IMG/VR virus record: IMGVR_UViG_3300025000_000053
Span: 62,001 to 126,000 of that record
Direction: 5' to 3' (one strand)
DNA length: 64,000 nt
The position numbers and the translations under genes were made by a program. Each line of letters opens with the position of its first letter. The first letter of the stretch is position 1. Below the pieces are notes generated by a model. That model worked only from the letters and a program-made list of their open reading frames with translations. It searched no databases and was not told the DNA's origin. Below are positions 1-64,000 of this stretch, in pieces.

Positions 1-44
1 TCTAATAAATTCTCAGCAGCTTTAATTATATTTTCATTTACCAT
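1..44 (-). CDS. Partial hypothetical protein (runs off window start)
   Basis: ATG at 44 preceded by a GGGGG SD-like sequence; open frame MVNENIIKAAENLL to the window edge. Confidence 0.45.
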   Translation of the reverse strand, partial: MVNENIIKAAENLL

Positions 45-53
45 GGTGACCCC

Positions 54-365
54 CTAATTTAAATTTAGTCTATTATTTTGATATATATTACCAACAATTT
101 CACAAATTGAATTAACATCTTTTAATTGATAGCCTGCATAAAAGATACCATCTTTAAAAGTCACTGGTTTAATAGTTTCTTCTTTTTCTGAAAAGAAATT
201 TTTATATTTCACTAAAAATCCACTATAAATTTTTTTACCATTTTTATCCCGTAATCCAGTATATAAAAGTTTCTTATGACTATCTGGGTTTAAAGTTAAA
301 CCTCTTCTTATATCAATAATTCTACCATCACAAGTTATTACACATTTATCTTTTTTCATATTCAT
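54..365 (-). CDS. yopX: YopX-family phage protein
   Basis: YTGLRDKNGKKIY and C-terminal EIVGNIYQN motifs typical of YopX. Confidence 0.75.
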   Translation of the reverse strand: MNMKKDKCVITCDGRIIDIRRGLTLNPDSHKKLLYTGLRDKNGKKIYSGFLVKYKNFFSEKEETIKPVTFKDGIFYAGYQLKDVNSICEIVGNIYQNNRLNLN

Positions 366-417
366 TTTTATTTATATACCAAATAAGGAATTCAATATTC
401 AAAATAAAGAACCTCCT

Positions 418-711
418 TTATTCAACCGGAATTAAAATTACTGCTGGTATACCTCTAGGTTTATCGGGACATAAATCTTTCTCAGAAAACCCCTGTGCAA
501 TTAACTTATCCGACAATTTTCTGATATATATCCCACCAGAAGTTTTAGTAGTTTTATCAGGTAAATAAATACATTTTTTTATTTTTTCCAGTGGTTTTAT
601 ATTCTCGGTACTTCTAGGATTGTTTCCTATGACAAGTATATCATTGTCATTGTAAGGTTTTAGTAATTTAATTAAATCTTTTTTTCTTATATACATATTT
701 TTTACCCCCAT
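418..711 (-). CDS. Hypothetical protein
   Basis: 97-aa ORF in a tightly packed minus-strand run. Confidence 0.6.
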   Translation of the reverse strand: MGVKNMYIRKKDLIKLLKPYNDNDILVIGNNPRSTENIKPLEKIKKCIYLPDKTTKTSGGIYIRKLSDKLIAQGFSEKDLCPDKPRGIPAVILIPVE

Positions 712-715
712 AAAT

Positions 716-1150
716 TTATTTTATTGAACTATTATATATACTAAAAACCTCTTTTACAATTTTATCAACTGTAGGAGAATTAATTCTATTACAACTAAAT
801 TCAATTTCATATTCATCAGTAACTGGAATTTCTTTTAATTCTTTTTTATTACTGAAAATACTTAAAAATATGTTATGGTCTGTTCGTGTATTTTCTAAAA
901 TCATTGTATATCTTTTTGCATGATAAATATGTTTCTCTAAAAATCTACAAAAATATATTTTACTGGAAAAATAATCCCCTGTAGTAAAGTCTTTCATATT
1001 CTTTGCATATATAACTCTATTCTTTTCTAAATCTAAATACCAAAAATACTCAGTATTATCATTTAGAGGATAAATTCTCCAATCTTCTTTATAACCAAAA
1101 TATTTATATATTAATTCCTGTAACTTAAAATATTTATCAAGTAATTTCAT
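716..1150 (-). CDS. Hypothetical phage protein
   Basis: 144-aa ORF with GAGGAGG SD upstream. Confidence 0.7.
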   Translation of the reverse strand: MKLLDKYFKLQELIYKYFGYKEDWRIYPLNDNTEYFWYLDLEKNRVIYAKNMKDFTTGDYFSSKIYFCRFLEKHIYHAKRYTMILENTRTDHNIFLSIFSNKKELKEIPVTDEYEIEFSCNRINSPTVDKIVKEVFSIYNSSIK

Positions 1151-1168
1151 TTTTCCTCCTCATTTAAC

Positions 1169-1321
1169 TTATATTTTAATATCAATAACTAAACCACCAT
1201 TACTATTTTCAGATGGTTTTTTATCCTTTTTTTTCTTTTTCTTTTCTACTTTCTTTTGAAACTTTTCTAACATATCAAATACATCATCAATACAGAAATT
1301 ATCAACGTCTATTTTAGCCAT
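1169..1321 (-). CDS. Small Lys-rich hypothetical protein
   Basis: ORF track gives 1169..1369; SD AAGGAG favours the ATG at 1321 (MAKID...). Confidence 0.5.
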   Translation of the reverse strand: MAKIDVDNFCIDDVFDMLEKFQKKVEKKKKKKDKKPSENSNGGLVIDIKI

Positions 1322-1353
1322 ATAAAACATCTCCTTTTTTATTTTATTTAAAT

Positions 1354-1403
1354 AATAATATATATTCATATATGATTTTGTTGTTGAAATAATAAAAAAT
1401 AAA
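1354..1403 (-). promoter_or_regulatory. Promoter cassette copy 1 (AACAACA plus TATATATTAT), direct repeat of 2132..2182
   Basis: 50-nt intergenic sequence repeated at 2132..2182 with 1 mismatch and 1 indel. Confidence 0.65.
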
Positions 1404-1427
1404 ATCCAATAATTATTGGATTTTATT
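1398..1427 (-). terminator. Intrinsic terminator hairpin
   Basis: AATAAAATCCAAT-aatt-ATTGGATTTTATT followed by a T-tract on the minus strand. Confidence 0.6.
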
Positions 1428-1441
1428 ATATAATAAAATAA

Positions 1442-2092
1442 TTAATATTTCTCTAATAACTTACTAAATTTATTAACTAATAATAAGGATAAATCTTCAT
1501 CCTTTAAGTTAATGTTATTAGCCTCTTTGCCAAATAAATAAATTAAACGTGTGATACCAAACTCAGAAACCAATGAAGTTATTTTTTCTTTACTTTTTAT
1601 TGATAAAGGAATTTTTATTTCTTTTTCAAATAAATTAAAAAATATCTCATCCTCTTTAGAAGGAGTATAGTACAGTCCATGAATTGCCCAGTTTCTAACT
1701 ATAGAAACAAAATAACCAAAAGTCTGTTTTTTCTCATCATCTTTTCTAGAAAATACATCTATGGCCGCTTCTAAATATTTAATAGGGTTAAGCTTACGTG
1801 AAGTAAGATAAAAATATAATTCTTTTATACCCTTAACTTCAATATCATGTTCATGAATATTTGGGGATATATTTTTCCTATAATAATTTATTAAATGGTC
1901 TATTTCAGTACCAACTTTATCAACTTTATTCTGAGTATTATTTTTTGTCTGCATTCTACTCCATGCTGACCTAACTGTAGTGATAAGTATATTCTTATCT
2001 TTTGAGAATTTCTTTAAACCATCCAATTTGTCATCTTCAACATATTTAATTAATTCATTTTTTAAATCATTCGTCCAATTAATACGTTTCAT
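1442..2092 (-). CDS. DnaD/DnaB_2-like domain protein with N-terminal helical DNA-binding-like region
   Basis: FGYFVSIVRNWAIHG resembles the DnaD-domain Y-I-x2-I-L-x-N-W-x3-G signature. Confidence 0.5.
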   Translation of the reverse strand: MKRINWTNDLKNELIKYVEDDKLDGLKKFSKDKNILITTVRSAWSRMQTKNNTQNKVDKVGTEIDHLINYYRKNISPNIHEHDIEVKGIKELYFYLTSRKLNPIKYLEAAIDVFSRKDDEKKQTFGYFVSIVRNWAIHGLYYTPSKEDEIFFNLFEKEIKIPLSIKSKEKITSLVSEFGITRLIYLFGKEANNINLKDEDLSLLLVNKFSKLLEKY

Positions 2093-2131
2093 TATCTACA
2101 TCTCCTATTGTATTTTTAAATGAATTATATA

Positions 2132-2182
2132 AATAATATATATTCATATATAATTTTGTTGTTGAAATAATAAAAAAATAAA
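2132..2182 (-). promoter_or_regulatory. Promoter cassette copy 2
   Basis: Near-identical to 1354..1403. Confidence 0.65.
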
Positions 2183-2208
2183 TCTAAGAAATTAATCTTA
2201 GATTTATT
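2177..2208 (-). terminator. Intrinsic terminator, identical to 2882..2913
   Basis: AATAAATCTAAG-aaattaat-CTTAGATTTATT, 12-bp stem. Confidence 0.65.
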
Positions 2209-2215
2209 AAATTAA

Positions 2216-2830
2216 TTATATTTTTTCATGAAATTCTAAAACGGGTCTCCAACCAATATCAATTGATGAATATGCTGGCGGACAATTAAAATAACCTAAG
2301 TTTTCACCATAACCATTAAATGAATATGTTGACCTTGGTTGAGAAAACATATTTGGTAACTTTTGACACCATGAATAAATATAAAGCCACTTTTTTAGTT
2401 CAGATTTATTAGAATTATTTTTTATAACTTCATCTATTTCAGGTATATTAAATTCATCAGGATCAAGTTTTTCACTACCATTCATCATTAGTCTAAGTTT
2501 AGAATGTGGTAATGCTGAGCTAATATTAATAATTTTTTCACCATATACTAATCCATGTTCATGAAGGGTATCTATTGATATATTGATTAAAATAACTCTA
2601 TCACATATTAAGATTTTTTTATAACCATTTTTAATAACATGCCATTTTAATTTATCCTGTTCATCAGACTCTAAGTTTCCAATTGTCCATTTAGACATAT
2701 CAGGTAATGTTAAAAAGTCTGATATATCACTCTCTTCCCCTTTTTCAATCCATGGTCTCTTTGGTAAAGGTTGAATAACACCATCTCTTAATAGTACACC
2801 TAAATTAGTAATTCCATGATATTCTAACAT
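2216..2830 (-). CDS. Putative C-type-lectin-fold (DUF6273-like) protein
   Basis: KILICDRVIL and C-terminal IGWRPVLE motifs seen in Firmicutes phage fibre/CLec-like domains. Confidence 0.5.
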   Translation of the reverse strand: MLEYHGITNLGVLLRDGVIQPLPKRPWIEKGEESDISDFLTLPDMSKWTIGNLESDEQDKLKWHVIKNGYKKILICDRVILINISIDTLHEHGLVYGEKIINISSALPHSKLRLMMNGSEKLDPDEFNIPEIDEVIKNNSNKSELKKWLYIYSWCQKLPNMFSQPRSTYSFNGYGENLGYFNCPPAYSSIDIGWRPVLEFHEKI

Positions 2831-2881
2831 TTTACACCCCCTAAATATTTTTTTATTATTTATGTTATTTAAATAATAAAA

Positions 2882-2913
2882 AATAAATCTAAGAAATTAA
2901 TCTTAGATTTATT
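2882..2913 (-). terminator. Intrinsic terminator, identical to 2177..2208
   Basis: Same 32-nt hairpin. Confidence 0.65.
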
Positions 2914-2922
2914 AAATATAAA

Positions 2923-3402
2923 TTAAGTAATTTTATTATTAGCCGCTAATAAATACATTATTACATTTGCAGTAATTTCAGGGTCTTCAATATTAAACCC
3001 AGTTATTAATTCTATAGTTTCCATATAGTTTTTAAAATAAAAGTATTCTAAAAACTTAATTGCTTTTTTAGTAAATTCTTCTTCATTTAATTTACTAACA
3101 TTTTTCCAATTACGAATAATAACTTCAACAGTACGTTCAGGTTGATAATTTTCTGTTCCGAACCCACCATACCAACCTGAAGTTAAATAAGCAACTAAAC
3201 CGGCAAATGAACTAGTTTTAATATTTTTAATTCCAGGATACTTTACAATTGAATAATAAAGAGCATTATTTAAAACAGAATTTCCATGTTCTTTATCTTC
3301 ATTAATATTAGTACATTCTTTAGAATTTAATAAATTCAATACTTTATTTTCTTCAGTGGGATTATCAAAATATTTTAAAATAATATCTTCATTTAATAAC
3401 AT
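2923..3402 (-). CDS. Hypothetical protein
   Basis: 159-aa ORF with AAGGGG SD. Confidence 0.65.
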   Translation of the reverse strand: MLLNEDIILKYFDNPTEENKVLNLLNSKECTNINEDKEHGNSVLNNALYYSIVKYPGIKNIKTSSFAGLVAYLTSGWYGGFGTENYQPERTVEVIIRNWKNVSKLNEEEFTKKAIKFLEYFYFKNYMETIELITGFNIEDPEITANVIMYLLAANNKIT

Positions 3403-3422
3403 TATTAAAACAACCCCTTTTT

Positions 3423-3782
3423 TTAGTTTAAAGTACCTTTAATTTTTTCAATAAATATTTCAGCATCAACTAATAAGTCCTTTCTTAATTTAGCAAAAGA
3501 ATTATTACGACCTATATTATACATATTTAATAATTCAGCTATAATCACTTTTTCTGATCTGTTATCAATATTCAGATTTTTAACGGACTTTTCTAAATTA
3601 AGGAATAATTGGGAATATTCTGGATTATTTTTAAGTGTTACTTCAATATAATTTTTACTATTTAACTTCCCAATACAACCATCTAAATCATATTCATCAG
3701 GAATAAAGACATATAAGTATTCATCATTTTCATCAAATTCTTTATATAAAACCAATCCTTCCATCATTAACACTCCTTTCAT
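3423..3782 (-). CDS. Hypothetical protein
   Basis: 119-aa ORF directly downstream of the PurA-family gene; SD AAGGAG suggests a start a few codons in. Confidence 0.65.
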   Translation of the reverse strand: MKGVLMMEGLVLYKEFDENDEYLYVFIPDEYDLDGCIGKLNSKNYIEVTLKNNPEYSQLFLNLEKSVKNLNIDNRSEKVIIAELLNMYNIGRNNSFAKLRKDLLVDAEIFIEKIKGTLN

Positions 3783-3785
3783 ATA

Positions 3786-4799
3786 CTATAATTCAATTAA
3801 AGTTTTTTTACCTGTACCAATATAATTAATCTTACAATTTATTTGGATTTCAAATTTTTGTATATACCTTTTAATAATATCCGACACTACATCCGCCGAT
3901 TCATTACATGTATAATCAATATAATCTAAATGATTCATAACAACTATATTTGGTTTGTTTACCATTATTGCTCTCTTAACAAGATCTGCATCAAACTTAC
4001 CAACTCTTCTTTTTCTTAATGTAGCTGATGTATATTCAGTTAAATCAATGTCGGACCCATATATAGGTAGTCTTTCCCATGATATTTCATTTTCTAATGG
4101 ACCTGAATTACCTCCAACTCTTATTGGAAAAGCTCGAATAACCATAATAATATTTTCGACATCAAATGGACTCATTCCAGATTCCATTAAAAATCCTGCC
4201 GCAGTTGTATCTCTGCTAGTACAATATGGGTAATTTTTAGAATGAATTGGTGATAAGTCGAACCCCTGTGTACCCTCAATAATAACATGTTTACCTTCAT
4301 CTAAAAGGCCTCTTAAATATGTTTTTGTATCACAAATATATTTTTTTATACAAGCACAATCTTTAGCAAAAGTTATATTAGATGTTCTTTTCAACCTTTG
4401 GATAACGGCTTGTCCTGTCCCACTTTCAGTAGAACCAATACTAAGCTGTAATCTATCTTCTCTTTCACTTATTTTCATACATTCATCAATAATAACTGCA
4501 AATGGGTCTATTTTAAGATTATTGTTTTTAACCTGTGTTTTATTTATTTCTTGAAATAAAATACCCAAATCAATATACGAACCACTAGGCAGTATACTAA
4601 CAATATTTTCATCAATAGAAACAGTAGGTAAAATTCTTAATACAAACTCACCTTTATTTTCATCGACAACAATATGACCAGAGTTAGTCCCACCTACACG
4701 TACAACAGCAGAAGCTTTTAATTTCTGTGAGAAAAAATATGATACCTTTCCTTTACCCTCAGAACCATACTGCCCACCTACTATAATAGAGATTGGCAT
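3786..4799 (-). CDS. purA: Short adenylosuccinate-synthetase-family enzyme with PurZ/PurZ0-like signatures
   Basis: GGQYGSEGKGKV, GGTNSGH, EGTQG, YPYCTSRD, FPIRVGGNSG, RRVG, NHLD; Ser replaces the PurA catalytic Asp13. Confidence 0.9.
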   Translation of the reverse strand: MPISIIVGGQYGSEGKGKVSYFFSQKLKASAVVRVGGTNSGHIVVDENKGEFVLRILPTVSIDENIVSILPSGSYIDLGILFQEINKTQVKNNNLKIDPFAVIIDECMKISEREDRLQLSIGSTESGTGQAVIQRLKRTSNITFAKDCACIKKYICDTKTYLRGLLDEGKHVIIEGTQGFDLSPIHSKNYPYCTSRDTTAAGFLMESGMSPFDVENIIMVIRAFPIRVGGNSGPLENEISWERLPIYGSDIDLTEYTSATLRKRRVGKFDADLVKRAIMVNKPNIVVMNHLDYIDYTCNESADVVSDIIKRYIQKFEIQINCKINYIGTGKKTLIEL

Positions 4800-4877
4800 C
4801 TAGATACCTCCCTTTAATATATTAATACCTTTTAATACCATAAAAAATTTTATATGGTATTAAAATATAAAAACATA

Positions 4878-5597
4878 TTATTTATTTTTTTCTTCTTTAT
4901 CCCATGTAAAATAATCTTTATATAATAAATCTACTTCTTCTTCACTTAATACTTCCCATCTACTTCTTTGTAATTTAGAAACCATGTTTCTATAACACTT
5001 ATCATTTTCTTTACACATATCGTCAGCTGTATCAATATCATCAATAATTTTCCATAAATGATATAGTTTTTCCCGATTATTAAGTGCTAAACAAATATCT
5101 TTAGCTTGATCAGGACTTTTACATTCGATTATTAAGTTATCATGTTCATCATAAATGTTATTAACATAATTCTTACCAACAACATATTTACAAATTTTAT
5201 TATCTATAAACCTTCCTTTACCTTTAATCAAATCTTTAATACATGTATACCTATAATTTAATTCTTTTCTTATTTCATAACATCTATTATTAATTTTAGA
5301 AAATATATCTTCCCACTTCTTATCGTACTCATATTTACTATTTTCATAACTATTTATAACTAAGGCGAGTTCACGTATAAGAAGTTGTATTTGTTCATTA
5401 GCTGGTATAATGGTATAAATATTTATTAAAGGAATTTTAGATTCATCATTTTCTTCAGGAAAAGTTGTATGTGCATAACAATATTTAAAACTATTTAAGG
5501 GTTCATTAACAAATTGAACAACTACATTAATATCAGGATACAATTCTGTCATAACCTTATTTACAGTTTCAAACGGGTCATTAACAATTTTTATCAT
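4878..5597 (-). CDS. Hypothetical protein
   Basis: ORF track gives 4878..5645; SD AAGGAGG favours the ATG at 5597 (MIKIV...). Confidence 0.7.
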   Translation of the reverse strand: MIKIVNDPFETVNKVMTELYPDINVVVQFVNEPLNSFKYCYAHTTFPEENDESKIPLINIYTIIPANEQIQLLIRELALVINSYENSKYEYDKKWEDIFSKINNRCYEIRKELNYRYTCIKDLIKGKGRFIDNKICKYVVGKNYVNNIYDEHDNLIIECKSPDQAKDICLALNNREKLYHLWKIIDDIDTADDMCKENDKCYRNMVSKLQRSRWEVLSEEEVDLLYKDYFTWDKEEKNK

Positions 5598-6531
5598 TAC
5601 AATTTCCTCCTTTATTTTTGTTATATTCATGAAGATACTTAGCATTGTTTTTAGTAAGAGAAATTAATTGTCTAAAATTTTCTTTAGCTTTAAGATAATT
5701 TTCTCTTAATAATTGAAGTCTTTTCCATTTATCTTCATTCCATCCAAACTTTTTATTAAATTCTTTAAAAAATTCTAATTCACTACATTCATCATCAGTA
5801 TCTTTACAATCCCAACCACAAATAATCCCATAAATCCAGGCATCCTCTTTACATTCACTAAAATCTTTAGAACTAAATGATATTGTACGCTCTAAAGATT
5901 CAAAAGGGTTTTCATTAAGAGTTAAATCATCAATAGAACTAGCAAGAATATTAAGTTCCTCAGGATACATTTTAACATCTCTCCTTATTACAGATATTTT
6001 AATTTTTTCTTCTGTTATTATACCGTCTTCTAAAAGATTATGCAGTTTATCAAGATCGACATCTTCTTTCTGAACTTTAACTTGAATCCAATTTGGTTCA
6101 TGTTTTCTATAGTCAAGAAAGGTTTTAGGCTCTTTACCTAAAACTTTTTTAAACATTTCTACAACCCTTTCACCAGCTGCCTTACATTTAACAAATCCAG
6201 CAAGATCATAGCCAACCCCTCTTGATGAAAACCATTCTCCACCATTTTCAGGAGGGTTATCAGGTCTTACATAAGGGTGTGAGGGTATACCTTTTCTTGG
6301 ATGTTCTTGTAAATTTGGATATATTGGTGGAGAACCGAAACCTATACAAGATTCTTTCACTCCGTCTGATAAAACTACAAAGAATCCATCACATTCACCA
6401 CATTTTACAGGATGTGAACCACCACCTGAAATAACAGTACCATAACAATACTCACATCCACAATGTACACAACCATATTGTTTAAAATTAGATGCACTTA
6501 CAGCAATAATTTCATTACTCATTATATCCAT
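5581..6531 (-). CDS. Hypothetical protein with N-terminal Cys-rich Zn-binding motifs; possible two-gene fusion
   Basis: CVHCGC...CGEC; internal SD AAGGAG plus in-frame ATG (MYPEEL). Confidence 0.7.
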   Translation of the reverse strand: MDIMSNEIIAVSASNFKQYGCVHCGCEYCYGTVISGGGSHPVKCGECDGFFVVLSDGVKESCIGFGSPPIYPNLQEHPRKGIPSHPYVRPDNPPENGGEWFSSRGVGYDLAGFVKCKAAGERVVEMFKKVLGKEPKTFLDYRKHEPNWIQVKVQKEDVDLDKLHNLLEDGIITEEKIKISVIRRDVKMYPEELNILASSIDDLTLNENPFESLERTISFSSKDFSECKEDAWIYGIICGWDCKDTDDECSELEFFKEFNKKFGWNEDKWKRLQLLRENYLKAKENFRQLISLTKNNAKYLHEYNKNKGGNCNDKNC

Positions 6532-6542
6532 CTCCTTAAATT

Positions 6543-6890
6543 TTATACATAATTTTTTCTTTTTAATTGTTTCTGTTTAGCAACATTTATTCCATTAACA
6601 TCATCCATCAGTAGTACTAATCCTAATATTCTAATTAGATTTCCAAGGTTTTCCCCTTTCCATAAATATAATCTAACATCATGTATTTTATTACTGTTAT
6701 CAGTTAATTTCATTTCAAGCTCTATATTTTCCGTAAAAAAGTTAAATATCTTGTTTAACTCAGAAATCGAATCAGTAACTAATAGATCATACTCCAATAA
6801 ACTTTCTAATTCCCCATGACCATAAATACCAGATAAGTTATGATAATTATCATTACACAAAACATTCTTATGATTAACACTATATAACAT
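6543..6890 (-). CDS. Hypothetical protein
   Basis: 115-aa ORF with AGAGG SD. Confidence 0.6.
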   Translation of the reverse strand: MLYSVNHKNVLCNDNYHNLSGIYGHGELESLLEYDLLVTDSISELNKIFNFFTENIELEMKLTDNSNKIHDVRLYLWKGENLGNLIRILGLVLLMDDVNGINVAKQKQLKRKNYV

Positions 6891-6910
6891 TTTTATTACC
6901 TCTTTATAAA

Positions 6911-7498
6911 TTAATCAATAACTTTAAAATCATAAAACACAAGATATTTATCAATACAAGTTGTAAAATCAGTTTTAATAATTTTACCATATGACCATTC
7001 TAAACAAATGTGTTTATCCATTTCAATAAAACCTTTTACTTTACAAAAAATATGGCTTAGATACCTAATAAAATCATTAAAAAGATTTATTGGAGCATTA
7101 GGATGAGTATACTCAATCACTATTCCAGTACCAATAGATTTTTTTAATATTACATAAAAATCTGGATTAATAATAGGAAAAAAGTAAGGATGAGGATGGT
7201 CTCGTCCCTCAATAATAATTAACTTTTTAGATATATCTATAGTTCCATTAAAAATAGTTATAAAACAGGGGTAATAAATGATTTTAATATTTGGAATTTT
7301 AGAGAATTCCAAATATTTTAGTTTTGCTTCATGTGGAGTTAAAGCAATATCTAAACTAACAAATTTATTATTTTTGTCAACACAATTTATAGTATAAAAA
7401 GTATCGTCTAATATTGTTTCTTCTGTCATATATTTCATTGAAACTGGTCGTAGTCCTAATTCCTTAATTATACTAGTGTCTTGTTGAAAATTATACAT
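6911..7498 (-). CDS. Hypothetical protein
   Basis: 195-aa ORF with AAGGAGG SD. Confidence 0.65.
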   Translation of the reverse strand: MYNFQQDTSIIKELGLRPVSMKYMTEETILDDTFYTINCVDKNNKFVSLDIALTPHEAKLKYLEFSKIPNIKIIYYPCFITIFNGTIDISKKLIIIEGRDHPHPYFFPIINPDFYVILKKSIGTGIVIEYTHPNAPINLFNDFIRYLSHIFCKVKGFIEMDKHICLEWSYGKIIKTDFTTCIDKYLVFYDFKVID

Positions 7499-7502
7499 TT
7501 AT

Positions 7503-7871
7503 TTACACCTCCTTGTTAGTCTTTCCTGTAATCTGTTCAAATATAATAGAAGTGCCAGTTATTTTAATAACAAATAAACTAAAAATTCTATTACCAAATT
7601 GAATTCTAATTACATCTCTAACATCTATTTTATCTCTATTTCTAATAGAAGTAATAAAATTCGGATTAAATATTTCTTGTATATCACCATTATCTTTTTT
7701 AACAAATAAAAGTTTATCTTTAAAATCTAATTCTTTAACTTCTTCATAAAAATCTATTACTTTTACAGCTCCACCACCTATACCACTACTTTTACAGGCT
7801 TCAGAAATAGAAGTACCTCTAATCATTTCTACTTTACCATCTTTCCAATGTAATCTATAAATATTCATCAT
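7503..7871 (-). CDS. Hypothetical protein
   Basis: 122-aa ORF with AGGAG SD. Confidence 0.65.
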   Translation of the reverse strand: MMNIYRLHWKDGKVEMIRGTSISEACKSSGIGGGAVKVIDFYEEVKELDFKDKLLFVKKDNGDIQEIFNPNFITSIRNRDKIDVRDVIRIQFGNRIFSLFVIKITGTSIIFEQITGKTNKEV

Positions 7872-7898
7872 TTTTATTAAATCTCCTCTATAATTTAT

Positions 7899-8546
7899 TT
7901 AAAAATCTTTACTATCAATAATTATACTTTCTTTTAATGGGTTCATTTTATCAACTCCACTATCAAATATTTCTAACCTCCAATCTATACCTAAAACTTC
8001 ACACCATATCTTAAAATTAGATACAGACATTTTAGTATTATTATTTAATCCAGATTTTCTATTATTAAGAGCATAGTTATCTAAGAACTTACTCTTATAA
8101 TTCTTTAAATTTATTTTCTTTTCAGTAATAATCTTTTTAACAGCCACTTTTAAAAAGTCATCTGTTGGTTTAATAGTTGGTGTATATGTTTCAGTATTAT
8201 TATTAATAATCTCAACATCATCGGGATTAGCAAAATTATCTTTATTTTCTTTTACTTTATCAAATAACCAATCAATATTTAATTCAGTGATATTATCTAT
8301 ACTATATATCTTTCTTTCTTTCTTACTTGGTTCAACAAATTTATATGTTCCGTTTTCTATATAAATACCTGGTTCTAAATCACTTTTAAGTTTATTAATC
8401 TTACCGTGAAATATATAAACTAAATCACCCTTTATATAAGCAAAACCAACTGTTAATTTATCATTATTAAAAAATGGTTTAACTTCATGTATTTCATCAT
8501 CTTTTGTAAAGATACATCTTCCTAAAAATACTTTTACTTTAGGCAT
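7899..8546 (-). CDS. Hypothetical jumbo-phage protein
   Basis: 215-aa ORF downstream of the TATATATTAT motif at 8581. Confidence 0.75.
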   Translation of the reverse strand: MPKVKVFLGRCIFTKDDEIHEVKPFFNNDKLTVGFAYIKGDLVYIFHGKINKLKSDLEPGIYIENGTYKFVEPSKKERKIYSIDNITELNIDWLFDKVKENKDNFANPDDVEIINNNTETYTPTIKPTDDFLKVAVKKIITEKKINLKNYKSKFLDNYALNNRKSGLNNNTKMSVSNFKIWCEVLGIDWRLEIFDSGVDKMNPLKESIIIDSKDF

Positions 8547-8633
8547 ATATTACAACCCCTTATTGGTTTTTGTTATATAAATAATATATATTTATATATT
8601 AGGTTATTATAAAAAAATAAAAGGGTGTAAAAA

Positions 8634-8969
8634 CTACCCTTTTAATAATATTTTTTCATCAGAAGCATACCAACAACCATTTTTAAACTCCAACCAAACT
8701 TTATTTGTCATAATTTCTCGTATAACATTTATTGGAATACGAGTTCCTGACACATATTTAGCAAAAGCTAAACAAAGAGTGACATAACCAGGTTTTTTCT
8801 CTATATTAGCTTCTGTTATACTTTTTAACAAACCCAGATTAATTACCAATCTGGCTTTTCTACCCCGCATTACTTCATAATTATGACTAGATACGATAGT
8901 ACTAGAAACAGTATCAAAACTATCATCACTAAGATTTTTAACAATGTTGATTAAATTCATATTTTTCAC
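8634..8969 (-). CDS. Hypothetical protein
   Basis: 111-aa ORF; GGAAGG SD; promoter motif at 8998. Confidence 0.65.
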   Translation of the reverse strand: MKNMNLINIVKNLSDDSFDTVSSTIVSSHNYEVMRGRKARLVINLGLLKSITEANIEKKPGYVTLCLAFAKYVSGTRIPINVIREIMTNKVWLEFKNGCWYASDEKILLKG

Positions 8970-9026
8970 CTTCCATAAATTTATTTATTTCTAAATAATA
9001 ATATATACTTATAATTTATAAATATA

Positions 9027-9338
9027 CTAAAGTTTTATATAGTTATATTTATATGGAAGAGGATTAGAACTTTTTCTCTCGTTTTCTCTCAATATATTTA
9101 AAGCTTCATTAATTTCACTTACATTTAAAATATTTAAAATACGACGAGATAATTCCCAAAAATCACAATCGGTTAAAATAATTTTAGATTTAAGAAATTC
9201 GGAAAAATCATCGGAAATTCCGTAATAATCTATTTCATCTTTAAGAGTTGTTAAATCACAATTAGAACATTGATCTGAAAAAATACTACTGGGTGTATTA
9301 ATTTTATGATCACACCAACTACAAATAATATCACTCAC
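9027..9338 (-). CDS. Hypothetical protein with CxxC...CxxC Zn-ribbon-like motif
   Basis: CSWC...CSNC; AGGAG SD. Confidence 0.6.
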   Translation of the reverse strand: MSDIICSWCDHKINTPSSIFSDQCSNCDLTTLKDEIDYYGISDDFSEFLKSKIILTDCDFWELSRRILNILNVSEINEALNILRENERKSSNPLPYKYNYIKL

Positions 9339-9363
9339 TAATAATCAACTCCTTTTTTATATT

Positions 9364-10089
9364 TTAAAAATTAAAGAATTCTTTATCTGATTTTGGTCTA
9401 TATACAAAGCCTTTAACTTCTTCTTTATCTTTATTATTAACATCTGAAATAGGATGATACTTTTTAGTACTAATAGTAATATTATTTAAATCTTCTCCCT
9501 TATCTAAACAACTCACATAATAATTTAATAATTGTTGTGAATATGTATATATATCAACTTTACTTAATGTATAAAATAATGATTCAAAAGCATCAATAGG
9601 TAATTCAATAAAATTATCACTATTATTTATATACATAATAACACCCTCATATGAAACTTCATTTTCATCATATATAATTGAAGGTTTTAATATCATTCTT
9701 TGATTTAAACCTAAGTTATAAATCTTTAATGTATATTTATCTACCATATCAGGATATATTACAATTTCTCCTTTAGAATTCATTGCAAATATTTCATCAC
9801 CATATAGATTAGTTAACATAGTTTTAAAATTCTTTATTAACTGATATATATTACGTTGAGTAATCATAATAGATCTACTCTTATCCCATTCTTCTTCTTT
9901 ATTATTAATATCTAATGATAAATAAACTGATGGATTTAAAGTAAGATATTTAACCTTATTAAATTCAAATTTTTTATGATAACTTTCTAACTTATTATTT
10001 TTTTCTTGATATAATTTAACATTAATTTTTAAATTAAAATTTTTAACTGGTTGTAAAATAACTCTACTAATTCTTTGTACTTTATTCAT
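9364..10089 (-). CDS. Hypothetical jumbo-phage protein
   Basis: 241-aa ORF. Confidence 0.75.
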   Translation of the reverse strand: MNKVQRISRVILQPVKNFNLKINVKLYQEKNNKLESYHKKFEFNKVKYLTLNPSVYLSLDINNKEEEWDKSRSIMITQRNIYQLIKNFKTMLTNLYGDEIFAMNSKGEIVIYPDMVDKYTLKIYNLGLNQRMILKPSIIYDENEVSYEGVIMYINNSDNFIELPIDAFESLFYTLSKVDIYTYSQQLLNYYVSCLDKGEDLNNITISTKKYHPISDVNNKDKEEVKGFVYRPKSDKEFFNF

Positions 10090-10196
10090 TATATCACCCT
10101 AACAAATAAAATGCTCTATTATTAAGTTGAGGATGAAATAAAAAAATAATAAAGTGATAAATATAAATAATTTATCACTTTATTAATCAATATTAT

Positions 10197-10655
10197 TTAG
10201 TTGGAATATGTGGGGTATATTGAAGTAATTGGTATATTACACATATAAAAATAATTTGCTAATTCAGGTGACAGTTCATAAATTTTTTCTATTATTTTTT
10301 CACATACTTCAATATTTTCATCAGAATTAGCAGATACTCCAATAATACGTCGTTTTTTATTTTCAGTAATAAAAATTGTATTATTAATTTTTTCGTTGAA
10401 AATTATACTAATTCTTAATTCACCCAAAACCCAACTGTAACTTATCACAGGAACGTTTTTAAAATTACCACTTTCCTGTTTAGATGTATAAAAATCATTT
10501 AAGTCACATTTAATTAATTTATCCCAATCAGGTAAATTGATAACATTCTGAATACAACTATAATACTGTTTTAAGATATTATTATAGTCATCATCAGATA
10601 TTTCCTCACTAATTATGGGTCCATTTAAAAAGTTAAATTGTTTTTTATTTGCCAT
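10197..10655 (-). CDS. Hypothetical protein
   Basis: 152-aa ORF; GGAGG SD; promoter motif at 10693. Confidence 0.7.
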   Translation of the reverse strand: MANKKQFNFLNGPIISEEISDDDYNNILKQYYSCIQNVINLPDWDKLIKCDLNDFYTSKQESGNFKNVPVISYSWVLGELRISIIFNEKINNTIFITENKKRRIIGVSANSDENIEVCEKIIEKIYELSPELANYFYMCNIPITSIYPTYSN

Positions 10656-10728
10656 TATAAAACCTCCAAATAAATTTATTTATTTCTAATTAATAATATA
10701 TATTTAATATACATATTAAATTATTATA

Positions 10729-13700
10729 TTAAATATCTTCTTCTATACCATTCATTTTAATCTTAATATAAAAAAGATTTGTATTTTCATTCTCCTTCCT
10801 TTTAACTTGAAATTTATTATTAATATCTCTTATAGATTTAATTCTATCTAAATATTCTTCTTTATTTTCATAATCAAGTGAAACAAAACATTTATTTGGT
10901 TCGTCTTCTTTACGATAACTAAATAAATCTTTTTCAAATAAACATTTAAAACTCTCTGGTTCTCTTGAATCATCAAAGAATAATCCATGAGTTTTACAGA
11001 ATGGTGTTACAATACCTGAAGTTCCCATAATGTTCATATAGATAGTTAATCTATACAGTTCTCCTATGAACTTCCCTAAGCTTTCCTTAGGATATCAGAC
11101 TATATCACCATCTCTATATAATAATATTTAATATAGAGAGTTACCTATTTCGATTTAAGGGATTTTCACCCACTCACTTGAGCCCTACTCCTAATGCTTA
11201 TTTCAAAGCTAAAGGATAGTCGTTGAACTTTATTCTTATATATAATAAGAATCTTAGCTGCGGATCACTCAATCTTTTACCTTGTTACCATACCCTAGAT
11301 AGTTAGTCTAAGCCATTATATTATTACTAATATAACTTGGTAGTAAAAGCTCTAAGAACTTCCCCGACAATTAAAGTAATTTTCATTATAGATTATTCCA
11401 TAATGTCCCAGATTTTACATTTCTAGGATCTGAATTGCCGCATACGTTAATATCGAGCTTCCCAATGTAAGATGGGTGAATATCACGATATTTTTTTGAT
11501 ATCCTATTATCATTCTTGTTCCCAACACTATTCGGTTTTTAATTCACATAGATCGTTAATCTATGCAGTTCTCTTATGAACTTCCTTATCTCTCGATAAG
11601 ATAATAGACTATATCTTCATCCATTATATAATCAGTATAATGGAGTTTCCTATTTCGATTTAAGGGATTCTCACCCACCTACTTAGGCCCTACTCCTATT
11701 GTGTATTCCAACACTAAAGGATAGTCGTTGAACTTTATTGTTATATTAAAAAGTATAGTTTTTTGATATATGCACCCATGAAATCCTTTTTTTTATTTTC
11801 CATATTAATCCATTGTATGCCATATTTATTTGTATATTTTTAGATAACATATTTAATTCCTCTTTTATTTCATAAGTGGAATATTTCTTTTCTAATAAAT
11901 TACATATATCATGAATTAATTTTGCTGAATATTTGTTATACACATGGGATTCACCCTTAGACGGATGTTGTAATCCTTTAATCCATGAATGTTCAATATT
12001 CTCTTTAGGAGTAACCCATTCTAAATTCTTATAATAATTATTACCTTTAAAAGTATCCTTATGATTAATTTGAATAATTTTTTCATTGAAAAATATTTTT
12101 AGTGGTAAAAAATAATATCCAACTAATCTGTGCACATAAAATTTTCTCCTTCTAGTATAAATAGCTACCAATGAACATCTTAAATATCCATCTTTATCAA
12201 CAAATGGTTTTATAAGTTTATCAGTTAGTTTATTTCTAACTCTACCATAATTACTAATTTCATATATGTCTTTTACATTATATTCTATAATGTCTTTCCA
12301 TTCTTCTTCATGGGTTTGAATGTGTATTATCATTTAAAACACCTCTTAATATAACAATCTTAGCTGCGGATTACTCAATCCTAAAACCTTTTTACCATAC
12401 CTTAGTTGATTAGACTAAGCCACTATATTGTTCCCAATATAGTTTGGTAGTTTTAGGCTATAAGAGATTTCCCGACAATTAAAGAAAACACAGGCCCTTA
12501 ATTGACCTTTAATAGTATATCTCAGTTTACTAAAAAAGTCCATATCATTTATTTTATCATCAAATCTCAATAGTCCTGAATCATGTAAATTCTGAATTAA
12601 TATATCGCCTGGGAATTTAAATATTTCTTCAATATTTTCTAAAGTCATTTTATTACCTAAACTTATAACTCTATTCATTCTTTTACTAAATGCTTTAGTT
12701 AATAAAGAAGCAATATATTCATTACATCTTAATCTTTTATTGTCTATAGATAAATTATCTTTCTTTCTTAATTCATCAAAATTTTGAATCATCCATCTGA
12801 TAACTGAATAAACATTCTTTCGATGTTCATAGTCTATCTTCAATATATTCTTAGTAGTTTCATCTATTAATCTATCAAAGAAAACTAAAGTATTTAATCC
12901 TTTTTCATAATAATTATAAGCCATAGTAGCACTTAAGCTACCGATACGTCCAACCCAATACTCTAAATCATTTAAAAATTCAAAACTTAATCTATTATTA
13001 GAAACATTTATAATCATGAAAACTATACTCTGTACATATAGATATTTGTTAAAGAAGAATCTATTTACTTTTATTAATATTTTCTTATTAATACGAAAAT
13101 ATATATATTTGTCTAAATCTACTTCTGTTTCAGTAAATTCTATAATAGAATCTAGTGAGAAATATTTAAGTGTTTTTTCAACACCCATTTTAGCAAAATA
13201 AAATAAAAGTACATCGACTTCTTTTCTAAACACAAATACCCCATAAGTATTAGCAGTATAAGTTTCTCCTTGAGTATCTGGATATTCCTTTTTATTTCTT
13301 TTTAAAGATAATGGCATTAATGATTTAAGAATTAAATTCTGTTTGGTTGTATAAGTTGAACTATCAACAAGTTGATATATTAAGAAATATTTTTTACCTT
13401 TAATAGTGTAATAACCATTTTCATCTGGAATTGGTATTAATAATTTCTTAGTAAATAATTTACTCTTATTCTTACAATTTAAATTAAATCTTAGTTTTAA
13501 TTCCCCATATCGACTATCTTGTAAATACATATATTTTTCTGAAACTTTTTTATTTCCTTCTTTAGTTTGTTTAACTTTCTGTCTTGTTGATATATAATCA
13601 TTGATATCAATCTTAGATTCATCATCAATGAATTCATATCCAAGAAATTTGATATTCTTAAGAATCTCTAATGATTTACAACTATTAGCAATATAATGAA

Positions 13701-13788
13701 TCAATTCATCATCATAATTATGATTAATTATATCATAGTTGATTCTTTCCTCATTTGGGTTATTATAATGAGTTATAAACTTCTTCAT
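10729..13788 (-). CDS. rpoB: Multisubunit RNA polymerase beta-like subunit, N-terminal half (non-virion type); 3 exons, about 563 aa
   Basis: Exons 13788-12505, 11535-11425 and 11025-10729. Splicing gives LRYTIKG|PNSVG...RDIHPSYIG...SDP|GTSGIVTPF, the beta GPGGL/RDVH region. Confidence 0.85.
11026..11424 (-). ncRNA. Group I (IA-like) intron I2, no ORF
   Basis: 5' splice site CCT|, terminal G; core elements AATTGTCGGGGAA, GATCCGCAGC, GTTCAACGACTA, GATATAGTC; P1 TCCT/GGGA. Confidence 0.9.
11536..12504 (-). mobile_element. Group I intron I1 carrying an HNH endonuclease; apparent terminal omega-A
   Basis: 5' splice site GGT| with P1 AGGT/GCCT; canonical P, Q, R, S elements; ORF in the P6a loop; 3' end GTGAATTAAAAA|CCG. 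Confidence 0.85.
11746..12333 (-). CDS. Intron-encoded NUMOD4-HNH homing endonuclease
   Basis: WKDI...YEISNYGRVR, VHRLV, INHKD...NNYYKNLEWVTPKEN. Confidence 0.9.
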   Translation of the reverse strand: MIIHIQTHEEEWKDIIEYNVKDIYEISNYGRVRNKLTDKLIKPFVDKDGYLRCSLVAIYTRRRKFYVHRLVGYYFLPLKIFFNEKIIQINHKDTFKGNNYYKNLEWVTPKENIEHSWIKGLQHPSKGESHVYNKYSAKLIHDICNLLEKKYSTYEIKEELNMLSKNIQINMAYNGLIWKIKKRISWVHISKNYTF

Positions 13789-13838
13789 ATAATTTTTTAT
13801 ACCACCTTTCTAGAAAAATATAATACTATAAACAATTT

Positions 13839-13878
13839 TTATCCAATAGGAAACCAATTAAGGCTTCCTATTGGATAA
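13839..13878 (-). terminator. Hairpin/terminator upstream of the RNAP beta-N gene
   Basis: TTATCCAATAGGAA...TTCCTATTGGATAA, 14-bp stem. Confidence 0.55.
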
Positions 13879-13888
13879 TGTATATTTT

Positions 13889-14254
13889 TTATTCCTCTTC
13901 ATCCTCAGTGGTATTATCATCTTTAACCATGAGTTTAAATTCTTGACCAGGGATTAAGAACGGTGTGAAGTTACCTACTTTTTCACCTTCATCATTTTCC
14001 CTATAAGAAATACCCATGTCAAACAGCTGCATTAAATTGATAGAAATATCTTCCCCAGCAGTTTTCTTTTCATTTAGATAAGCAATTGATTGCTGTAAGA
14101 AACGATATGCAATCGTTGCAATTGCTGGTGCATGTGTAACATTAATGTTGTGTTCACTGATAAGAGCTTTATTTGCTCTTTCACAAATTTTAGTAATTTC
14201 CTTCTGATTCTCTCTGATTTCCAAAAATACTGCATCATCCTTATTACTTGCCAT
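13889..14254 (-). CDS. Small conserved-looking protein, possibly HU/IHF-like
   Basis: C-terminal NFTPFLIPGQEFKLMVK echoes the HU P-x-F-x-P-G-x2-L-K motif (weak). Confidence 0.6.
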   Translation of the reverse strand: MASNKDDAVFLEIRENQKEITKICERANKALISEHNINVTHAPAIATIAYRFLQQSIAYLNEKKTAGEDISINLMQLFDMGISYRENDEGEKVGNFTPFLIPGQEFKLMVKDDNTTEDEEE

Positions 14255-14305
14255 AATAAATAACCTCCCCTTATTTTTTAATACTAATATTTTGTTATTA
14301 GCATA

Positions 14306-14851
14306 TTAGTTTTTAATTTTATTAAATTTAAAAATGATATCATGTAATTTCATAGTCATAAATTCATCTTCTTTTGAGTACAGTTTTTCACTAAATTTGT
14401 ATTCAAGAGCTTGACTTAAAAAAGCATGAACTATAGTGAAAATCGCATCAGATGAAGTGATATTGATATCAAATTTCATTAAAAGAATATCATTAGCCAT
14501 ATCACAAAGTTCATTATTCTTTTCATCAGTGTTTAATAAAATAGCAACTTCTGAATTAGTTTCCCGTTCAATATAATCATCATGAACAGGTTTTATTAAA
14601 TAAATAATGTCTTGAACTTTACTATTCATATAGCAAAAAAGATTAATATCATCTAACTGTATTCTACTTTCTTTATTCTTTTCTCTATCAATTAAACCAT
14701 GTAAAAAAGCATACACAATTGTAGCAACCGATGGATATAATAAAATATCTATATTATTTAATTCATATAATCTTTTAGATGTTCTCTTACAAATTTCTCT
14801 TTCAGAATCATTTATTTTTATTAACAAACAGTCCAGATCAATACTACTCAA
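14306..14851 (-). CDS. Hypothetical protein with two repeats homologous to the N-terminus of 13889..14254
   Basis: EICKRTSK..ATIVYAFL and ELCDMAND..FTIVHAFL versus KICERANK..ATIAYRFL. Confidence 0.65.
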   Translation of the reverse strand: MSSIDLDCLLIKINDSEREICKRTSKRLYELNNIDILLYPSVATIVYAFLHGLIDREKNKESRIQLDDINLFCYMNSKVQDIIYLIKPVHDDYIERETNSEVAILLNTDEKNNELCDMANDILLMKFDINITSSDAIFTIVHAFLSQALEYKFSEKLYSKEDEFMTMKLHDIIFKFNKIKN

Positions 14852-14873
14852 CTGTCACAAAACCCCCTGTGTA

Positions 14874-17036
14874 TCAATTTTTTCTTTCATATTTAAATAT
14901 TTTGTAAGCATCCTCTAATGTTACAATAGGTATATAATCTTTTTTAGCTTTATCAACTTTAGATGATTGAACACCTAAATCTTTTACAACTACCATATCA
15001 ATCCCTTTATTATAATTATCAACAACTAGTATGTTTTTATCGTCAAGGAATTTTTCAAATTCCCTATCACGGATTTTAGTAAAACATACTTTACCAATAT
15101 ATTCACGCAAATCTTCTTTTATAACTAATTCGGAACATAAGAAATTTATAAGTTCAATATTACTATTTACTCCTTTAATTATCTTTTCAGCTGTTTTATT
15201 TTTTATTCCTCCTATCATAGTTAATTTTTTTACATCATTATTTAAACATATATCTTTTAATTCATTCAAATAATATATATTTAAAATACGTTTAAATATT
15301 TTTCTCCCTATATCGGGTATCCCCAAAGAACCTAATAATTCATAGTTATAAACAGTTTTACGACTTTTAATACTATCAACTATTTTATTAAATATTTTTT
15401 CACCAAATCCTTTAAATAATAGGATTGTTTGTTTATGATCTTTAATAAAGTATAAATCTTTAATACTTTTTACAACACCTAATTCATATAATAATGTGAT
15501 AATACCACTAGAAATATTAGGTATAGATATCTTTTCAGCATAATTTATAATTTTACCTATTTTTCTAGAATCACAATTTTCATTAACACATTTTAATATA
15601 GGATCTTTAACTAATGGTTGTTTACAATAACGACATTCTGTTGGAGTTTTAAATAGTTTACCTTTTTCATTTCTTTTACAAGTTTCATCTATAATTAAAT
15701 ATGGAATTACATCATACTTAATTATAACTTCATCACCTTTTCTTAATTTACGTTCTTCAAATGTATCTATAGAACCTAAAGAAATATTAGTTATTGTATT
15801 ACCATTTATTTTAACTGGTTCAATTATAGCAACAGGTGCTATTGAACCTAAAATACCAGTTGACATTATAACATCTTTAATTATAGTTCTTTTTTGTTCA
15901 GGTGGTAACTTATATGCAACTTCAAATTTATTAATATTATTTTCTCTCCCAAGTTGTTTAATGGTATTTTCATTTGCAAGAGTTATAACAACACCATCAA
16001 TCGGGATACCATCTTTTCTAACTGAACGAACCATAGTTTCTATAACTCGTTCAATATAATCAAAGTCAGTAATATCTTCAATTAAACTAAATCCTATTCT
16101 ACTATTTAAAATTGATGTAGCAAATTCATCACTTATTCTCTGATATTGAAGAGGTATTATTGTTAGATATTTTAAAAGATTTTTATTTATATCTTTACTT
16201 GTATTAAGAATTGATGAAACTGCACTTCTTGAACTTTTTAATATTCTTTCATTCTTACAAAATTCTTCAAAATCAAAATCCTTCATAATAATTTCTGTTT
16301 TTACACCATAGTCCTCATTAAATATCATAAACTCATATTTATTATCGTCACACATCATAACCTCTTTATAATATTTAATATCTACAAGACCAAAATTAAA
16401 TTTGATTCCATTAAATAAATCAGTTATATCTATTGCTTCATTATTATCAACATCACCTCTAGTTAAAACTTTGTCAGCTGTTTTTAAATTAGATTTAAAT
16501 TCAAAAATACCAGATATACCATCATATTTTGGTGTCATTCTAGCAACTTTCTCAACATTATTTAACTTTCTCCCTAATTTATTTTCAATACCTTTTATCC
16601 AATCTTCTAAAGATTTTCTATTATCCTTTCCCTTATCTTTCTTTCTAATAAAATGAATTTTATCTAAAGTACCTCTTAAAGCTGGATAACTGTGATAACC
16701 TATTTTTCTATCTTTAACTTTATTAATAGGAGCACCAACAATTTCTTTCATTTGTAAGTCTTTGTTCAGTTCATATAATCTATCATAATCTTCATCACTA
16801 ACAGGAGAATCAACTTCACTATTATTATAAATATCTTGCAGTATCTTTATTATTAATTCAATAATAATTAAATCATCTGAATTATAATTTTCAGTCCCAC
16901 TTAATAAAATATTTATAATTCTATTAATTCCAATGGTATTTAATTTTTCTACAATCACTTCATAATCATCAAAAATATCTAATCTTTCAACAAAAATAAC
17001 TGATAATGAATCAATAATATTTTTTTTGTCTAACAT
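14874..17036 (-). CDS. ligA: NAD-dependent DNA ligase
   Basis: TPKYDG adenylation motif, TRGD, DGVVI, AYK, C4 zinc finger, HhH and BRCT-like C-terminus. Confidence 0.95.
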   Translation of the reverse strand: MLDKKNIIDSLSVIFVERLDIFDDYEVIVEKLNTIGINRIINILLSGTENYNSDDLIIIELIIKILQDIYNNSEVDSPVSDEDYDRLYELNKDLQMKEIVGAPINKVKDRKIGYHSYPALRGTLDKIHFIRKKDKGKDNRKSLEDWIKGIENKLGRKLNNVEKVARMTPKYDGISGIFEFKSNLKTADKVLTRGDVDNNEAIDITDLFNGIKFNFGLVDIKYYKEVMMCDDNKYEFMIFNEDYGVKTEIIMKDFDFEEFCKNERILKSSRSAVSSILNTSKDINKNLLKYLTIIPLQYQRISDEFATSILNSRIGFSLIEDITDFDYIERVIETMVRSVRKDGIPIDGVVITLANENTIKQLGRENNINKFEVAYKLPPEQKRTIIKDVIMSTGILGSIAPVAIIEPVKINGNTITNISLGSIDTFEERKLRKGDEVIIKYDVIPYLIIDETCKRNEKGKLFKTPTECRYCKQPLVKDPILKCVNENCDSRKIGKIINYAEKISIPNISSGIITLLYELGVVKSIKDLYFIKDHKQTILLFKGFGEKIFNKIVDSIKSRKTVYNYELLGSLGIPDIGRKIFKRILNIYYLNELKDICLNNDVKKLTMIGGIKNKTAEKIIKGVNSNIELINFLCSELVIKEDLREYIGKVCFTKIRDREFEKFLDDKNILVVDNYNKGIDMVVVKDLGVQSSKVDKAKKDYIPIVTLEDAYKIFKYERKN

Positions 17037-17129
17037 ATTAAAGCCTCCTAAAGTTTTTATATTATGTTAAATATATAATATATAAATAAAAAATAAAGGT
17101 TATTATTTTAACCTTCATTTTATTTGTTT

Positions 17130-18137
17130 TTAATATCCTTGGTATCCTTCTTCAATTTTTTCTATAAAATTAATTTCATACTTGTTAAGTTTAAAGGTTT
17201 GTATTCCAATCCATGAAGAATAAGTTGGATAAATTTCTCCTTTGTGTTTAAATGCAGGAAACCTAAACCCTGTTTTAGTTATAACTGTTAATAATTTACT
17301 ATTTCTTTTTGTACTTTCATTTTTAATACTAGGGTATCCACCTTCATACAAAGAATATCCATCTACTACAATATAGTCCTTATATTTAAGTTGTTTTGTA
17401 GTATAATATACTCTCATTAATAAACCAGAAACCAATTTAGCTTTAGTAGAAGATTTATATCTATCATAATGGTAATCCTTGGTTTTTCTATGAAGAACAA
17501 GTTTCTTTCCATTATCCATATAAGAAACAAATTCTCCATTTTCAAGTACAAATAATCTAATTTCATATTGTCTATTAGGATTTACAGTAAATCTTGGGGT
17601 GGAACCAAAAATAATATGTGTATTTATAATTTTTCTATTAATAAAATCTAAAACAAAATTATATTTACCATATTTTTTATTACAATTAAAATCAAATTTT
17701 GCAATATTTATTAAGGTGATTTTACAAGTTTTGTTTGCATAAAACATAAAACGGTCTGTTAAATTACTGACGGATTCAACTCTATGAATAAAAACTTGCG
17801 GAAATTCATTTAAACTATTAATTTCTGTTATATTATATTTAAAAATTATTATATGATAACCTGGTTTAATCATAACTTTGGCTTGTTCATATTGATTAAT
17901 TTTTTTTGTATTATTAATGTATTCAGTATCACTATATCCATCACGGGTTATACCAATTGGTCTATTAAACTTTTCATCTGTTATTACCATAGCATATTCA
18001 TTTGGTTTTACAAATTCAGTTAAAAAACAATTTTTTAATTTATTTTCGAAATAAATATTGTATTTTTTATTAACTTCTGTTGTATCAAGTTCATATAAAT
18101 TTAAATCAATAGGTTCATCAAGTGTATCAACAATCAC
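17130..18137 (-). CDS. Hypothetical protein
   Basis: 335-aa ORF; AAGGAG SD; promoter motif at 18193. Confidence 0.7.
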   Translation of the reverse strand: MIVDTLDEPIDLNLYELDTTEVNKKYNIYFENKLKNCFLTEFVKPNEYAMVITDEKFNRPIGITRDGYSDTEYINNTKKINQYEQAKVMIKPGYHIIIFKYNITEINSLNEFPQVFIHRVESVSNLTDRFMFYANKTCKITLINIAKFDFNCNKKYGKYNFVLDFINRKIINTHIIFGSTPRFTVNPNRQYEIRLFVLENGEFVSYMDNGKKLVLHRKTKDYHYDRYKSSTKAKLVSGLLMRVYYTTKQLKYKDYIVVDGYSLYEGGYPSIKNESTKRNSKLLTVITKTGFRFPAFKHKGEIYPTYSSWIGIQTFKLNKYEINFIEKIEEGYQGY

Positions 18138-18241
18138 AAAAACATCTCCTTTATTTTTATAAACTTTTCAAAATTGTTTATTTGTTATTATAATAATATA
18201 TAAATGAAAAAAATGAGGATTTAAGTATCCTCAATGATTTT

Positions 18242-19396
18242 TTAAAATCTAGCACCTTTAAATAAAAGCTTTAAATAATCTTCAGAAACAAAAACATCAC
18301 CAATATCTTTCATTTTTGGTATTTCTTTTTCTGGTTTAGGTTCAGAAGGTTGAATGGGAGTGAGAATGTCTAACGATTTTTTATTTTCAGCTTTTTTCTT
18401 TTTAAACTTATTGTATTCCATTATAAAAATATCAGGTAGTCCTGATATACATGTATCATTAAACTTGGTTCTAACTGTAGCATACCAAGTTAATGCCTCA
18501 TTGTGTAAACTTTGAACAGTATTAGCATTAAATAAATTTTTATTTACTTTAAAGAAATTTAATAATTGTAATTGGTCAATTTCTTTTGAATTACTTAAAA
18601 AATCATTTATATATTTTTTAAGTAATTTTATATTACCTTCATTACAAATAATCAAAGGATTATTCTGTTTCTTAAAAGAAATTACATCCTCAAGAATAAT
18701 CCTTTTCATAATCATTAATACTGTTTTTTCTGATAAGCCATTAAACAATTTTTTTACATCTTCATCATCCGCAATATCACTAAACGACTTTAATTTATCA
18801 TTAACCGTTTTAATAACTTCGACATCATCCAATAATGACAATGATTTTATTAAATCATTATATTCGGTGCCCAGTTCAATCTTAAGTGCTACGCCTATAT
18901 TTTTAATAAAGAAAGTTATCAATTCGTCTTTTACTAAATCTAGTGAGCAATTATTTAAAATTTCTTTTTCAATAAGGTTAACTTCTGGTTTTGTTGGTTC
19001 TATAACAGTAACAACGATTTTATCAACTTCGGTGGTATCTTGGGCTGAAGTTGTTGTTTCTTTTTTTTCATCACCGGTTTTTAATACAAAACCAGTAGAT
19101 AAATCATTGATTATATCATCGGTCTCAATAACAAGACCTTTAACATGTTCATTGACAAGTTCACTCATATTTTTAAACTCATCAATGATATTGTTTTCAT
19201 CTGAAAAATTTTCTTTCAAAAAAGTAATAACATTATCTTTTTCCCAAATTCCTCCAGGAACATGAATGTCATTAAGATAGGATTCATGTTCCTCAATAAA
19301 TTTTTTAAATTCACCCTCTGTATTAACATCTGTTGGAAGATTGTCAAAAAGTTCTTTTAAAATCTCCATTTTTTTCTTACCTAGATCACCAGCCAT
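18242..19396 (-). CDS. Hypothetical acidic/helical protein
   Basis: 384-aa ORF; AAGGAGG SD; promoter motif at 19487. Confidence 0.75.
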   Translation of the reverse strand: MAGDLGKKKMEILKELFDNLPTDVNTEGEFKKFIEEHESYLNDIHVPGGIWEKDNVITFLKENFSDENNIIDEFKNMSELVNEHVKGLVIETDDIINDLSTGFVLKTGDEKKETTTSAQDTTEVDKIVVTVIEPTKPEVNLIEKEILNNCSLDLVKDELITFFIKNIGVALKIELGTEYNDLIKSLSLLDDVEVIKTVNDKLKSFSDIADDEDVKKLFNGLSEKTVLMIMKRIILEDVISFKKQNNPLIICNEGNIKLLKKYINDFLSNSKEIDQLQLLNFFKVNKNLFNANTVQSLHNEALTWYATVRTKFNDTCISGLPDIFIMEYNKFKKKKAENKKSLDILTPIQPSEPKPEKEIPKMKDIGDVFVSEDYLKLLFKGARF

Positions 19397-19561
19397 ACAT
19401 TTTACCTCCTTAAATTTATATTTTTTTTATAATATTTACATAAGAATGGAACATAGATAAATTGAATCTTTTATTTATCTATAGTAATAATATATATTTG
19501 TAATGATGGAAATACGGAAAATCAATATACCGACATAATATTATGTCGGTATATTTTATTA

Positions 19562-22446
19562 TTATATTTTAATATCAATAACAAATTTTCCTTCATTAAA
19601 TTTCCTTTTTTCAATCTCATCATCTATAAGTTTTTCAAAATCTCTTTTAGTTCCAACAAATACTTTATTTTCTTTATATTCATTAGTAATGTCAATTCTT
19701 CTTTTAATATCTTCAAATTTTTTATTATCAGTTAAGAAGAACTTTCCATTATAAAATTTACCTTCAAGATGTCCAGTATTAATCTTTATATCAAATAGGT
19801 CATTATTAAATTCTATACCTAATCCCATTGATTTTAAAAATACCGATAATATTTCAATATTTCTATTTTTAAAATTTGCTTTATACTTAAAATCTTTTAT
19901 AGGATTTAATCTTGTCATTAAATTTTTACCTAAATCACGTCTACCTATAACTGATGACCTATAGAATAGATGTAGTTGAGCTATTAGTTCAGTTGGAACC
20001 CCTATATTAGTATTAAGATTTTCATCAATACCTATTCTTATAGGAGTTTTAGAATAAAGTTCCTGGTGAGTTTTAGCTTTATTAGATTTTTCAGGTAATC
20101 CTTTTCTTGATAAAGTTCCAGTTGATCTAGCTGAAAAACCTTTCTTAGCTGTTTGCATTAATTTCATTACATACATATCTCCAACTATTAATTTCTTCAT
20201 CATTTTAATCTTTCTACCAAATCTATTTACATAAACATCATATTGTTCAATCCAATCATGTTCTTCATATAATTTAATAAGTTTATCAAATAAGAATTCC
20301 TCTTCCCATAAAGGAGGTATATGAATAAATATACCTTCTTCAACTAAATTATTGAAAAATTCTTCCTTACCAATGATACTCAATTTTCTTAAATATTCTC
20401 TTAACTTTTCTTCCTGGTCTTTATTAAAATAACTTATTATATTAAGAAACAAATCTTCTTTTTCTTTCATATTAGTCAGTGTTTGAATACGGTCCACTGT
20501 TCTATTGCATATAAACGTAATTGATTGTTCAAAAAGCTGGTATGAGTTTACAATTGTTTTAGACCATATCTTCAGTCCTATAAAGAACTGCCTCCCGTTT
20601 CGGGTTTCCCCTACTCTACTCGCTTCTTCAGTTATAGATAAATTATAACTTATGCTTTCGATGGCCGTTGAGCACATTTCAAATATTACTATTTGAAACT
20701 TCGCTGCGGATTACTCAATTTTAAACCTTTTTACCATATCTGAGTAGTTACTTCAGCCCTTATCTATGTCACCATGATAAGTTGGTAGTTTAAAATTATC
20801 GAACTTTCCCGCAATTAGAGAGGTTTTAGATCGCCTAAACCTTACCAGTCCAGCGATTGATTACAGATATTGAATTAAATAGAATATCAACACGCTCTCC
20901 AGTTTCTAAGAATGGCATTTCATTATCAGGTAATATTTTTGATATAACACCTTTATTACCATATCTCGTTAAATTCACATAGATCGTTAATCTATGCAGT
21001 TCTCTTATGAACTTCCCTAAGTTTCCTTAGGATACTAGACTATCTCTTCATCTCTATAAAATAATATAGAGAGTTACCCACTTCGATTTAAGGGGATTTC
21101 ACCCACTCACTTGAGCCCTACTCCTAATGCTTATTTCAAAGCTAAAGGATAGTCGTTGAACTTTATTCCTCATTATAAGGAATCTTAGCTGCGGATTACT
21201 CAATCTTTTTATTATATAATAAAAAGCTCTAAGAGCTTCCCCGACAATTAAAGTAATTTTCTATATATGTTACCATATATAGGGGCTAAGCTACATAACC
21301 CGTTATTTTTTGCCCTACTTCTAAATAAGCATTTTTTTCAACTAAAAATTCTATTACTATATTAGAAAATACCGAGTTATTTTCTTCTCTCCACTTATAC
21401 TTTTCATCTAATATATTCTTAGCTTTTCTCATATAAAAACTAACTTCTCTAGAATATTTAGAACCAGAATCAATTATCTGTTTACATCTTTTAAATATCT
21501 TCTCATAATAAACTAATTGCATTTTATAATATTTCATTATTTGTCTATTAAAATCATTTTCTTCTAATTCATCTAAAGTTTTATTACAATAGATATCTAT
21601 ATCAATAATTTTACCTTTACCCTCAATAAAGAATAATACATCTGAAGTAAAATCAATCTTTCTAAGATTAGATTTCTTTAAATCATATAACAATTGATTG
21701 TTATGAATTCTTCTCTTAGCACAAATTACCTTATCTTTAACATATTCATTTATATCAGGAAAAGTTTTATAATTATTACTATTGCCATAAATATTACAAA
21801 ATATATCATTATCATTTAAAGAAACTTTAACTCTTTCAACTTCTGTTGAAACCATTCTTTTTGATAATGACTCAGAACAAACAATAGCATCTTCAATAGT
21901 ATTATTTTCTAAAAGGTACATAAATTTAACATTAGTACCATAACAATAATTCATATCATCATCATAAGATGTACTCTTATAAAGAACTTCGCCTTTATTT
22001 ATTGAATTACCAACTTCTTTATTATCAATATTATTGGTATTATACTTAAAACCATATCTTTCTGTTAAGTCTTCTACAGATTTCTTTTCTATAATATCAT
22101 ATTTATCATTTTCTTTATCATATACAAATAATAAATAAAATTGTTCTTCATTTTTATCATCTGTAAATTTACTTATTTTATCAATAATAACACAATTATT
22201 TTTAACCTTTTTGAAACCAGTAGAATTCTTACCTACTATATTCTCATAATTAGTAAAAATTCTTGGAAACTCAGGTTCATTTAAAGTAACACATTGTTTC
22301 AAATGAGCAGTAAACATAACATTCCTTGATGAACTAATATATCCTGGATTAGTTAATAACGTCATCCCAAATATATCATCTTTACCTTTAAATTCTTTTT
22401 CTTTCTCTTGTAGTATCTCTTTTAGTGACATTGTGGTTTTATACAA
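19562..22446 (-). CDS. rpoB: Multisubunit RNA polymerase beta-like subunit, C-terminal half (non-virion type); 3 exons, about 750 aa
   Basis: Exons 22446-21298, 20966-20852 and 20550-19562. Splicing restores GQKITG|RYGNKGVIS and INR-L-NSYQLFE; also IEDAI, YVMKL, ARSTG. Confidence 0.9.
20551..20851 (-). ncRNA. Divergent group I intron I4 lacking P2 and P9 (phase 1)
   Basis: P1 ATCGCT|/GGCGAT with U-G pair; P10 TAAACT/GGTTTA; P7 GGCCA/TGGTC; only 11 nt from P7 to terminal G. Confidence 0.85.
20967..21297 (-). ncRNA. Group I intron I3, no ORF
   Basis: GGT| 5' site, terminal G before AGA TAT GGT; canonical core; P9 CCTAAG-GAAA-CTTAGG. Confidence 0.9.
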
Positions 22447-22536
22447 TAACTTTACCTCCTTATTTAAAAATTATTATAGAGAATGTATATTCATATAATA
22501 TATAAATACACATTCTCTAGTTTTTATTATAAAAGT

Positions 22537-24491
22537 TTATGCCGCTTCTTTAAATTGTTTATCTTGTGATTTTTCTAATCTATCGCATAATTCAAAAATA
22601 TTTAACAATTGACCATTTTCTTCTGGTTCAACATGTGATAATTGTTTTTCCAATATAGGTAATGATCTATTAAATAATTCATATCTTAATTTTTCATTAG
22701 TAAGAAATTCTTTTCTAAATTTCCTACTATCAAATTTAATATCTTTTACTCCTTCAATATATTTATAAGGATTACGTCCAGCAATTAACTCATTATCTTC
22801 AGCAAATCTTAATTGAGTTAAAATTGGATCAAATCCAGTAGACTGATCATATATAAGATTTACAAATTGACCAGCTTTATTTGTTCTAGATTTTAAAAAT
22901 TCAGCTCTTACACCAAAACCATCAAAACCATGTTCATCTTTTTTAAATTTTTCTGAACCTATAGCTATGAAGTTTATTAATAAATTAGCATAATAAATCG
23001 TATATTCACATTAGTCGTCAGCCAATGCAGTTCTCTTCTCTTATGAACTTCCTTATCTTTCGATAAGATACTAGACTATATCTTCATCCTTAATAAATTA
23101 TTTATTAAGGAGTTACCCATTTCGTAAAGAACTTTTTAAGTTCACCCTACCATTATTGACTTGTAGGTCTACTCCTCAGTCTAAATTAGACTTCATCAGA
23201 TAGTCGTTGAACCTTTCTCATAGTAATAATATGAGACTTGGCTGCGGATTACTCAATCTTTTTATTATATAATAAAAAGCTCTAAGAGCTTCCCCGACAA
23301 TTAAAGTAATACTAACATAATATTACTATTATGCCACCCTAAATTTAGGTGCATTCCCACCCGTAAAGTTCACATAGGTCGTTAGTCTATGCAGTTCTCT
23401 TATGAACTTCCTTATCTTTCAATAAGATACCAGACTATATCATTAACCTAATAATTTCTTATTGGGCTACTTCCTATTTCGATTTAAGGGATTTTCACCC
23501 ACTCACTTGAGCCCTACTCCTAATGATCATTTCAGATCCACTGGGATAGTCGTTGAACTTTATTCTAATAATTTACTAGAATCTTAGCTGCGGATTACTC
23601 AATCCTAAAACCTTGTTATTAATATAATTTAGTAGTTTTAGGCTCTAAGAGCTTCCCCGACAATTAAAGAAGTTTTCAACATACATTTCTGTATGAGGCC
23701 CCACAAATCTCTAGTTTAGGGATACTCTGGTCCATCTTCATATATAATAATTGTGGTTGTGTTTTATGCATCGGATTTATTTCCATCTTTTGATTAATGT
23801 GGTTTATAGCAATAACATTTATATTATATGCTTTTATAATTGGCATTAATCTTTTATAGAATTGAGCTAATGCTTTAGCAACTCTATTGGCATATGTCCC
23901 ACCTTCCATTTCATTAGAAGTATCTTTTGAAGCAACTGTTGGTATTGAATCAATAATCATTACAGTTGGAACAAATGCCTTTATTGGTCTATTAAATTCA
24001 TCAACTAATCCAGTATTATACATATAATCTTTTCTATTAGCTTCTTTTTCTTGAGCTATTTCTACTATACTATTAAAAATATCTTCAATATAATTTTTTT
24101 CTTGCTTTAAAATATATTTATCATCAAGTTCTTGTTGAGTCATAGATGTTACATTTTTTATTCTAGTATATGATAAAACTTGTTCTAAATCAAAATGTTG
24201 AACAAATGCATTGTCACTGAATCGTCTAACAATATTAGCTGCAATCTGAATAGCAAAAGTAGTTTTGGCAGTACCAGACTTACCTATAATTGTCATAAAT
24301 GTGCCACCCACTATACCAATAGATGAATAAGTTGTTATGAGTTCCTCATCCAAATTCCTAACTTCAATCATATATCCATTTCTATAGTCAAATGGTACAA
24401 ATCCTGTTGGATAACAAATAGAAGTTTGTGTTGCATTAAATAATCCTTTTTTATCCTTTTCTCTTAATCTTGAAAGCATTTTATTAGCCAT
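22537..24491 (-). CDS. recA: RecA/UvsX-like recombinase; 3 exons, about 416 aa
   Basis: Walker A GKSGTAKT, IIDS, INHI. Exons 24491-23718, 23361-23347 (15 nt) and 22998-22537 give DQSIP|GGNAP|IYYAN, equivalent to RecA GGxALKFYAS. Confidence 0.9.
22999..23346 (-). ncRNA. Group I intron I6, no ORF
   Basis: CCT| 5' site with P1 CACCT/GGGTG; terminal G before ATT TAT TAT; canonical R and S elements. Confidence 0.9.
23362..23717 (-). ncRNA. Group I intron I5, no ORF
   Basis: CCT| 5' site (P1 weak), terminal G before GGT GGG AAT; canonical core. Confidence 0.85.
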
Positions 24492-24613
24492 TTTTTTTAT
24501 TTCAATCCCCCTTATTAACTTTATTTATATGATAGTTGTTCTAAAGATAAAATTTTAAAAAATATAAAAAAAATAAAGAATGGAATTTAACCATTCTTTA
24601 TTTTTTATTAGGT

Positions 24614-25540
24614 TTAGTACTTTAGTTTTAAAATCTTACCATTATTCAACATAATAAAGAATAGTTTAAAGTTATGCTCTAATTGAGATAGAGCTTTTGA
24701 ATAAAATTTCTTAGCCCTGTTGTTAAGATATTCGGAATCAATAAATAATGTTACCGCACTAAATCTTTCTCCTTTTATTTTTTCAATAATAGAAGGTAAT
24801 TCCATGTTATTGAATTCAACAATGTTGAAAGCAGTTTCATTACTATATTTCGAATGTAATTGATGCAGCTGATTTTTTTCTGACCTAAGTGTGAAAATAG
24901 TGTGAGTTGGTCTATTGGGCCTAAAATTAGATACAATAAACGGTGTATATTTATCCCCATTTTTAGACTCAACTATTTTCTTAGAAAATAGTAATTCTCT
25001 AACTTTATTAGTTACTTCGATTTCCTCACCATTAACTTCTGTTATACCTCCAACATTATTTTCAACAATACTAAAGGTATAAATCATATCGGATTTAGTG
25101 TGTTTATCATAAATCCTAATTTCCAATGGTTTGTCCTTATTATTTAAGGCCGCAATAAAAGTTAATTCTCCATCAAGAGAATAATTTTCCAATAAACATA
25201 TAAAATCTTTACTAATATTGACAAGCATACGCTTACCAATATTTAAAGTAACTAACACAATGTCAGTATTGTTATCAACTCTTTTATTCTCAATTATAAA
25301 CGGGTTAAAATCTTTTTTCCCGTAAATAAGACTTGTTAATGCATTATTTAAAATAACAGGTTCCTTCATTTTAATAAGTTTTGATAAAACATCATTTGAA
25401 GGAATAAGATGTTTCATAGCACGAATAAAACAATGCATATCAAATACAGGTGAATCCTTTCTCTTAAAAAACGCACCAGTTTTGTCATTCAATTCATTAT
25501 TGCTCCAGGATCTTGTACTTTCATTAAAAAGTATTATCAT
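24614..25540 (-). CDS. Hypothetical protein, paralogue of 25579..26499
   Basis: Shared motifs (F/L)NE..K/RxW, KD(F/L)NPFII, RPxRPT. Confidence 0.75.
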   Translation of the reverse strand: MIILFNESTRSWSNNELNDKTGAFFKRKDSPVFDMHCFIRAMKHLIPSNDVLSKLIKMKEPVILNNALTSLIYGKKDFNPFIIENKRVDNNTDIVLVTLNIGKRMLVNISKDFICLLENYSLDGELTFIAALNNKDKPLEIRIYDKHTKSDMIYTFSIVENNVGGITEVNGEEIEVTNKVRELLFSKKIVESKNGDKYTPFIVSNFRPNRPTHTIFTLRSEKNQLHQLHSKYSNETAFNIVEFNNMELPSIIEKIKGERFSAVTLFIDSEYLNNRAKKFYSKALSQLEHNFKLFFIMLNNGKILKLKY

Positions 25541-25578
25541 ATTATCATCTCTCCCCTATTTTATTTTAATACAAGTTT

Positions 25579-26499
25579 TTAAAACTTATATTGTATTAAA
25601 GAACAGTTGTTCAATAAAATATACACCACTTTGAATTTTGTTGTGAGTTCTCTTAGAACTACTTTATATTTTTCTTTAATAATATCAATTGATTCGTTAG
25701 AATCAATAAATAAAGTAATAACACTGTAATTGAGCTGTTTTACTTCATCAATAAGTTTTATTAAATCTTCCGTTTCATTACCATTCTCATTGAAATAAGT
25801 ATATAAAGTATAATATATAATATTATCCTTAACAACCTTTTTCATGGTACTTTCCATTTTTTGATAACTATCACCGGAACATATAACTATCTGTGTAGGT
25901 CTTTTGGGTCTAGTATTTTCTATCTTTAAAGCAGGTGGGGTAAATGCTCTCACCACTTTTTCTATCTGTTTCTTATAAACTAAATTACCATTTTGATCAT
26001 ACTCAACATTATAACGAATAATATCTTTTTCTTTCTTATCAAATGCATAAATTGTAAATTTAGACTTAAGATTAGAATCCATTGAAATGATTAAATTCAA
26101 CTCATCGGCATTATTGATATGCTCAATGATGAAATTTTTACCCATTTCTAAATTATAAATAACTTTATCCCTAATATCTAAATTCATAAGAAGTACGTTT
26201 CTATTATTCCCATTTCTTGATTGTATAATGAAAGGATTTAAATCTTTATATCCAAACAAAACACTTGTATCATCACTACATACTTTAACAATTTCTGTGG
26301 TTTTAGTTACACTTTCAATATCATTTTTAACTTTGTTTAAAAAATCTTGATTTGCAGATGTTAAAAATAATCTACAATTAAGATAATGAATCTCTCTGTC
26401 TTTCCCTATGACTTCACAGTTCTTACTTATCTTTAAGAAATTCTTTCTTCTATCTGGGGTTTCCCATTTTTTCTCTGTCTCATTTAATAAAAATATCAT
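25579..26499 (-). CDS. Hypothetical protein, paralogue of 24614..25540
   Basis: Same shared motifs; GGAGG SD. Confidence 0.75.
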   Translation of the reverse strand: MIFLLNETEKKWETPDRRKNFLKISKNCEVIGKDREIHYLNCRLFLTSANQDFLNKVKNDIESVTKTTEIVKVCSDDTSVLFGYKDLNPFIIQSRNGNNRNVLLMNLDIRDKVIYNLEMGKNFIIEHINNADELNLIISMDSNLKSKFTIYAFDKKEKDIIRYNVEYDQNGNLVYKKQIEKVVRAFTPPALKIENTRPKRPTQIVICSGDSYQKMESTMKKVVKDNIIYYTLYTYFNENGNETEDLIKLIDEVKQLNYSVITLFIDSNESIDIIKEKYKVVLRELTTKFKVVYILLNNCSLIQYKF

Positions 26500-26657
26500 C
26501 CCTCATAACCTCCTAATCATTTTTTACCAATCTTTTCTATTTAATAAATTTGTTTCTTTATAAATTATTTTTAATCAAGTGAAAATTTTTAACATGAAGA
26601 CAATAAGAATTCAATATGAGGTTGAAATTTTAATCAACCTCATATTAACATATATTT

Positions 26658-27506
26658 CTATAAAAATTTCTTATTCTTCATATCGGAAATAACTTCTGAT
26701 ACTTTTGGATATGTTTCAGAACTTATCTGAGTGAATTGAATTCTTCTAGCACTATCTTTACCTCTTTTATCGTCCTTTTCACGACGATCAATATAATAAC
26801 TGAGTCTTTGCTTTATTTCTTTCTTCTTCATTTCTTCAAGATAAGAAAGAACAAAGTTAGTTAAGATATTCCAAACTACCATTTGTTTATCATCTAAATG
26901 GCGAATTACATCCTTTCTTTCAAGAGAAATCTCCATAACAACAGTATTTATAAAATCTTCATTAAATAATGACATAAAAAGTTTCTTTAAAGTTTTATTG
27001 TCAAGTTTTAATTCAGATTCTTTACTCAAGGCATAAAGTTTACGAATGATTCTTTGGACATAAATCCCAACAATTCTTTCATTCTCAACCATGGCTTTGT
27101 CCGGCATAATGGCTAATAATTCCTTAATCGTACTTTCATCTAAATCAGTTATTTTCTTTCTTAACTTTTTAACCTTTTTCTTAAGTAAATCGTCAATGAT
27201 TCCACAATAAATATCATTAACATCAGAGTCAATCTTCCCATGATTTCTTTCCAAGAAATTATACAATAAAACAACTACGGTTAGGTCATTGTTATCACCA
27301 TTATCTTTAATGACCTTTTTCAAGGTTTTAGCAAATTTCAAGTCCATCATTTTCTCAAATATAACAGTTACAATATCTTGCTCCTTAAAACCCCTACGAA
27401 TATAAAAGGTTGTAAGGTCTGAAAGGTTATCCGAAATAACTCGAATCCTTTCATCTTTATCCATTTTCTTAGGTTTCCATTCTTTTAACAAATCTTTTAC
27501 TGACAT
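26658..27506 (-). CDS. Hypothetical helical jumbo-phage protein
   Basis: 282-aa ORF; GAGGAGG SD; promoter motif at 27605. Confidence 0.75.
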   Translation of the reverse strand: MSVKDLLKEWKPKKMDKDERIRVISDNLSDLTTFYIRRGFKEQDIVTVIFEKMMDLKFAKTLKKVIKDNGDNNDLTVVVLLYNFLERNHGKIDSDVNDIYCGIIDDLLKKKVKKLRKKITDLDESTIKELLAIMPDKAMVENERIVGIYVQRIIRKLYALSKESELKLDNKTLKKLFMSLFNEDFINTVVMEISLERKDVIRHLDDKQMVVWNILTNFVLSYLEEMKKKEIKQRLSYYIDRREKDDKRGKDSARRIQFTQISSETYPKVSEVISDMKNKKFL

Positions 27507-27698
27507 TACATATTACCTCCTCTAAATTTATATAATAGTTTTTCAATATTAATTTGTTGTTTATTTACAAATTAATTTTTAAACTATTGACTTATACTTT
27601 AAAAATAATATATATTTATAAATTAAATATAATTTTTTATAAACTAATAAAAAAATAAAACATTGATAGAATCATAATCAATGTTTTATTTCTTAATA

Positions 27699-28439
27699 CT
27701 AATTAGAACAATCTAGAGTATAAATTCCATCAATATCCGGTTGATTGAATAATAATGGTGTTTCATCCGATATATTTAAAGCTGGACGAACACCATCACC
27801 TGAAAAATACACACTATTATCATCTAATTTACCATATGCATTTACTATTCTAACACCACATGGGTACCTAATATTAAATGAAGTTCTTAACCACCAATCC
27901 CAATAATTAACATTAATATTCCCATATTTTATAAATTGTTTAGATACATTTACCATAAGATTATTAGTATCGTTAAATAATTCTATTAAATTTCCTTCCT
28001 TTTTATTACTATCATGTATTAATCCAACCTCTGTAACTGATAATAAAAATATTTTATCTATTAAATTTTCTATTTTGTTTTCATTTTGATTATTTACAAA
28101 TATTTCAATACTAGTATCTAAAATCTTAGAAAATTCATTAGTATTAAAATGACTTAAAAATCCTGAGACTGTATTTAACCAATGTCGTATATTAGATAAG
28201 CCGTAGTTGTTACATTCTTTATCATCTAGGTCAACCTTTGCTTCATTAATTGATTTTAAATTAAAAGGACGTAAATCAATAATTTTATCTGTTAATAAAG
28301 TTATTGAATTTTCAGGATAACCTGGATGGTTTTTAGCTGCAATACTCCAAATAATAGGTGATATTTCACTATCACCAACTTTATAACTACCAAATCTAAC
28401 CTTATCACTAATATTTAAGTCTTTAACTAATTTAGACAT
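27699..28439 (-). CDS. DUF6273-like (C-type-lectin-fold) protein
   Basis: NNYGLSNIRHWLN, DKIFLLSVTEVG, WWLRTS, GVRPALNI. Confidence 0.75.
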   Translation of the reverse strand: MSKLVKDLNISDKVRFGSYKVGDSEISPIIWSIAAKNHPGYPENSITLLTDKIIDLRPFNLKSINEAKVDLDDKECNNYGLSNIRHWLNTVSGFLSHFNTNEFSKILDTSIEIFVNNQNENKIENLIDKIFLLSVTEVGLIHDSNKKEGNLIELFNDTNNLMVNVSKQFIKYGNINVNYWDWWLRTSFNIRYPCGVRIVNAYGKLDDNSVYFSGDGVRPALNISDETPLLFNQPDIDGIYTLDCSN

Positions 28440-28457
28440 TAATAAATTCCTCCATTG

Positions 28458-28889
28458 CTATAGTATTAATCCAGTTATTTGGACTAGTTCAGCCCGCTCA
28501 GAATAATAACCATTAGAAGTTCCATACCATCTGATTGTTACATATCCTTTTATTGTTGCAAGTTTATAAAATGTCCATGTGTAGTGTGTTTCTCCTTCAT
28601 CTTTATCTCCTGAATTACTTGTTTCTTCAGCCATTAAAATGGGGGAATCAATTAAATCATCAATATTTCCAATTATTTCTTCTATATATACACATTCACA
28701 ACACAGCTGGTCATGAAACATAGAATAAATAGTTCCATCTGAACAATAAAAATTTATTTTCCCATATTCCTTATCAATATTAATCTTAATTAAAGTTTTA
28801 TTAACAAGATTACTAAATTCAACAAATTTGTAATCTTCTATACCTTTAATAACTATTCCTTTATTTTTCTTTTTTTTATTCTTTTTCAT
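28458..28889 (-). CDS. Conserved phage protein (CCE...TWTFYKLAT...WYGxSNGYYSE type)
   Basis: Recognisable widespread phage motif set. Confidence 0.75.
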   Translation of the reverse strand: MKKNKKKKNKGIVIKGIEDYKFVEFSNLVNKTLIKINIDKEYGKINFYCSDGTIYSMFHDQLCCECVYIEEIIGNIDDLIDSPILMAEETSNSGDKDEGETHYTWTFYKLATIKGYVTIRWYGTSNGYYSERAELVQITGLIL

Positions 28890-28925
28890 TTTTTAATCCC
28901 CCCTTAAACATTTTTATTCATTTAA

Positions 28926-29582
28926 TTAACCCAATCTAGTTGATATATTCCATACTTCCTTTCTTACATCTGTTTCAGTTATTTCTAGTTTGGTAGATCT
29001 ATCAACTGATATACAAGCTAATGCTAATATTTGAGCATGGTTGATTTCTGATATTTTAATTCCTTTAGACATAATATCAAAACCATTATCATTTTCAATA
29101 AAAGTTATTGTTTCTTTTTGACTTTCAATATCAGATTTTGTTTCATTTTTAGATTCATCATTATCCTTATTAGATTTTATTGAAATAACAAAACTATTAT
29201 TTTCTTTATTAGGTTTAACTGTTGTATAATTATTTTTTAGATTTCCTTTAAATGATATTAACTCACTATATTCATTATTAAGACATTTATTTAAATCTAT
29301 TGAGTTATCGGTACAATATTTATTCGGCATTAAAACAGTAATTCTTTTATCACTAACATCTAAATCCAATTCAATAAGTGGATGTTTTTGACTTTCAATA
29401 TCACATTTTGGTTTTTTATTTACTTGTGTATCAATATTTACTCCATTATCATAATAATTTTCAACAAGATCTTTTGTAGTATTAAAATATAAATTTTTTG
29501 GTATAAACAATATTCCACCATTTTTGTTAAATTTAGCAAACAATTCGCTTAGTTTATCACCTTTTTTAACGGATAATCTCAT
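28926..29582 (-). CDS. Hypothetical protein with a short internal repeat
   Basis: K(C/S)DIESQK occurs twice, also as a DNA repeat near 29121 and 29391. Confidence 0.65.
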   Translation of the reverse strand: MRLSVKKGDKLSELFAKFNKNGGILFIPKNLYFNTTKDLVENYYDNGVNIDTQVNKKPKCDIESQKHPLIELDLDVSDKRITVLMPNKYCTDNSIDLNKCLNNEYSELISFKGNLKNNYTTVKPNKENNSFVISIKSNKDNDESKNETKSDIESQKETITFIENDNGFDIMSKGIKISEINHAQILALACISVDRSTKLEITETDVRKEVWNISTRLG

Positions 29583-29710
29583 AATAGTATCCCCCTTATT
29601 TTTTTATTTCTTATTAAATAATATATAAATATAAATTTGTTATTCTTTTGTTACCAATCATATAAAAATATAATAAGATGTGTATTTTTATTATACACAT
29701 CTTATTATAT

Positions 29711-29872
29711 TTATTTACTTAAATTATCTAGATTGGTTTTTACAGATGACTCAATTAATGCTTCTAATTCATCCTTTTTTTTAACTTTTTTCTTTGTTGG
29801 GTCCTCGATATCCAATTGACCAAAGATACCCACTTCAGTTATTATACATAATTCTTCATTCTTTTCTAACAT
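29711..29872 (-). CDS. Small 53-aa protein missed by the ORF track
   Basis: AGGAGGTG SD, ATG at 29872, MLEKNEELCIITEVGIFGQLDIEDPTKKK..., TAA at 29711. Confidence 0.6.
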   Translation of the reverse strand: MLEKNEELCIITEVGIFGQLDIEDPTKKKVKKKDELEALIESSVKTNLDNLSK

Positions 29873-29887
29873 ATTTATCACCTCCTG

Positions 29888-30933
29888 TTATTTTAAAGAT
29901 TTTTTAACCAATAAACCTTTTGTAACTAGATCACTAGAAATTCCCATTGATATTAAATGCACATCAATTAAATTTAATGTTACCTTATTTTCAACATTAT
30001 TAGTTAAACTATCTAAAGAAACAAATCCTTTTTGGGCTATAAAGGCATACATTTCATTTTTCATAACCATATCATCTGCTCTAGGCGTAAAAGTTCATAT
30101 TGTTTGTTAAACAATACAGTTCTCTTATGAACTTCCCTAACTTTCATTAGGATACCAGACTATATCATTAACCTAATAATTTCTTATTGGGCTACTTCCT
30201 ATTTCGATTTAAGGGATTTTCACCCACTCACTTGAGCCCTACTCCTGTTGCTTATTTCAAAGCTAAAGGATAGTCGTTGAACCTTTCTCTAATATATTAG
30301 AGACTTAGCTGCGGATCACTCAATCTTTTTATTATATAATAAAAAGCTCTAAGAGCTTCCCCGACAATTAAAGAAGTTTTCTATATATGTTACCACATAT
30401 AGGGGCTAAGCTATGTAACCCATGAGTTCTCGTAATGCATCATTAGCTCCAACAGATAATAAAGAAAAGTTTTCTTGATCTGATTCCCTAGCATTTTTAT
30501 CTTCACCAACAACCTGACCAGTCATTGCAGAACGACTTGAACTCTTTGTTGATAAAGTATTTTTTTTACTTAAGAATTGTTGCATTCTTTTAATATGGAC
30601 ATAACCAACAGGTACTTCATATTTAGTAATAATTGGATTATCAATACTGTTATTGACAAAAGGTACTACAACTCTTTCAAATAAAGGTATATCTAATACT
30701 TTTGCAGCTTTTGTTATATTTTCAATATTTAATTCTCTTTCATAATCAATCATATCTAAAATAAGATATTGCTCAATATCTTTAAAAAATTCTTTAAAAA
30801 ATATATCAAATTGATTATCAGACATTGATTGAAACATGTCTTTATATTTTTTAGTATTCGCATCTGTTGGGTCTAATGCACTAAATGTATCATAAATCAA
30901 TTTTTCCATTTTTTTTCTTTTGTCTTTAGTCAT
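29888..30933 (-). CDS. rpoB: Second RNA polymerase beta-like C-terminal subunit (probably virion RNAP); 2 exons, about 237 aa
   Basis: Exons 30933-30418 and 30085-29888. VGYVHIKRMQQ, TGQV, ARESDQE, ELMG|PRADD match the beta YMxKL...QRxGEME...ExLTxKSDD region. Confidence 0.8.
30086..30417 (-). ncRNA. Group I intron I7, no ORF
   Basis: GGT| 5' site (P1 GGGT/GCCC), terminal G before CCT AGA GCA; canonical core. Confidence 0.9.
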
Positions 30934-31036
30934 TTTTATCCTCCTTTACTAAAAATCACATCTATATTCTTAAAATTTTGTTCTGTAAATATGAAAAAAC
31001 AATTATTTAAAATAAAAAAGAAGGGATGATTTTAAT

Positions 31037-31513
31037 ATGAAGAAAAATATTCTTATTATTAAAAGGGAACTTAATATAATAAAATTAGATTATTTAGATG
31101 AAAATAAAAATGTTATAGATAGAATAACTTATCAAATAAAAAATATGGGATATGAGGCATTTGATGATTTTAAAACTACTATAGTACCTTTTTTTAAAAA
31201 GTATTTTAAAAACTCTGAAATAATTTTTTTAAATGAGCGCCATTTATTAACTTTATTTGTAAAACTATTAAAAATCTGTATTAAAGATGGTAAGGTACCT
31301 CCAATAAGAGCTAATATCAATGAGAAAAAAAGACATTTTTTTATAAATATATTAAAAGATATTGATACTTCAATAATTGAATCAAATAAAACTATGACTT
31401 TTAATTTATTTAGATATTTTGATTATTTAGTATTAAAATATTGCTGGTTAGATATAGGGAAAAAAATAATAAATAATTACAATTTAAAAGATATTGATTT
31501 AATAAATAAATAA
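31037..31513 (+). CDS. Hypothetical protein
   Basis: 158-aa ORF; AAGGGA SD; ends at a convergent terminator. Confidence 0.6.
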   Translation: MKKNILIIKRELNIIKLDYLDENKNVIDRITYQIKNMGYEAFDDFKTTIVPFFKKYFKNSEIIFLNERHLLTLFVKLLKICIKDGKVPPIRANINEKKRHFFINILKDIDTSIIESNKTMTFNLFRYFDYLVLKYCWLDIGKKIINNYNLKDIDLINK

Positions 31514-31515
31514 TA

Positions 31516-31554
31516 AAATTTACTAATGTGGTTTTATTCCACATTAGTAAATTT
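31516..31554. terminator. Bidirectional terminator between convergent genes
   Basis: AAATTTACTAATGTGG...CCACATTAGTAAATTT, 16-bp stem. Confidence 0.65.
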
Positions 31555-31561
31555 ATTTGTA

Positions 31562-32461
31562 TTAGAACAATTGAACATTAATATTTGTAGATGCACCTTG
31601 ACCAGCAATCTTATTAACAAGAAGTTTTAATCCAACTGCTGATTTTACATCAATATTTAAAGTTTGCTTTGGTGATTGTCCTGTTACACCAGCAAGAACA
31701 TTAATTGTTTGTAAAGGTCCTTGATACCATTTAACACCATCACTAAACCAAGGAATAATTTCTAATGATGGTAAACTTCGTAAATCAGTAAATGAAAAAT
31801 CAATTCCGATTATAGCACTAATTTTTCCTGTGCAATCAATAGTAGCAATCCCAGCTGCTTCTGGTGTATATGCATTGTTTACTACAAAAGGTACTGCTGT
31901 TGAAGCTATTCCAGTACCTACAACTTGAACATTAACTTTACCAGCAGAACCACCAACACCTATAGTAGCAACTGCTGTTACAGCACAACCAGCTAATCTT
32001 TGAGCTTCAGTTATTCTTGCAACCCAAAGAGGAGCGGCCTCAGCTGTTGATAATAATATATCATAATAAGTAGCTCCCACAACTTGCGGAATAGTTATAT
32101 CAATTGATTTGTCAGCAGTTGGTGTTACTGTAACTAATGCAGATACTCCAGCAGTTCCATAAATATTTCCTGGTGCGACCCCTATACCATGAACAGCATT
32201 AGTTAATGAACCTCCAACTTCGGCTTGGTCAACAGCAGTAATAGTTGGAACTATGAGTTTATCCACAGCAGTTATATTAACACGATGGGGTATTACATCA
32301 CTTCTACTACCAACTATTTTACTTAATAGTGTACCATCAATATCATGTCTTTGAGGTGTAATTAATCCAGATGGTAACATTGAATAAGGAATTTGCTGTA
32401 TAGCCATATCACCATCATGGTCTGTATAAAATATTTTCTTGGGTAATCCAAACATCAACAT
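31562..32461 (-). CDS. Putative virion structural/decoration protein (Ala/Gly/Val/Thr-rich)
   Basis: Beta-rich composition; N-terminus shared with 39496..39999 (PYxMLPSGLxxPQxHDxDG). Confidence 0.6.
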   Translation of the reverse strand: MLMFGLPKKIFYTDHDGDMAIQQIPYSMLPSGLITPQRHDIDGTLLSKIVGSRSDVIPHRVNITAVDKLIVPTITAVDQAEVGGSLTNAVHGIGVAPGNIYGTAGVSALVTVTPTADKSIDITIPQVVGATYYDILLSTAEAAPLWVARITEAQRLAGCAVTAVATIGVGGSAGKVNVQVVGTGIASTAVPFVVNNAYTPEAAGIATIDCTGKISAIIGIDFSFTDLRSLPSLEIIPWFSDGVKWYQGPLQTINVLAGVTGQSPKQTLNIDVKSAVGLKLLVNKIAGQGASTNINVQLF

Positions 32462-32489
32462 ATTTTTTATCCCCTTTCTTTTATTTTAT

Positions 32490-33644
32490 TTAGTTGTTCC
32501 GTTGAATACTTGCTACAAAAAATGTAAATAAAGCTCTTCTAAAATTATTTATAGTAGCTAATCTTTGAGTTTTTTTATATGTTCCTAGTTCTTCTAACCA
32601 ACCATCAAGAACTTTTTTAATCTTAATAATATTTTTATCAGATGTATTGGATTTTTTATATAATTCTAGACAATATACTAAAAATTCATTACTACCAATT
32701 TGCTGAATTGTATTTTGTGAATCAAATAAAAATAGAAATAGTATACTATCAATAATAGTTCTTATCTCTTCTCTTTTTTCTTGTACTAATAAATTTTCAA
32801 TATAATTTCTTAATTCACTTACACTAACTTGACATAATTTAGCTGATAATGTAATTGAATTTATATTAGGACCATTAACAATTAGTTTAAGAACTACTGC
32901 ATTAGTAATTCTTTCTATAGCATATATGTTACTATCAGATTCATGATAATTACCTTCTTCAAAATTATCACTTTCTAAATTCATATATTTTTTGTCTTTG
33001 TGATTATCATAAAACTCATTAGCAATTTTTCTCATTAACATATTTAAACGGGTTTTTATAGCCTGAATATAATCAACTATTTCTTTGTCACTACCATGAA
33101 TTAATTCATCACTATATTTTTTATCACTAACAAAGGAAGTATCTATTAAAGCATTATGTATAGTGCCAGTTTGTTTAATTTTAAATTTATTAGATAAATT
33201 ATTAATAGTATAGTTCATAATATTTTCATTAGGTTCAAATTCAAAGAATTTATGATGTAAAGAAGGATACATTGATAATGTTAAATATATTAAAACTATA
33301 TCGGCCATATCATTCATTTTTTTTATTTTAAAATATCTAATAGCTAAACAACAAGCTGAATTGAATGGATTATTCATTATTTGCCACTGAGTTTTAATTG
33401 TAGGTGAATTTTTAATAATTTCTTTAATCTTTAGTGGATCGACTTCTATAGCTTTATATACTTCATTCATATCATCTTCTGAAAATATGGTTCTATGAAT
33501 AGGGCCGATAGTAGATAATTTATTACTATTTATATCTATATATCTTCCAACGGCTTTTTTTAAATTTAAAACATTTTCTTTTTTTGATAACCCTTTCTCT
33601 ATTAAAGGATAAAGTTCAGTAATTAATACTTTATCATTAGGCAA
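32490..33644 (-). CDS. Hypothetical jumbo-phage protein
   Basis: 384-aa ORF. Confidence 0.75.
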   Translation of the reverse strand: MPNDKVLITELYPLIEKGLSKKENVLNLKKAVGRYIDINSNKLSTIGPIHRTIFSEDDMNEVYKAIEVDPLKIKEIIKNSPTIKTQWQIMNNPFNSACCLAIRYFKIKKMNDMADIVLIYLTLSMYPSLHHKFFEFEPNENIMNYTINNLSNKFKIKQTGTIHNALIDTSFVSDKKYSDELIHGSDKEIVDYIQAIKTRLNMLMRKIANEFYDNHKDKKYMNLESDNFEEGNYHESDSNIYAIERITNAVVLKLIVNGPNINSITLSAKLCQVSVSELRNYIENLLVQEKREEIRTIIDSILFLFLFDSQNTIQQIGSNEFLVYCLELYKKSNTSDKNIIKIKKVLDGWLEELGTYKKTQRLATINNFRRALFTFFVASIQRNN

Positions 33645-33682
33645 TTTTAATCACAACCTTTTATATTTTTATCGTTATTATT

Positions 33683-34924
33683 ATGTTAAAGAACAAAGTT
33701 ATAATAGGAAAAAGAAAGGTCGGTGTATTTTTTATGAGTATTCTACTAGGTAACAAATGTATTAAACACATCATACCTGTTAAAGAAACATATTATGGTA
33801 AATCTAAAGAATTTATTAAGATTGAGAATGAATTAAAAAAAATAATAGATATGGTGAGAGATGATGAAAAAAAAAGTATATTTAAATCCAGGACTGATAT
33901 TGATAACTCTTCACCTAATCAAAATATACAAGATATCTTTACAAAATACTTTAAAATAAAAGGTATAAAAATTCATTGGTCTGATAATGTACCTAATGCA
34001 TATACTATAATAGTTTCACTACCTATTATGTATTTAGTTAATCAGCAAAAATTACAAGAAAATAAAAAATTTATAAATGATGAACTTAGTATATATATCT
34101 TTTTATCAACCACTTTAATTTCAACTTGTGATTTAAATGAAAAGGAATTACTAGCTATAATTCTCCATGAAATAGGTCATAATTTTACAATAACCCCATT
34201 TTATTTTATATCGACATTGCCTTTATTAATGGTAGCACCATTTGGTTGGTTATTATCACCATTAATTCAAACAGGTATATCGGAATTAATGATAGCCATA
34301 GGTAATTTTTTTAAAAAACATTTACCATTTATATATAATTTTAAAAATATGTTAGAAAACTTTCTAAGTAGTATTTCTGGTGCATTAGTAGTAAGTCCAG
34401 AAAAATTATTTAGAATAGTTCAACTTTTACCTGTTTATATGTTTGAAATGATTCCAGGTTATTATGAAGAGAAATTTTCTGATACATTCGCAGCTTCTTA
34501 TGGATATGGTAAAGATTTGTCATCAGCTCTATATAAATTATCTAATCAAAAAAAATCTTTATATAATAAAGTCATAGTTGAAACCCCTATTATAAATTTA
34601 GTTGCTGATTTTTATAAAATTATAATTGATTGTGTTATATCATTTATAGATCCACATCCTAATGTTCAAACAAGAATTGTTGTAATGATAGATAAATTAA
34701 AAAGAGATTTAGATGACCCTAATATACCTAAAGATTTAAAAATAGAACTAAAAAATAATATTAAATATATTGAGGACTATTATAATGAATTTTATTTAAA
34801 TGACCCATATACTAAAAAACACAAAGTGTTTACTCAAATGACATTAAAATTATATGATAAAATATTAGGAACTAAAGATTGGAGAAGTGGAATGAGTAAT
34901 TTCTTTAAAAATTATGAAGCATAA
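33683..34924 (+). CDS. Zn-metalloprotease-like protein (M48-like HExxH)
   Basis: LHEIGH, EEKFSDTFAASYGY, HPNVQTRI, hydrophobic segment. Confidence 0.7.
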   Translation: MLKNKVIIGKRKVGVFFMSILLGNKCIKHIIPVKETYYGKSKEFIKIENELKKIIDMVRDDEKKSIFKSRTDIDNSSPNQNIQDIFTKYFKIKGIKIHWSDNVPNAYTIIVSLPIMYLVNQQKLQENKKFINDELSIYIFLSTTLISTCDLNEKELLAIILHEIGHNFTITPFYFISTLPLLMVAPFGWLLSPLIQTGISELMIAIGNFFKKHLPFIYNFKNMLENFLSSISGALVVSPEKLFRIVQLLPVYMFEMIPGYYEEKFSDTFAASYGYGKDLSSALYKLSNQKKSLYNKVIVETPIINLVADFYKIIIDCVISFIDPHPNVQTRIVVMIDKLKRDLDDPNIPKDLKIELKNNIKYIEDYYNEFYLNDPYTKKHKVFTQMTLKLYDKILGTKDWRSGMSNFFKNYEA

Positions 34925-34961
34925 AAAAATAAGAGTTGTATAATATACAACTCTTATTTTT
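34925..34961. terminator. Bidirectional terminator
   Basis: 17-bp stem AAAAATAAGAGTTGTAT/ATACAACTCTTATTTTT between convergent genes. Confidence 0.7.
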
Positions 34962-35391
34962 AATCTTTTATAAATCTTATAAAAGATTCAATAAACTCCC
35001 TAGATAGTAAATATCTATATGTGCCATTTATAGTAATAAATGTATTTTTGTCAACATCAATCCAACAACCACGTATACTTGTACCCCAACTAATCCAATC
35101 ATTCATATTTAAAATATTACATACAATAATAAATTTTTTGTAATTATCTTTATTTTCGGTATATTCAAAATTTTTTCTATTATAAATAACCTCAATAATA
35201 TTAAATATATCTTTACCAAATTCAATGTCCAAATCTAAATCATATGTTACTAAATCAAATATAGAACTAGCTAAAAATGCAAATTTTTTATCTTGATTAG
35301 ATATATTTTCATCAAATTTTTCTTGTTCTTCTCCCCAACTTTCTTTTTCACATTCATACCAATCACTATATAATTTTTGAATTCTTTCCAT
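34960..35391 (-). CDS. Hypothetical protein
   Basis: 143-aa ORF (ISWGTSIRGCW); AAGGAGG SD. Confidence 0.7.
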   Translation of the reverse strand: MERIQKLYSDWYECEKESWGEEQEKFDENISNQDKKFAFLASSIFDLVTYDLDLDIEFGKDIFNIIEVIYNRKNFEYTENKDNYKKFIIVCNILNMNDWISWGTSIRGCWIDVDKNTFITINGTYRYLLSREFIESFIRFIKD

Positions 35392-35410
35392 TATATTAAA
35401 ACCTCCTTAT

Positions 35411-35452
35411 AAAAAATAAAGTTACGTGGATTATTCACGTAACTTTATTTTT
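35411..35452 (-). terminator. Terminator, related copy at 35889..35931
   Basis: AAAAAATAAAG-TTACGTG-gattatt-CACGTAA-CTTTATTT. Confidence 0.65.
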
Positions 35453-35458
35453 ATTAAA

Positions 35459-35806
35459 TTAAGCTGATATATTTTCCTCAGAAACACAAATTAAATCAAT
35501 ACCAATTTCTTTGTTATTTTCATTGATGATAATATCAAATTTAACAACATCCCCAACTTTCATTGCTGGACAAATTAAATTTGAGTATACATCAGGTAAC
35601 TTACCTTGTTCCCTTTCAATAAATCCATAACCTTTCTTTATAGACTTAATAACGCCGATACAGTTTTCTTCTGATATTTCTCCTGGTAAATAGTAAGTTT
35701 CTTGTTTAAAAACTTTATCAGTAACTTTAATACTGTTACTAGTTTTACTTATAATTCCCTCATTAAAAACCTTTTTTGACTTTCTGTTATTTTTATGTTT
35801 TGACAT
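35459..35806 (-). CDS. Cold-shock/OB-fold-like nucleic-acid-binding protein
   Basis: GVIKSIKKGYGFIE (RNP1-like) and KVGDVVKFDI. Confidence 0.55.
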   Translation of the reverse strand: MSKHKNNRKSKKVFNEGIISKTSNSIKVTDKVFKQETYYLPGEISEENCIGVIKSIKKGYGFIEREQGKLPDVYSNLICPAMKVGDVVKFDIIINENNKEIGIDLICVSEENISA

Positions 35807-35888
35807 TAAAACAACCTCCCTTAAAATATTGTATTATCTATTTAATAATATATACATAAAAATTTCTTTAAAAAATATGATGACATAC

Positions 35889-35931
35889 AAAAAAATAAAG
35901 TCTACATGGATTATTCACGTAGACTTTATTT
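35889..35931 (-). terminator. Terminator, related to 35411..35452
   Basis: AAAAAATAAAGTCTAC...GTAGACTTTATTT with the same loop. Confidence 0.6.
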
Positions 35932-35937
35932 CATATA

Positions 35938-36408
35938 TTAAAAATCATCACCCATTAATTTCATCATATCATTTTCAAAATCATCATCCATTTCTCTTGC
36001 AACATCTTTCCAATACTGATTTGAATAATCTTCATTACTTTTTCTTTCATATTCAAGTCTTTTCTGTTCTTTTTTTGTCATACTCCTTACTTTTACAATT
36101 TTCATATTTTTACCATCAGTGGATTTTATTTTTATTTCTGAATTTGTAATCCACTCAAATTTATCACCTTCATAAAATACCATTGCACAACTTCCTTTAA
36201 AAGTGACAAGTATCATTGGCTTTTGTTCACTGAAAAGTTTAGAACCAATCAGATGATGTCTTGATACCCTTGCCTGCAATTCATTTCCTAAAAATATTTC
36301 TTTTCCTTCACGGACTGTATATCTCCCAAAATGTGACAATTCCATCACATTTCTTAATGCGGTTAAAACAGAATTTAAGGTTAACATATTCAAAGTTACT
36401 TTAATCAT
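35938..36408 (-). CDS. Hypothetical protein
   Basis: 156-aa ORF; AAGGAGG SD; promoter motif at 36482. Confidence 0.7.
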   Translation of the reverse strand: MIKVTLNMLTLNSVLTALRNVMELSHFGRYTVREGKEIFLGNELQARVSRHHLIGSKLFSEQKPMILVTFKGSCAMVFYEGDKFEWITNSEIKIKSTDGKNMKIVKVRSMTKKEQKRLEYERKSNEDYSNQYWKDVAREMDDDFENDMMKLMGDDF

Positions 36409-36561
36409 AATTTCCTCCTTAATAATCTAATAAGTATATTTATTTCCCCTTATTAGTGGGAATAATTATTTATTCATTTAAATAATATATATTTATTTAA
36501 TATAAATATACTAAAAAAATAATATCTATATATTCGGAACATAGATATTATTTTTTATTTA

Positions 36562-37239
36562 TTAATTTATATTAATTTGTTGTTTATTTTGAGGTAATAA
36601 TTTAATAATTGTATCTTTAAAGTTGGTAAGATCAATTTCTAGTTGTTCGATATTATTTATAATAATATTATCATTTAATAATAACTTTTCAATTTCAATA
36701 AATTTAATGTATTCTCTTAACTTATCCCCTTCACATCTAAATATAAAATTATCTTTTAAATTATTATATCTTAATCTATACATACTACACATTATACATT
36801 CTTTTTTAACACCAGTATTACGACATATTGAATGGATAGAATTAGTCCAATATTGTTTAAACCATATTCCATTATCAGATAAAATTAAATCATAACCTTT
36901 TTGTTCATTTACCTTCCCCCTATAATTTATCACTCGTATTTTCTTTAATTGTCCCTGTGTTATTATAACATCTTTATTTGTTTTAGAAGTTATATGAGTA
37001 AAATTTATTATTAAATTATTAGACACACTAAATGCAGGATACATTGATGAAACTCTATATATCGCTTCAGTTATATTTTTGATATTATTTAATAGTGGAA
37101 TACTAAAATCATTTATAAAAACTTTTGAAAATAATGGTGCAAAATAAAAATTATACTTTACATTCATTGATAAATCAAGTTCACCTATTTTATAAGCCCA
37201 ACTACTAACTACTTTAGACATAATTTCTCCTTTTAACAA
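36562..37239 (-). CDS. Hypothetical protein
   Basis: 225-aa ORF (start probably MSKV); promoter motif at 37320. Confidence 0.65.
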   Translation of the reverse strand: MLKGEIMSKVVSSWAYKIGELDLSMNVKYNFYFAPLFSKVFINDFSIPLLNNIKNITEAIYRVSSMYPAFSVSNNLIINFTHITSKTNKDVIITQGQLKKIRVINYRGKVNEQKGYDLILSDNGIWFKQYWTNSIHSICRNTGVKKECIMCSMYRLRYNNLKDNFIFRCEGDKLREYIKFIEIEKLLLNDNIIINNIEQLEIDLTNFKDTIIKLLPQNKQQININ

Positions 37240-37358
37240 TATATATCCAGTATGGATTATATTATCCCAATAGTATATTTATTTCCTCCATTGGTAGGAA
37301 TAATATTTATTTCTAAAAGATAATATATATATAAATTTTTTAATTATACTAGATAAAA

Positions 37359-37400
37359 AATTTATATAGATAATGTTATATAACATTATCTATATAAATT
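37359..37400. repeat. 42-bp perfect spacerless palindrome
   Basis: AATTTATATAGATAATGTTAT|ATAACATTATCTATATAAATT. Confidence 0.9.
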
Positions 37401-37404
37401 AGGT

Positions 37405-37731
37405 TTAATACATATATAAAATAAAATTAATTACTAAATGTAATATTTGATCAACGAATAAATAAACTTTTGGATTTTTATGTCCATTTTTAGCTTTATC
37501 AAAGTCTATAATCATATGTGATATAATTAAAACTAAAGCTTTCCATACCATATAGACACCTAAAAATTTAAAACATAAAGAAATTGTTAAACCATAAATT
37601 ACACTATGGGCTAACAAACTAGAAAAATATTTCCCTTTAGTTTCTGAAAGAAAAGGACCTTGTAATGGATAATCCGCAAGATAATGAGCAAATAATATCC
37701 ATAATAAATTTTCCATAATTATATTATTCAT
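37405..37731 (-). CDS. DUF3307-like membrane protein
   Basis: AHYLADYPLQ, AHS, SHMIIDF, DQILHL. Confidence 0.75.
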   Translation of the reverse strand: MNNIIMENLLWILFAHYLADYPLQGPFLSETKGKYFSSLLAHSVIYGLTISLCFKFLGVYMVWKALVLIISHMIIDFDKAKNGHKNPKVYLFVDQILHLVINFILYMY

Positions 37732-37773
37732 CCTCCGTTTTTCTATAATATGGATAAATTATCCATAAATATT

Positions 37774-38190
37774 TTAATTAAAAAAATCTTGAATTAAGTC
37801 CTTTATTTGTTCAATAGAAATATAAATTATTTTCTGTATTGAATCTGTTTCACTGATTTCTTCTTTTTTTAAATCTTTCTCATAATTTATTAAAAATTCG
37901 TCAATCCATTTTAATAATAATTCTGTTGTTATTTGTCCTTTATGTTCAGGTTCTTTTTTACCTGATATATTATTTAAAAATTTTCTCATATTTTCATGAT
38001 ATGAATCAAAAATGAGTTTTTTTTCACGACATTCTCGAAGTATTCTATAATATGAAGCTTTACCAATAATCATAGTTTCACATATAATTATTCTAATATC
38101 ACTAAGTTTTCTATTTTTATTTTTTAAGTTATTATATAAAATAGAAAACTCATTAAGTTTACCTATATCATTCATATATGAAATTAACAC
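37774..38190 (-). CDS. Hypothetical protein
   Basis: 138-aa ORF; AAGGAGG SD. Confidence 0.6.
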   Translation of the reverse strand: MLISYMNDIGKLNEFSILYNNLKNKNRKLSDIRIIICETMIIGKASYYRILRECREKKLIFDSYHENMRKFLNNISGKKEPEHKGQITTELLLKWIDEFLINYEKDLKKEEISETDSIQKIIYISIEQIKDLIQDFFN

Positions 38191-38337
38191 CTCCTTTATT
38201 TTAAAGTATTTATTTAATTGTTTAATTGACTGTAATAAATTAATTTATTACTTAAATAAAGTAAATTCTTTTTACTTAAACATTTTTTAAATAAACAATT
38301 AAATAAAAAATACTTATCTAAAAGGAGGAGTTATTAA

Positions 38338-38676
38338 ATGCTAACTAAACCGAAAGTTATATATCGGGGTCAGCCTGGTGCAACAGAAACAAAATTATAT
38401 ACTGTTCCGGAAGGAAAAAATCTAGTAAAAATTACAGAAATCATTATTAGTAATACAACAGCAGTAGCCGCAACAATAAGTTTATCTGTTGTTCCTCTTG
38501 GTGGTACCGCCGGAGTTACTAACAGAATTAAGGTTGCTGAAGAAATAGCAGCTAATAAGTCTGAAGTTGTTGAAGTTGAAATTCCGATGCAAGTTGGAGA
38601 TTTTATAAGTGCATTGCAAGGTACTGCCGGTTCATTAACTTTAACTATTTCAGGTGAAGAAATTATGGCTTATTAA
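38338..38676 (+). CDS. Small virion structural-type protein, paralogue of 39136..39468
   Basis: YRG...LYTVP...II.SNTT..AATISLSVVP...NRI; AGGAGG SD. Confidence 0.7.
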   Translation: MLTKPKVIYRGQPGATETKLYTVPEGKNLVKITEIIISNTTAVAATISLSVVPLGGTAGVTNRIKVAEEIAANKSEVVEVEIPMQVGDFISALQGTAGSLTLTISGEEIMAY

Positions 38677-38794
38677 AACAAATATATTTTCATTATTATC
38701 ATATTAATATGATAATAATGAAAATTATTTTTATTAATCCATTAAATTATTAAAACAAATATTTAAAAGTATTGAAAGGAAGTGATATATTATT

Positions 38795-39136
38795 ATGAGC
38801 TATCTAGTTATAAATGAAGATGATATTATAACTAATTGGGAAAGTGTTGATCCGGTATTATTAAATAAAGTTGTTGGAATCGAGGTCAATGATGACAATA
38901 ATATTAAAATCAGAATAGGTAATGATATTGATGTGTTTAGTGACTTACATGTAATGTGGTCTGGTACTAAAACAGAATTTGAAAGTATTTTCACTAAAAT
39001 AAGTGAAAAAGTACAAAATGTGATAGACACAAATATTTCTATTAGTGCAGCAATAAAAAATGTTACGGACATATCTACACAAATGTCCGTTTTTAATGAA
39101 CATAAAATAAGACAAATAATGGGGGTTGATTTATAA
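38795..39136 (+). CDS. Small protein with a degenerate Mtd_N-like fibre N-terminal motif
   Basis: NWESVDPVLLNKVVGIE...IRIGNDIDVFSDL versus NWELNNPILPDGELGIE...LKTGNGVDTWNDL. Confidence 0.6.
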   Translation: MSYLVINEDDIITNWESVDPVLLNKVVGIEVNDDNNIKIRIGNDIDVFSDLHVMWSGTKTEFESIFTKISEKVQNVIDTNISISAAIKNVTDISTQMSVFNEHKIRQIMGVDL

Positions 39137-39468
39137 TGCCAACTTTAGCTAAAGTTTTATACAGAGGATTAATAGGTACGGTAGAAGAAACAGTTTACAC
39201 AGTTCCAGCAGCCACTACAACTATTATAACTGGAATGGTTGTATGTAATAATACTGCTTTGGCCGCTACGTTAACACTATCGGTTGTACCCGATGAAGGG
39301 GCAGCAGATTTACCTAATCGTATAATGAATACTGAAGAAATAGATGGTAGGGAATCTACAAGTCTTAAATATACTCTACCTATGCAAACAGGTGATTTTA
39401 TCAGTGGTCTACAAGGAACTGAAAATGCCCTGACTGTAACTATATATGGCGTAGAAATAACTCAATAA
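39136..39468 (+). CDS. Small virion structural-type protein, paralogue of 38338..38676
   Basis: YRG...VYTVPA...NNTALAATLTLSVVP...NRI. Confidence 0.7.
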   Translation: MPTLAKVLYRGLIGTVEETVYTVPAATTTIITGMVVCNNTALAATLTLSVVPDEGAADLPNRIMNTEEIDGRESTSLKYTLPMQTGDFISGLQGTENALTVTIYGVEITQ

Positions 39469-39495
39469 ATAGTAAAGAGAAAGGAGTTGTGAACT

Positions 39496-39999
39496 TTGTT
39501 AAATACTAAAATACCCAATAAAGTATTATATAAAGATGCAAATGCTGTTAGTGCTATAAAACAAGTTCCTTATGCAATGTTACCTTCCGGTTTATTATTA
39601 CCTCAAAAACATGATAGAGATGGTATATTACTTACTCAAGTAACCAGTAATAATACAGAGCTGGTATCAGAAACTACAATTACTTGGAATGGAATAAAAT
39701 TATTCGATTCAGTTGAAATACCTGTTACATTAAAAGATGGTATTATGATAAGTATTGACAATAGTGATACTGCATCGGAATTAACTGCTACTTTAGAAGT
39801 TGAGTTTGCAGCTGATGATTGGCGACAATTATATACTGATGCTGGTACTGCTGTTTCATTTACTGTACCTGCCAGTAAAAAATATATTTATGGTCCATTT
39901 GAAAAGTTTCCTCGATATTTAAGTGGTAGAATTGTATTAACTGCCGCTGTTGAACCTACCGACACTAAATTAACTAAAGTACAGGTTCAGGAAGTGTGA
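39496..39999 (+). CDS. Putative structural protein sharing its N-terminus with 31562..32461
   Basis: PYAMLPSGLLLPQKHDRDG; AAGGAG SD, TTG start. Confidence 0.65.
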   Translation: MLNTKIPNKVLYKDANAVSAIKQVPYAMLPSGLLLPQKHDRDGILLTQVTSNNTELVSETTITWNGIKLFDSVEIPVTLKDGIMISIDNSDTASELTATLEVEFAADDWRQLYTDAGTAVSFTVPASKKYIYGPFEKFPRYLSGRIVLTAAVEPTDTKLTKVQVQEV

Positions 40000-40048
40000 T
40001 TTTTAAATAAAAAAATAATGATACTTTTTAAAGTATCATTATTTTATT

Positions 40049-42412
40049 TTATCTTACATCAATAATAACCTCACCCTTACGAACAGATATAAGTTTCCTT
40101 CCTTTAGATAATCTTGGTAATTCAATAACATCCTTTATTTTAATTTCTTCAACAGTATTTTTCAAATATGCTTTAAAAGTTTCATTACCTTTAACAGTTT
40201 TAATCATCATAACATACTCATCATCTTCTAATGAAATAATTCTTAAAGGTTTACTATTTCTATCCATAGTTTTAAATTCTTTTAAAGTACATTTTTTACC
40301 TGTACCTTTATTAGTTAAAGCGAATAAATACTTATCCTTTTCATTTACAATATCCATTCCAATAACTTCTTCATCTTCAGTTAATTCAATTGCTTTAATT
40401 CCAATAGACATTCTAGAAGTTTCTCTAATTTCAGATGAAGATATTCTAACACCAAAACCTTTATTAGTATAAATAACAATATCTTTATCACCAGCTAATA
40501 ATTTAACTGATTTTAATTTATCATTATCTTTAATAATTAATCCAACCAACTCACTTTTAATATTCATATAATATTTAATTAGTGTTTTTTTAATAACACC
40601 ATTCTTTGTAATCATTAAGAAAAATATTGGTGTTTTAATACTAGTTAATGAGTCAGTTGTAGGTTTAGGAAATATTGTATTAATATTTCCATTTATACTA
40701 CAATATTTATTAAGTTTTTCACCATTACTATTAATAATACTATTTTCTAACATATGAACAGGTAATCTTGAAACTTTACCTGTTTGATCAAAAATCAATA
40801 AATCTGTTGTGTTTCGACTTTCTATTATTTCAATAGGATAATCACCTTGAGATATATTTCCTATAGAAGTACTTTTATCAGATAATTTCTTCACATAACC
40901 GTTAAAAGTAAAGACCACTAAATGGTTAGTATCTTGTATTTTAGTTTCACCTTCAATAGAAATAACTCTACTCTTTCTGTCTTCACCAAATAATTTTATT
41001 CCTTCTTCTAATTCACTTTTAATTATTTTATCAATTTTCTTAATTGATTTAACAATTTTTTCATACTTTTCAATTTTCTCATTAATATCTATCATTTCTT
41101 TCTTATATTTCTTATATGATTCTTTAGAAAAAGCATTCATTTTCATCTCAGATATATTTTCAGCCTGTAATGAAGTTATACCAAAGGCTGACATTAATCT
41201 GTTAACTATTTCAGATTTATTTTCAGACTTTTTAATAATTCTTAAAGTCTTCTCACCATTTTCTTCATTTAAGATAAATAGTAGTATTTTCAGTATGTGT
41301 TGTCTTTCTCTTACTTTAGTTATTTTATGATTATAAATTCTTCTTTTAGTATCTCTTCTAAAATCAATCCAAGATAACAATAACATTCTAATATTAAAGT
41401 CTCTATCTTCATAATCATCAATTAGTTTAAAATTAACTGGATAGGTTTTTTCTAAATCAGTTTTTCTATATAAAGTATGAATAATAGAAATTGGGTCAAC
41501 TTCTTTTTTAAGAAATAGCTTTAATTTAATACCATTTTTTTTAGAATAATCATCTTCAATATCTTTTAGTCCAGGTAGTTTACCTTCACGGAACAAAGAA
41601 ATTATTTGATCTTTTAATATATCTTTTAAATGAACTCTTAGTGGAGAAGTTGTAACTGTAATAATATTATTAACTTCATCTAAATCAAAACTTGCTCTCA
41701 TTTTAAATTTACCTTTACCAGTTTCAGATAATTCTTTAAAATTATTTTCATCAACTATAAGAGCACCAGTTGGACTATCCGGTATTAATGTAATATCTTC
41801 ATAATCTGGATCATCCATTAATTTTAAAGTTAACTCGCAAACTTCTCTAAAATTATAAGTTGGTAATGAACAACTAATACCATATCCTATACCAAATGAA
41901 TCATTAATCAATACATTTGGATATTTAGCTGGTAAATATTCTGGTTCTAATAAATCACCAGAATAATTAGGTTTCATATCTACAATATTTTTATTAAATT
42001 CTTCAAAGAAACATTTGTAAGAATAAAAACTTAAACGAGCTTCAATATAACGCTGAGCTGCTGCTGAGTCACCTATAGGATTCCCAAAGTTCCCACTACC
42101 TTCAATAAAACATTGAATATTATTCCAAGGTTGAGCAAGTTTTACTAATGTATCATAAACTGGTTTATCACCATGAGGGTGATATGCTAAAACCTGACCT
42201 ACAATTGTAGATACTTTTTTAAATCTATCGTTGTAAGAACACCCCAACTCATATAATGTATATAATATTCTTCTTTCACCTATCTTTAAACCATCTTCAG
42301 CAAATGGAATATGTCTCATAAGATTTGTATTAGCACCATAAATTTGCATATATTGTGTACATATATCACCAATATTCTCTATTTTAACATTTTTATCAAA
42401 CAAATAATTCAT
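40049..42412 (-). CDS. gyrA: DNA gyrase / type IIA topoisomerase subunit A
   Basis: DGLKIGERRIL, YHPHGD, GNFG, AAAQRY active-site Tyr, C-terminal beta-pinwheel repeats. Confidence 0.95.
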   Translation of the reverse strand: MNYLFDKNVKIENIGDICTQYMQIYGANTNLMRHIPFAEDGLKIGERRILYTLYELGCSYNDRFKKVSTIVGQVLAYHPHGDKPVYDTLVKLAQPWNNIQCFIEGSGNFGNPIGDSAAAQRYIEARLSFYSYKCFFEEFNKNIVDMKPNYSGDLLEPEYLPAKYPNVLINDSFGIGYGISCSLPTYNFREVCELTLKLMDDPDYEDITLIPDSPTGALIVDENNFKELSETGKGKFKMRASFDLDEVNNIITVTTSPLRVHLKDILKDQIISLFREGKLPGLKDIEDDYSKKNGIKLKLFLKKEVDPISIIHTLYRKTDLEKTYPVNFKLIDDYEDRDFNIRMLLLSWIDFRRDTKRRIYNHKITKVRERQHILKILLFILNEENGEKTLRIIKKSENKSEIVNRLMSAFGITSLQAENISEMKMNAFSKESYKKYKKEMIDINEKIEKYEKIVKSIKKIDKIIKSELEEGIKLFGEDRKSRVISIEGETKIQDTNHLVVFTFNGYVKKLSDKSTSIGNISQGDYPIEIIESRNTTDLLIFDQTGKVSRLPVHMLENSIINSNGEKLNKYCSINGNINTIFPKPTTDSLTSIKTPIFFLMITKNGVIKKTLIKYYMNIKSELVGLIIKDNDKLKSVKLLAGDKDIVIYTNKGFGVRISSSEIRETSRMSIGIKAIELTEDEEVIGMDIVNEKDKYLFALTNKGTGKKCTLKEFKTMDRNSKPLRIISLEDDEYVMMIKTVKGNETFKAYLKNTVEEIKIKDVIELPRLSKGRKLISVRKGEVIIDVR

Positions 42413-42499
42413 CCCCCTATATTTTGTATTATAGATTAATAATATATAAATAAAAAAATAATAAGGGTTTAAATTTAAACCCTTATAATAATTTACTTT

Positions 42500-43120
42500 T
42501 TAAAAATAACCCACTTTTATTTTTACAACTTTTCCCATGATATAATTAAAATATTTAAAAGCAAAATTATCAGCATATAATTCACTAGAATCGAACAACC
42601 TAATTAATTCGTTAATTTCATCATCTTCCATATTATCAAAGTTAAATAAAAGATCAAGTGATTGTATGTTTTGCCTATCTAGTGCTAATTTATTACTCAA
42701 AGTTTTATTATAACTAAAAATTTTATTTAATTGATCAACATGTCCGTATTCATGTAATAAACAAACAAGAAAATGGGTCTCCTTGTTTAATTCAAATCCA
42801 TTATATTTTAAAAAATCACCAAAACGTTGTTTAACTACTTTATAAATGTCAGGGTTCTTTTCAATGAAATACATAGTATCTTCTTTAATATGTATCTCAG
42901 CAATGAATTTTTTTGTTTGTTCATTATTTTTTAAACTATATAGAACAAAAGCAGGTTGTTGATTGTATGGGTCACTATTATAATAACTGTCATCCATATC
43001 CTGTTCTTTTTTCACTAATTGTATTTTAACTTTACCATTTTTAAAACGAAATTGATTTTTTACAATATAAATACAATCTTCATAAAATGACATTATATTA
43101 CCTCCTATTAATTTATTCAC
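42500..43120 (-). CDS. HExxH Zn-metallopeptidase-like protein
   Basis: LLHEYGH...ELYADNFA. Confidence 0.65.
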   Translation of the reverse strand: MNKLIGGNIMSFYEDCIYIVKNQFRFKNGKVKIQLVKKEQDMDDSYYNSDPYNQQPAFVLYSLKNNEQTKKFIAEIHIKEDTMYFIEKNPDIYKVVKQRFGDFLKYNGFELNKETHFLVCLLHEYGHVDQLNKIFSYNKTLSNKLALDRQNIQSLDLLFNFDNMEDDEINELIRLFDSSELYADNFAFKYFNYIMGKVVKIKVGYF

Positions 43121-43128
43121 ATTAATAA

Positions 43129-43740
43129 TTATATAAAGTGTTTAACTTTATTCCATATTAACATAAAGTTTTCCATTGCATATTTAATACAATAAAGTTT
43201 ACTTGGATGAGAAAAACTATTTATTATCTCACTTTCTTCCTCATCGTATACATTATCAAAATCAAATAAAAGATTTAACATTATATAATAAGACTCAGTA
43301 ATATCCATGACCCTGTTAAAAGATTTACCGAAGTAATTAAATTTATCTAAATATTCATTATATCCATATTCACTCAATAGCTTTATAATGAAATAGGTCT
43401 CTTCTGTTAATTCTATTCCCATAGAATTTAAAAATTTACCATAAGTTTTAACTATATTTTTATAATATTCTTTATAATTACTTTTTCTTAAAAATTCTAA
43501 TCCATTTAATCTAATAAATATTTCATTTTTAAAAGAATAAGAATTATCACCACTATCAATTGTGGTAGTATTAGCTAAAGTAAATGCAATTGGTGGATAA
43601 GGGAAACTATTACAAACTTTTGAAAACACTTCTTTAATTAATTCCTCTTCTGATATTAATCTTACTGATGAAATTTTACCAAACTTGAAATTATTTAATT
43701 CATCATTTACAACTTTAATACATTCTTCATAAAATGTCAT
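43129..43740 (-). CDS. Catalytically degenerate paralogue of 42500..43120
   Basis: MTFYEECI versus MSFYEDCI; LLSEYGY in place of LLHEYGH; LLFDFDN shared. Confidence 0.7.
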   Translation of the reverse strand: MTFYEECIKVVNDELNNFKFGKISSVRLISEEELIKEVFSKVCNSFPYPPIAFTLANTTTIDSGDNSYSFKNEIFIRLNGLEFLRKSNYKEYYKNIVKTYGKFLNSMGIELTEETYFIIKLLSEYGYNEYLDKFNYFGKSFNRVMDITESYYIMLNLLFDFDNVYDEEESEIINSFSHPSKLYCIKYAMENFMLIWNKVKHFI

Positions 43741-43791
43741 TAAAATTACCTCCTATAAATTATATTCACATTAATAATATATATTTGAAAA

Positions 43792-44265
43792 TTATTCCCA
43801 TATTAATCTTTGTTGAAATTGAAATTCAGAACGAACTTTCACTAATATTAATCCTAACTTATTCTTTCCTACAATATTTTTACATTTATCACAATAACAA
43901 TCACCCCAGTAATTATCATGCCAATAATTACCTTCAATTAATTTTTCATTACCAGTAAGAGTTAACTTTCTTCTTAAATTTAAATTACGAGTAAATTTAA
44001 ATTACGAGTAAATTTATCTCTTATTATTTCCTCCATTATATCATCTTTAACTTCATCCCAGTCTTTTCTGGGATGAAGTTCTTCACCTTTTCTCTAGCTT
44101 CTTTAGGAGTTAAACTACAAAATTTTTTCTTATTTTATCATTAAGAGTTTTAGCAGATTAATATGCTGCTTCAGAACTATCGAATTCTAATCCACCATAA
44201 TACACAATACAAATATAAAAATTTCTTAGAAAATAAGATTTACCATTAAATATTTCGATGACCAT
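43792..44265 (-). pseudogene. ybiA: NADAR (YbiA-like) pseudogene
   Basis: Reconstructs MVIEIFNGKSYFLRNFY...SEAAY*SAKT...RKDWDEVKDDIM...KFTRN...LIEGNYWHDNYWG...GKNKLGLIL; contains a nonsense codon, two A-run deletions and a 17-nt duplication. Confidence 0.85.
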
Positions 44266-46637
44266 TAGTTATCCAAATCCTCTCTGTCTATCTTGAAGTT
44301 TTTCATAAGTTGTTTTCTTTCATTAATAGCATCAGTTCCTTCACCATGAATAATTCTAAATTTTTCAACTTCTTTTTCAACATCTTTCATTGTTAATTGT
44401 ATTAATATTCTTTTATTTGGGTCCATTGTTGTTTCCCATAAATCATCAGATTTTAATTCACCTAATCCTTTAAATCTAGTTTTTATCTTAGGTTTATATT
44501 TCTGACATAATATGAAAAATTCAGCTAAAGACATAACTTTTCTATAATCATTTTCAACAATAACTTCATAATACATTTTTTTATTATTAACTTTGTCAAT
44601 AAATGATTTTAAACTACCTATTCTCTTTCTAAATAAGTCATCTAAAATTATTATTTGGAACTTACCTTCAACAATTCCAGATATTACATTGTCTTCTTTA
44701 CTCATTTCTGGAAAAATTATTTTTAAATCATTTAAAACCTTTTCATCGTCAATATGAATAATAATAAATTCCATTAAAATAGGATGTATATTAAAATGAT
44801 TAGCAACTCTATATAACTCATCTAAATACATTCTATTCTTTAATAAAAATTCTTTCATTTCATCATTAGTTAATATTCTCTCACTATCTTTAATTTTAAT
44901 CTTATCTCTAATTCTACGTTCAAATACCTCAATATATTCTTTTTTATCTAGTATAAAAGGTTTTTGTTTATCGTGTATTTCATATAGTGGTGAGATAGCT
45001 TTATACAATAAACCCTGTTTAATTATTTCAGGTAAATGTATTAGAAAAAATACACATACTAAAGAAACGATACGATAACCATCAACATCAGAATCAGCCA
45101 TTATAATTATTTTTTTATAATGTAATTTTTTAATATCAAATCTACTACCAATATTACATTTTAATCTTTTAACTAATTCTTGAAATTCTATATTTAATAA
45201 TACTTTATCTAGTTCTAAATTAAAACTATTTAATGGTACACCAAATATTGAAAATAGAGCTTGAGTATTAGTATCCCTTCCTTGTCTAGCTGTACCTAAA
45301 GCTGAGTCACCTTCAATAATAAATAGTTCTCTATATTTATCACCTTTATTATTAGCTTTAACAAAGTTCTTTAAAGCATGATCTGAAAAAGCCTCACTAT
45401 CACCTTTAATAACAGCATTGCGAACTTTATTAGCTTGAGTTCTAGCTCTAGCTATAAGTTTAATAAAATCAGTAATTTTCTTTAATTCTTTTGGATTATT
45501 TTTAAAATATTCAACTAATGCTTTATATGTCATATCTCTTAACGGTTTAAAGAAAGAATTATTAGTTACCTTTTCTTTTACTTGTCCAGAAAACTCTAAC
45601 CGCATATCAGTACTTAAAAATAAAGTAAGAACTAAATTAGATGTAATATCATTATATACAATGTCAATATTTTTTAAATCTCTTTGACTTAAACTTTCTC
45701 TTGTCTGTTTACTTAAATATTGAATAATACCTTGTTTAACAGCATCAACATGAACACCGTTTTCAATTGTATTAACAAAATTACAAAATGAATCAACTAA
45801 CATTTCACTATTAGTATTTTTAGAATCAAATGTAAATGCTGCTTCTAAACCAATAAATCTATCATACTCTTTTCCTTTATCCAATTCTTTTATTTTTAAT
45901 GATTGGAAAAAATGAATTGGATCAACTAATGGTTCTTTACATAGTTTTTTCATATAGTCATATAAACCATTTTTATTTCTATATTTCTTTTGTATAGTAG
46001 ACTCTTTACCTTTTTTTATAACACTAACATTGATCTTTATATCAGGTGTAACTAAATATATTATCTTTTCAATCCAATTCAATAAATCTTCAGTTATTAT
46101 ATTACATTCTTCCCCCATAAAAAATGGTGAAGGTTTAAAAAAGATACATGTACCATGTTTATCTTTATTTGATATTTTTGTTATTTTTTCTTCTATTTTT
46201 TTACCACTATTAAATTTTATAATAAATTTTTCACCATATCTAGTTGAACTGATTTCAAATAATTCCGACAATGAATTAACACAAGACAATCCAACACCAT
46301 TTTCTCCCGCACTTTGTTTAGATTGTTCTCTAGTAAATTTACTACCAGATTGTAATGTGGTACATACTAATTCCAATTTATCAAATGAAATACCTCTACC
46401 ATTATCTAAAATTTTAATTGTATTCTCAACTTCATCTAAATAAATATCAATTTCATTTCCTGGTGAATTAGTATTAATACATTCATCTATAGAGTTATTA
46501 ATAACTTCTTTTGTTAAATGGAGGGAACCCTTTTGACCTAAATAACCTATATAAACATTTGGTTTACATTGAATTTTCTCAATATCACTTTCTTTATGGT
46601 CAATAATATCATCAATAAATTTAGACATATACTCCAC
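44265..46637 (-). CDS. gyrB: DNA gyrase / type IIA topoisomerase subunit B
   Basis: EVINNSIDE, DNGRG, GENGVG, IIEGDSA, MADSDVDG, FKGLGE. Confidence 0.95.
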   Translation of the reverse strand: MEYMSKFIDDIIDHKESDIEKIQCKPNVYIGYLGQKGSLHLTKEVINNSIDECINTNSPGNEIDIYLDEVENTIKILDNGRGISFDKLELVCTTLQSGSKFTREQSKQSAGENGVGLSCVNSLSELFEISSTRYGEKFIIKFNSGKKIEEKITKISNKDKHGTCIFFKPSPFFMGEECNIITEDLLNWIEKIIYLVTPDIKINVSVIKKGKESTIQKKYRNKNGLYDYMKKLCKEPLVDPIHFFQSLKIKELDKGKEYDRFIGLEAAFTFDSKNTNSEMLVDSFCNFVNTIENGVHVDAVKQGIIQYLSKQTRESLSQRDLKNIDIVYNDITSNLVLTLFLSTDMRLEFSGQVKEKVTNNSFFKPLRDMTYKALVEYFKNNPKELKKITDFIKLIARARTQANKVRNAVIKGDSEAFSDHALKNFVKANNKGDKYRELFIIEGDSALGTARQGRDTNTQALFSIFGVPLNSFNLELDKVLLNIEFQELVKRLKCNIGSRFDIKKLHYKKIIIMADSDVDGYRIVSLVCVFFLIHLPEIIKQGLLYKAISPLYEIHDKQKPFILDKKEYIEVFERRIRDKIKIKDSERILTNDEMKEFLLKNRMYLDELYRVANHFNIHPILMEFIIIHIDDEKVLNDLKIIFPEMSKEDNVISGIVEGKFQIIILDDLFRKRIGSLKSFIDKVNNKKMYYEVIVENDYRKVMSLAEFFILCQKYKPKIKTRFKGLGELKSDDLWETTMDPNKRILIQLTMKDVEKEVEKFRIIHGEGTDAINERKQLMKNFKIDREDLDN

Positions 46638-46708
46638 CCCTTATTCTTATATATGTAAATGTTCTCGTATTAATAAAAAAGCAATATATTATAGAAAGAG
46701 CGACATAT

Positions 46709-46749
46709 AAAAAAATAGATGTGATAATAAAATATCACATCTATTTTTT
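46709..46749 (-). terminator. Intrinsic terminator
   Basis: AAAAAATAGATGTGATA...TATCACATCTATTTTTT. Confidence 0.65.
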
Positions 46750-46754
46750 TATAT

Positions 46755-47234
46755 TTATTTCTTTTTACCACCAATAAAAGAAATTGAACCAACACCATAA
46801 GAACCAATATCATCCTTATCATTTTTCTTCTTATTTCTTTTACCATAGATATCAGCATATCTTTCATACAGTTCTTTTGCTTCATTCAGATTATAATCTA
46901 ATTCACCCAGCAACATAATGATTTTATCATCTTTATCACAGTCGGCAAAAGATCTAATTTGCTGAATTGCATTGTGTAATGTATTTATAGCATCTTTTAA
47001 GTCTTCCTTACTGATATGATTCATATTAAAAATTGTTCTACAATACTTACACTGATAATCACCAGCTTTACCTTTTTCATAAGGATAAATTTTTAATTTA
47101 CCTTTTTCATTCTGGTGACAACAATGAATGGCTATTTTCTTTTTCTCTTTATGAAAATCTCTTTCCATTCCTTCGAGTCTTTCAAGTTTCCCAATAATAC
47201 GTTTTCTGTCTTTGTCTTTACTCATTAATTCCAA
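46755..47234 (-). CDS. Zn-finger-containing hypothetical protein
   Basis: HCCHQ...CKYC; GGAGG SD; promoter motif at 47279. Confidence 0.7.
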   Translation of the reverse strand: MELMSKDKDRKRIIGKLERLEGMERDFHKEKKKIAIHCCHQNEKGKLKIYPYEKGKAGDYQCKYCRTIFNMNHISKEDLKDAINTLHNAIQQIRSFADCDKDDKIIMLLGELDYNLNEAKELYERYADIYGKRNKKKNDKDDIGSYGVGSISFIGGKKK

Positions 47235-47399
47235 CCTCCTATTTTCTATAATTTAATTATTTTATTACATCTTGCATAATAATATATAATTAAAAAATCA
47301 ATCAAATTTAAATTTATGTTTATACGGTATTATTTTCTTACACAATTTAAAATATAATAAAGTATAAAATACTAATTTATACTTTATTATATAAAATTA

Positions 47400-47690
47400 T
47401 TAAGCAAATGTATATCTTCTATCAATTCTATTAATATCTTCTGAATCGTTAACTGTTAAAACAGCTTGTATTGTTTCTACGTGCTTATATACAAAATATT
47501 CAATTCCTTTCTGATCCTTCTCCCCCATTTTAATAACTTCGCTTCCATTGCCGAAGTCTATAAAAGCATTTTCAAAAACAAATTCACCTTTTTCATATAA
47601 TTTTTTTGAAATGTTGTCAAATATAAAGCCTAATACTACACTATCTCCACCCGCATTATTAATAATATTTCGAACATCAGTAAGTGTCAT
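47400..47690 (-). CDS. Hypothetical protein
   Basis: 96-aa ORF with AGAGGG SD. Confidence 0.7.
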   Translation of the reverse strand: MTLTDVRNIINNAGGDSVVLGFIFDNISKKLYEKGEFVFENAFIDFGNGSEVIKMGEKDQKGIEYFVYKHVETIQAVLTVNDSEDINRIDRRYTFA

Positions 47691-47833
47691 TTATTTTTCC
47701 CTCTTTTCTTATTATTTTTTCTTCCTTTACCATGAGATAAAGAAAAATATTCTTTTAGTCTTTTAATTTTTTGTTCTTTAGATTCACATATTACATTTTT
47801 ATTATTTAAAATAGGTAATAATAATTTTTCCAT
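47687..47833 (-). CDS. Small basic 48-aa protein missed by the ORF track
   Basis: MEKLLLPILNNK...GRKNNKKRGKNK; TGA overlaps the next ATG (ATGA); AGGAGG upstream. Confidence 0.5.
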   Translation of the reverse strand: MEKLLLPILNNKNVICESKEQKIKRLKEYFSLSHGKGRKNNKKRGKNK

Positions 47834-47863
47834 ATCTTTAAGAGAAATTTTAACAGCCTCCTA

Positions 47864-49063
47864 TTATACAGCTATAATCAATCCACTAATAGCTCTAGTT
47901 ATAGATGTATATAGCCATTTAAAATAATATTCTGAATTACCCATTCTTTCATCATAAACTAATATATTATTATATTGTGAGCCTTGTGATAAATGTGCTG
48001 TTATTGCATGAGCAAATTCAAATTTATTTACATAACTTCTTTTACTTTGTTTTCTTTCTTCATAATTTTTAAATAAATAGTTATGATCAATTGGAATTCT
48101 TCTAAAAAATTCATCTGTTAAAAATTCTGGTCTGAAATCAATACAAACTGATTTTTTACTATATGTATCTAGATGAATATCTTTAACATATCCAACTAAA
48201 CCATTAACAAGTGAAATATTATCTAAAACAGATAATGACCAATTGTTTTGTCTACATATAATTTTATCACCAATAATAGGAAAAGGTTTATTTATTTTAT
48301 TAATACTTTCTCTCACATATTTATTTATATTATCTCTAGTTCTATTCTTACCACAAATAACTATATCATTATCAACTAACATATTGTCGGTAATATCTTC
48401 TTTATTAATAACAAAACATTTATCACCGTATCTACCAACTTTTAATAATTTATGGTTTATTGCTTGTTGACTTAAATGTATGATAGGGTCATTTTCTTTT
48501 TGTCTTCTTATTTTGGTTAAAATAACATCTGGATTATTTAAAAAGTATGGTTTACCAAAAATTGGTGGTAACTGATTTAAATCCCCTAATACTAAAACAG
48601 GTAATCCAAAACTTAAAATGTCAGAACCAATTTTACCATCAACCATTGAACCCTCATCAACAACTAAAAGTTCAATATTATCAGGTAATTTATCCTTTTT
48701 AACAAATGCTGGAGAAGTTAATATTCTTCCATTTTTTCTTATAAAATTATTATTTTCATCTAATCTAGGTATATCAATTAAATCATATATAACACTATGT
48801 ATAGTCTGTGCTTTAATACCTTGTCGCATTAAAGCCATTGTTGCTTTACCTACATACGCCATAAATATAACATTTTCAAAAGGTATGCGTAATTTATTTA
48901 TAATAAAATACACAATAAAAGTTTTCCCTGAACCAGCAGGACCAGATACTTCAAAAACTTGTTTGTTTCTTTTATTTCTCCATAATATAACTTCATTAGC
49001 GGCATGATTTTGTTGACCCTCTAATATAATACCCATATATTTATTACTTATCACCTCTTCCAT
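47864..49063 (-). CDS. Dda/RecD-like superfamily 1B helicase
   Basis: SGPAGSGKT, VDEGSMV, GDLNQLPP, AITAHLSQGSQY, YTSITRA. Confidence 0.9.
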   Translation of the reverse strand: MEEVISNKYMGIILEGQQNHAANEVILWRNKRNKQVFEVSGPAGSGKTFIVYFIINKLRIPFENVIFMAYVGKATMALMRQGIKAQTIHSVIYDLIDIPRLDENNNFIRKNGRILTSPAFVKKDKLPDNIELLVVDEGSMVDGKIGSDILSFGLPVLVLGDLNQLPPIFGKPYFLNNPDVILTKIRRQKENDPIIHLSQQAINHKLLKVGRYGDKCFVINKEDITDNMLVDNDIVICGKNRTRDNINKYVRESINKINKPFPIIGDKIICRQNNWSLSVLDNISLVNGLVGYVKDIHLDTYSKKSVCIDFRPEFLTDEFFRRIPIDHNYLFKNYEERKQSKRSYVNKFEFAHAITAHLSQGSQYNNILVYDERMGNSEYYFKWLYTSITRAISGLIIAV

Positions 49064-49156
49064 TAAAGTAAGGAAGTTAAATTCATAACCTTTTATATGA
49101 TTGTGTATTAATTATTAAAATTCAATTACAAATATATAAATAGATTTTATAAAAGA

Positions 49157-49822
49157 TTGGAGGTAAGTTCTAATATGATTAAAAGTTTAGAGAATCTTGG
49201 AGTTAAAGCTGATGAATATTGTTTTTTATTAGAAGAATCTGATCAATATAATAAATCTTTCAAAGTTAATATACCTAAATTCATGCCAATGTTTTCAATA
49301 GATGAAATTCCTAAAAGTAATAATATAGTTTTTGATACTAATATTTTTTCTAATGATGATTCGTGTAAACCTATTGTAAATAAATCAATATTAACACAGA
49401 ACTATGTATCTTTAGAAAGATTTAGAAATACTAATTTTAGATTTCATCCTTCTAATATACATAAAAAAACTAGATTCATTTGTAAAATAGTTGACGGTAA
49501 TTTAAGAAATATGGGTATTACTGATGATGAATTAAATTTAGATCAAGTAGATAGTAATAGTAAGATTTTTATTAGAAACCCTTTACATGAAATAATAGAT
49601 AGAATAAAAGTAGGTGATGAAGTTAAATTTGCAGATGGTGTGGGTGGAGCTGATAATTCTTATTCTATTTTAACAGGAAATGTTGCTCAAATAAATGATT
49701 GGGGTGTTATAGTTACATTGCCACCAGTACATGATGTTCCTTATGGTGTGCTATCAAGTCATATTATTGGTGTTTATACAACTACAGGAACATACAAAAA
49801 TAATATAAGAGGTGATTACTAA
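49157..49822 (+). CDS. Putative baseplate-associated virion protein
   Basis: Translationally coupled to a gp53-like gene; plus-strand structural context. Confidence 0.5.
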   Translation: MEVSSNMIKSLENLGVKADEYCFLLEESDQYNKSFKVNIPKFMPMFSIDEIPKSNNIVFDTNIFSNDDSCKPIVNKSILTQNYVSLERFRNTNFRFHPSNIHKKTRFICKIVDGNLRNMGITDDELNLDQVDSNSKIFIRNPLHEIIDRIKVGDEVKFADGVGGADNSYSILTGNVAQINDWGVIVTLPPVHDVPYGVLSSHIIGVYTTTGTYKNNIRGDY

Positions 49823-50253
49823 TGATAACTAGTATATACGAATGTAATACAATAGAAGACCTTATAAAATATGGTAACTCTTTAGATATATCTCATGATA
49901 AATTACATTTAAAAGCTTCATTTTCAGATAATTCTAATAATCTTATAATTTTTAATTATAATTCTTTAATTGAAAAATATAAGTATTTTTTAGAAAAATA
50001 TATAAAAACTATTGAATTTAATGATACTGAATATGAAAAATATAAATTTAAACCAAAAAGTTTAAGTATGGATTTATATGGAACTACTGAACTATGGTCA
50101 GCTATTTTAAGAATAAATGATATAATAAGTATTAGTGAATTTTCATTAAAAAAAATAAGATTATTTACAACTGATATATTATCTGTACTAAATGAAGTAT
50201 TAATTCTTGAGGAGGGTAATATAAAAGAAAATAAAAGTAATAATAGTATATAA
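49822..50253 (+). CDS. Baseplate wedge protein (T4 gp53/LysM-like)
   Basis: YKFKPKSLSMDLYGTTELWSAILRIN. Confidence 0.65.
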   Translation: MITSIYECNTIEDLIKYGNSLDISHDKLHLKASFSDNSNNLIIFNYNSLIEKYKYFLEKYIKTIEFNDTEYEKYKFKPKSLSMDLYGTTELWSAILRINDIISISEFSLKKIRLFTTDILSVLNEVLILEEGNIKENKSNNSI

Positions 50254-50311
50254 TACTATTACAAATATATATTATATTAATAGAATAGATAAAGAAAGAG
50301 GTTGATATTTA

Positions 50312-50926
50312 ATGAAAAAAAGTATAAAATTAACAATTGAAAATGAGGAAAAAATATTTTTTGACACGGTTATGAGTAAGAAGGGTCTTCCATGTCTATG
50401 GGAGCTTGGAGCTTTTTATGGTAAAATAGGCCACTCGTTAATAATAACTGATGATAAATTTAAGAAAACTGGTGCAATATTTGTAAAAAATGATTTACAT
50501 GCACAGGAAGAACAGGCTTTAATTCCAGTAACAGAAGGATTTTATGTATTTAAAAGTATTTTTCACAAACCGGATTATACTACATATTTATACAGAATTA
50601 CTGAAGTATCCGGTATATTAATCGTAGCTAGTTTAGTTGGATATTCTATATTAACAACAAATGATACAGATTTTTTAAATAAAAATTACAAAAATAAAAA
50701 TTTCATATCAGCTTTTGATATATCGTTGGATAAGGCTGAAGGTGAGAAAACTCTGTATTGTTATCCCCCAACATCCAAGAAGATTAGAGATAAAAAAGTA
50801 CATTATGTGTGTTCACCTAAAAAAGTTATTCATCACAAGGAAAAGGTAAGACGTAATGATATAAGTAAAATAGAGATAATAGGTGATGTCATTATAGGAC
50901 AGCTCGGTGGTTTTGAATATGATTAA
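50312..50926 (+). CDS. Hypothetical protein, paralogue of 50907..51404
   Basis: PCLWE.G, ALIP shared; forward promoter motif at 50266. Confidence 0.7.
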   Translation: MKKSIKLTIENEEKIFFDTVMSKKGLPCLWELGAFYGKIGHSLIITDDKFKKTGAIFVKNDLHAQEEQALIPVTEGFYVFKSIFHKPDYTTYLYRITEVSGILIVASLVGYSILTTNDTDFLNKNYKNKNFISAFDISLDKAEGEKTLYCYPPTSKKIRDKKVHYVCSPKKVIHHKEKVRRNDISKIEIIGDVIIGQLGGFEYD

Positions 50927-51404
50927 TATATTAAATCATAAAAACTTTGACCTAATTCTCAGTAATAAAAAAACACCATGCCTATGGGAATCTGGTGGTG
51001 CTTTTATGACTAATGATGGTTTAGCTATGATAATATGTGGTAAAAAATTTGAACAATTAAAAGCTGTTTATATTGTTCCCCAATCTAAATCTACTATATG
51101 TGGAAATCATGCACTCATTCCCATAAAAATAGGTTATCATATTATTGAAGTAATACAGTCTTATATAACAATATATAAAATAATTGGAATATATACGAAA
51201 TCATATACAGTTAAAACTGTATTATTAGGTAATTTTGATTTAAAAAATATCACAATTCAATATAATGAGTTATTAAATAATCCCTTGTTTAAAATTGCTC
51301 AAGCATCTGCTATAAGAAAGTCACAAACTCTTTTATGTATAAAACCTTTTTATGTAATAAAACCAAAGAAAAATAAAAAGAAAGGAAAAATAATAGTGAG
51401 TTAA
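50907..51404 (+). CDS. Hypothetical protein, paralogue of 50312..50926
   Basis: TPCLWESGG, HALIPIKIGY. Confidence 0.7.
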   Translation: MVLNMINILNHKNFDLILSNKKTPCLWESGGAFMTNDGLAMIICGKKFEQLKAVYIVPQSKSTICGNHALIPIKIGYHIIEVIQSYITIYKIIGIYTKSYTVKTVLLGNFDLKNITIQYNELLNNPLFKIAQASAIRKSQTLLCIKPFYVIKPKKNKKKGKIIVS

Positions 51405-51412
51405 TCTCACTA

Positions 51413-53077
51413 TTATTTTTTTTTATTTAATGCTGATGAAAAATCAAATAAATCTTCTTCTTTATCTTCTTTAATTACTTTTCTTTCTACTGCATTTCTT
51501 TTACCTTTTTTATCTATATTTAAATCTACACCTTCAAAATCTGTAGATAAACTTTCTTCAGATAATGAATGATTTAAATGAATATCATCAATAAGCCTAA
51601 TTCTATTACCTATTTCAAATGGATGATTGAAATAAGATAATTCATAAGTATCTCTATATCTTATTTTAATACGTTTAAATGTTAGATAATAATTATTAAT
51701 ATTATTTTTCTTTTTCTCTATATTAATAATACAACTCCAATCTGAATTTTCCATTATTTCCCAGGCAGTACCAACATTACCACGTCCAAGAAATCTCGCT
51801 AAATCTTCTTTATTGGCCATTAATGCACTATCCACTGAAATTGCCCCAGACCTATTTAATTGATGGGCTGTAATTACAGGTATAACTTTATCAACGGCTA
51901 AATTTTTTAATTCGTTAGTTATATTTTTCAGCTCTTCTTTTTCATCTTTAGCTTTTTCATATGGTCTAATTCTTTTAATATAATCTAAAATTAAAGCTAT
52001 TACTTCTTTACCATCATCAGATAAATCATCTATTATTGTGTATAAATCGGCAGTTGATTTTTCTCTATTTGGGTAATATTTAATAATAATGTCAATATTA
52101 TTATCATCAGATAAAATTAATTCACCATCTTCTGTTAATTTCTTTATTACTTGTTTAGCAGTAAAACTTCTGATATCATCTGAAGTTACTACCATATTAA
52201 ATAATCTTTCAACACTCTCTTGAATTGTATTCTCCATTGTTACCAATAATACACAAGGTTTTTTACCAGGTTTTTTAACTTTTATACCTTTATTATATTT
52301 CTTTATATCTATCGCTGTTTTTAAAAGAATTCCTGATTTAAATCCAGCAGGTAATCCTAAATATGTATATAAGCATTTACTCATATAACCTGGTGATAGT
52401 ATATGATTTAGTTTTTGTATACCGGTTCTTAATATATGTGCAGGGTCTTTTAACTCATTAACTATATCTGTTACAACATCTTTAAATACATCCTCTTCTA
52501 AACTAAAAGTTTGTGTATTATCAACAGTTGAAACTTTTCTCGTATGATTTAATATTCTGCTACAAATTTCAGTTAATTCATCATTAACTTCTTGAAAACT
52601 GTTATACTCACCTGAGTCTAATTTTTCTATAGAATTATATAGTCTGTCTTTATAATTAAATAAATAAGCATATTTTAATCTATCAACAATAGCTTTATTA
52701 ATATATTTAATCTCTTCATAATTTATTTTCTTATATATAATTAGAGATTTTATAATCCCTTCTATTTCTTTATTGAAAGTATCTGTTCTACAATAATTAA
52801 CTATCGCATCTTCATTTTCAAACCCTCTATCTAAACGAGCTTCTAAAGCTCGTTTAATAAAATACATTCTTGATTCTATCTTTTCATTACCTTCATATAT
52901 TCTTTCATCTATAATCTCAAATAAATTCTTTAAATTAGTTAAAGATTTCCTTGATACTTGTGAAGAATTTTTAAATATAAATCCTATTAACATATTCAAC
53001 ATAGTAATATCAAATTTTAAACTTATTTTTTTTACTTCACTCTCAACCACCTTAAATAATTTTTTTCTACTTACCAT
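51413..53077 (-). CDS. dnaB: DnaB-like replicative helicase (jumbo-phage type)
   Basis: Variant Walker A GLPAGFKS, VTMEN, LDYIKRI, VITAHQLNR. Confidence 0.85.
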   Translation of the reverse strand: MVSRKKLFKVVESEVKKISLKFDITMLNMLIGFIFKNSSQVSRKSLTNLKNLFEIIDERIYEGNEKIESRMYFIKRALEARLDRGFENEDAIVNYCRTDTFNKEIEGIIKSLIIYKKINYEEIKYINKAIVDRLKYAYLFNYKDRLYNSIEKLDSGEYNSFQEVNDELTEICSRILNHTRKVSTVDNTQTFSLEEDVFKDVVTDIVNELKDPAHILRTGIQKLNHILSPGYMSKCLYTYLGLPAGFKSGILLKTAIDIKKYNKGIKVKKPGKKPCVLLVTMENTIQESVERLFNMVVTSDDIRSFTAKQVIKKLTEDGELILSDDNNIDIIIKYYPNREKSTADLYTIIDDLSDDGKEVIALILDYIKRIRPYEKAKDEKEELKNITNELKNLAVDKVIPVITAHQLNRSGAISVDSALMANKEDLARFLGRGNVGTAWEIMENSDWSCIINIEKKKNNINNYYLTFKRIKIRYRDTYELSYFNHPFEIGNRIRLIDDIHLNHSLSEESLSTDFEGVDLNIDKKGKRNAVERKVIKEDKEEDLFDFSSALNKKK

Positions 53078-54278
53078 TAAAAGATACCCTCCTTTGTATC
53101 TGTTGATACAAATAATATCTAATCTTATCTACTGTAATGTCTTTATTATATTTCATTTTTATAAAATTAGAAATCTTTTCTTCTGGACAAATATTTTTAT
53201 TAAATATAAAGCCATATTTTTCTAATAATAAATTTATCTTTTCTTCTGTTTCTTTTTTTTGTCTTAATTTATTATTGTTATTAATAATAACTTTTACATT
53301 TGAGTATTTATTAAATACTTCATTTATCATATTAGTTAATAATAAAGTATTAGGAAAATCTTCTGGTATATTTATTATTAACCTAATATAATCTATTATT
53401 AAACTATTTACTAATTGTATTAAATAATCTATTTGTTGTTTTTCATTATTATTAAAGAAAGATTTATTATTATAATCTATAACAATGGTATCATATCTTT
53501 TAGCTAATTTATTAACTATAAATTCAGTATTATAGTTTTTATTAATAGGTGAATATGAAAATAAATAAAAGCCTTTATTATTTTCTTCTCCAAAACACCA
53601 TCTAGAATAAGAACCTGTATAAAATATGCGTTCCTTTATTATTTGTGATTCATGTATATGACCAAACAATATTAACCCATCAGTTATATTTAATAAAACA
53701 TCTGAATTAAATATAGGTGCTTTACTCATAGTCATTTCACTTTCCTGTTTATTAGCAACAAATACGACTTCACCAAATAAACCATGACCAAATATCATGT
53801 CATATCTAGAACTAAAATATTCTTTATAATATTCATCTTTATTCTCAACATATTCTTCCGGTAGATATAATACTTTTAAATCATCAAATAATAATTCACT
53901 TTCAACATTATAAATTATTTTAAAATCATATTTATTATTTTTAGTATATATTTCTAATGTTTCTAATTGTTTATTATCATGTGATTCAGTTCCTTTTATT
54001 AATCTAATTTTAATATTTTTTCTATAAGCTATTTCTAGTAATCTAAAAATAAATTGTAAAGAATATTTAGCGTGTTCTGAATTCATTGATATTTTTGTAT
54101 TATAAAAGTCACCAACTATAACTATGAAATCTATTACTTTTAGTTTTTCAATATAATCTAAAAAACCTTCTTGTAATTGATAATATAAATCTTTTGATTT
54201 AATAGATGAACCAAAATGTATATCACCTATAGCAATTCCAACATAAACTTTATTATTCAAGTATATTCCCCCATTCAT
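53067..54278 (-). CDS. sbcD: SbcD/Mre11-like metallophosphoesterase nuclease
   Basis: GDIHFG, VGD, GTESHD, FGHG, GHIH, YTGS. Confidence 0.85.
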   Translation of the reverse strand: MNGGIYLNNKVYVGIAIGDIHFGSSIKSKDLYYQLQEGFLDYIEKLKVIDFIVIVGDFYNTKISMNSEHAKYSLQFIFRLLEIAYRKNIKIRLIKGTESHDNKQLETLEIYTKNNKYDFKIIYNVESELLFDDLKVLYLPEEYVENKDEYYKEYFSSRYDMIFGHGLFGEVVFVANKQESEMTMSKAPIFNSDVLLNITDGLILFGHIHESQIIKERIFYTGSYSRWCFGEENNKGFYLFSYSPINKNYNTEFIVNKLAKRYDTIVIDYNNKSFFNNNEKQQIDYLIQLVNSLIIDYIRLIINIPEDFPNTLLLTNMINEVFNKYSNVKVIINNNNKLRQKKETEEKINLLLEKYGFIFNKNICPEEKISNFIKMKYNKDITVDKIRYYLYQQIQRRVSFNGK

Positions 54279-54930
54279 CAGTATAATTTAAATCATACCA
54301 TGAATGAAATAAAGTTAATAGATGTTTAAAAACTTTTATATAACTATTTAATTTTCCTCTTGTAAAAATCCTTTCCTTATACCCAGAATTATTAACAATT
54401 AAAATTCCTACATTATCAACCTTTAATCCTTTTTCTTCAATTAACATACAGTAACCAGCTAATTGTAAAAACATTGTTGAATAAAAGTTTTTAGAAGTTT
54501 TAAAATCTAGTATTGTCAATTTATTATCTATTTTTCCATAAAAATCTATAGTTCCTCCGAATTTATCTGATACTAAAGATTCTTCTAAATATATTGGTTT
54601 TATTGTATGTAAATCTTTCCATATATTAAATGCTTTAATATGTAGAAAATTAGAACTTATTATATGATATAAATTACTATATTTTTTATTAATTAGGTCT
54701 TTATCAACTGGTTGATTAGATAAAATACAATTAATAATATAATGAACTAAAGTGCCAATATCTGAATATTCTTGTAAAACCATATCATAGTTTTGTCTTT
54801 TAAATCCTAGATAATTAGACCATTTTAATAACTTAGGTTTATTTAATAATTGCAATATAGTAGTAACACTTGGAACTTCTTCATCTTTGTCATTTGTATA
54901 AATATTGTGATTTTTATTATATTTACCCAT
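54253..54930 (-). CDS. PD-(D/E)xK exonuclease (RecB/Cas4-like)
   Basis: PSVTTIL, GTLVH, GTIDF...ILDFKTS, LQLAGY. Confidence 0.85.
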   Translation of the reverse strand: MGKYNKNHNIYTNDKDEEVPSVTTILQLLNKPKLLKWSNYLGFKRQNYDMVLQEYSDIGTLVHYIINCILSNQPVDKDLINKKYSNLYHIISSNFLHIKAFNIWKDLHTIKPIYLEESLVSDKFGGTIDFYGKIDNKLTILDFKTSKNFYSTMFLQLAGYCMLIEEKGLKVDNVGILIVNNSGYKERIFTRGKLNSYIKVFKHLLTLFHSWYDLNYTDEWGNILE

Positions 54931-55047
54931 ATTTTAATTACCCTCTCTAATAAATTTTCTTTATTTAATAGTTGAATGAAAAATAATTTATGAAAAACGT
55001 ATTATAAAACATACTAATAAATACAAAAATGTAAAGGGTGTGATCTA

Positions 55048-55992
55048 TTGGCTTTCAAATCATTAGAAGATACTTTTGTTTATAAAAATCTAAATAAAGG
55101 TGATATTATATCAACTAATATCAGTAAAATATTTAGAGAAGGTGAAATACTTGGACAAAAAAATTTAGAAGAAGCTTTTATTATCATCAATAAGAATTTT
55201 AAGTTTCCTCTAAAATATAAAGTAATGGAAGATTTTCAAAAAGGTGGATTAGTTTTAATGTATTCACCAGCTCATGTTAAATTACCAACATCAATGCCTT
55301 TCTTTTTAACAAGAAATTCTAAAGATGAAGTAGTTGCAATAATATTGGTTGATTTATATGGAAGTATGAATAAAGAAACTAGAAATGTTAATATAGATGT
55401 TAAGAAATTATATTGTATTATGGAATCTGCTTATATAGCTAAATTATGTTTTTTAAATGCTAATACAATCAACGTATCTAGTACAGTAATGTCATATGGT
55501 TCTATAATATATGCAAATATGTTTACAAGAGTTCTAAATAAAAAATATGCTTTAAATGTAGATAGAAATAAATTTAATAAAGTTATTTTCTTATCTAGTA
55601 AATTCTTTTTAATTAATATGCTTAATAAATCTGATAATGAAATGATTTTCAATTATTGTTTAAAAAATTGTGTTGAGGGTAATAAGTTTATTCTTAGTGA
55701 AGTTAATGATATATTTAAAAATGAGGATTTTACCGATTTATCATTATTTATTAATGGATTAATTAGATCAGAATTAGGATTAAATTTTAAGGATTTATCT
55801 GTTAGGAATTATCTTGAATCATTCATTAATATGTATGATGGTTCAGCTTTATTAGCATTAGAATCTTTTCCTTATTTTATGTATAATATATTAGCTGTAA
55901 TTAATGGAGCATATTTAAATAATCAATATATTTTAGAAGACATTGTACAAACTAATGGTACTAAGCTTTATCAATATTTTTTAAATTTATAG
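55048..55992 (+). CDS. Hypothetical (probably virion) protein
   Basis: 314-aa ORF heading the plus-strand structural block; TTG start with AAGGG SD. Confidence 0.7.
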   Translation: MAFKSLEDTFVYKNLNKGDIISTNISKIFREGEILGQKNLEEAFIIINKNFKFPLKYKVMEDFQKGGLVLMYSPAHVKLPTSMPFFLTRNSKDEVVAIILVDLYGSMNKETRNVNIDVKKLYCIMESAYIAKLCFLNANTINVSSTVMSYGSIIYANMFTRVLNKKYALNVDRNKFNKVIFLSSKFFLINMLNKSDNEMIFNYCLKNCVEGNKFILSEVNDIFKNEDFTDLSLFINGLIRSELGLNFKDLSVRNYLESFINMYDGSALLALESFPYFMYNILAVINGAYLNNQYILEDIVQTNGTKLYQYFLNL

Positions 55993-56040
55993 AATAATAG
56001 ATTGTTAATATAAATTTTTTAAAGGAGGTTTATTATTTGT

Positions 56041-57924
56041 ATGGAATCATTTAGCCGTATTCAACATAGAAGAGATACTACAGCTAATTGGGAATTAAAT
56101 AACCCTATATTACCGGATGGTGAATTAGGTATAGAATTTCGTATTGATGGAACAATTGGGCTTAAAACAGGTAATGGTGTAGATACATGGAATGATTTAC
56201 CTTATTTAAGTGGAGAGGGTATTACTCCTGAAACATTAATAGCATTAAATGATTTAGCAGGAACGGGTAGAACTACTGAAACTATTAAAGGCATATATGA
56301 TTTATTTAATATACATTTAATTGAAACTATAACTGGACTAGTGAATGTAAAAAGTTATGGCGCTAAAGGTGATGGTGTAACTGATGATTTAAATGCTTTA
56401 ATTGAAGCCAGAGATGATGCATTAATTAATAATAAAACTTTTTATATACCAGAAGATTTTAATTGTTATATTAGTGGTGATTTAGATTTAAGTGGTATTA
56501 AAAACGTAGAAATTAGAGGGATTATAACTGGTCCATCATTAACTAATATTTTAACTTTAGGTTATAATTCCGTTACTGCAAAGCCAACTAATTATTATAT
56601 AAATGAAGTTAATGATTTAAAAATTAAAATTCATGGAATTAGAAATGCTAATGTTATAGTAAATTTCTCAGAGTATTTTTTAATATATGCTGATGGTAAT
56701 AATGATACTAAATATGCAGTAGATTATTCAAAGTTTTATTTAGGAAATATTGATACATTAGAATTTTCTTCAGTGGCCGGAGCACAACCTGCCCATATTA
56801 ATGAAAATAAATTTTTTGGAGGAAGAATTCATAATTTAATAATAGGAGGTTCATATCCTCATAATAATAATATTTTCTATGGTCCTATGTTTGAAAATTT
56901 TACAGCTAATATTACTGATGGTAGTAGTAGTAATTATTTTTATGATTGTCGATTAGAGGGTACTATTGATATTACTTTTGGTGCGGAAACATCAAATAAT
57001 TATTTCTTTCGCTCACATTTCCCACTTTGGCACACATATTTAAAGAATCTAGATACTTATGATATGACAATAACAAATAATGGATATGATAATGGGGTTA
57101 TAGCAATCCCAGATATCGCTCATAAAAAAGAATGTATTTTTGAATTAAATATAAAATCAAAAAATTTTGATACTGATGATTTTGTAAGAAACCAATATAA
57201 CATTGAGGCTGGTGGATCATATAGAACATTTTTTGATAGTGGTATAATACCATTAACAAACCCTTTAAGTTTAGTTTTAATATCTGATCAAAATTTATTT
57301 GAGATATTCTTATATGCATATGATGTTGATAAAAATTTATTAACTACGGAACAAACCGGATTTACTAGTTTACCAGCATTTGATAATGTAAACTATCGTT
57401 ATAATCATGATGCATTAAAAGGCACTTTTAATACTGGTGTCCCTATAATACCAACATCTATTGTAAAATATTTTAGATATGAAGTTAGAACTGGTGCTGT
57501 AATTGGACAAACATTTGATTATGCAAAAATAATACAAATACAACAAAATAATCATTGGACACAAATAATTCCAGTCAGTAAGAAATATAATTATACAAAG
57601 AATGGACCAACAAGACCGACTAAAGGTTATTGGTATAAAGGTGACTATGTAGAAAATACTAATAAAGAAAAACTAGATATTGATAGCACAACCCAATATG
57701 TAGTAAAAGGTTGGATAAGACTTAGAGATGGTACAACTTATGTTAATAATGTTGATTGGGTTGAGGATAGGGCATATTATTCTAATAAAATTGACGAAAA
57801 TGGTCCTACTACAAGTAGACCTTCTACTCCAGTAACAGGACAACGATATTTTGATACAACATTAAATAAACCAATATGGTATAATGGTACAGCTTGGGTT
57901 GAAGCTACTGGTGCAACCGTCTAA
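56041..57924 (+). CDS. Tail fibre/tailspike 1 (Mtd_N-like N-terminus plus beta-helix)
   Basis: RRDTTANWELNNPIL..GE.G.E..KTGNG..WNDLPY; NVKSYGAKGDGVTDD. Confidence 0.8.
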   Translation: MESFSRIQHRRDTTANWELNNPILPDGELGIEFRIDGTIGLKTGNGVDTWNDLPYLSGEGITPETLIALNDLAGTGRTTETIKGIYDLFNIHLIETITGLVNVKSYGAKGDGVTDDLNALIEARDDALINNKTFYIPEDFNCYISGDLDLSGIKNVEIRGIITGPSLTNILTLGYNSVTAKPTNYYINEVNDLKIKIHGIRNANVIVNFSEYFLIYADGNNDTKYAVDYSKFYLGNIDTLEFSSVAGAQPAHINENKFFGGRIHNLIIGGSYPHNNNIFYGPMFENFTANITDGSSSNYFYDCRLEGTIDITFGAETSNNYFFRSHFPLWHTYLKNLDTYDMTITNNGYDNGVIAIPDIAHKKECIFELNIKSKNFDTDDFVRNQYNIEAGGSYRTFFDSGIIPLTNPLSLVLISDQNLFEIFLYAYDVDKNLLTTEQTGFTSLPAFDNVNYRYNHDALKGTFNTGVPIIPTSIVKYFRYEVRTGAVIGQTFDYAKIIQIQQNNHWTQIIPVSKKYNYTKNGPTRPTKGYWYKGDYVENTNKEKLDIDSTTQYVVKGWIRLRDGTTYVNNVDWVEDRAYYSNKIDENGPTTSRPSTPVTGQRYFDTTLNKPIWYNGTAWVEATGATV

Positions 57925-57949
57925 TAATTTTAAAAAAGGAGAGATATAC

Positions 57950-58222
57950 ATGGCTTTACAAATGACTGTTGAAACAAAGTCAGGTGTTTTAATAGATAAT
58001 TGTTATATCAGAATAGATGAAATTGGAGGAACTAAGGAACAATTAAATATACGTGTAAGACTTTATATTTCTAAAGAAAAAAGAGAAAATGGAGTTAATG
58101 CTTTAGAAGAAAATATTTTTTCTTTTACTCCATCTATAGAAATTAGTGCTCTTAATTTTATTATGCAAGGATATTTATATTTAAAATCATTACCTGAATT
58201 TATAAATGCTATAGATAATTAA
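57950..58222 (+). CDS. Small fibre-associated/chaperone-like protein 1
   Basis: SD AAGGAG favours the ATG at 57950; YIRID...QGYLYLKSLPEF. Confidence 0.7.
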   Translation: MALQMTVETKSGVLIDNCYIRIDEIGGTKEQLNIRVRLYISKEKRENGVNALEENIFSFTPSIEISALNFIMQGYLYLKSLPEFINAIDN

Positions 58223-58234
58223 GTTAATAAACAA

Positions 58235-58270
58235 TAACAAAATACTGATATAGTAATCAGTATTTTGTTA
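58235..58270 (+). terminator. Terminator hairpin between the fibre cassettes
   Basis: TAACAAAATACTGAT-atagta-ATCAGTATTTTGTTA. Confidence 0.6.
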
Positions 58271-58393
58271 AATATTTTTTATTATAAGTATAAATAACAG
58301 ATTTTATAAAAAATAAAACAAATATATAAAAAATATCAATAAATAATAAAACAAGTTGATTTTTAATATATTAAAGGAGGGATTTGTTATTTT

Positions 58394-60271
58394 ATGCCTA
58401 ATTTAATTAAGCAACGAAGAGATACTACAGCTAATTGGGTATTAGTCAATCCTATATTGGCTGAAGGTGAAATAGGGATTGAATTTCGTACTAATGGAAG
58501 TATAGGTATTAAAACAGGTAATGGTGTAGATACATGGAATGATTTACCTTATTTAAGTGGAGAGGGTATAACAGTAGAAACACAGGAAGTTATTGATGTA
58601 ATAAATGAAGATATTGGACAACGAAGTATAAATATTAAGATGCTTGGTGCTATAGGAGATGGTTTGTCTCATCCTTTATCTGAAAAATTTAATTCTTTAG
58701 CTGAAGCTCAAGTTGTATACCCCCAGGCGATAAACATTACAGATGAAATAGACGGATTGACTATATTAAAAGCTTTAAATGAATATGATGAAAGTTTTTG
58801 TCCTAAAGGTGAATATCTTACATCTAATTCTATAGTCATACCCGAAGGTAAACGATTAAAATTATCAAAGAAAGCAATAATTAAACCGGTCAGTGATATT
58901 AATGTTGTTGAATTAGGAAAGAGTTCAAATATTGAGGGTGGTGTTATATTATGCTCTCTCAGTAATTTTACAAAAGCCTTAATATTTGTTAATGGTGTGA
59001 ATAGAATTGGAAGTTTATCTGATGTAACTTTTGCAAAGGATTTAACATTAAAGGGTAATGTTGATATAACCAGTATGAATAATAAAGGAATTCATCTTTA
59101 TGCAGATGGAGATAATCATAGTTTAGCTTGGTTAAAATTTGATAATATAAATATTATTCAAATGGGAGAAGCTGTAACTCTCGAAACAATAACTCCCCCT
59201 AGCGGTATGTGTTGGATTAATAGTAATATTTTTAGTAAAATAGGAATATCTTTTTGTCGTCAAGGTATATCTATTAAATCTGGTGTTGTATCTGCTGCTA
59301 TATCTGGAAATATATTTGATTTTATATTTCAAACATCGTCATTTAGTGAACGTGCTCTAATTTGTAATGGTGCTTTTAATTTATTTACATCAACTATATG
59401 GGATTGGAACACTGCCTCATCATTAATAGCAATTGAAATGGAAAGTTCAGCCACACAAAATAAAAACGAAACCACTATTTTAAGAGATCAATATTTAGAT
59501 AATGGTATTGATAATGTTTTTTTTAGTAGGAGATTTGTATATACTGGTACAATAAATATTTATGTTGATCCTGTAAATGGAAATGATGTTAATTCAGGTT
59601 CACTAACCCAACCATTAAAAACAATTGGTAATGCTATATCTAAAATTCCAAAAGAATTCCACAATTCAATTCAAATTAATTTACAGGCCGGTGATTATAC
59701 TGTTTTAGAGGGAACACAATTGACAATTCAAGATTTATATGGATTTGGTAGTTTATTAATTAAAGGTGTTACCTCAGATAAATCATTATATAAAATTCCA
59801 GCTATTAAACTTCAGAGAATATATTTAGGTGTTCTTATTCAATATTTAAATGTTGATGGAAAGGGAACTAACAATGGAATTGATGTTAGGATGAGTCCGA
59901 ATATAGAGATAAATAATTGCACTATATCTAATTGCATTGATGCTGTTTATAGTTATAAAGCAAATTTAGAATTAACTAGTTGTGATGGTGTAAATAATAG
60001 TGTAGCGTATCATGCATATCATGGTAAAATAGGATTAGCTACTTCAACAATAAGTGCAATAACTAAATATTCTTCAACAGCAGGAGGTATTATAATTGAT
60101 GAAAAAATATCTCCTATGGTTAAAATGAGTTCATCACCAGCGAGTGGTACATGGGGATTAGGAGATGTTGTTGAAAATTCTAACCCAATAGCAGGTGGTT
60201 ATAAATGTTGGATATGTATAACTGCTGGGACTCCAGGAGTGTGGAAAGGTTCTGGATTAATTGAGGTATAA
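58394..60271 (+). CDS. Tail fibre/tailspike 2 (Mtd_N-like N-terminus plus beta-helix)
   Basis: Same N-terminal module; NIKMLGAIGDG; YVDPVNGND; WICITAGTPGVW. Confidence 0.8.
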   Translation: MPNLIKQRRDTTANWVLVNPILAEGEIGIEFRTNGSIGIKTGNGVDTWNDLPYLSGEGITVETQEVIDVINEDIGQRSINIKMLGAIGDGLSHPLSEKFNSLAEAQVVYPQAINITDEIDGLTILKALNEYDESFCPKGEYLTSNSIVIPEGKRLKLSKKAIIKPVSDINVVELGKSSNIEGGVILCSLSNFTKALIFVNGVNRIGSLSDVTFAKDLTLKGNVDITSMNNKGIHLYADGDNHSLAWLKFDNINIIQMGEAVTLETITPPSGMCWINSNIFSKIGISFCRQGISIKSGVVSAAISGNIFDFIFQTSSFSERALICNGAFNLFTSTIWDWNTASSLIAIEMESSATQNKNETTILRDQYLDNGIDNVFFSRRFVYTGTINIYVDPVNGNDVNSGSLTQPLKTIGNAISKIPKEFHNSIQINLQAGDYTVLEGTQLTIQDLYGFGSLLIKGVTSDKSLYKIPAIKLQRIYLGVLIQYLNVDGKGTNNGIDVRMSPNIEINNCTISNCIDAVYSYKANLELTSCDGVNNSVAYHAYHGKIGLATSTISAITKYSSTAGGIIIDEKISPMVKMSSSPASGTWGLGDVVENSNPIAGGYKCWICITAGTPGVWKGSGLIEV

Positions 60272-60283
60272 AAAATAAAAGGA

Positions 60284-60568
60284 GTGTTAATAATGGCTTT
60301 AAGTATATCTATAAATTTAAATAATAGTTTAATTATCAATAATGCTTATGTTAGAATTGATACTATTAATGGATATAAAGGTGAATTGACAATATCTGTT
60401 AACTCATATGTAAGTCAAGAGTCATTTATTGAAGGTGATGATTACTTAGGATTAACAAGATTTTATAAATTCATTCCAATTCTTGAAGACAATTCTCCAA
60501 ATTTTATTAAACAAGGCTATGAATATCTTAAAACTCTACCTGAGTTTGAAAATGCAACTGATTGTTAA
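60284..60568 (+). CDS. Small fibre-associated/chaperone-like protein 2
   Basis: YVRID...QGYEYLKTLPEF, paralogue of 57950..58222. Confidence 0.7.
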   Translation: MLIMALSISINLNNSLIINNAYVRIDTINGYKGELTISVNSYVSQESFIEGDDYLGLTRFYKFIPILEDNSPNFIKQGYEYLKTLPEFENATDC

Positions 60569-60618
60569 AAAATCAATTAACTTAAAAGTAGTATATATTT
60601 ATTGGAAGGGGTGATAAT

Positions 60619-60885
60619 ATGCCAGATTTACAAGTGGCAGCGGTTCAACGTGTAAAATTACCAGATGGAACATACGCTATTGTTTATCCAGTTAATACAG
60701 TAGAAGAAGTGTTTTTAGATACAACTAAAAAAGTGAATTTAGCTCAAGCAATGAATGTGAGAAAAAAACCTATTGATTGTGGAACAAGTGTGCCAGCTAA
60801 TATTGTAACTACTGAAGATGGTGGTAATGCAGATTCTCTTTATTCGATGCATATGATTATTGATGGTGGTAGTGCTGGATTCTAA
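60619..60885 (+). CDS. Small structural-type protein
   Basis: 88-aa ORF (IVYPVNTVEEV; IIDGGS); AAGGGG SD. Confidence 0.6.
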   Translation: MPDLQVAAVQRVKLPDGTYAIVYPVNTVEEVFLDTTKKVNLAQAMNVRKKPIDCGTSVPANIVTTEDGGNADSLYSMHMIIDGGSAGF

Positions 60886-60914
60886 TTTTTTAACAATAAG
60901 GGAGGAATAATGAT

Positions 60915-61685
60915 ATGGATTTATCAAAAAAGTGGTACTTGGATGTTGGACATGGTGGAAGTGATTCTGGAGCAATAAATGCATACATTAAAGAAAAAGA
61001 CATAAATTTAATCGTGGCCCTTGAAGTCGGTAGAATTCTTCAATTAAATCAACAGATTGTTAAATATTCAAGAGATACTGATGTTGCCGTTGATCTAATT
61101 CAAAGGCCATTATTGGCAAATTCATGGGGAGCTGATTATTTTATTTCAATTCACCATAATGCTGGTGGTGGAAATGGATTAGAAGTAATCCATTCTATCA
61201 ATGGCGGACCAGGTAAACAATTAGCGGAATATATAGCTCCTATTATATCAGAGGGAACTGGACAAAATATTCGTAGAGTGTTTTCAAAAAAAGGAAATAA
61301 TGGGGACTATTATGCAGTAATTAAACATAGTTCAATGCCTGCAATTATTATTGAATATGGATTTTTAGATAATGCTGAAGACTATAAATTATTTGATACT
61401 AAACCAGAATTATTACTTGAAGCTAGATATATAGCAAAGGGTATTCTTAATTTTATTGGAATTAATCATATTAAAGACTGTGAAGAAATTACTCCCAAAC
61501 CTGAATTAATTAAAAAAAGTAAATATTTCTCGGATATACCTGACAATCATTGGTCTATTGACAATCTTGATAGAGCTAAAGAAATTGGTCTTATTTTTGG
61601 AACAGGTAAAGGTGAGATTGGTTTTTCTGAAGAATTAGCAAGAACAATAACATTTATACTTAGAGGTATTGATCTTAAAAAATAA
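60915..61685 (+). CDS. N-acetylmuramoyl-L-alanine amidase (Amidase_3) endolysin with C-terminal SLH-like domain
   Basis: LDVGHGG, KEKD, FISIHHNAGG, PAIIIEYGFLDN; FSDIPDNHWS...GLIFG. Confidence 0.9.
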   Translation: MDLSKKWYLDVGHGGSDSGAINAYIKEKDINLIVALEVGRILQLNQQIVKYSRDTDVAVDLIQRPLLANSWGADYFISIHHNAGGGNGLEVIHSINGGPGKQLAEYIAPIISEGTGQNIRRVFSKKGNNGDYYAVIKHSSMPAIIIEYGFLDNAEDYKLFDTKPELLLEARYIAKGILNFIGINHIKDCEEITPKPELIKKSKYFSDIPDNHWSIDNLDRAKEIGLIFGTGKGEIGFSEELARTITFILRGIDLKK

Positions 61686-61788
61686 TAAATATAATAGGTT
61701 GATTTTTTATCAACCTATTATATTTTTTTATCATATAATCAAAAACTATTATATAAAGACTTTTAAAAGGGAGTGTGAATTTTTTATT

Positions 61789-64000
61789 ATGATTGATCCA
61801 TTACAACTAATTTATAATAAAAATACTGTAAACTTAGAATCCATTGAAAAAACTTTAGTTGAAATAAAACAAAATTCTTTTAATCATTTATATAAAATAC
61901 AATTAGATTCAACTGGTTATAAAAGATTTGATTTAAAAATGAGTGATTTAAAGTTAATGAATACTATTGATAAAACAATCACTTATTATCCTAGAAAATA
62001 TATTGGTTTTATTAAAGAAGATTTTATAGATGAAAGATATAGATTATTGTATAAGAGGTCTGAATTTTTTAATAAAGAATTATCTCTTTTTGATATAGCA
62101 AATAATTCAAAAATTTTTATGAAAACCTTTATGGTGTTTATTAATGGTAAATTTTTTGATAATACTAAATTATTATGTAAGGGTGATACAACATATATTA
62201 TTTTTGATATAGCTGAGATAAATAACACTAATGGTATTCCTTATGAATATTTTGAAGAATTATTAACTATGGATGCCGATATTAGTATTATTATTATACC
62301 AAACTGTGAATATGGTATATATAATACCAATATCAATGTATTACGAGCTAATTCAAATGAATTGGCTTTAAGTAGATTTAATTTAGTTAATAGTTTAGAT
62401 ACTGAAAGTCAATATATTACTTTTGTTAATAATAATTCTTTCTTATTTTCCTCTGTTATAACGGATAGTGAAAATTCAGAAAGTCTTTTAAGATTTTATG
62501 ATAATACTTTTAGTAATTTTGATAGTGTATTAATTCATATTAATATATTTGGTTTTAGACATTTATTAGACCAAATTGATTTAATCGGAACTGATAAATA
62601 CTTCCAAATACCAATTCAAAATATGCCAATACCAATAGAAAACATAATGATTTTTAGAAATATTGATGGTAAAAAGTATTTTGCACATGATATCCAGTTA
62701 AAGTTGTATTATCCTAATATTTATGAAGTTCTTAATAATTATAATGATAATGATTTAACATTATATGTATTTTATTCAAATAATACATTTACTTCTGAAA
62801 AATATAAAAATGAATTAGAATTATATCATCAGTTGACAGATAATGTTTTAAATAAATATAAAGATAATTCTATTTCAGATATTATTAAAAACTTTCAACC
62901 TGATACTCTTGTATATGATTTAAATGATTTTAAAGAATTATCTTCAACACCAACAGAATATAAAATGAACACTTTAGATGAATGGGTTAAACAAAATGCT
63001 AATTTATTACAAAGTTATTTAAATAACCAAGCTAAAAAATCTGATGGCTATTATTTAGATATATCAAAAATTGATTTATCTACTAGATATAGGGAGAATA
63101 ATTATACTGAGATTATTGATGATAATTTAAGAGAGGTTTTTAATGAGCCACGTTATGTATTTATTTTTAGAAATGAATTTAATTCTGAATCTCTTAATTT
63201 AAGATTTTTTATTGATGGTATATTATATATACCCGATAAAGTTTATAAAACCGATAAATATGAATTTTTTTATATTCCTATAACTCTAATTAATGCAAAT
63301 TCTATAGTAGAAATAGAAAAAGTAAATAAAATATTTTTTAATCAAGTAATTAATATAAGTTCAATTGATGATTACATTGAATTAAATTTTCCAATAGAAA
63401 TTTCAGCCAATGATGTTTTTATTATTGATAATAATACTAATGTTTATATAGATAGAGATAAATTTTCTTTATACATCAAAGATGATGAAAATAATTATAA
63501 TGAAATAGTAAATAAATCATTTATTTCGTCAGCTGTATTTTATGTTAAACTAAAAGATGAGAACTTATTATTACAAAATTTATCATTAAATGTTATAAAA
63601 AATAGTTTAATTTATACTTGGTCTATTTTAACAGAAGAAGATAAAACTAGTTCATACACTATAAATAATAGTTTAATAAATGATAGAAGACAATTTAGAA
63701 TATTTAAAAATGAGGTATATATATTACCTAATTATAGCTATAATATAACCTTTGTTGATATTAATACTGTGATAGTTGATATTATCATGATAAAAAATAT
63801 AGGTGATGTTTTTACAATAGAAATTTCTCCAGATAAATTTAAAATGGTTTATGAACAAGATGAAATTGAAAGTAGTGGATTGGTTGATTTAACTGGGTTG
63901 ATATATAAACCTTTAGATTTAAATTGGTATGATATTTTTTTAAATGGTATTAAATTAAATAAAAATAATATAGAAATTTTATCACCAACTAAAATGATTA
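61789..64000 (+). CDS. Large partial ORF (over 730 aa), probable virion structural protein
   Basis: AAGGGAG SD, ATG at 61789, frame appears open to the window end; absent from the ORF track, consistent with no in-window stop. Confidence 0.7.
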   Translation, partial: MIDPLQLIYNKNTVNLESIEKTLVEIKQNSFNHLYKIQLDSTGYKRFDLKMSDLKLMNTIDKTITYYPRKYIGFIKEDFIDERYRLLYKRSEFFNKELSLFDIANNSKIFMKTFMVFINGKFFDNTKLLCKGDTTYIIFDIAEINNTNGIPYEYFEELLTMDADISIIIIPNCEYGIYNTNINVLRANSNELALSRFNLVNSLDTESQYITFVNNNSFLFSSVITDSENSESLLRFYDNTFSNFDSVLIHINIFGFRHLLDQIDLIGTDKYFQIPIQNMPIPIENIMIFRNIDGKKYFAHDIQLKLYYPNIYEVLNNYNDNDLTLYVFYSNNTFTSEKYKNELELYHQLTDNVLNKYKDNSISDIIKNFQPDTLVYDLNDFKELSSTPTEYKMNTLDEWVKQNANLLQSYLNNQAKKSDGYYLDISKIDLSTRYRENNYTEIIDDNLREVFNEPRYVFIFRNEFNSESLNLRFFIDGILYIPDKVYKTDKYEFFYIPITLINANSIVEIEKVNKIFFNQVINISSIDDYIELNFPIEISANDVFIIDNNTNVYIDRDKFSLYIKDDENNYNEIVNKSFISSAVFYVKLKDENLLLQNLSLNVIKNSLIYTWSILTEEDKTSSYTINNSLINDRRQFRIFKNEVYILPNYSYNITFVDINTVIVDIIMIKNIGDVFTIEISPDKFKMVYEQDEIESSGLVDLTGLIYKPLDLNWYDIFLNGIKLNKNNIEILSPTKMI

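What the first reader, a model, noticed from the sequence alone, without database searches (positions are those of the whole stretch)
22999..23717. recA split by back-to-back group I introns around a 15-nt micro-exon encoding GGNAP
Seen: intron I5 ends ...TTTACG| then GGT GGG AAT GCA CCT (23361-23347), and intron I6 starts immediately. The third exon (22998-22537, 153 aa) is missing from the ORF track. The spliced product DQSIP|GGNAP|IYYAN matches the RecA GG-x-A-L-K-F-Y motif next to DNA-binding loop L2 (established). Both introns are phase 0 and both 5' sites read CCT|AAA, so skipping the micro-exon would give an in-frame RecA lacking GG. The micro-exon must serve both as P1 substrate for I6 and as 3' exon for I5. 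Inference: ordered or coupled splicing, possibly regulatory. Caveat: I could find only a weak P1 for I5.
Basis: partly seen in the sequence, partly recalled or inferred. Interest (0 to 1): 0.72.

Follow-up and report, generated by a model that had tools for sequence, protein, structure and literature searches.

The report
Phage recombinase gene, two introns, 15-nt exon
A RecA-like (UvsX-type) recombinase gene of an uncultured giant groundwater phage is split by two self-splicing group I introns only 15 bases apart, a tidy but not unprecedented result of selfish introns piling into the most conserved part of a gene.

Summary
Rfam finds two complete group I introns on the minus strand: 23727-23410 (68.3 bits) and 23357-23051 (67.9 bits); the cut-off is 50. 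The 416-aa product then aligns without a gap to uninterrupted UvsX-like recombinases of AR9-like jumbo phages.

At least ten distinct intron-less metagenomic relatives have exactly 15 nt (mostly GGNAP) at this spot. Three related phages from the same metagenome (one also seen in a second data set) share the double intron. Their intron helices, including P1 of I5, show compensatory changes, and both large exons have dN/dS of about 0.06. So both introns very probably splice and the micro-exon is kept.

The two introns are only 63% alike. Both belong to a family with at least 12 ORF-less copies in this 250-kb genome. The same genome has a second back-to-back pair, around a 20-nt exon in an RNA polymerase beta gene.

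I found no evidence for coupled, ordered or regulatory splicing, and no RNA data were available. Published precedents cover small internal exons, exon skipping and recA introns. This is a new member of a known kind, of moderate interest.

The parts
23718..24491 (-). Exon 1 of the UvsX-like recombinase (258 codons: Walker A GKSGTAKT, core ATPase, loop L2 region). Ends ...CAG AGT ATC CCT.
   Evidence: PHROG 97 UvsX-like recombinase at E 8.4e-27. tblastn to the UvsX-like genes of AR9, PBS1, MarsHill and LPJP1.
23362..23717 (-). Group I intron I5, 356 nt, no ORF. P1 pairs exon CCCU (23721-23718) with the guide GGGG (23702-23699). An in-frame TGA lies at 23678-23676. The last base is G at 23362.
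   Evidence: Rfam RF00028 at 68.3 bits over 23727-23410. In L008/L034, P1 is ACCU/GGGU, a compensatory change. Family covariation is shown.
23347..23361 (-). Micro-exon GGTGGGAATGCACCT = Gly-Gly-Asn-Ala-Pro. It corresponds to RecA G211-G212-N-A-L (E. coli numbering from memory). Its 3' eight bases, AUGCACCU, form the exon strand of I6's P1.
   Evidence: The spliced product aligns gap-free. The intron-less relatives (13 IMG/VR loci, 8 distinct sequences, plus 5 JGI metagenome loci that partly repeat them) have exactly 15 nt here. It is identical in three intron-bearing phages.
22999..23346 (-). Group I intron I6, 348 nt, no ORF. The guide sequence GGGUG (23339-23335) plus CAU (23333-23331) pairs with CACCU and AUG of the micro-exon. 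An in-frame TAA lies at 23331-23329. The last base is G at 22999.
   Evidence: Rfam RF00028 at 67.9 bits over 23357-23051. The P1 energy is -7.5 kcal/mol, the minimum for the local 41 nt.
22537..22998 (-). Exon 3 (153 codons plus TAA), starting ATT TAT TAT GCT AAT = IYYAN. It has no start codon of its own for 115 codons.
   Evidence: PHROG 97 at E 3.6e-5. dN/dS is 0.058-0.066 among the three intron-bearing phages.

Best explanation
Two separate ORF-less group I introns sit 15 nt apart in the uvsX-like recombinase gene of an AR9/PBS1-like jumbo phage. They look like subgroup IA, with extra hairpins (P7.1/P7.2) ahead of the 3' strand of P3. The insertion points are equivalent to E. coli RecA T210|G211 and L215|K216 (numbering from memory).

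Each intron recognises its own 5' splice site through its own guide sequence. I5 pairs GGGG with exon CCCU. I6 pairs GGGUG..CAU with micro-exon CACCU and AUG. Each ends in the usual terminal G.

Inference: each intron excises itself by the standard two transesterifications. Either order would give exon1-GGNAP-exon3 and a full 416-aa recombinase. The micro-exon is simply what is left of a highly conserved segment between two neighbouring insertion sites. It is not a device.

Shown: the intron identity, the junctions, the retention of the 5 codons in homologues, and purifying selection on both large exons. Inferred: that splicing occurs, is efficient, and needs no fixed order.
For: - Rfam full-length matches at 68.3 and 67.9 bits, cut-off 50.
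- The spliced product aligns gap-free with six uninterrupted phage homologues.
- The intron-less relatives carry exactly 15 nt coding GGNAP, GGVAP, GGFAP or CGHAA: 13 IMG/VR loci with 8 distinct sequences, plus 5 JGI metagenome loci that partly repeat them.
- Both exon bases before the splice sites are T, as P1 needs. Intron-less relatives use CCA, CCG, CCC or CCT at those codons.
- The same architecture occurs in three diverged phages, with exons about 90% identical in nt. A 99.8%-identical contig listed under another data-set number covers I6, the micro-exon and the last 124 nt of I5. An assembly artefact is therefore excluded.
- Compensatory changes occur in P1 of I5 (CCCU/GGGG against ACCU/GGGU), P6, P8, P9 and P9.2. 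In a 12-member family alignment, 30 of 60 consensus pairs show double changes.
- dN/dS is 0.05-0.07 for exon 1 and for exon 3 among the intron-bearing phages. Exon 3 cannot be translated on its own.
- I5 is 80-82% identical to introns elsewhere in the genome but only 63% to I6, so the two insertions were independent.
- A second pair of the same kind brackets a 20-nt exon in an RNAP beta gene of the same genome.
Against: - There is no RNA evidence. The only metatranscriptome runs listed for the study are 2-3 million letters of SOLiD data and hold none of the sequence. The read-laying run failed on a filter.
- P1 of I5 has only 4 exon-guide pairs, and I found no convincing P10 for it.
- A hairpin within the micro-exon (I5's terminal G plus GGUG, pairing with CACCU) scores -6.7 kcal/mol. 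That is close to I6's P1 at -7.5 and could slow or order splicing.
- Published cases show that similar neighbouring phage introns can skip the exon between them (PMC11878797, PMC3073962).
Confidence: 0.85

Rival explanations
1. Ordered or coupled splicing with a regulatory role. Splicing of one intron gates the other. Alternatively, a controlled fraction of transcripts skips the micro-exon and yields an in-frame UvsX without GGNAP that modulates recombination.
For: - Skipping is in frame.
- The two introns share nearly identical 3' tails, and both 5' sites end CCU, so cross-reaction is chemically plausible.
- The micro-exon hairpin uses I5's terminal G and I6's splice-site U. It loses about 1.3 kcal/mol once I5 is removed (-6.7 to -5.4, against P1 at -7.5). 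That would mildly favour I5 splicing first.
- A 52-nt block spanning the micro-exon and P1-P2 of I6 is invariant in three phages whose introns are otherwise 84-88% identical.
- Exon skipping is documented for Twort and SIOphi (PMC3073962, PMC11878797).
Against: - Every relative at 80% identity or less lacks both introns, so they are dispensable recent arrivals.
- The introns belong to a genome-wide selfish family, and a second micro-exon occurs in an unrelated gene.
- The family alignment has G259 invariant and P257 and G258 nearly so, so a product without GGNAP is probably inactive.
- The energy differences are small and ignore tertiary structure.
- Three sequences are too few to read the invariant block as selection.
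Confidence: 0.08
2. A tandem composite intron that splices as one unit, like the cox3-640 tandem group IA intron of Ophiostoma ips. In that case the 15 nt is a pseudo-exon that is normally removed.
For: - Such tandem units are reported to splice as one piece (PMC12308204).
- In SIOphi the dominant in vitro variant joins the first 5' site to the second 3' site (PMC11878797).
Against: - The 15 nt code exactly the five residues that all intron-less homologues have at this position, in frame and with only synonymous differences from the 80% relative: GGTGGGAATGCACCT against GGTGGAAATGCACCA.
- I6 has a complete P1 built on the micro-exon.
- Removing GG would delete a nearly invariant motif of the family.
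Confidence: 0.04
3. A decaying gene. The introns no longer splice and the recombinase is a pseudogene, or it is made as two separate polypeptides.
For: - The introns carry no homing endonuclease gene.
- I5 of the relative L008 scores below Rfam's cut-off (46.7 bits).
Against: - dN/dS is about 0.06 on both sides of the introns in three lineages.
- Helices are kept by compensatory changes.
- Exon 3 lacks a start codon and a ribosome-binding context.
Confidence: 0.03

Closest known systems
Multi-intron phage genes with small internal exons and exon skipping: Twort orf142 (three similar group I introns, some transcripts lack one exon); phiNIT1 ribonucleotide reductase large subunit (a small extra exon between two introns); SIOphi (internal exon skipped). 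Sources: PMC3073962, PMC11878797.
   Same: - Several related ORF-less or reduced group I introns sit in one essential phage gene.
- A short exon lies between two of them.
- The similar intron ends make skipping conceivable.
   Different: - The host gene is a UvsX-like recombinase of an AR9-like jumbo phage.
- The exon is only 15 nt, 5 codons of an invariant motif. The main text of the 2025 paper does not give the size of the phiNIT1 small exon, so I cannot say which is smaller.
- The arrangement occurs twice in one genome.
- There are no splicing data here.
Micro-exons between organellar group I introns: the placozoan cox1 single-base exon flanked by two group IB introns (PMC5436844), and the possible Ophiostoma cob 18-nt exon between two group IB introns (PMC12308204).
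   Same: A second self-splicing intron inserted next to an existing one, isolating a tiny piece of a conserved coding segment. Both introns must splice for the protein to be made.
   Different: Those are mitochondrial, mostly endonuclease-bearing IB introns. Here the setting is a phage genome with compact ORF-less IA-type introns from one intragenomic family.
Group I introns in recA-family genes: recA of the Bacillus cereus/anthracis group and recA of B. thuringiensis phage 0305phi8-36 (PMC2504315, PMC3984707).
   Same: A group I intron interrupts a RecA-family recombinase gene. The intron is often without an endonuclease gene and phage-related.
   Different: Those genes carry a single intron at one site; I could not retrieve that site. 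Here two introns bracket the GG motif. The cultured AR9-like phages have no intron in this gene.
Intron-rich RNA polymerase genes of AR9/PBS1-like and Staphylococcus jumbo phages (MarsHill non-virion RNAP beta is annotated as joined from 4 pieces).
   Same: The same phage lineage and the same habit of group I introns in core genes. Intron cores are 69-77% identical to those of Staphylococcus and Bacillus phages.
   Different: In those isolates uvsX is uninterrupted.

Membership tests
Group I catalytic intron (Rfam RF00028) | Full-length match to the covariance model above the curated gathering score | tested here: met
   I5 scores 68.3 bits and I6 67.9 bits against a cut-off of 50, both over model positions 1-253.
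Group I catalytic intron (Rfam RF00028) | 5' exon ends in U, which forms a U-G wobble with an internal guide sequence (P1) | tested here: met
   I5 pairs CCCU with GGGG; the relative has ACCU with GGGU, a compensatory change. I6 pairs (AUG)CACCU with GGGUG-G-CAU at -7.5 kcal/mol. Family members each have a guide matching their own exon.
Group I catalytic intron (Rfam RF00028) | Intron ends in a terminal G at the 3' splice site | tested here: met
   The introns end ...UUUACG| and ...AUAUACG|. Ten paralogues in the same genome and both L008 orthologues end their conserved tail in [C/U]G just before the exon.
Group I catalytic intron (Rfam RF00028) | Conserved core helices P3-P8 maintained by covariation | tested here: met
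   RNAalifold on 12 family members finds 60 pairs, 30 with double compensatory changes. The MAFFT alignment is poor at P1 and P7-P8, so not every helix was recovered.
Group I catalytic intron (Rfam RF00028) | Self-splicing with guanosine and Mg2+ | not testable with these tools
   No RNA data were available. The indirect support is dN/dS of about 0.06 on the downstream exon.
Subgroup IA (phage-type) group I introns | Extra P7.1/P7.2 hairpins between P7 and the 3' strand of P3 | tested here: inconclusive
   A 70-75 nt insert at that position contains two hairpin-like stretches (UGGAUC..GAUCA and GGGUGAAAAUCCC), seen in the Rfam alignment. No subgroup-specific model was run.
RecA/UvsX recombinase family | RecA-fold ATPase with Walker A, and significant profile similarity to RecA/UvsX | tested here: met
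   Walker A is GKSGTAKT. PHROG 97 UvsX-like scores E 8.4e-27. The family profile hits a phage recombinase (7z3m, 3.6e-16), a phage UvsX (9gbg, 1.5e-12), RecA structures (about 1e-11) and T4 UvsX (3io5, 6e-10).
RecA/UvsX recombinase family | Pfam PF00154 (bacterial RecA) above the gathering score | tested here: not met
   Scores are 19.2 bits for exon 1 and 23.6 bits for the full-length 80% relative, against a cut-off of 27. It is a divergent phage UvsX-like member, not bacterial recA.
RecA/UvsX recombinase family | GG motif following loop L2 (E. coli GGNALKFY) | tested here: met
   The profile aligns ipGGkaliYlan with TTGGNALKFYAS. G259 is invariant and P257 and G258 nearly so in 14 homologues.
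Mobile (homing) group I intron | Intron-encoded homing endonuclease ORF | tested here: not met
   Neither intron has a sense ORF of 30 aa or more. Three HNH_3-like ORFs lie elsewhere in the genome. A relative, L016, has a NUMOD4/HNH-bearing intron 3 nt upstream of the I5 site.
Twintron (intron within intron, or tandem unit spliced as one) | One intron interrupts the other, or the intervening sequence is not part of the mature mRNA | tested here: not met
   Both ribozymes are contiguous. The 15 nt between them code the residues present in all intron-less homologues. Whether some transcripts splice as one unit is not testable here.

The most novel reading that the evidence does not exclude
The double intron acts as a splicing switch. 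The micro-exon hairpin mimics I6's guide sequence and involves I5's terminal G. It could impose I5-before-I6 order, or divert a condition-dependent fraction of transcripts to a micro-exon-skipped, GG-less UvsX that poisons or tunes recombination filaments. The 52-nt invariant block in three phages would reflect that function.
Probability: 0.07. Interest if true: 0.7.

Novelty: new member of a known kind. Interest (0 to 1): 0.4.

Why it matters
- **Annotation.** Gene callers miss both the 5-codon exon and the 153-codon exon 3, and report a truncated 271-aa protein. The same genome hides a 20-nt exon in an RNA polymerase gene. Intron-aware annotation of jumbo-phage metagenomes is therefore needed.
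- **Biology.** The case shows how densely ORF-less group I introns can pack into the most conserved codons of phage core genes. This genome has at least 12 copies.
- **Experiment.** It offers a compact natural substrate of about 720 nt for testing how two neighbouring ribozymes share a 15-nt exon: order of removal, fidelity and skipping. Recent phage work has raised that question without resolving it.

Tried and rejected
- **Read evidence.** I have no read-level check of the assembly and no DNA or RNA joints.
- **RNA runs.** Only three tiny SOLiD metatranscriptomes of the same study were listed, and each holds 0.00 of the sampled words. None was shown to hold the sequence.
- **Papers not held.** Landthaler & Shub 1999 (PMC22036) and Ko et al. 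2002 (PMC135159) are not in the library. The Twort exon sizes and the B. anthracis recA insertion site could not be checked. I cite them only through reviews.
- **Single-intron intermediates.** I looked for relatives with only I5 or only I6 in IMG/VR and JGI metagenome contigs and found none. Loci have both or neither, and one has a different endonuclease-bearing intron.
- **Local duplication.** Rejected as the origin of the pair. I5 and I6 are 63% identical, while I5 is 80-82% identical to copies elsewhere.
- **Assembly chimera.** Rejected. Three diverged genomes share the arrangement, and a near-identical contig listed under another data-set number covers part of it.
- **P10 for I5.** I found no convincing pairing between the micro-exon's 5' half and the guide strand, by inspection only.
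- **L016 splice junctions.** They could not be resolved. The natural P1 and terminal G give three extra residues (YLH) before PGG, and Rfam gives no hit, probably because of the 293-aa ORF in P6.
- **Local folds.** Folding around each P1 is not better than shuffles (z -0.93 and +0.46). Thermodynamics alone say little here.

Full report
**Context**

The window is bases 62001-126000 of a 249,853-bp IMG/VR virus record. CheckV rates it 100% complete and it has 25% G+C. It was assembled from a groundwater metagenome.

The gene in question lies on the minus strand, directly upstream of an intron-split RNA polymerase beta gene. The uninterrupted homologues of LPJP1, BpSp and MarsHill have the same neighbour. 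Its closest cultured relatives are the UvsX-like recombinases of Bacillus phages AR9, PBS1 and BpSp, Listeria phage LPJP1 and the Staphylococcus jumbo phages, at 34-38% identity. Exon 1 matches PHROG 97, 'UvsX-like recombinase', at E 8.4e-27. Pfam's bacterial RecA model stays below its cut-off. 'recA' should therefore read 'UvsX-like RecA-family recombinase of an AR9-like jumbo phage'.

**The observation**

| Part | Window coordinates (minus strand) | Length |
|---|---|---|
| Exon 1 | 24491-23718 | 774 nt |
| Intron I5 | 23717-23362 | 356 nt |
| Micro-exon | 23361-23347 | 15 nt |
| Intron I6 | 23346-22999 | 348 nt |
| Exon 3 | 22998-22537 | 153 codons plus stop |

- Rfam RF00028 matches both introns over the whole model, at 68.3 and 67.9 bits against a gathering score of 50.
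- The micro-exon is GGTGGGAATGCACCT, which reads GGNAP.
- Both introns are phase 0.
- Exon 3 has no in-frame start codon for 115 codons, so an ORF list shows only a 38-aa tail.
- Read-through from exon 1 stops at a TGA 13 codons into I5. Read-through from the micro-exon stops at a TAA 5 codons into I6.

**Are the junctions right?**

Joining the three exons gives a 416-aa protein. It aligns without any gap across the junctions to six uninterrupted homologues. KMDQSIP|GGNAP|IYYANLLI matches KQDESIPGGTSCIYLANTLL in AR9 and KQDESIPGGGSAIYLANTLI in BpSp.

Scans of IMG/VR and of JGI metagenome contigs gave stronger evidence.
- Thirteen viral loci (8 distinct sequences) and five metagenome loci, which partly repeat them, are intron-less. 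They are 59-80% identical in protein.
- In every one, exactly 15 nt separate the exon-1 and exon-3 homologues.
- Those 15 nt code GGNAP, GGVAP, GGFAP or CGHAA.
- The 80% relative has GGTGGAAATGCACCA, which differs from the micro-exon only at two synonymous third positions.
- Both intron-bearing splice sites follow a T, as P1 requires. Intron-less alleles use CCA, CCG, CCC or CCT there.

A profile of the family aligns ipGGkaliYlan with E. coli RecA TTGGNALKFYAS. I5 therefore sits at the equivalent of T210|G211 and I6 at L215|K216 (E. coli numbering from memory), immediately after DNA-binding loop L2. In 14 homologues the second G is invariant, and the first G and the preceding P are nearly so.

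**Is it real DNA and is it used?**

Three related phages carry the same double intron: the window's contig, L034 (= L008) and L035. All three contigs come from one metagenome assembly, and their recombinases are 94-96% identical in protein. A contig listed under another data-set number (L023) is 99.8% identical over window 12632-23485; it covers I6, the micro-exon and the last 124 nt of I5. An assembly chimera is excluded.

| Segment | Identity among the three phages |
|---|---|
| Large exons | about 90% nt |
| Introns | 84-88% nt over aligned bases, with large indels in P5 and P6 |
| Micro-exon | identical |

dN/dS is 0.05-0.07 for exon 1 and, separately, for exon 3. Exon 3 cannot be translated without splicing. 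Purifying selection on it is therefore indirect evidence that both introns splice in vivo.

**Ribozyme structure**

The two introns share the group I core and a conserved 3' tail with two hairpins (AGUUC/GAACU and GCAUAG/CUAUGU) before the terminal G. A 70-75 nt insert ahead of the 3' strand of P3 holds two hairpins and looks like the P7.1/P7.2 of subgroup IA. I ran no subgroup model.

- **P1 of I5.** It is nevertheless supported by covariation. In L008/L034 the exon reads ACCU and the guide GGGU. The paralogue at genome 135175-135526 uses the same CCCU/GGGG.
- **P1 of I6.** It is stronger: CACCU with GGGUG, extended by AUG with CAU across one bulged G. At -7.5 kcal/mol it is the minimum-energy fold of the local 41 nt.
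- **Orthologue comparison.** Compensatory changes occur in P6, P8, P9 and P9.2.
- **Family alignment.** Across 12 members, 30 of 60 consensus pairs show double changes.

**Origin**

The genome holds 12 group I matches above Rfam's cut-off and 4 weaker ones. Most share the same 3' tail.

- I5 is 80-82% identical to copies at genome positions 92135, 40520 and 135175, but only 63% to I6. The pair therefore arose by two insertions, not by a local duplication.
- Peripheral helices are mosaic between copies. For example, P5 and P6 of I6 in L008 equal those of the intron at 227052. This suggests recombination among intron copies.
- Neither intron has an ORF.
- Three HNH_3-like ORFs lie elsewhere in the genome.
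- A 61%-identical relative, L016, carries a different 1.27-kb insert with group I core motifs (Rfam gives no match) and a 293-aa NUMOD4/HNH ORF, 3 nt upstream of the I5 site. This stretch of the gene is thus a repeated target.

**The pattern recurs**

The same genome has a second back-to-back pair, at 177368-177713 and 177732-178088. I worked out its junctions.
- Exon 1 ends ...GNTRD, with P1 of GGGAU/GUCCC.
- A 20-nt exon, GATAGCATAAGAACAGCGAT, lies at genome 177722-177741.
- The next intron has P1 of GCGAU/GUCGC.
- The spliced reading NTRD-DSIRTAM-SVKQSKH aligns gap-free to the uninterrupted RNA polymerase beta subunits of LPJP1 and Staphylococcus phage SA1.

Micro-exons here are therefore a recurrent by-product of intron crowding at conserved sites.

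The micro-exon does serve both as 3' exon of I5 and as P1 substrate of I6. The roles use different halves, and I see no P10 for I5, so nothing forces an order. Either intron can go first, and each half-spliced RNA remains a normal substrate for the other.

Two features could still matter.
- **Micro-exon hairpin.** Gly-Gly and Ala-Pro codons are mutually complementary. I5's terminal G plus GGUG can pair with CACCU at -6.7 kcal/mol, falling to -5.4 once I5 is gone. This competes with I6's P1 at -7.5. It would mildly favour I5 first, but the margin is small. The complementarity also exists in intron-less alleles.
- **Invariant block.** A 52-nt block covering the last 3 nt of I5, the micro-exon and P1-P2 of I6 is invariant in the three phages. 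With three sequences this is only suggestive.

Skipping is chemically plausible. The 3' tails are similar and both 5' sites end CCU. It has been seen in Twort and SIOphi (PMC3073962, PMC11878797). Its product, however, would lack a nearly invariant motif. The introns are absent from every relative at 80% identity or less, which argues against a built-in regulatory role. I put regulated or ordered splicing at about 0.08.

**Comparison with what is known**

- Phage genes with two or three introns, a small exon between two introns (phiNIT1) and exon skipping are known (PMC11878797).
- Micro-exons of 1 nt, and possibly 18 nt, between group I introns are known in mitochondria (PMC5436844, PMC12308204).

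What is new is the host gene and lineage, the very small size of the exon, its position on the GG motif, and its occurrence twice in one phage genome.

**Verdict**

It is a new member of a known kind. It has moderate interest and practical value for annotation, and it would make a good substrate for splicing experiments.

Noticed in passing
Own genome G000:C1:177374-178137 (outside the window; L007 1374-2137): A second back-to-back group I pair lies in an RNA polymerase beta gene, around a 20-nt micro-exon (G000 177722-177741, GATAGCATAAGAACAGCGAT, DSIRTA+M). It aligns gap-free to the uninterrupted beta subunits of Listeria phage LPJP1 and Staphylococcus phage SA1.
   Followed up: yes
Own genome, 16 places; in the window 20541-20882, 21015-21307 and 30086-30427, all on the minus strand: The 250-kb phage genome has 12 group I intron matches above Rfam's cut-off and 4 weaker ones. 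Most share a conserved 3' tail, GAAGTTCATAAGAGAACTGCATAG..TAACGA.CTATGTGAA....CG. The RNAP beta gene just downstream of uvsX holds two of them.
   Followed up: partly
L016 3778-5044 (IMGVR_UViG_3300001528_000360): A 61%-identical relative has a 1.27-kb insert with group I core motifs (no Rfam match) and a 293-aa NUMOD4/HNH ORF, inserted 3 nt upstream of the I5 site. The natural P1 and terminal G would add three residues (YLH) before PGG. The sequence ATGTACCT is repeated at both borders. The junction is unresolved.
   Followed up: partly
Alignment A4: I6 of L008 against the intron at G000 227052-227419; I6 of the window against the introns at 92135 and 228152: The peripheral helices P5 and P6 are swapped between intron copies at different loci. 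This mosaic pattern suggests recombination or gene conversion among the intron paralogues.
   Followed up: no
G000 135175-135526 (-), locus L027: An intron 82% identical to I5 uses the same 5' site, CCCT|AAAC, and the same guide GGGG in an unrelated exon context. This is compatible with guide-directed spread to a new site. I did not identify the host gene.
   Followed up: no
Window 24614-25540 and 25579-26499 (-): Two tandem paralogous ORFs of about 307 aa lie directly upstream of uvsX, with similar C-terminal ends (..TLFIDS...). Their function is unknown and I did not search them.
   Followed up: no
L007 2400-2510 and 2541-2897 (G000 about 178400-178900): A partial group I core (Rfam 25.9 bits, model 60-141) is followed by a 118-aa ORF on the opposite strand. 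Both lie between two parts of the RNAP beta gene, ahead of the next coding part at L007 3189. This may be a degenerate or ORF-bearing third intron, or a gene split.
   Followed up: no
G000 52229-52351 (-), 17972-18106 (+), 73998-74138 (-; window 11998-12138): Three HNH_3-like endonuclease ORFs are present. The one at 52 kb lies next to a weak group I match (51698-51915). The one in the window has an internal TAA in the match to the L016 endonuclease.
   Followed up: no
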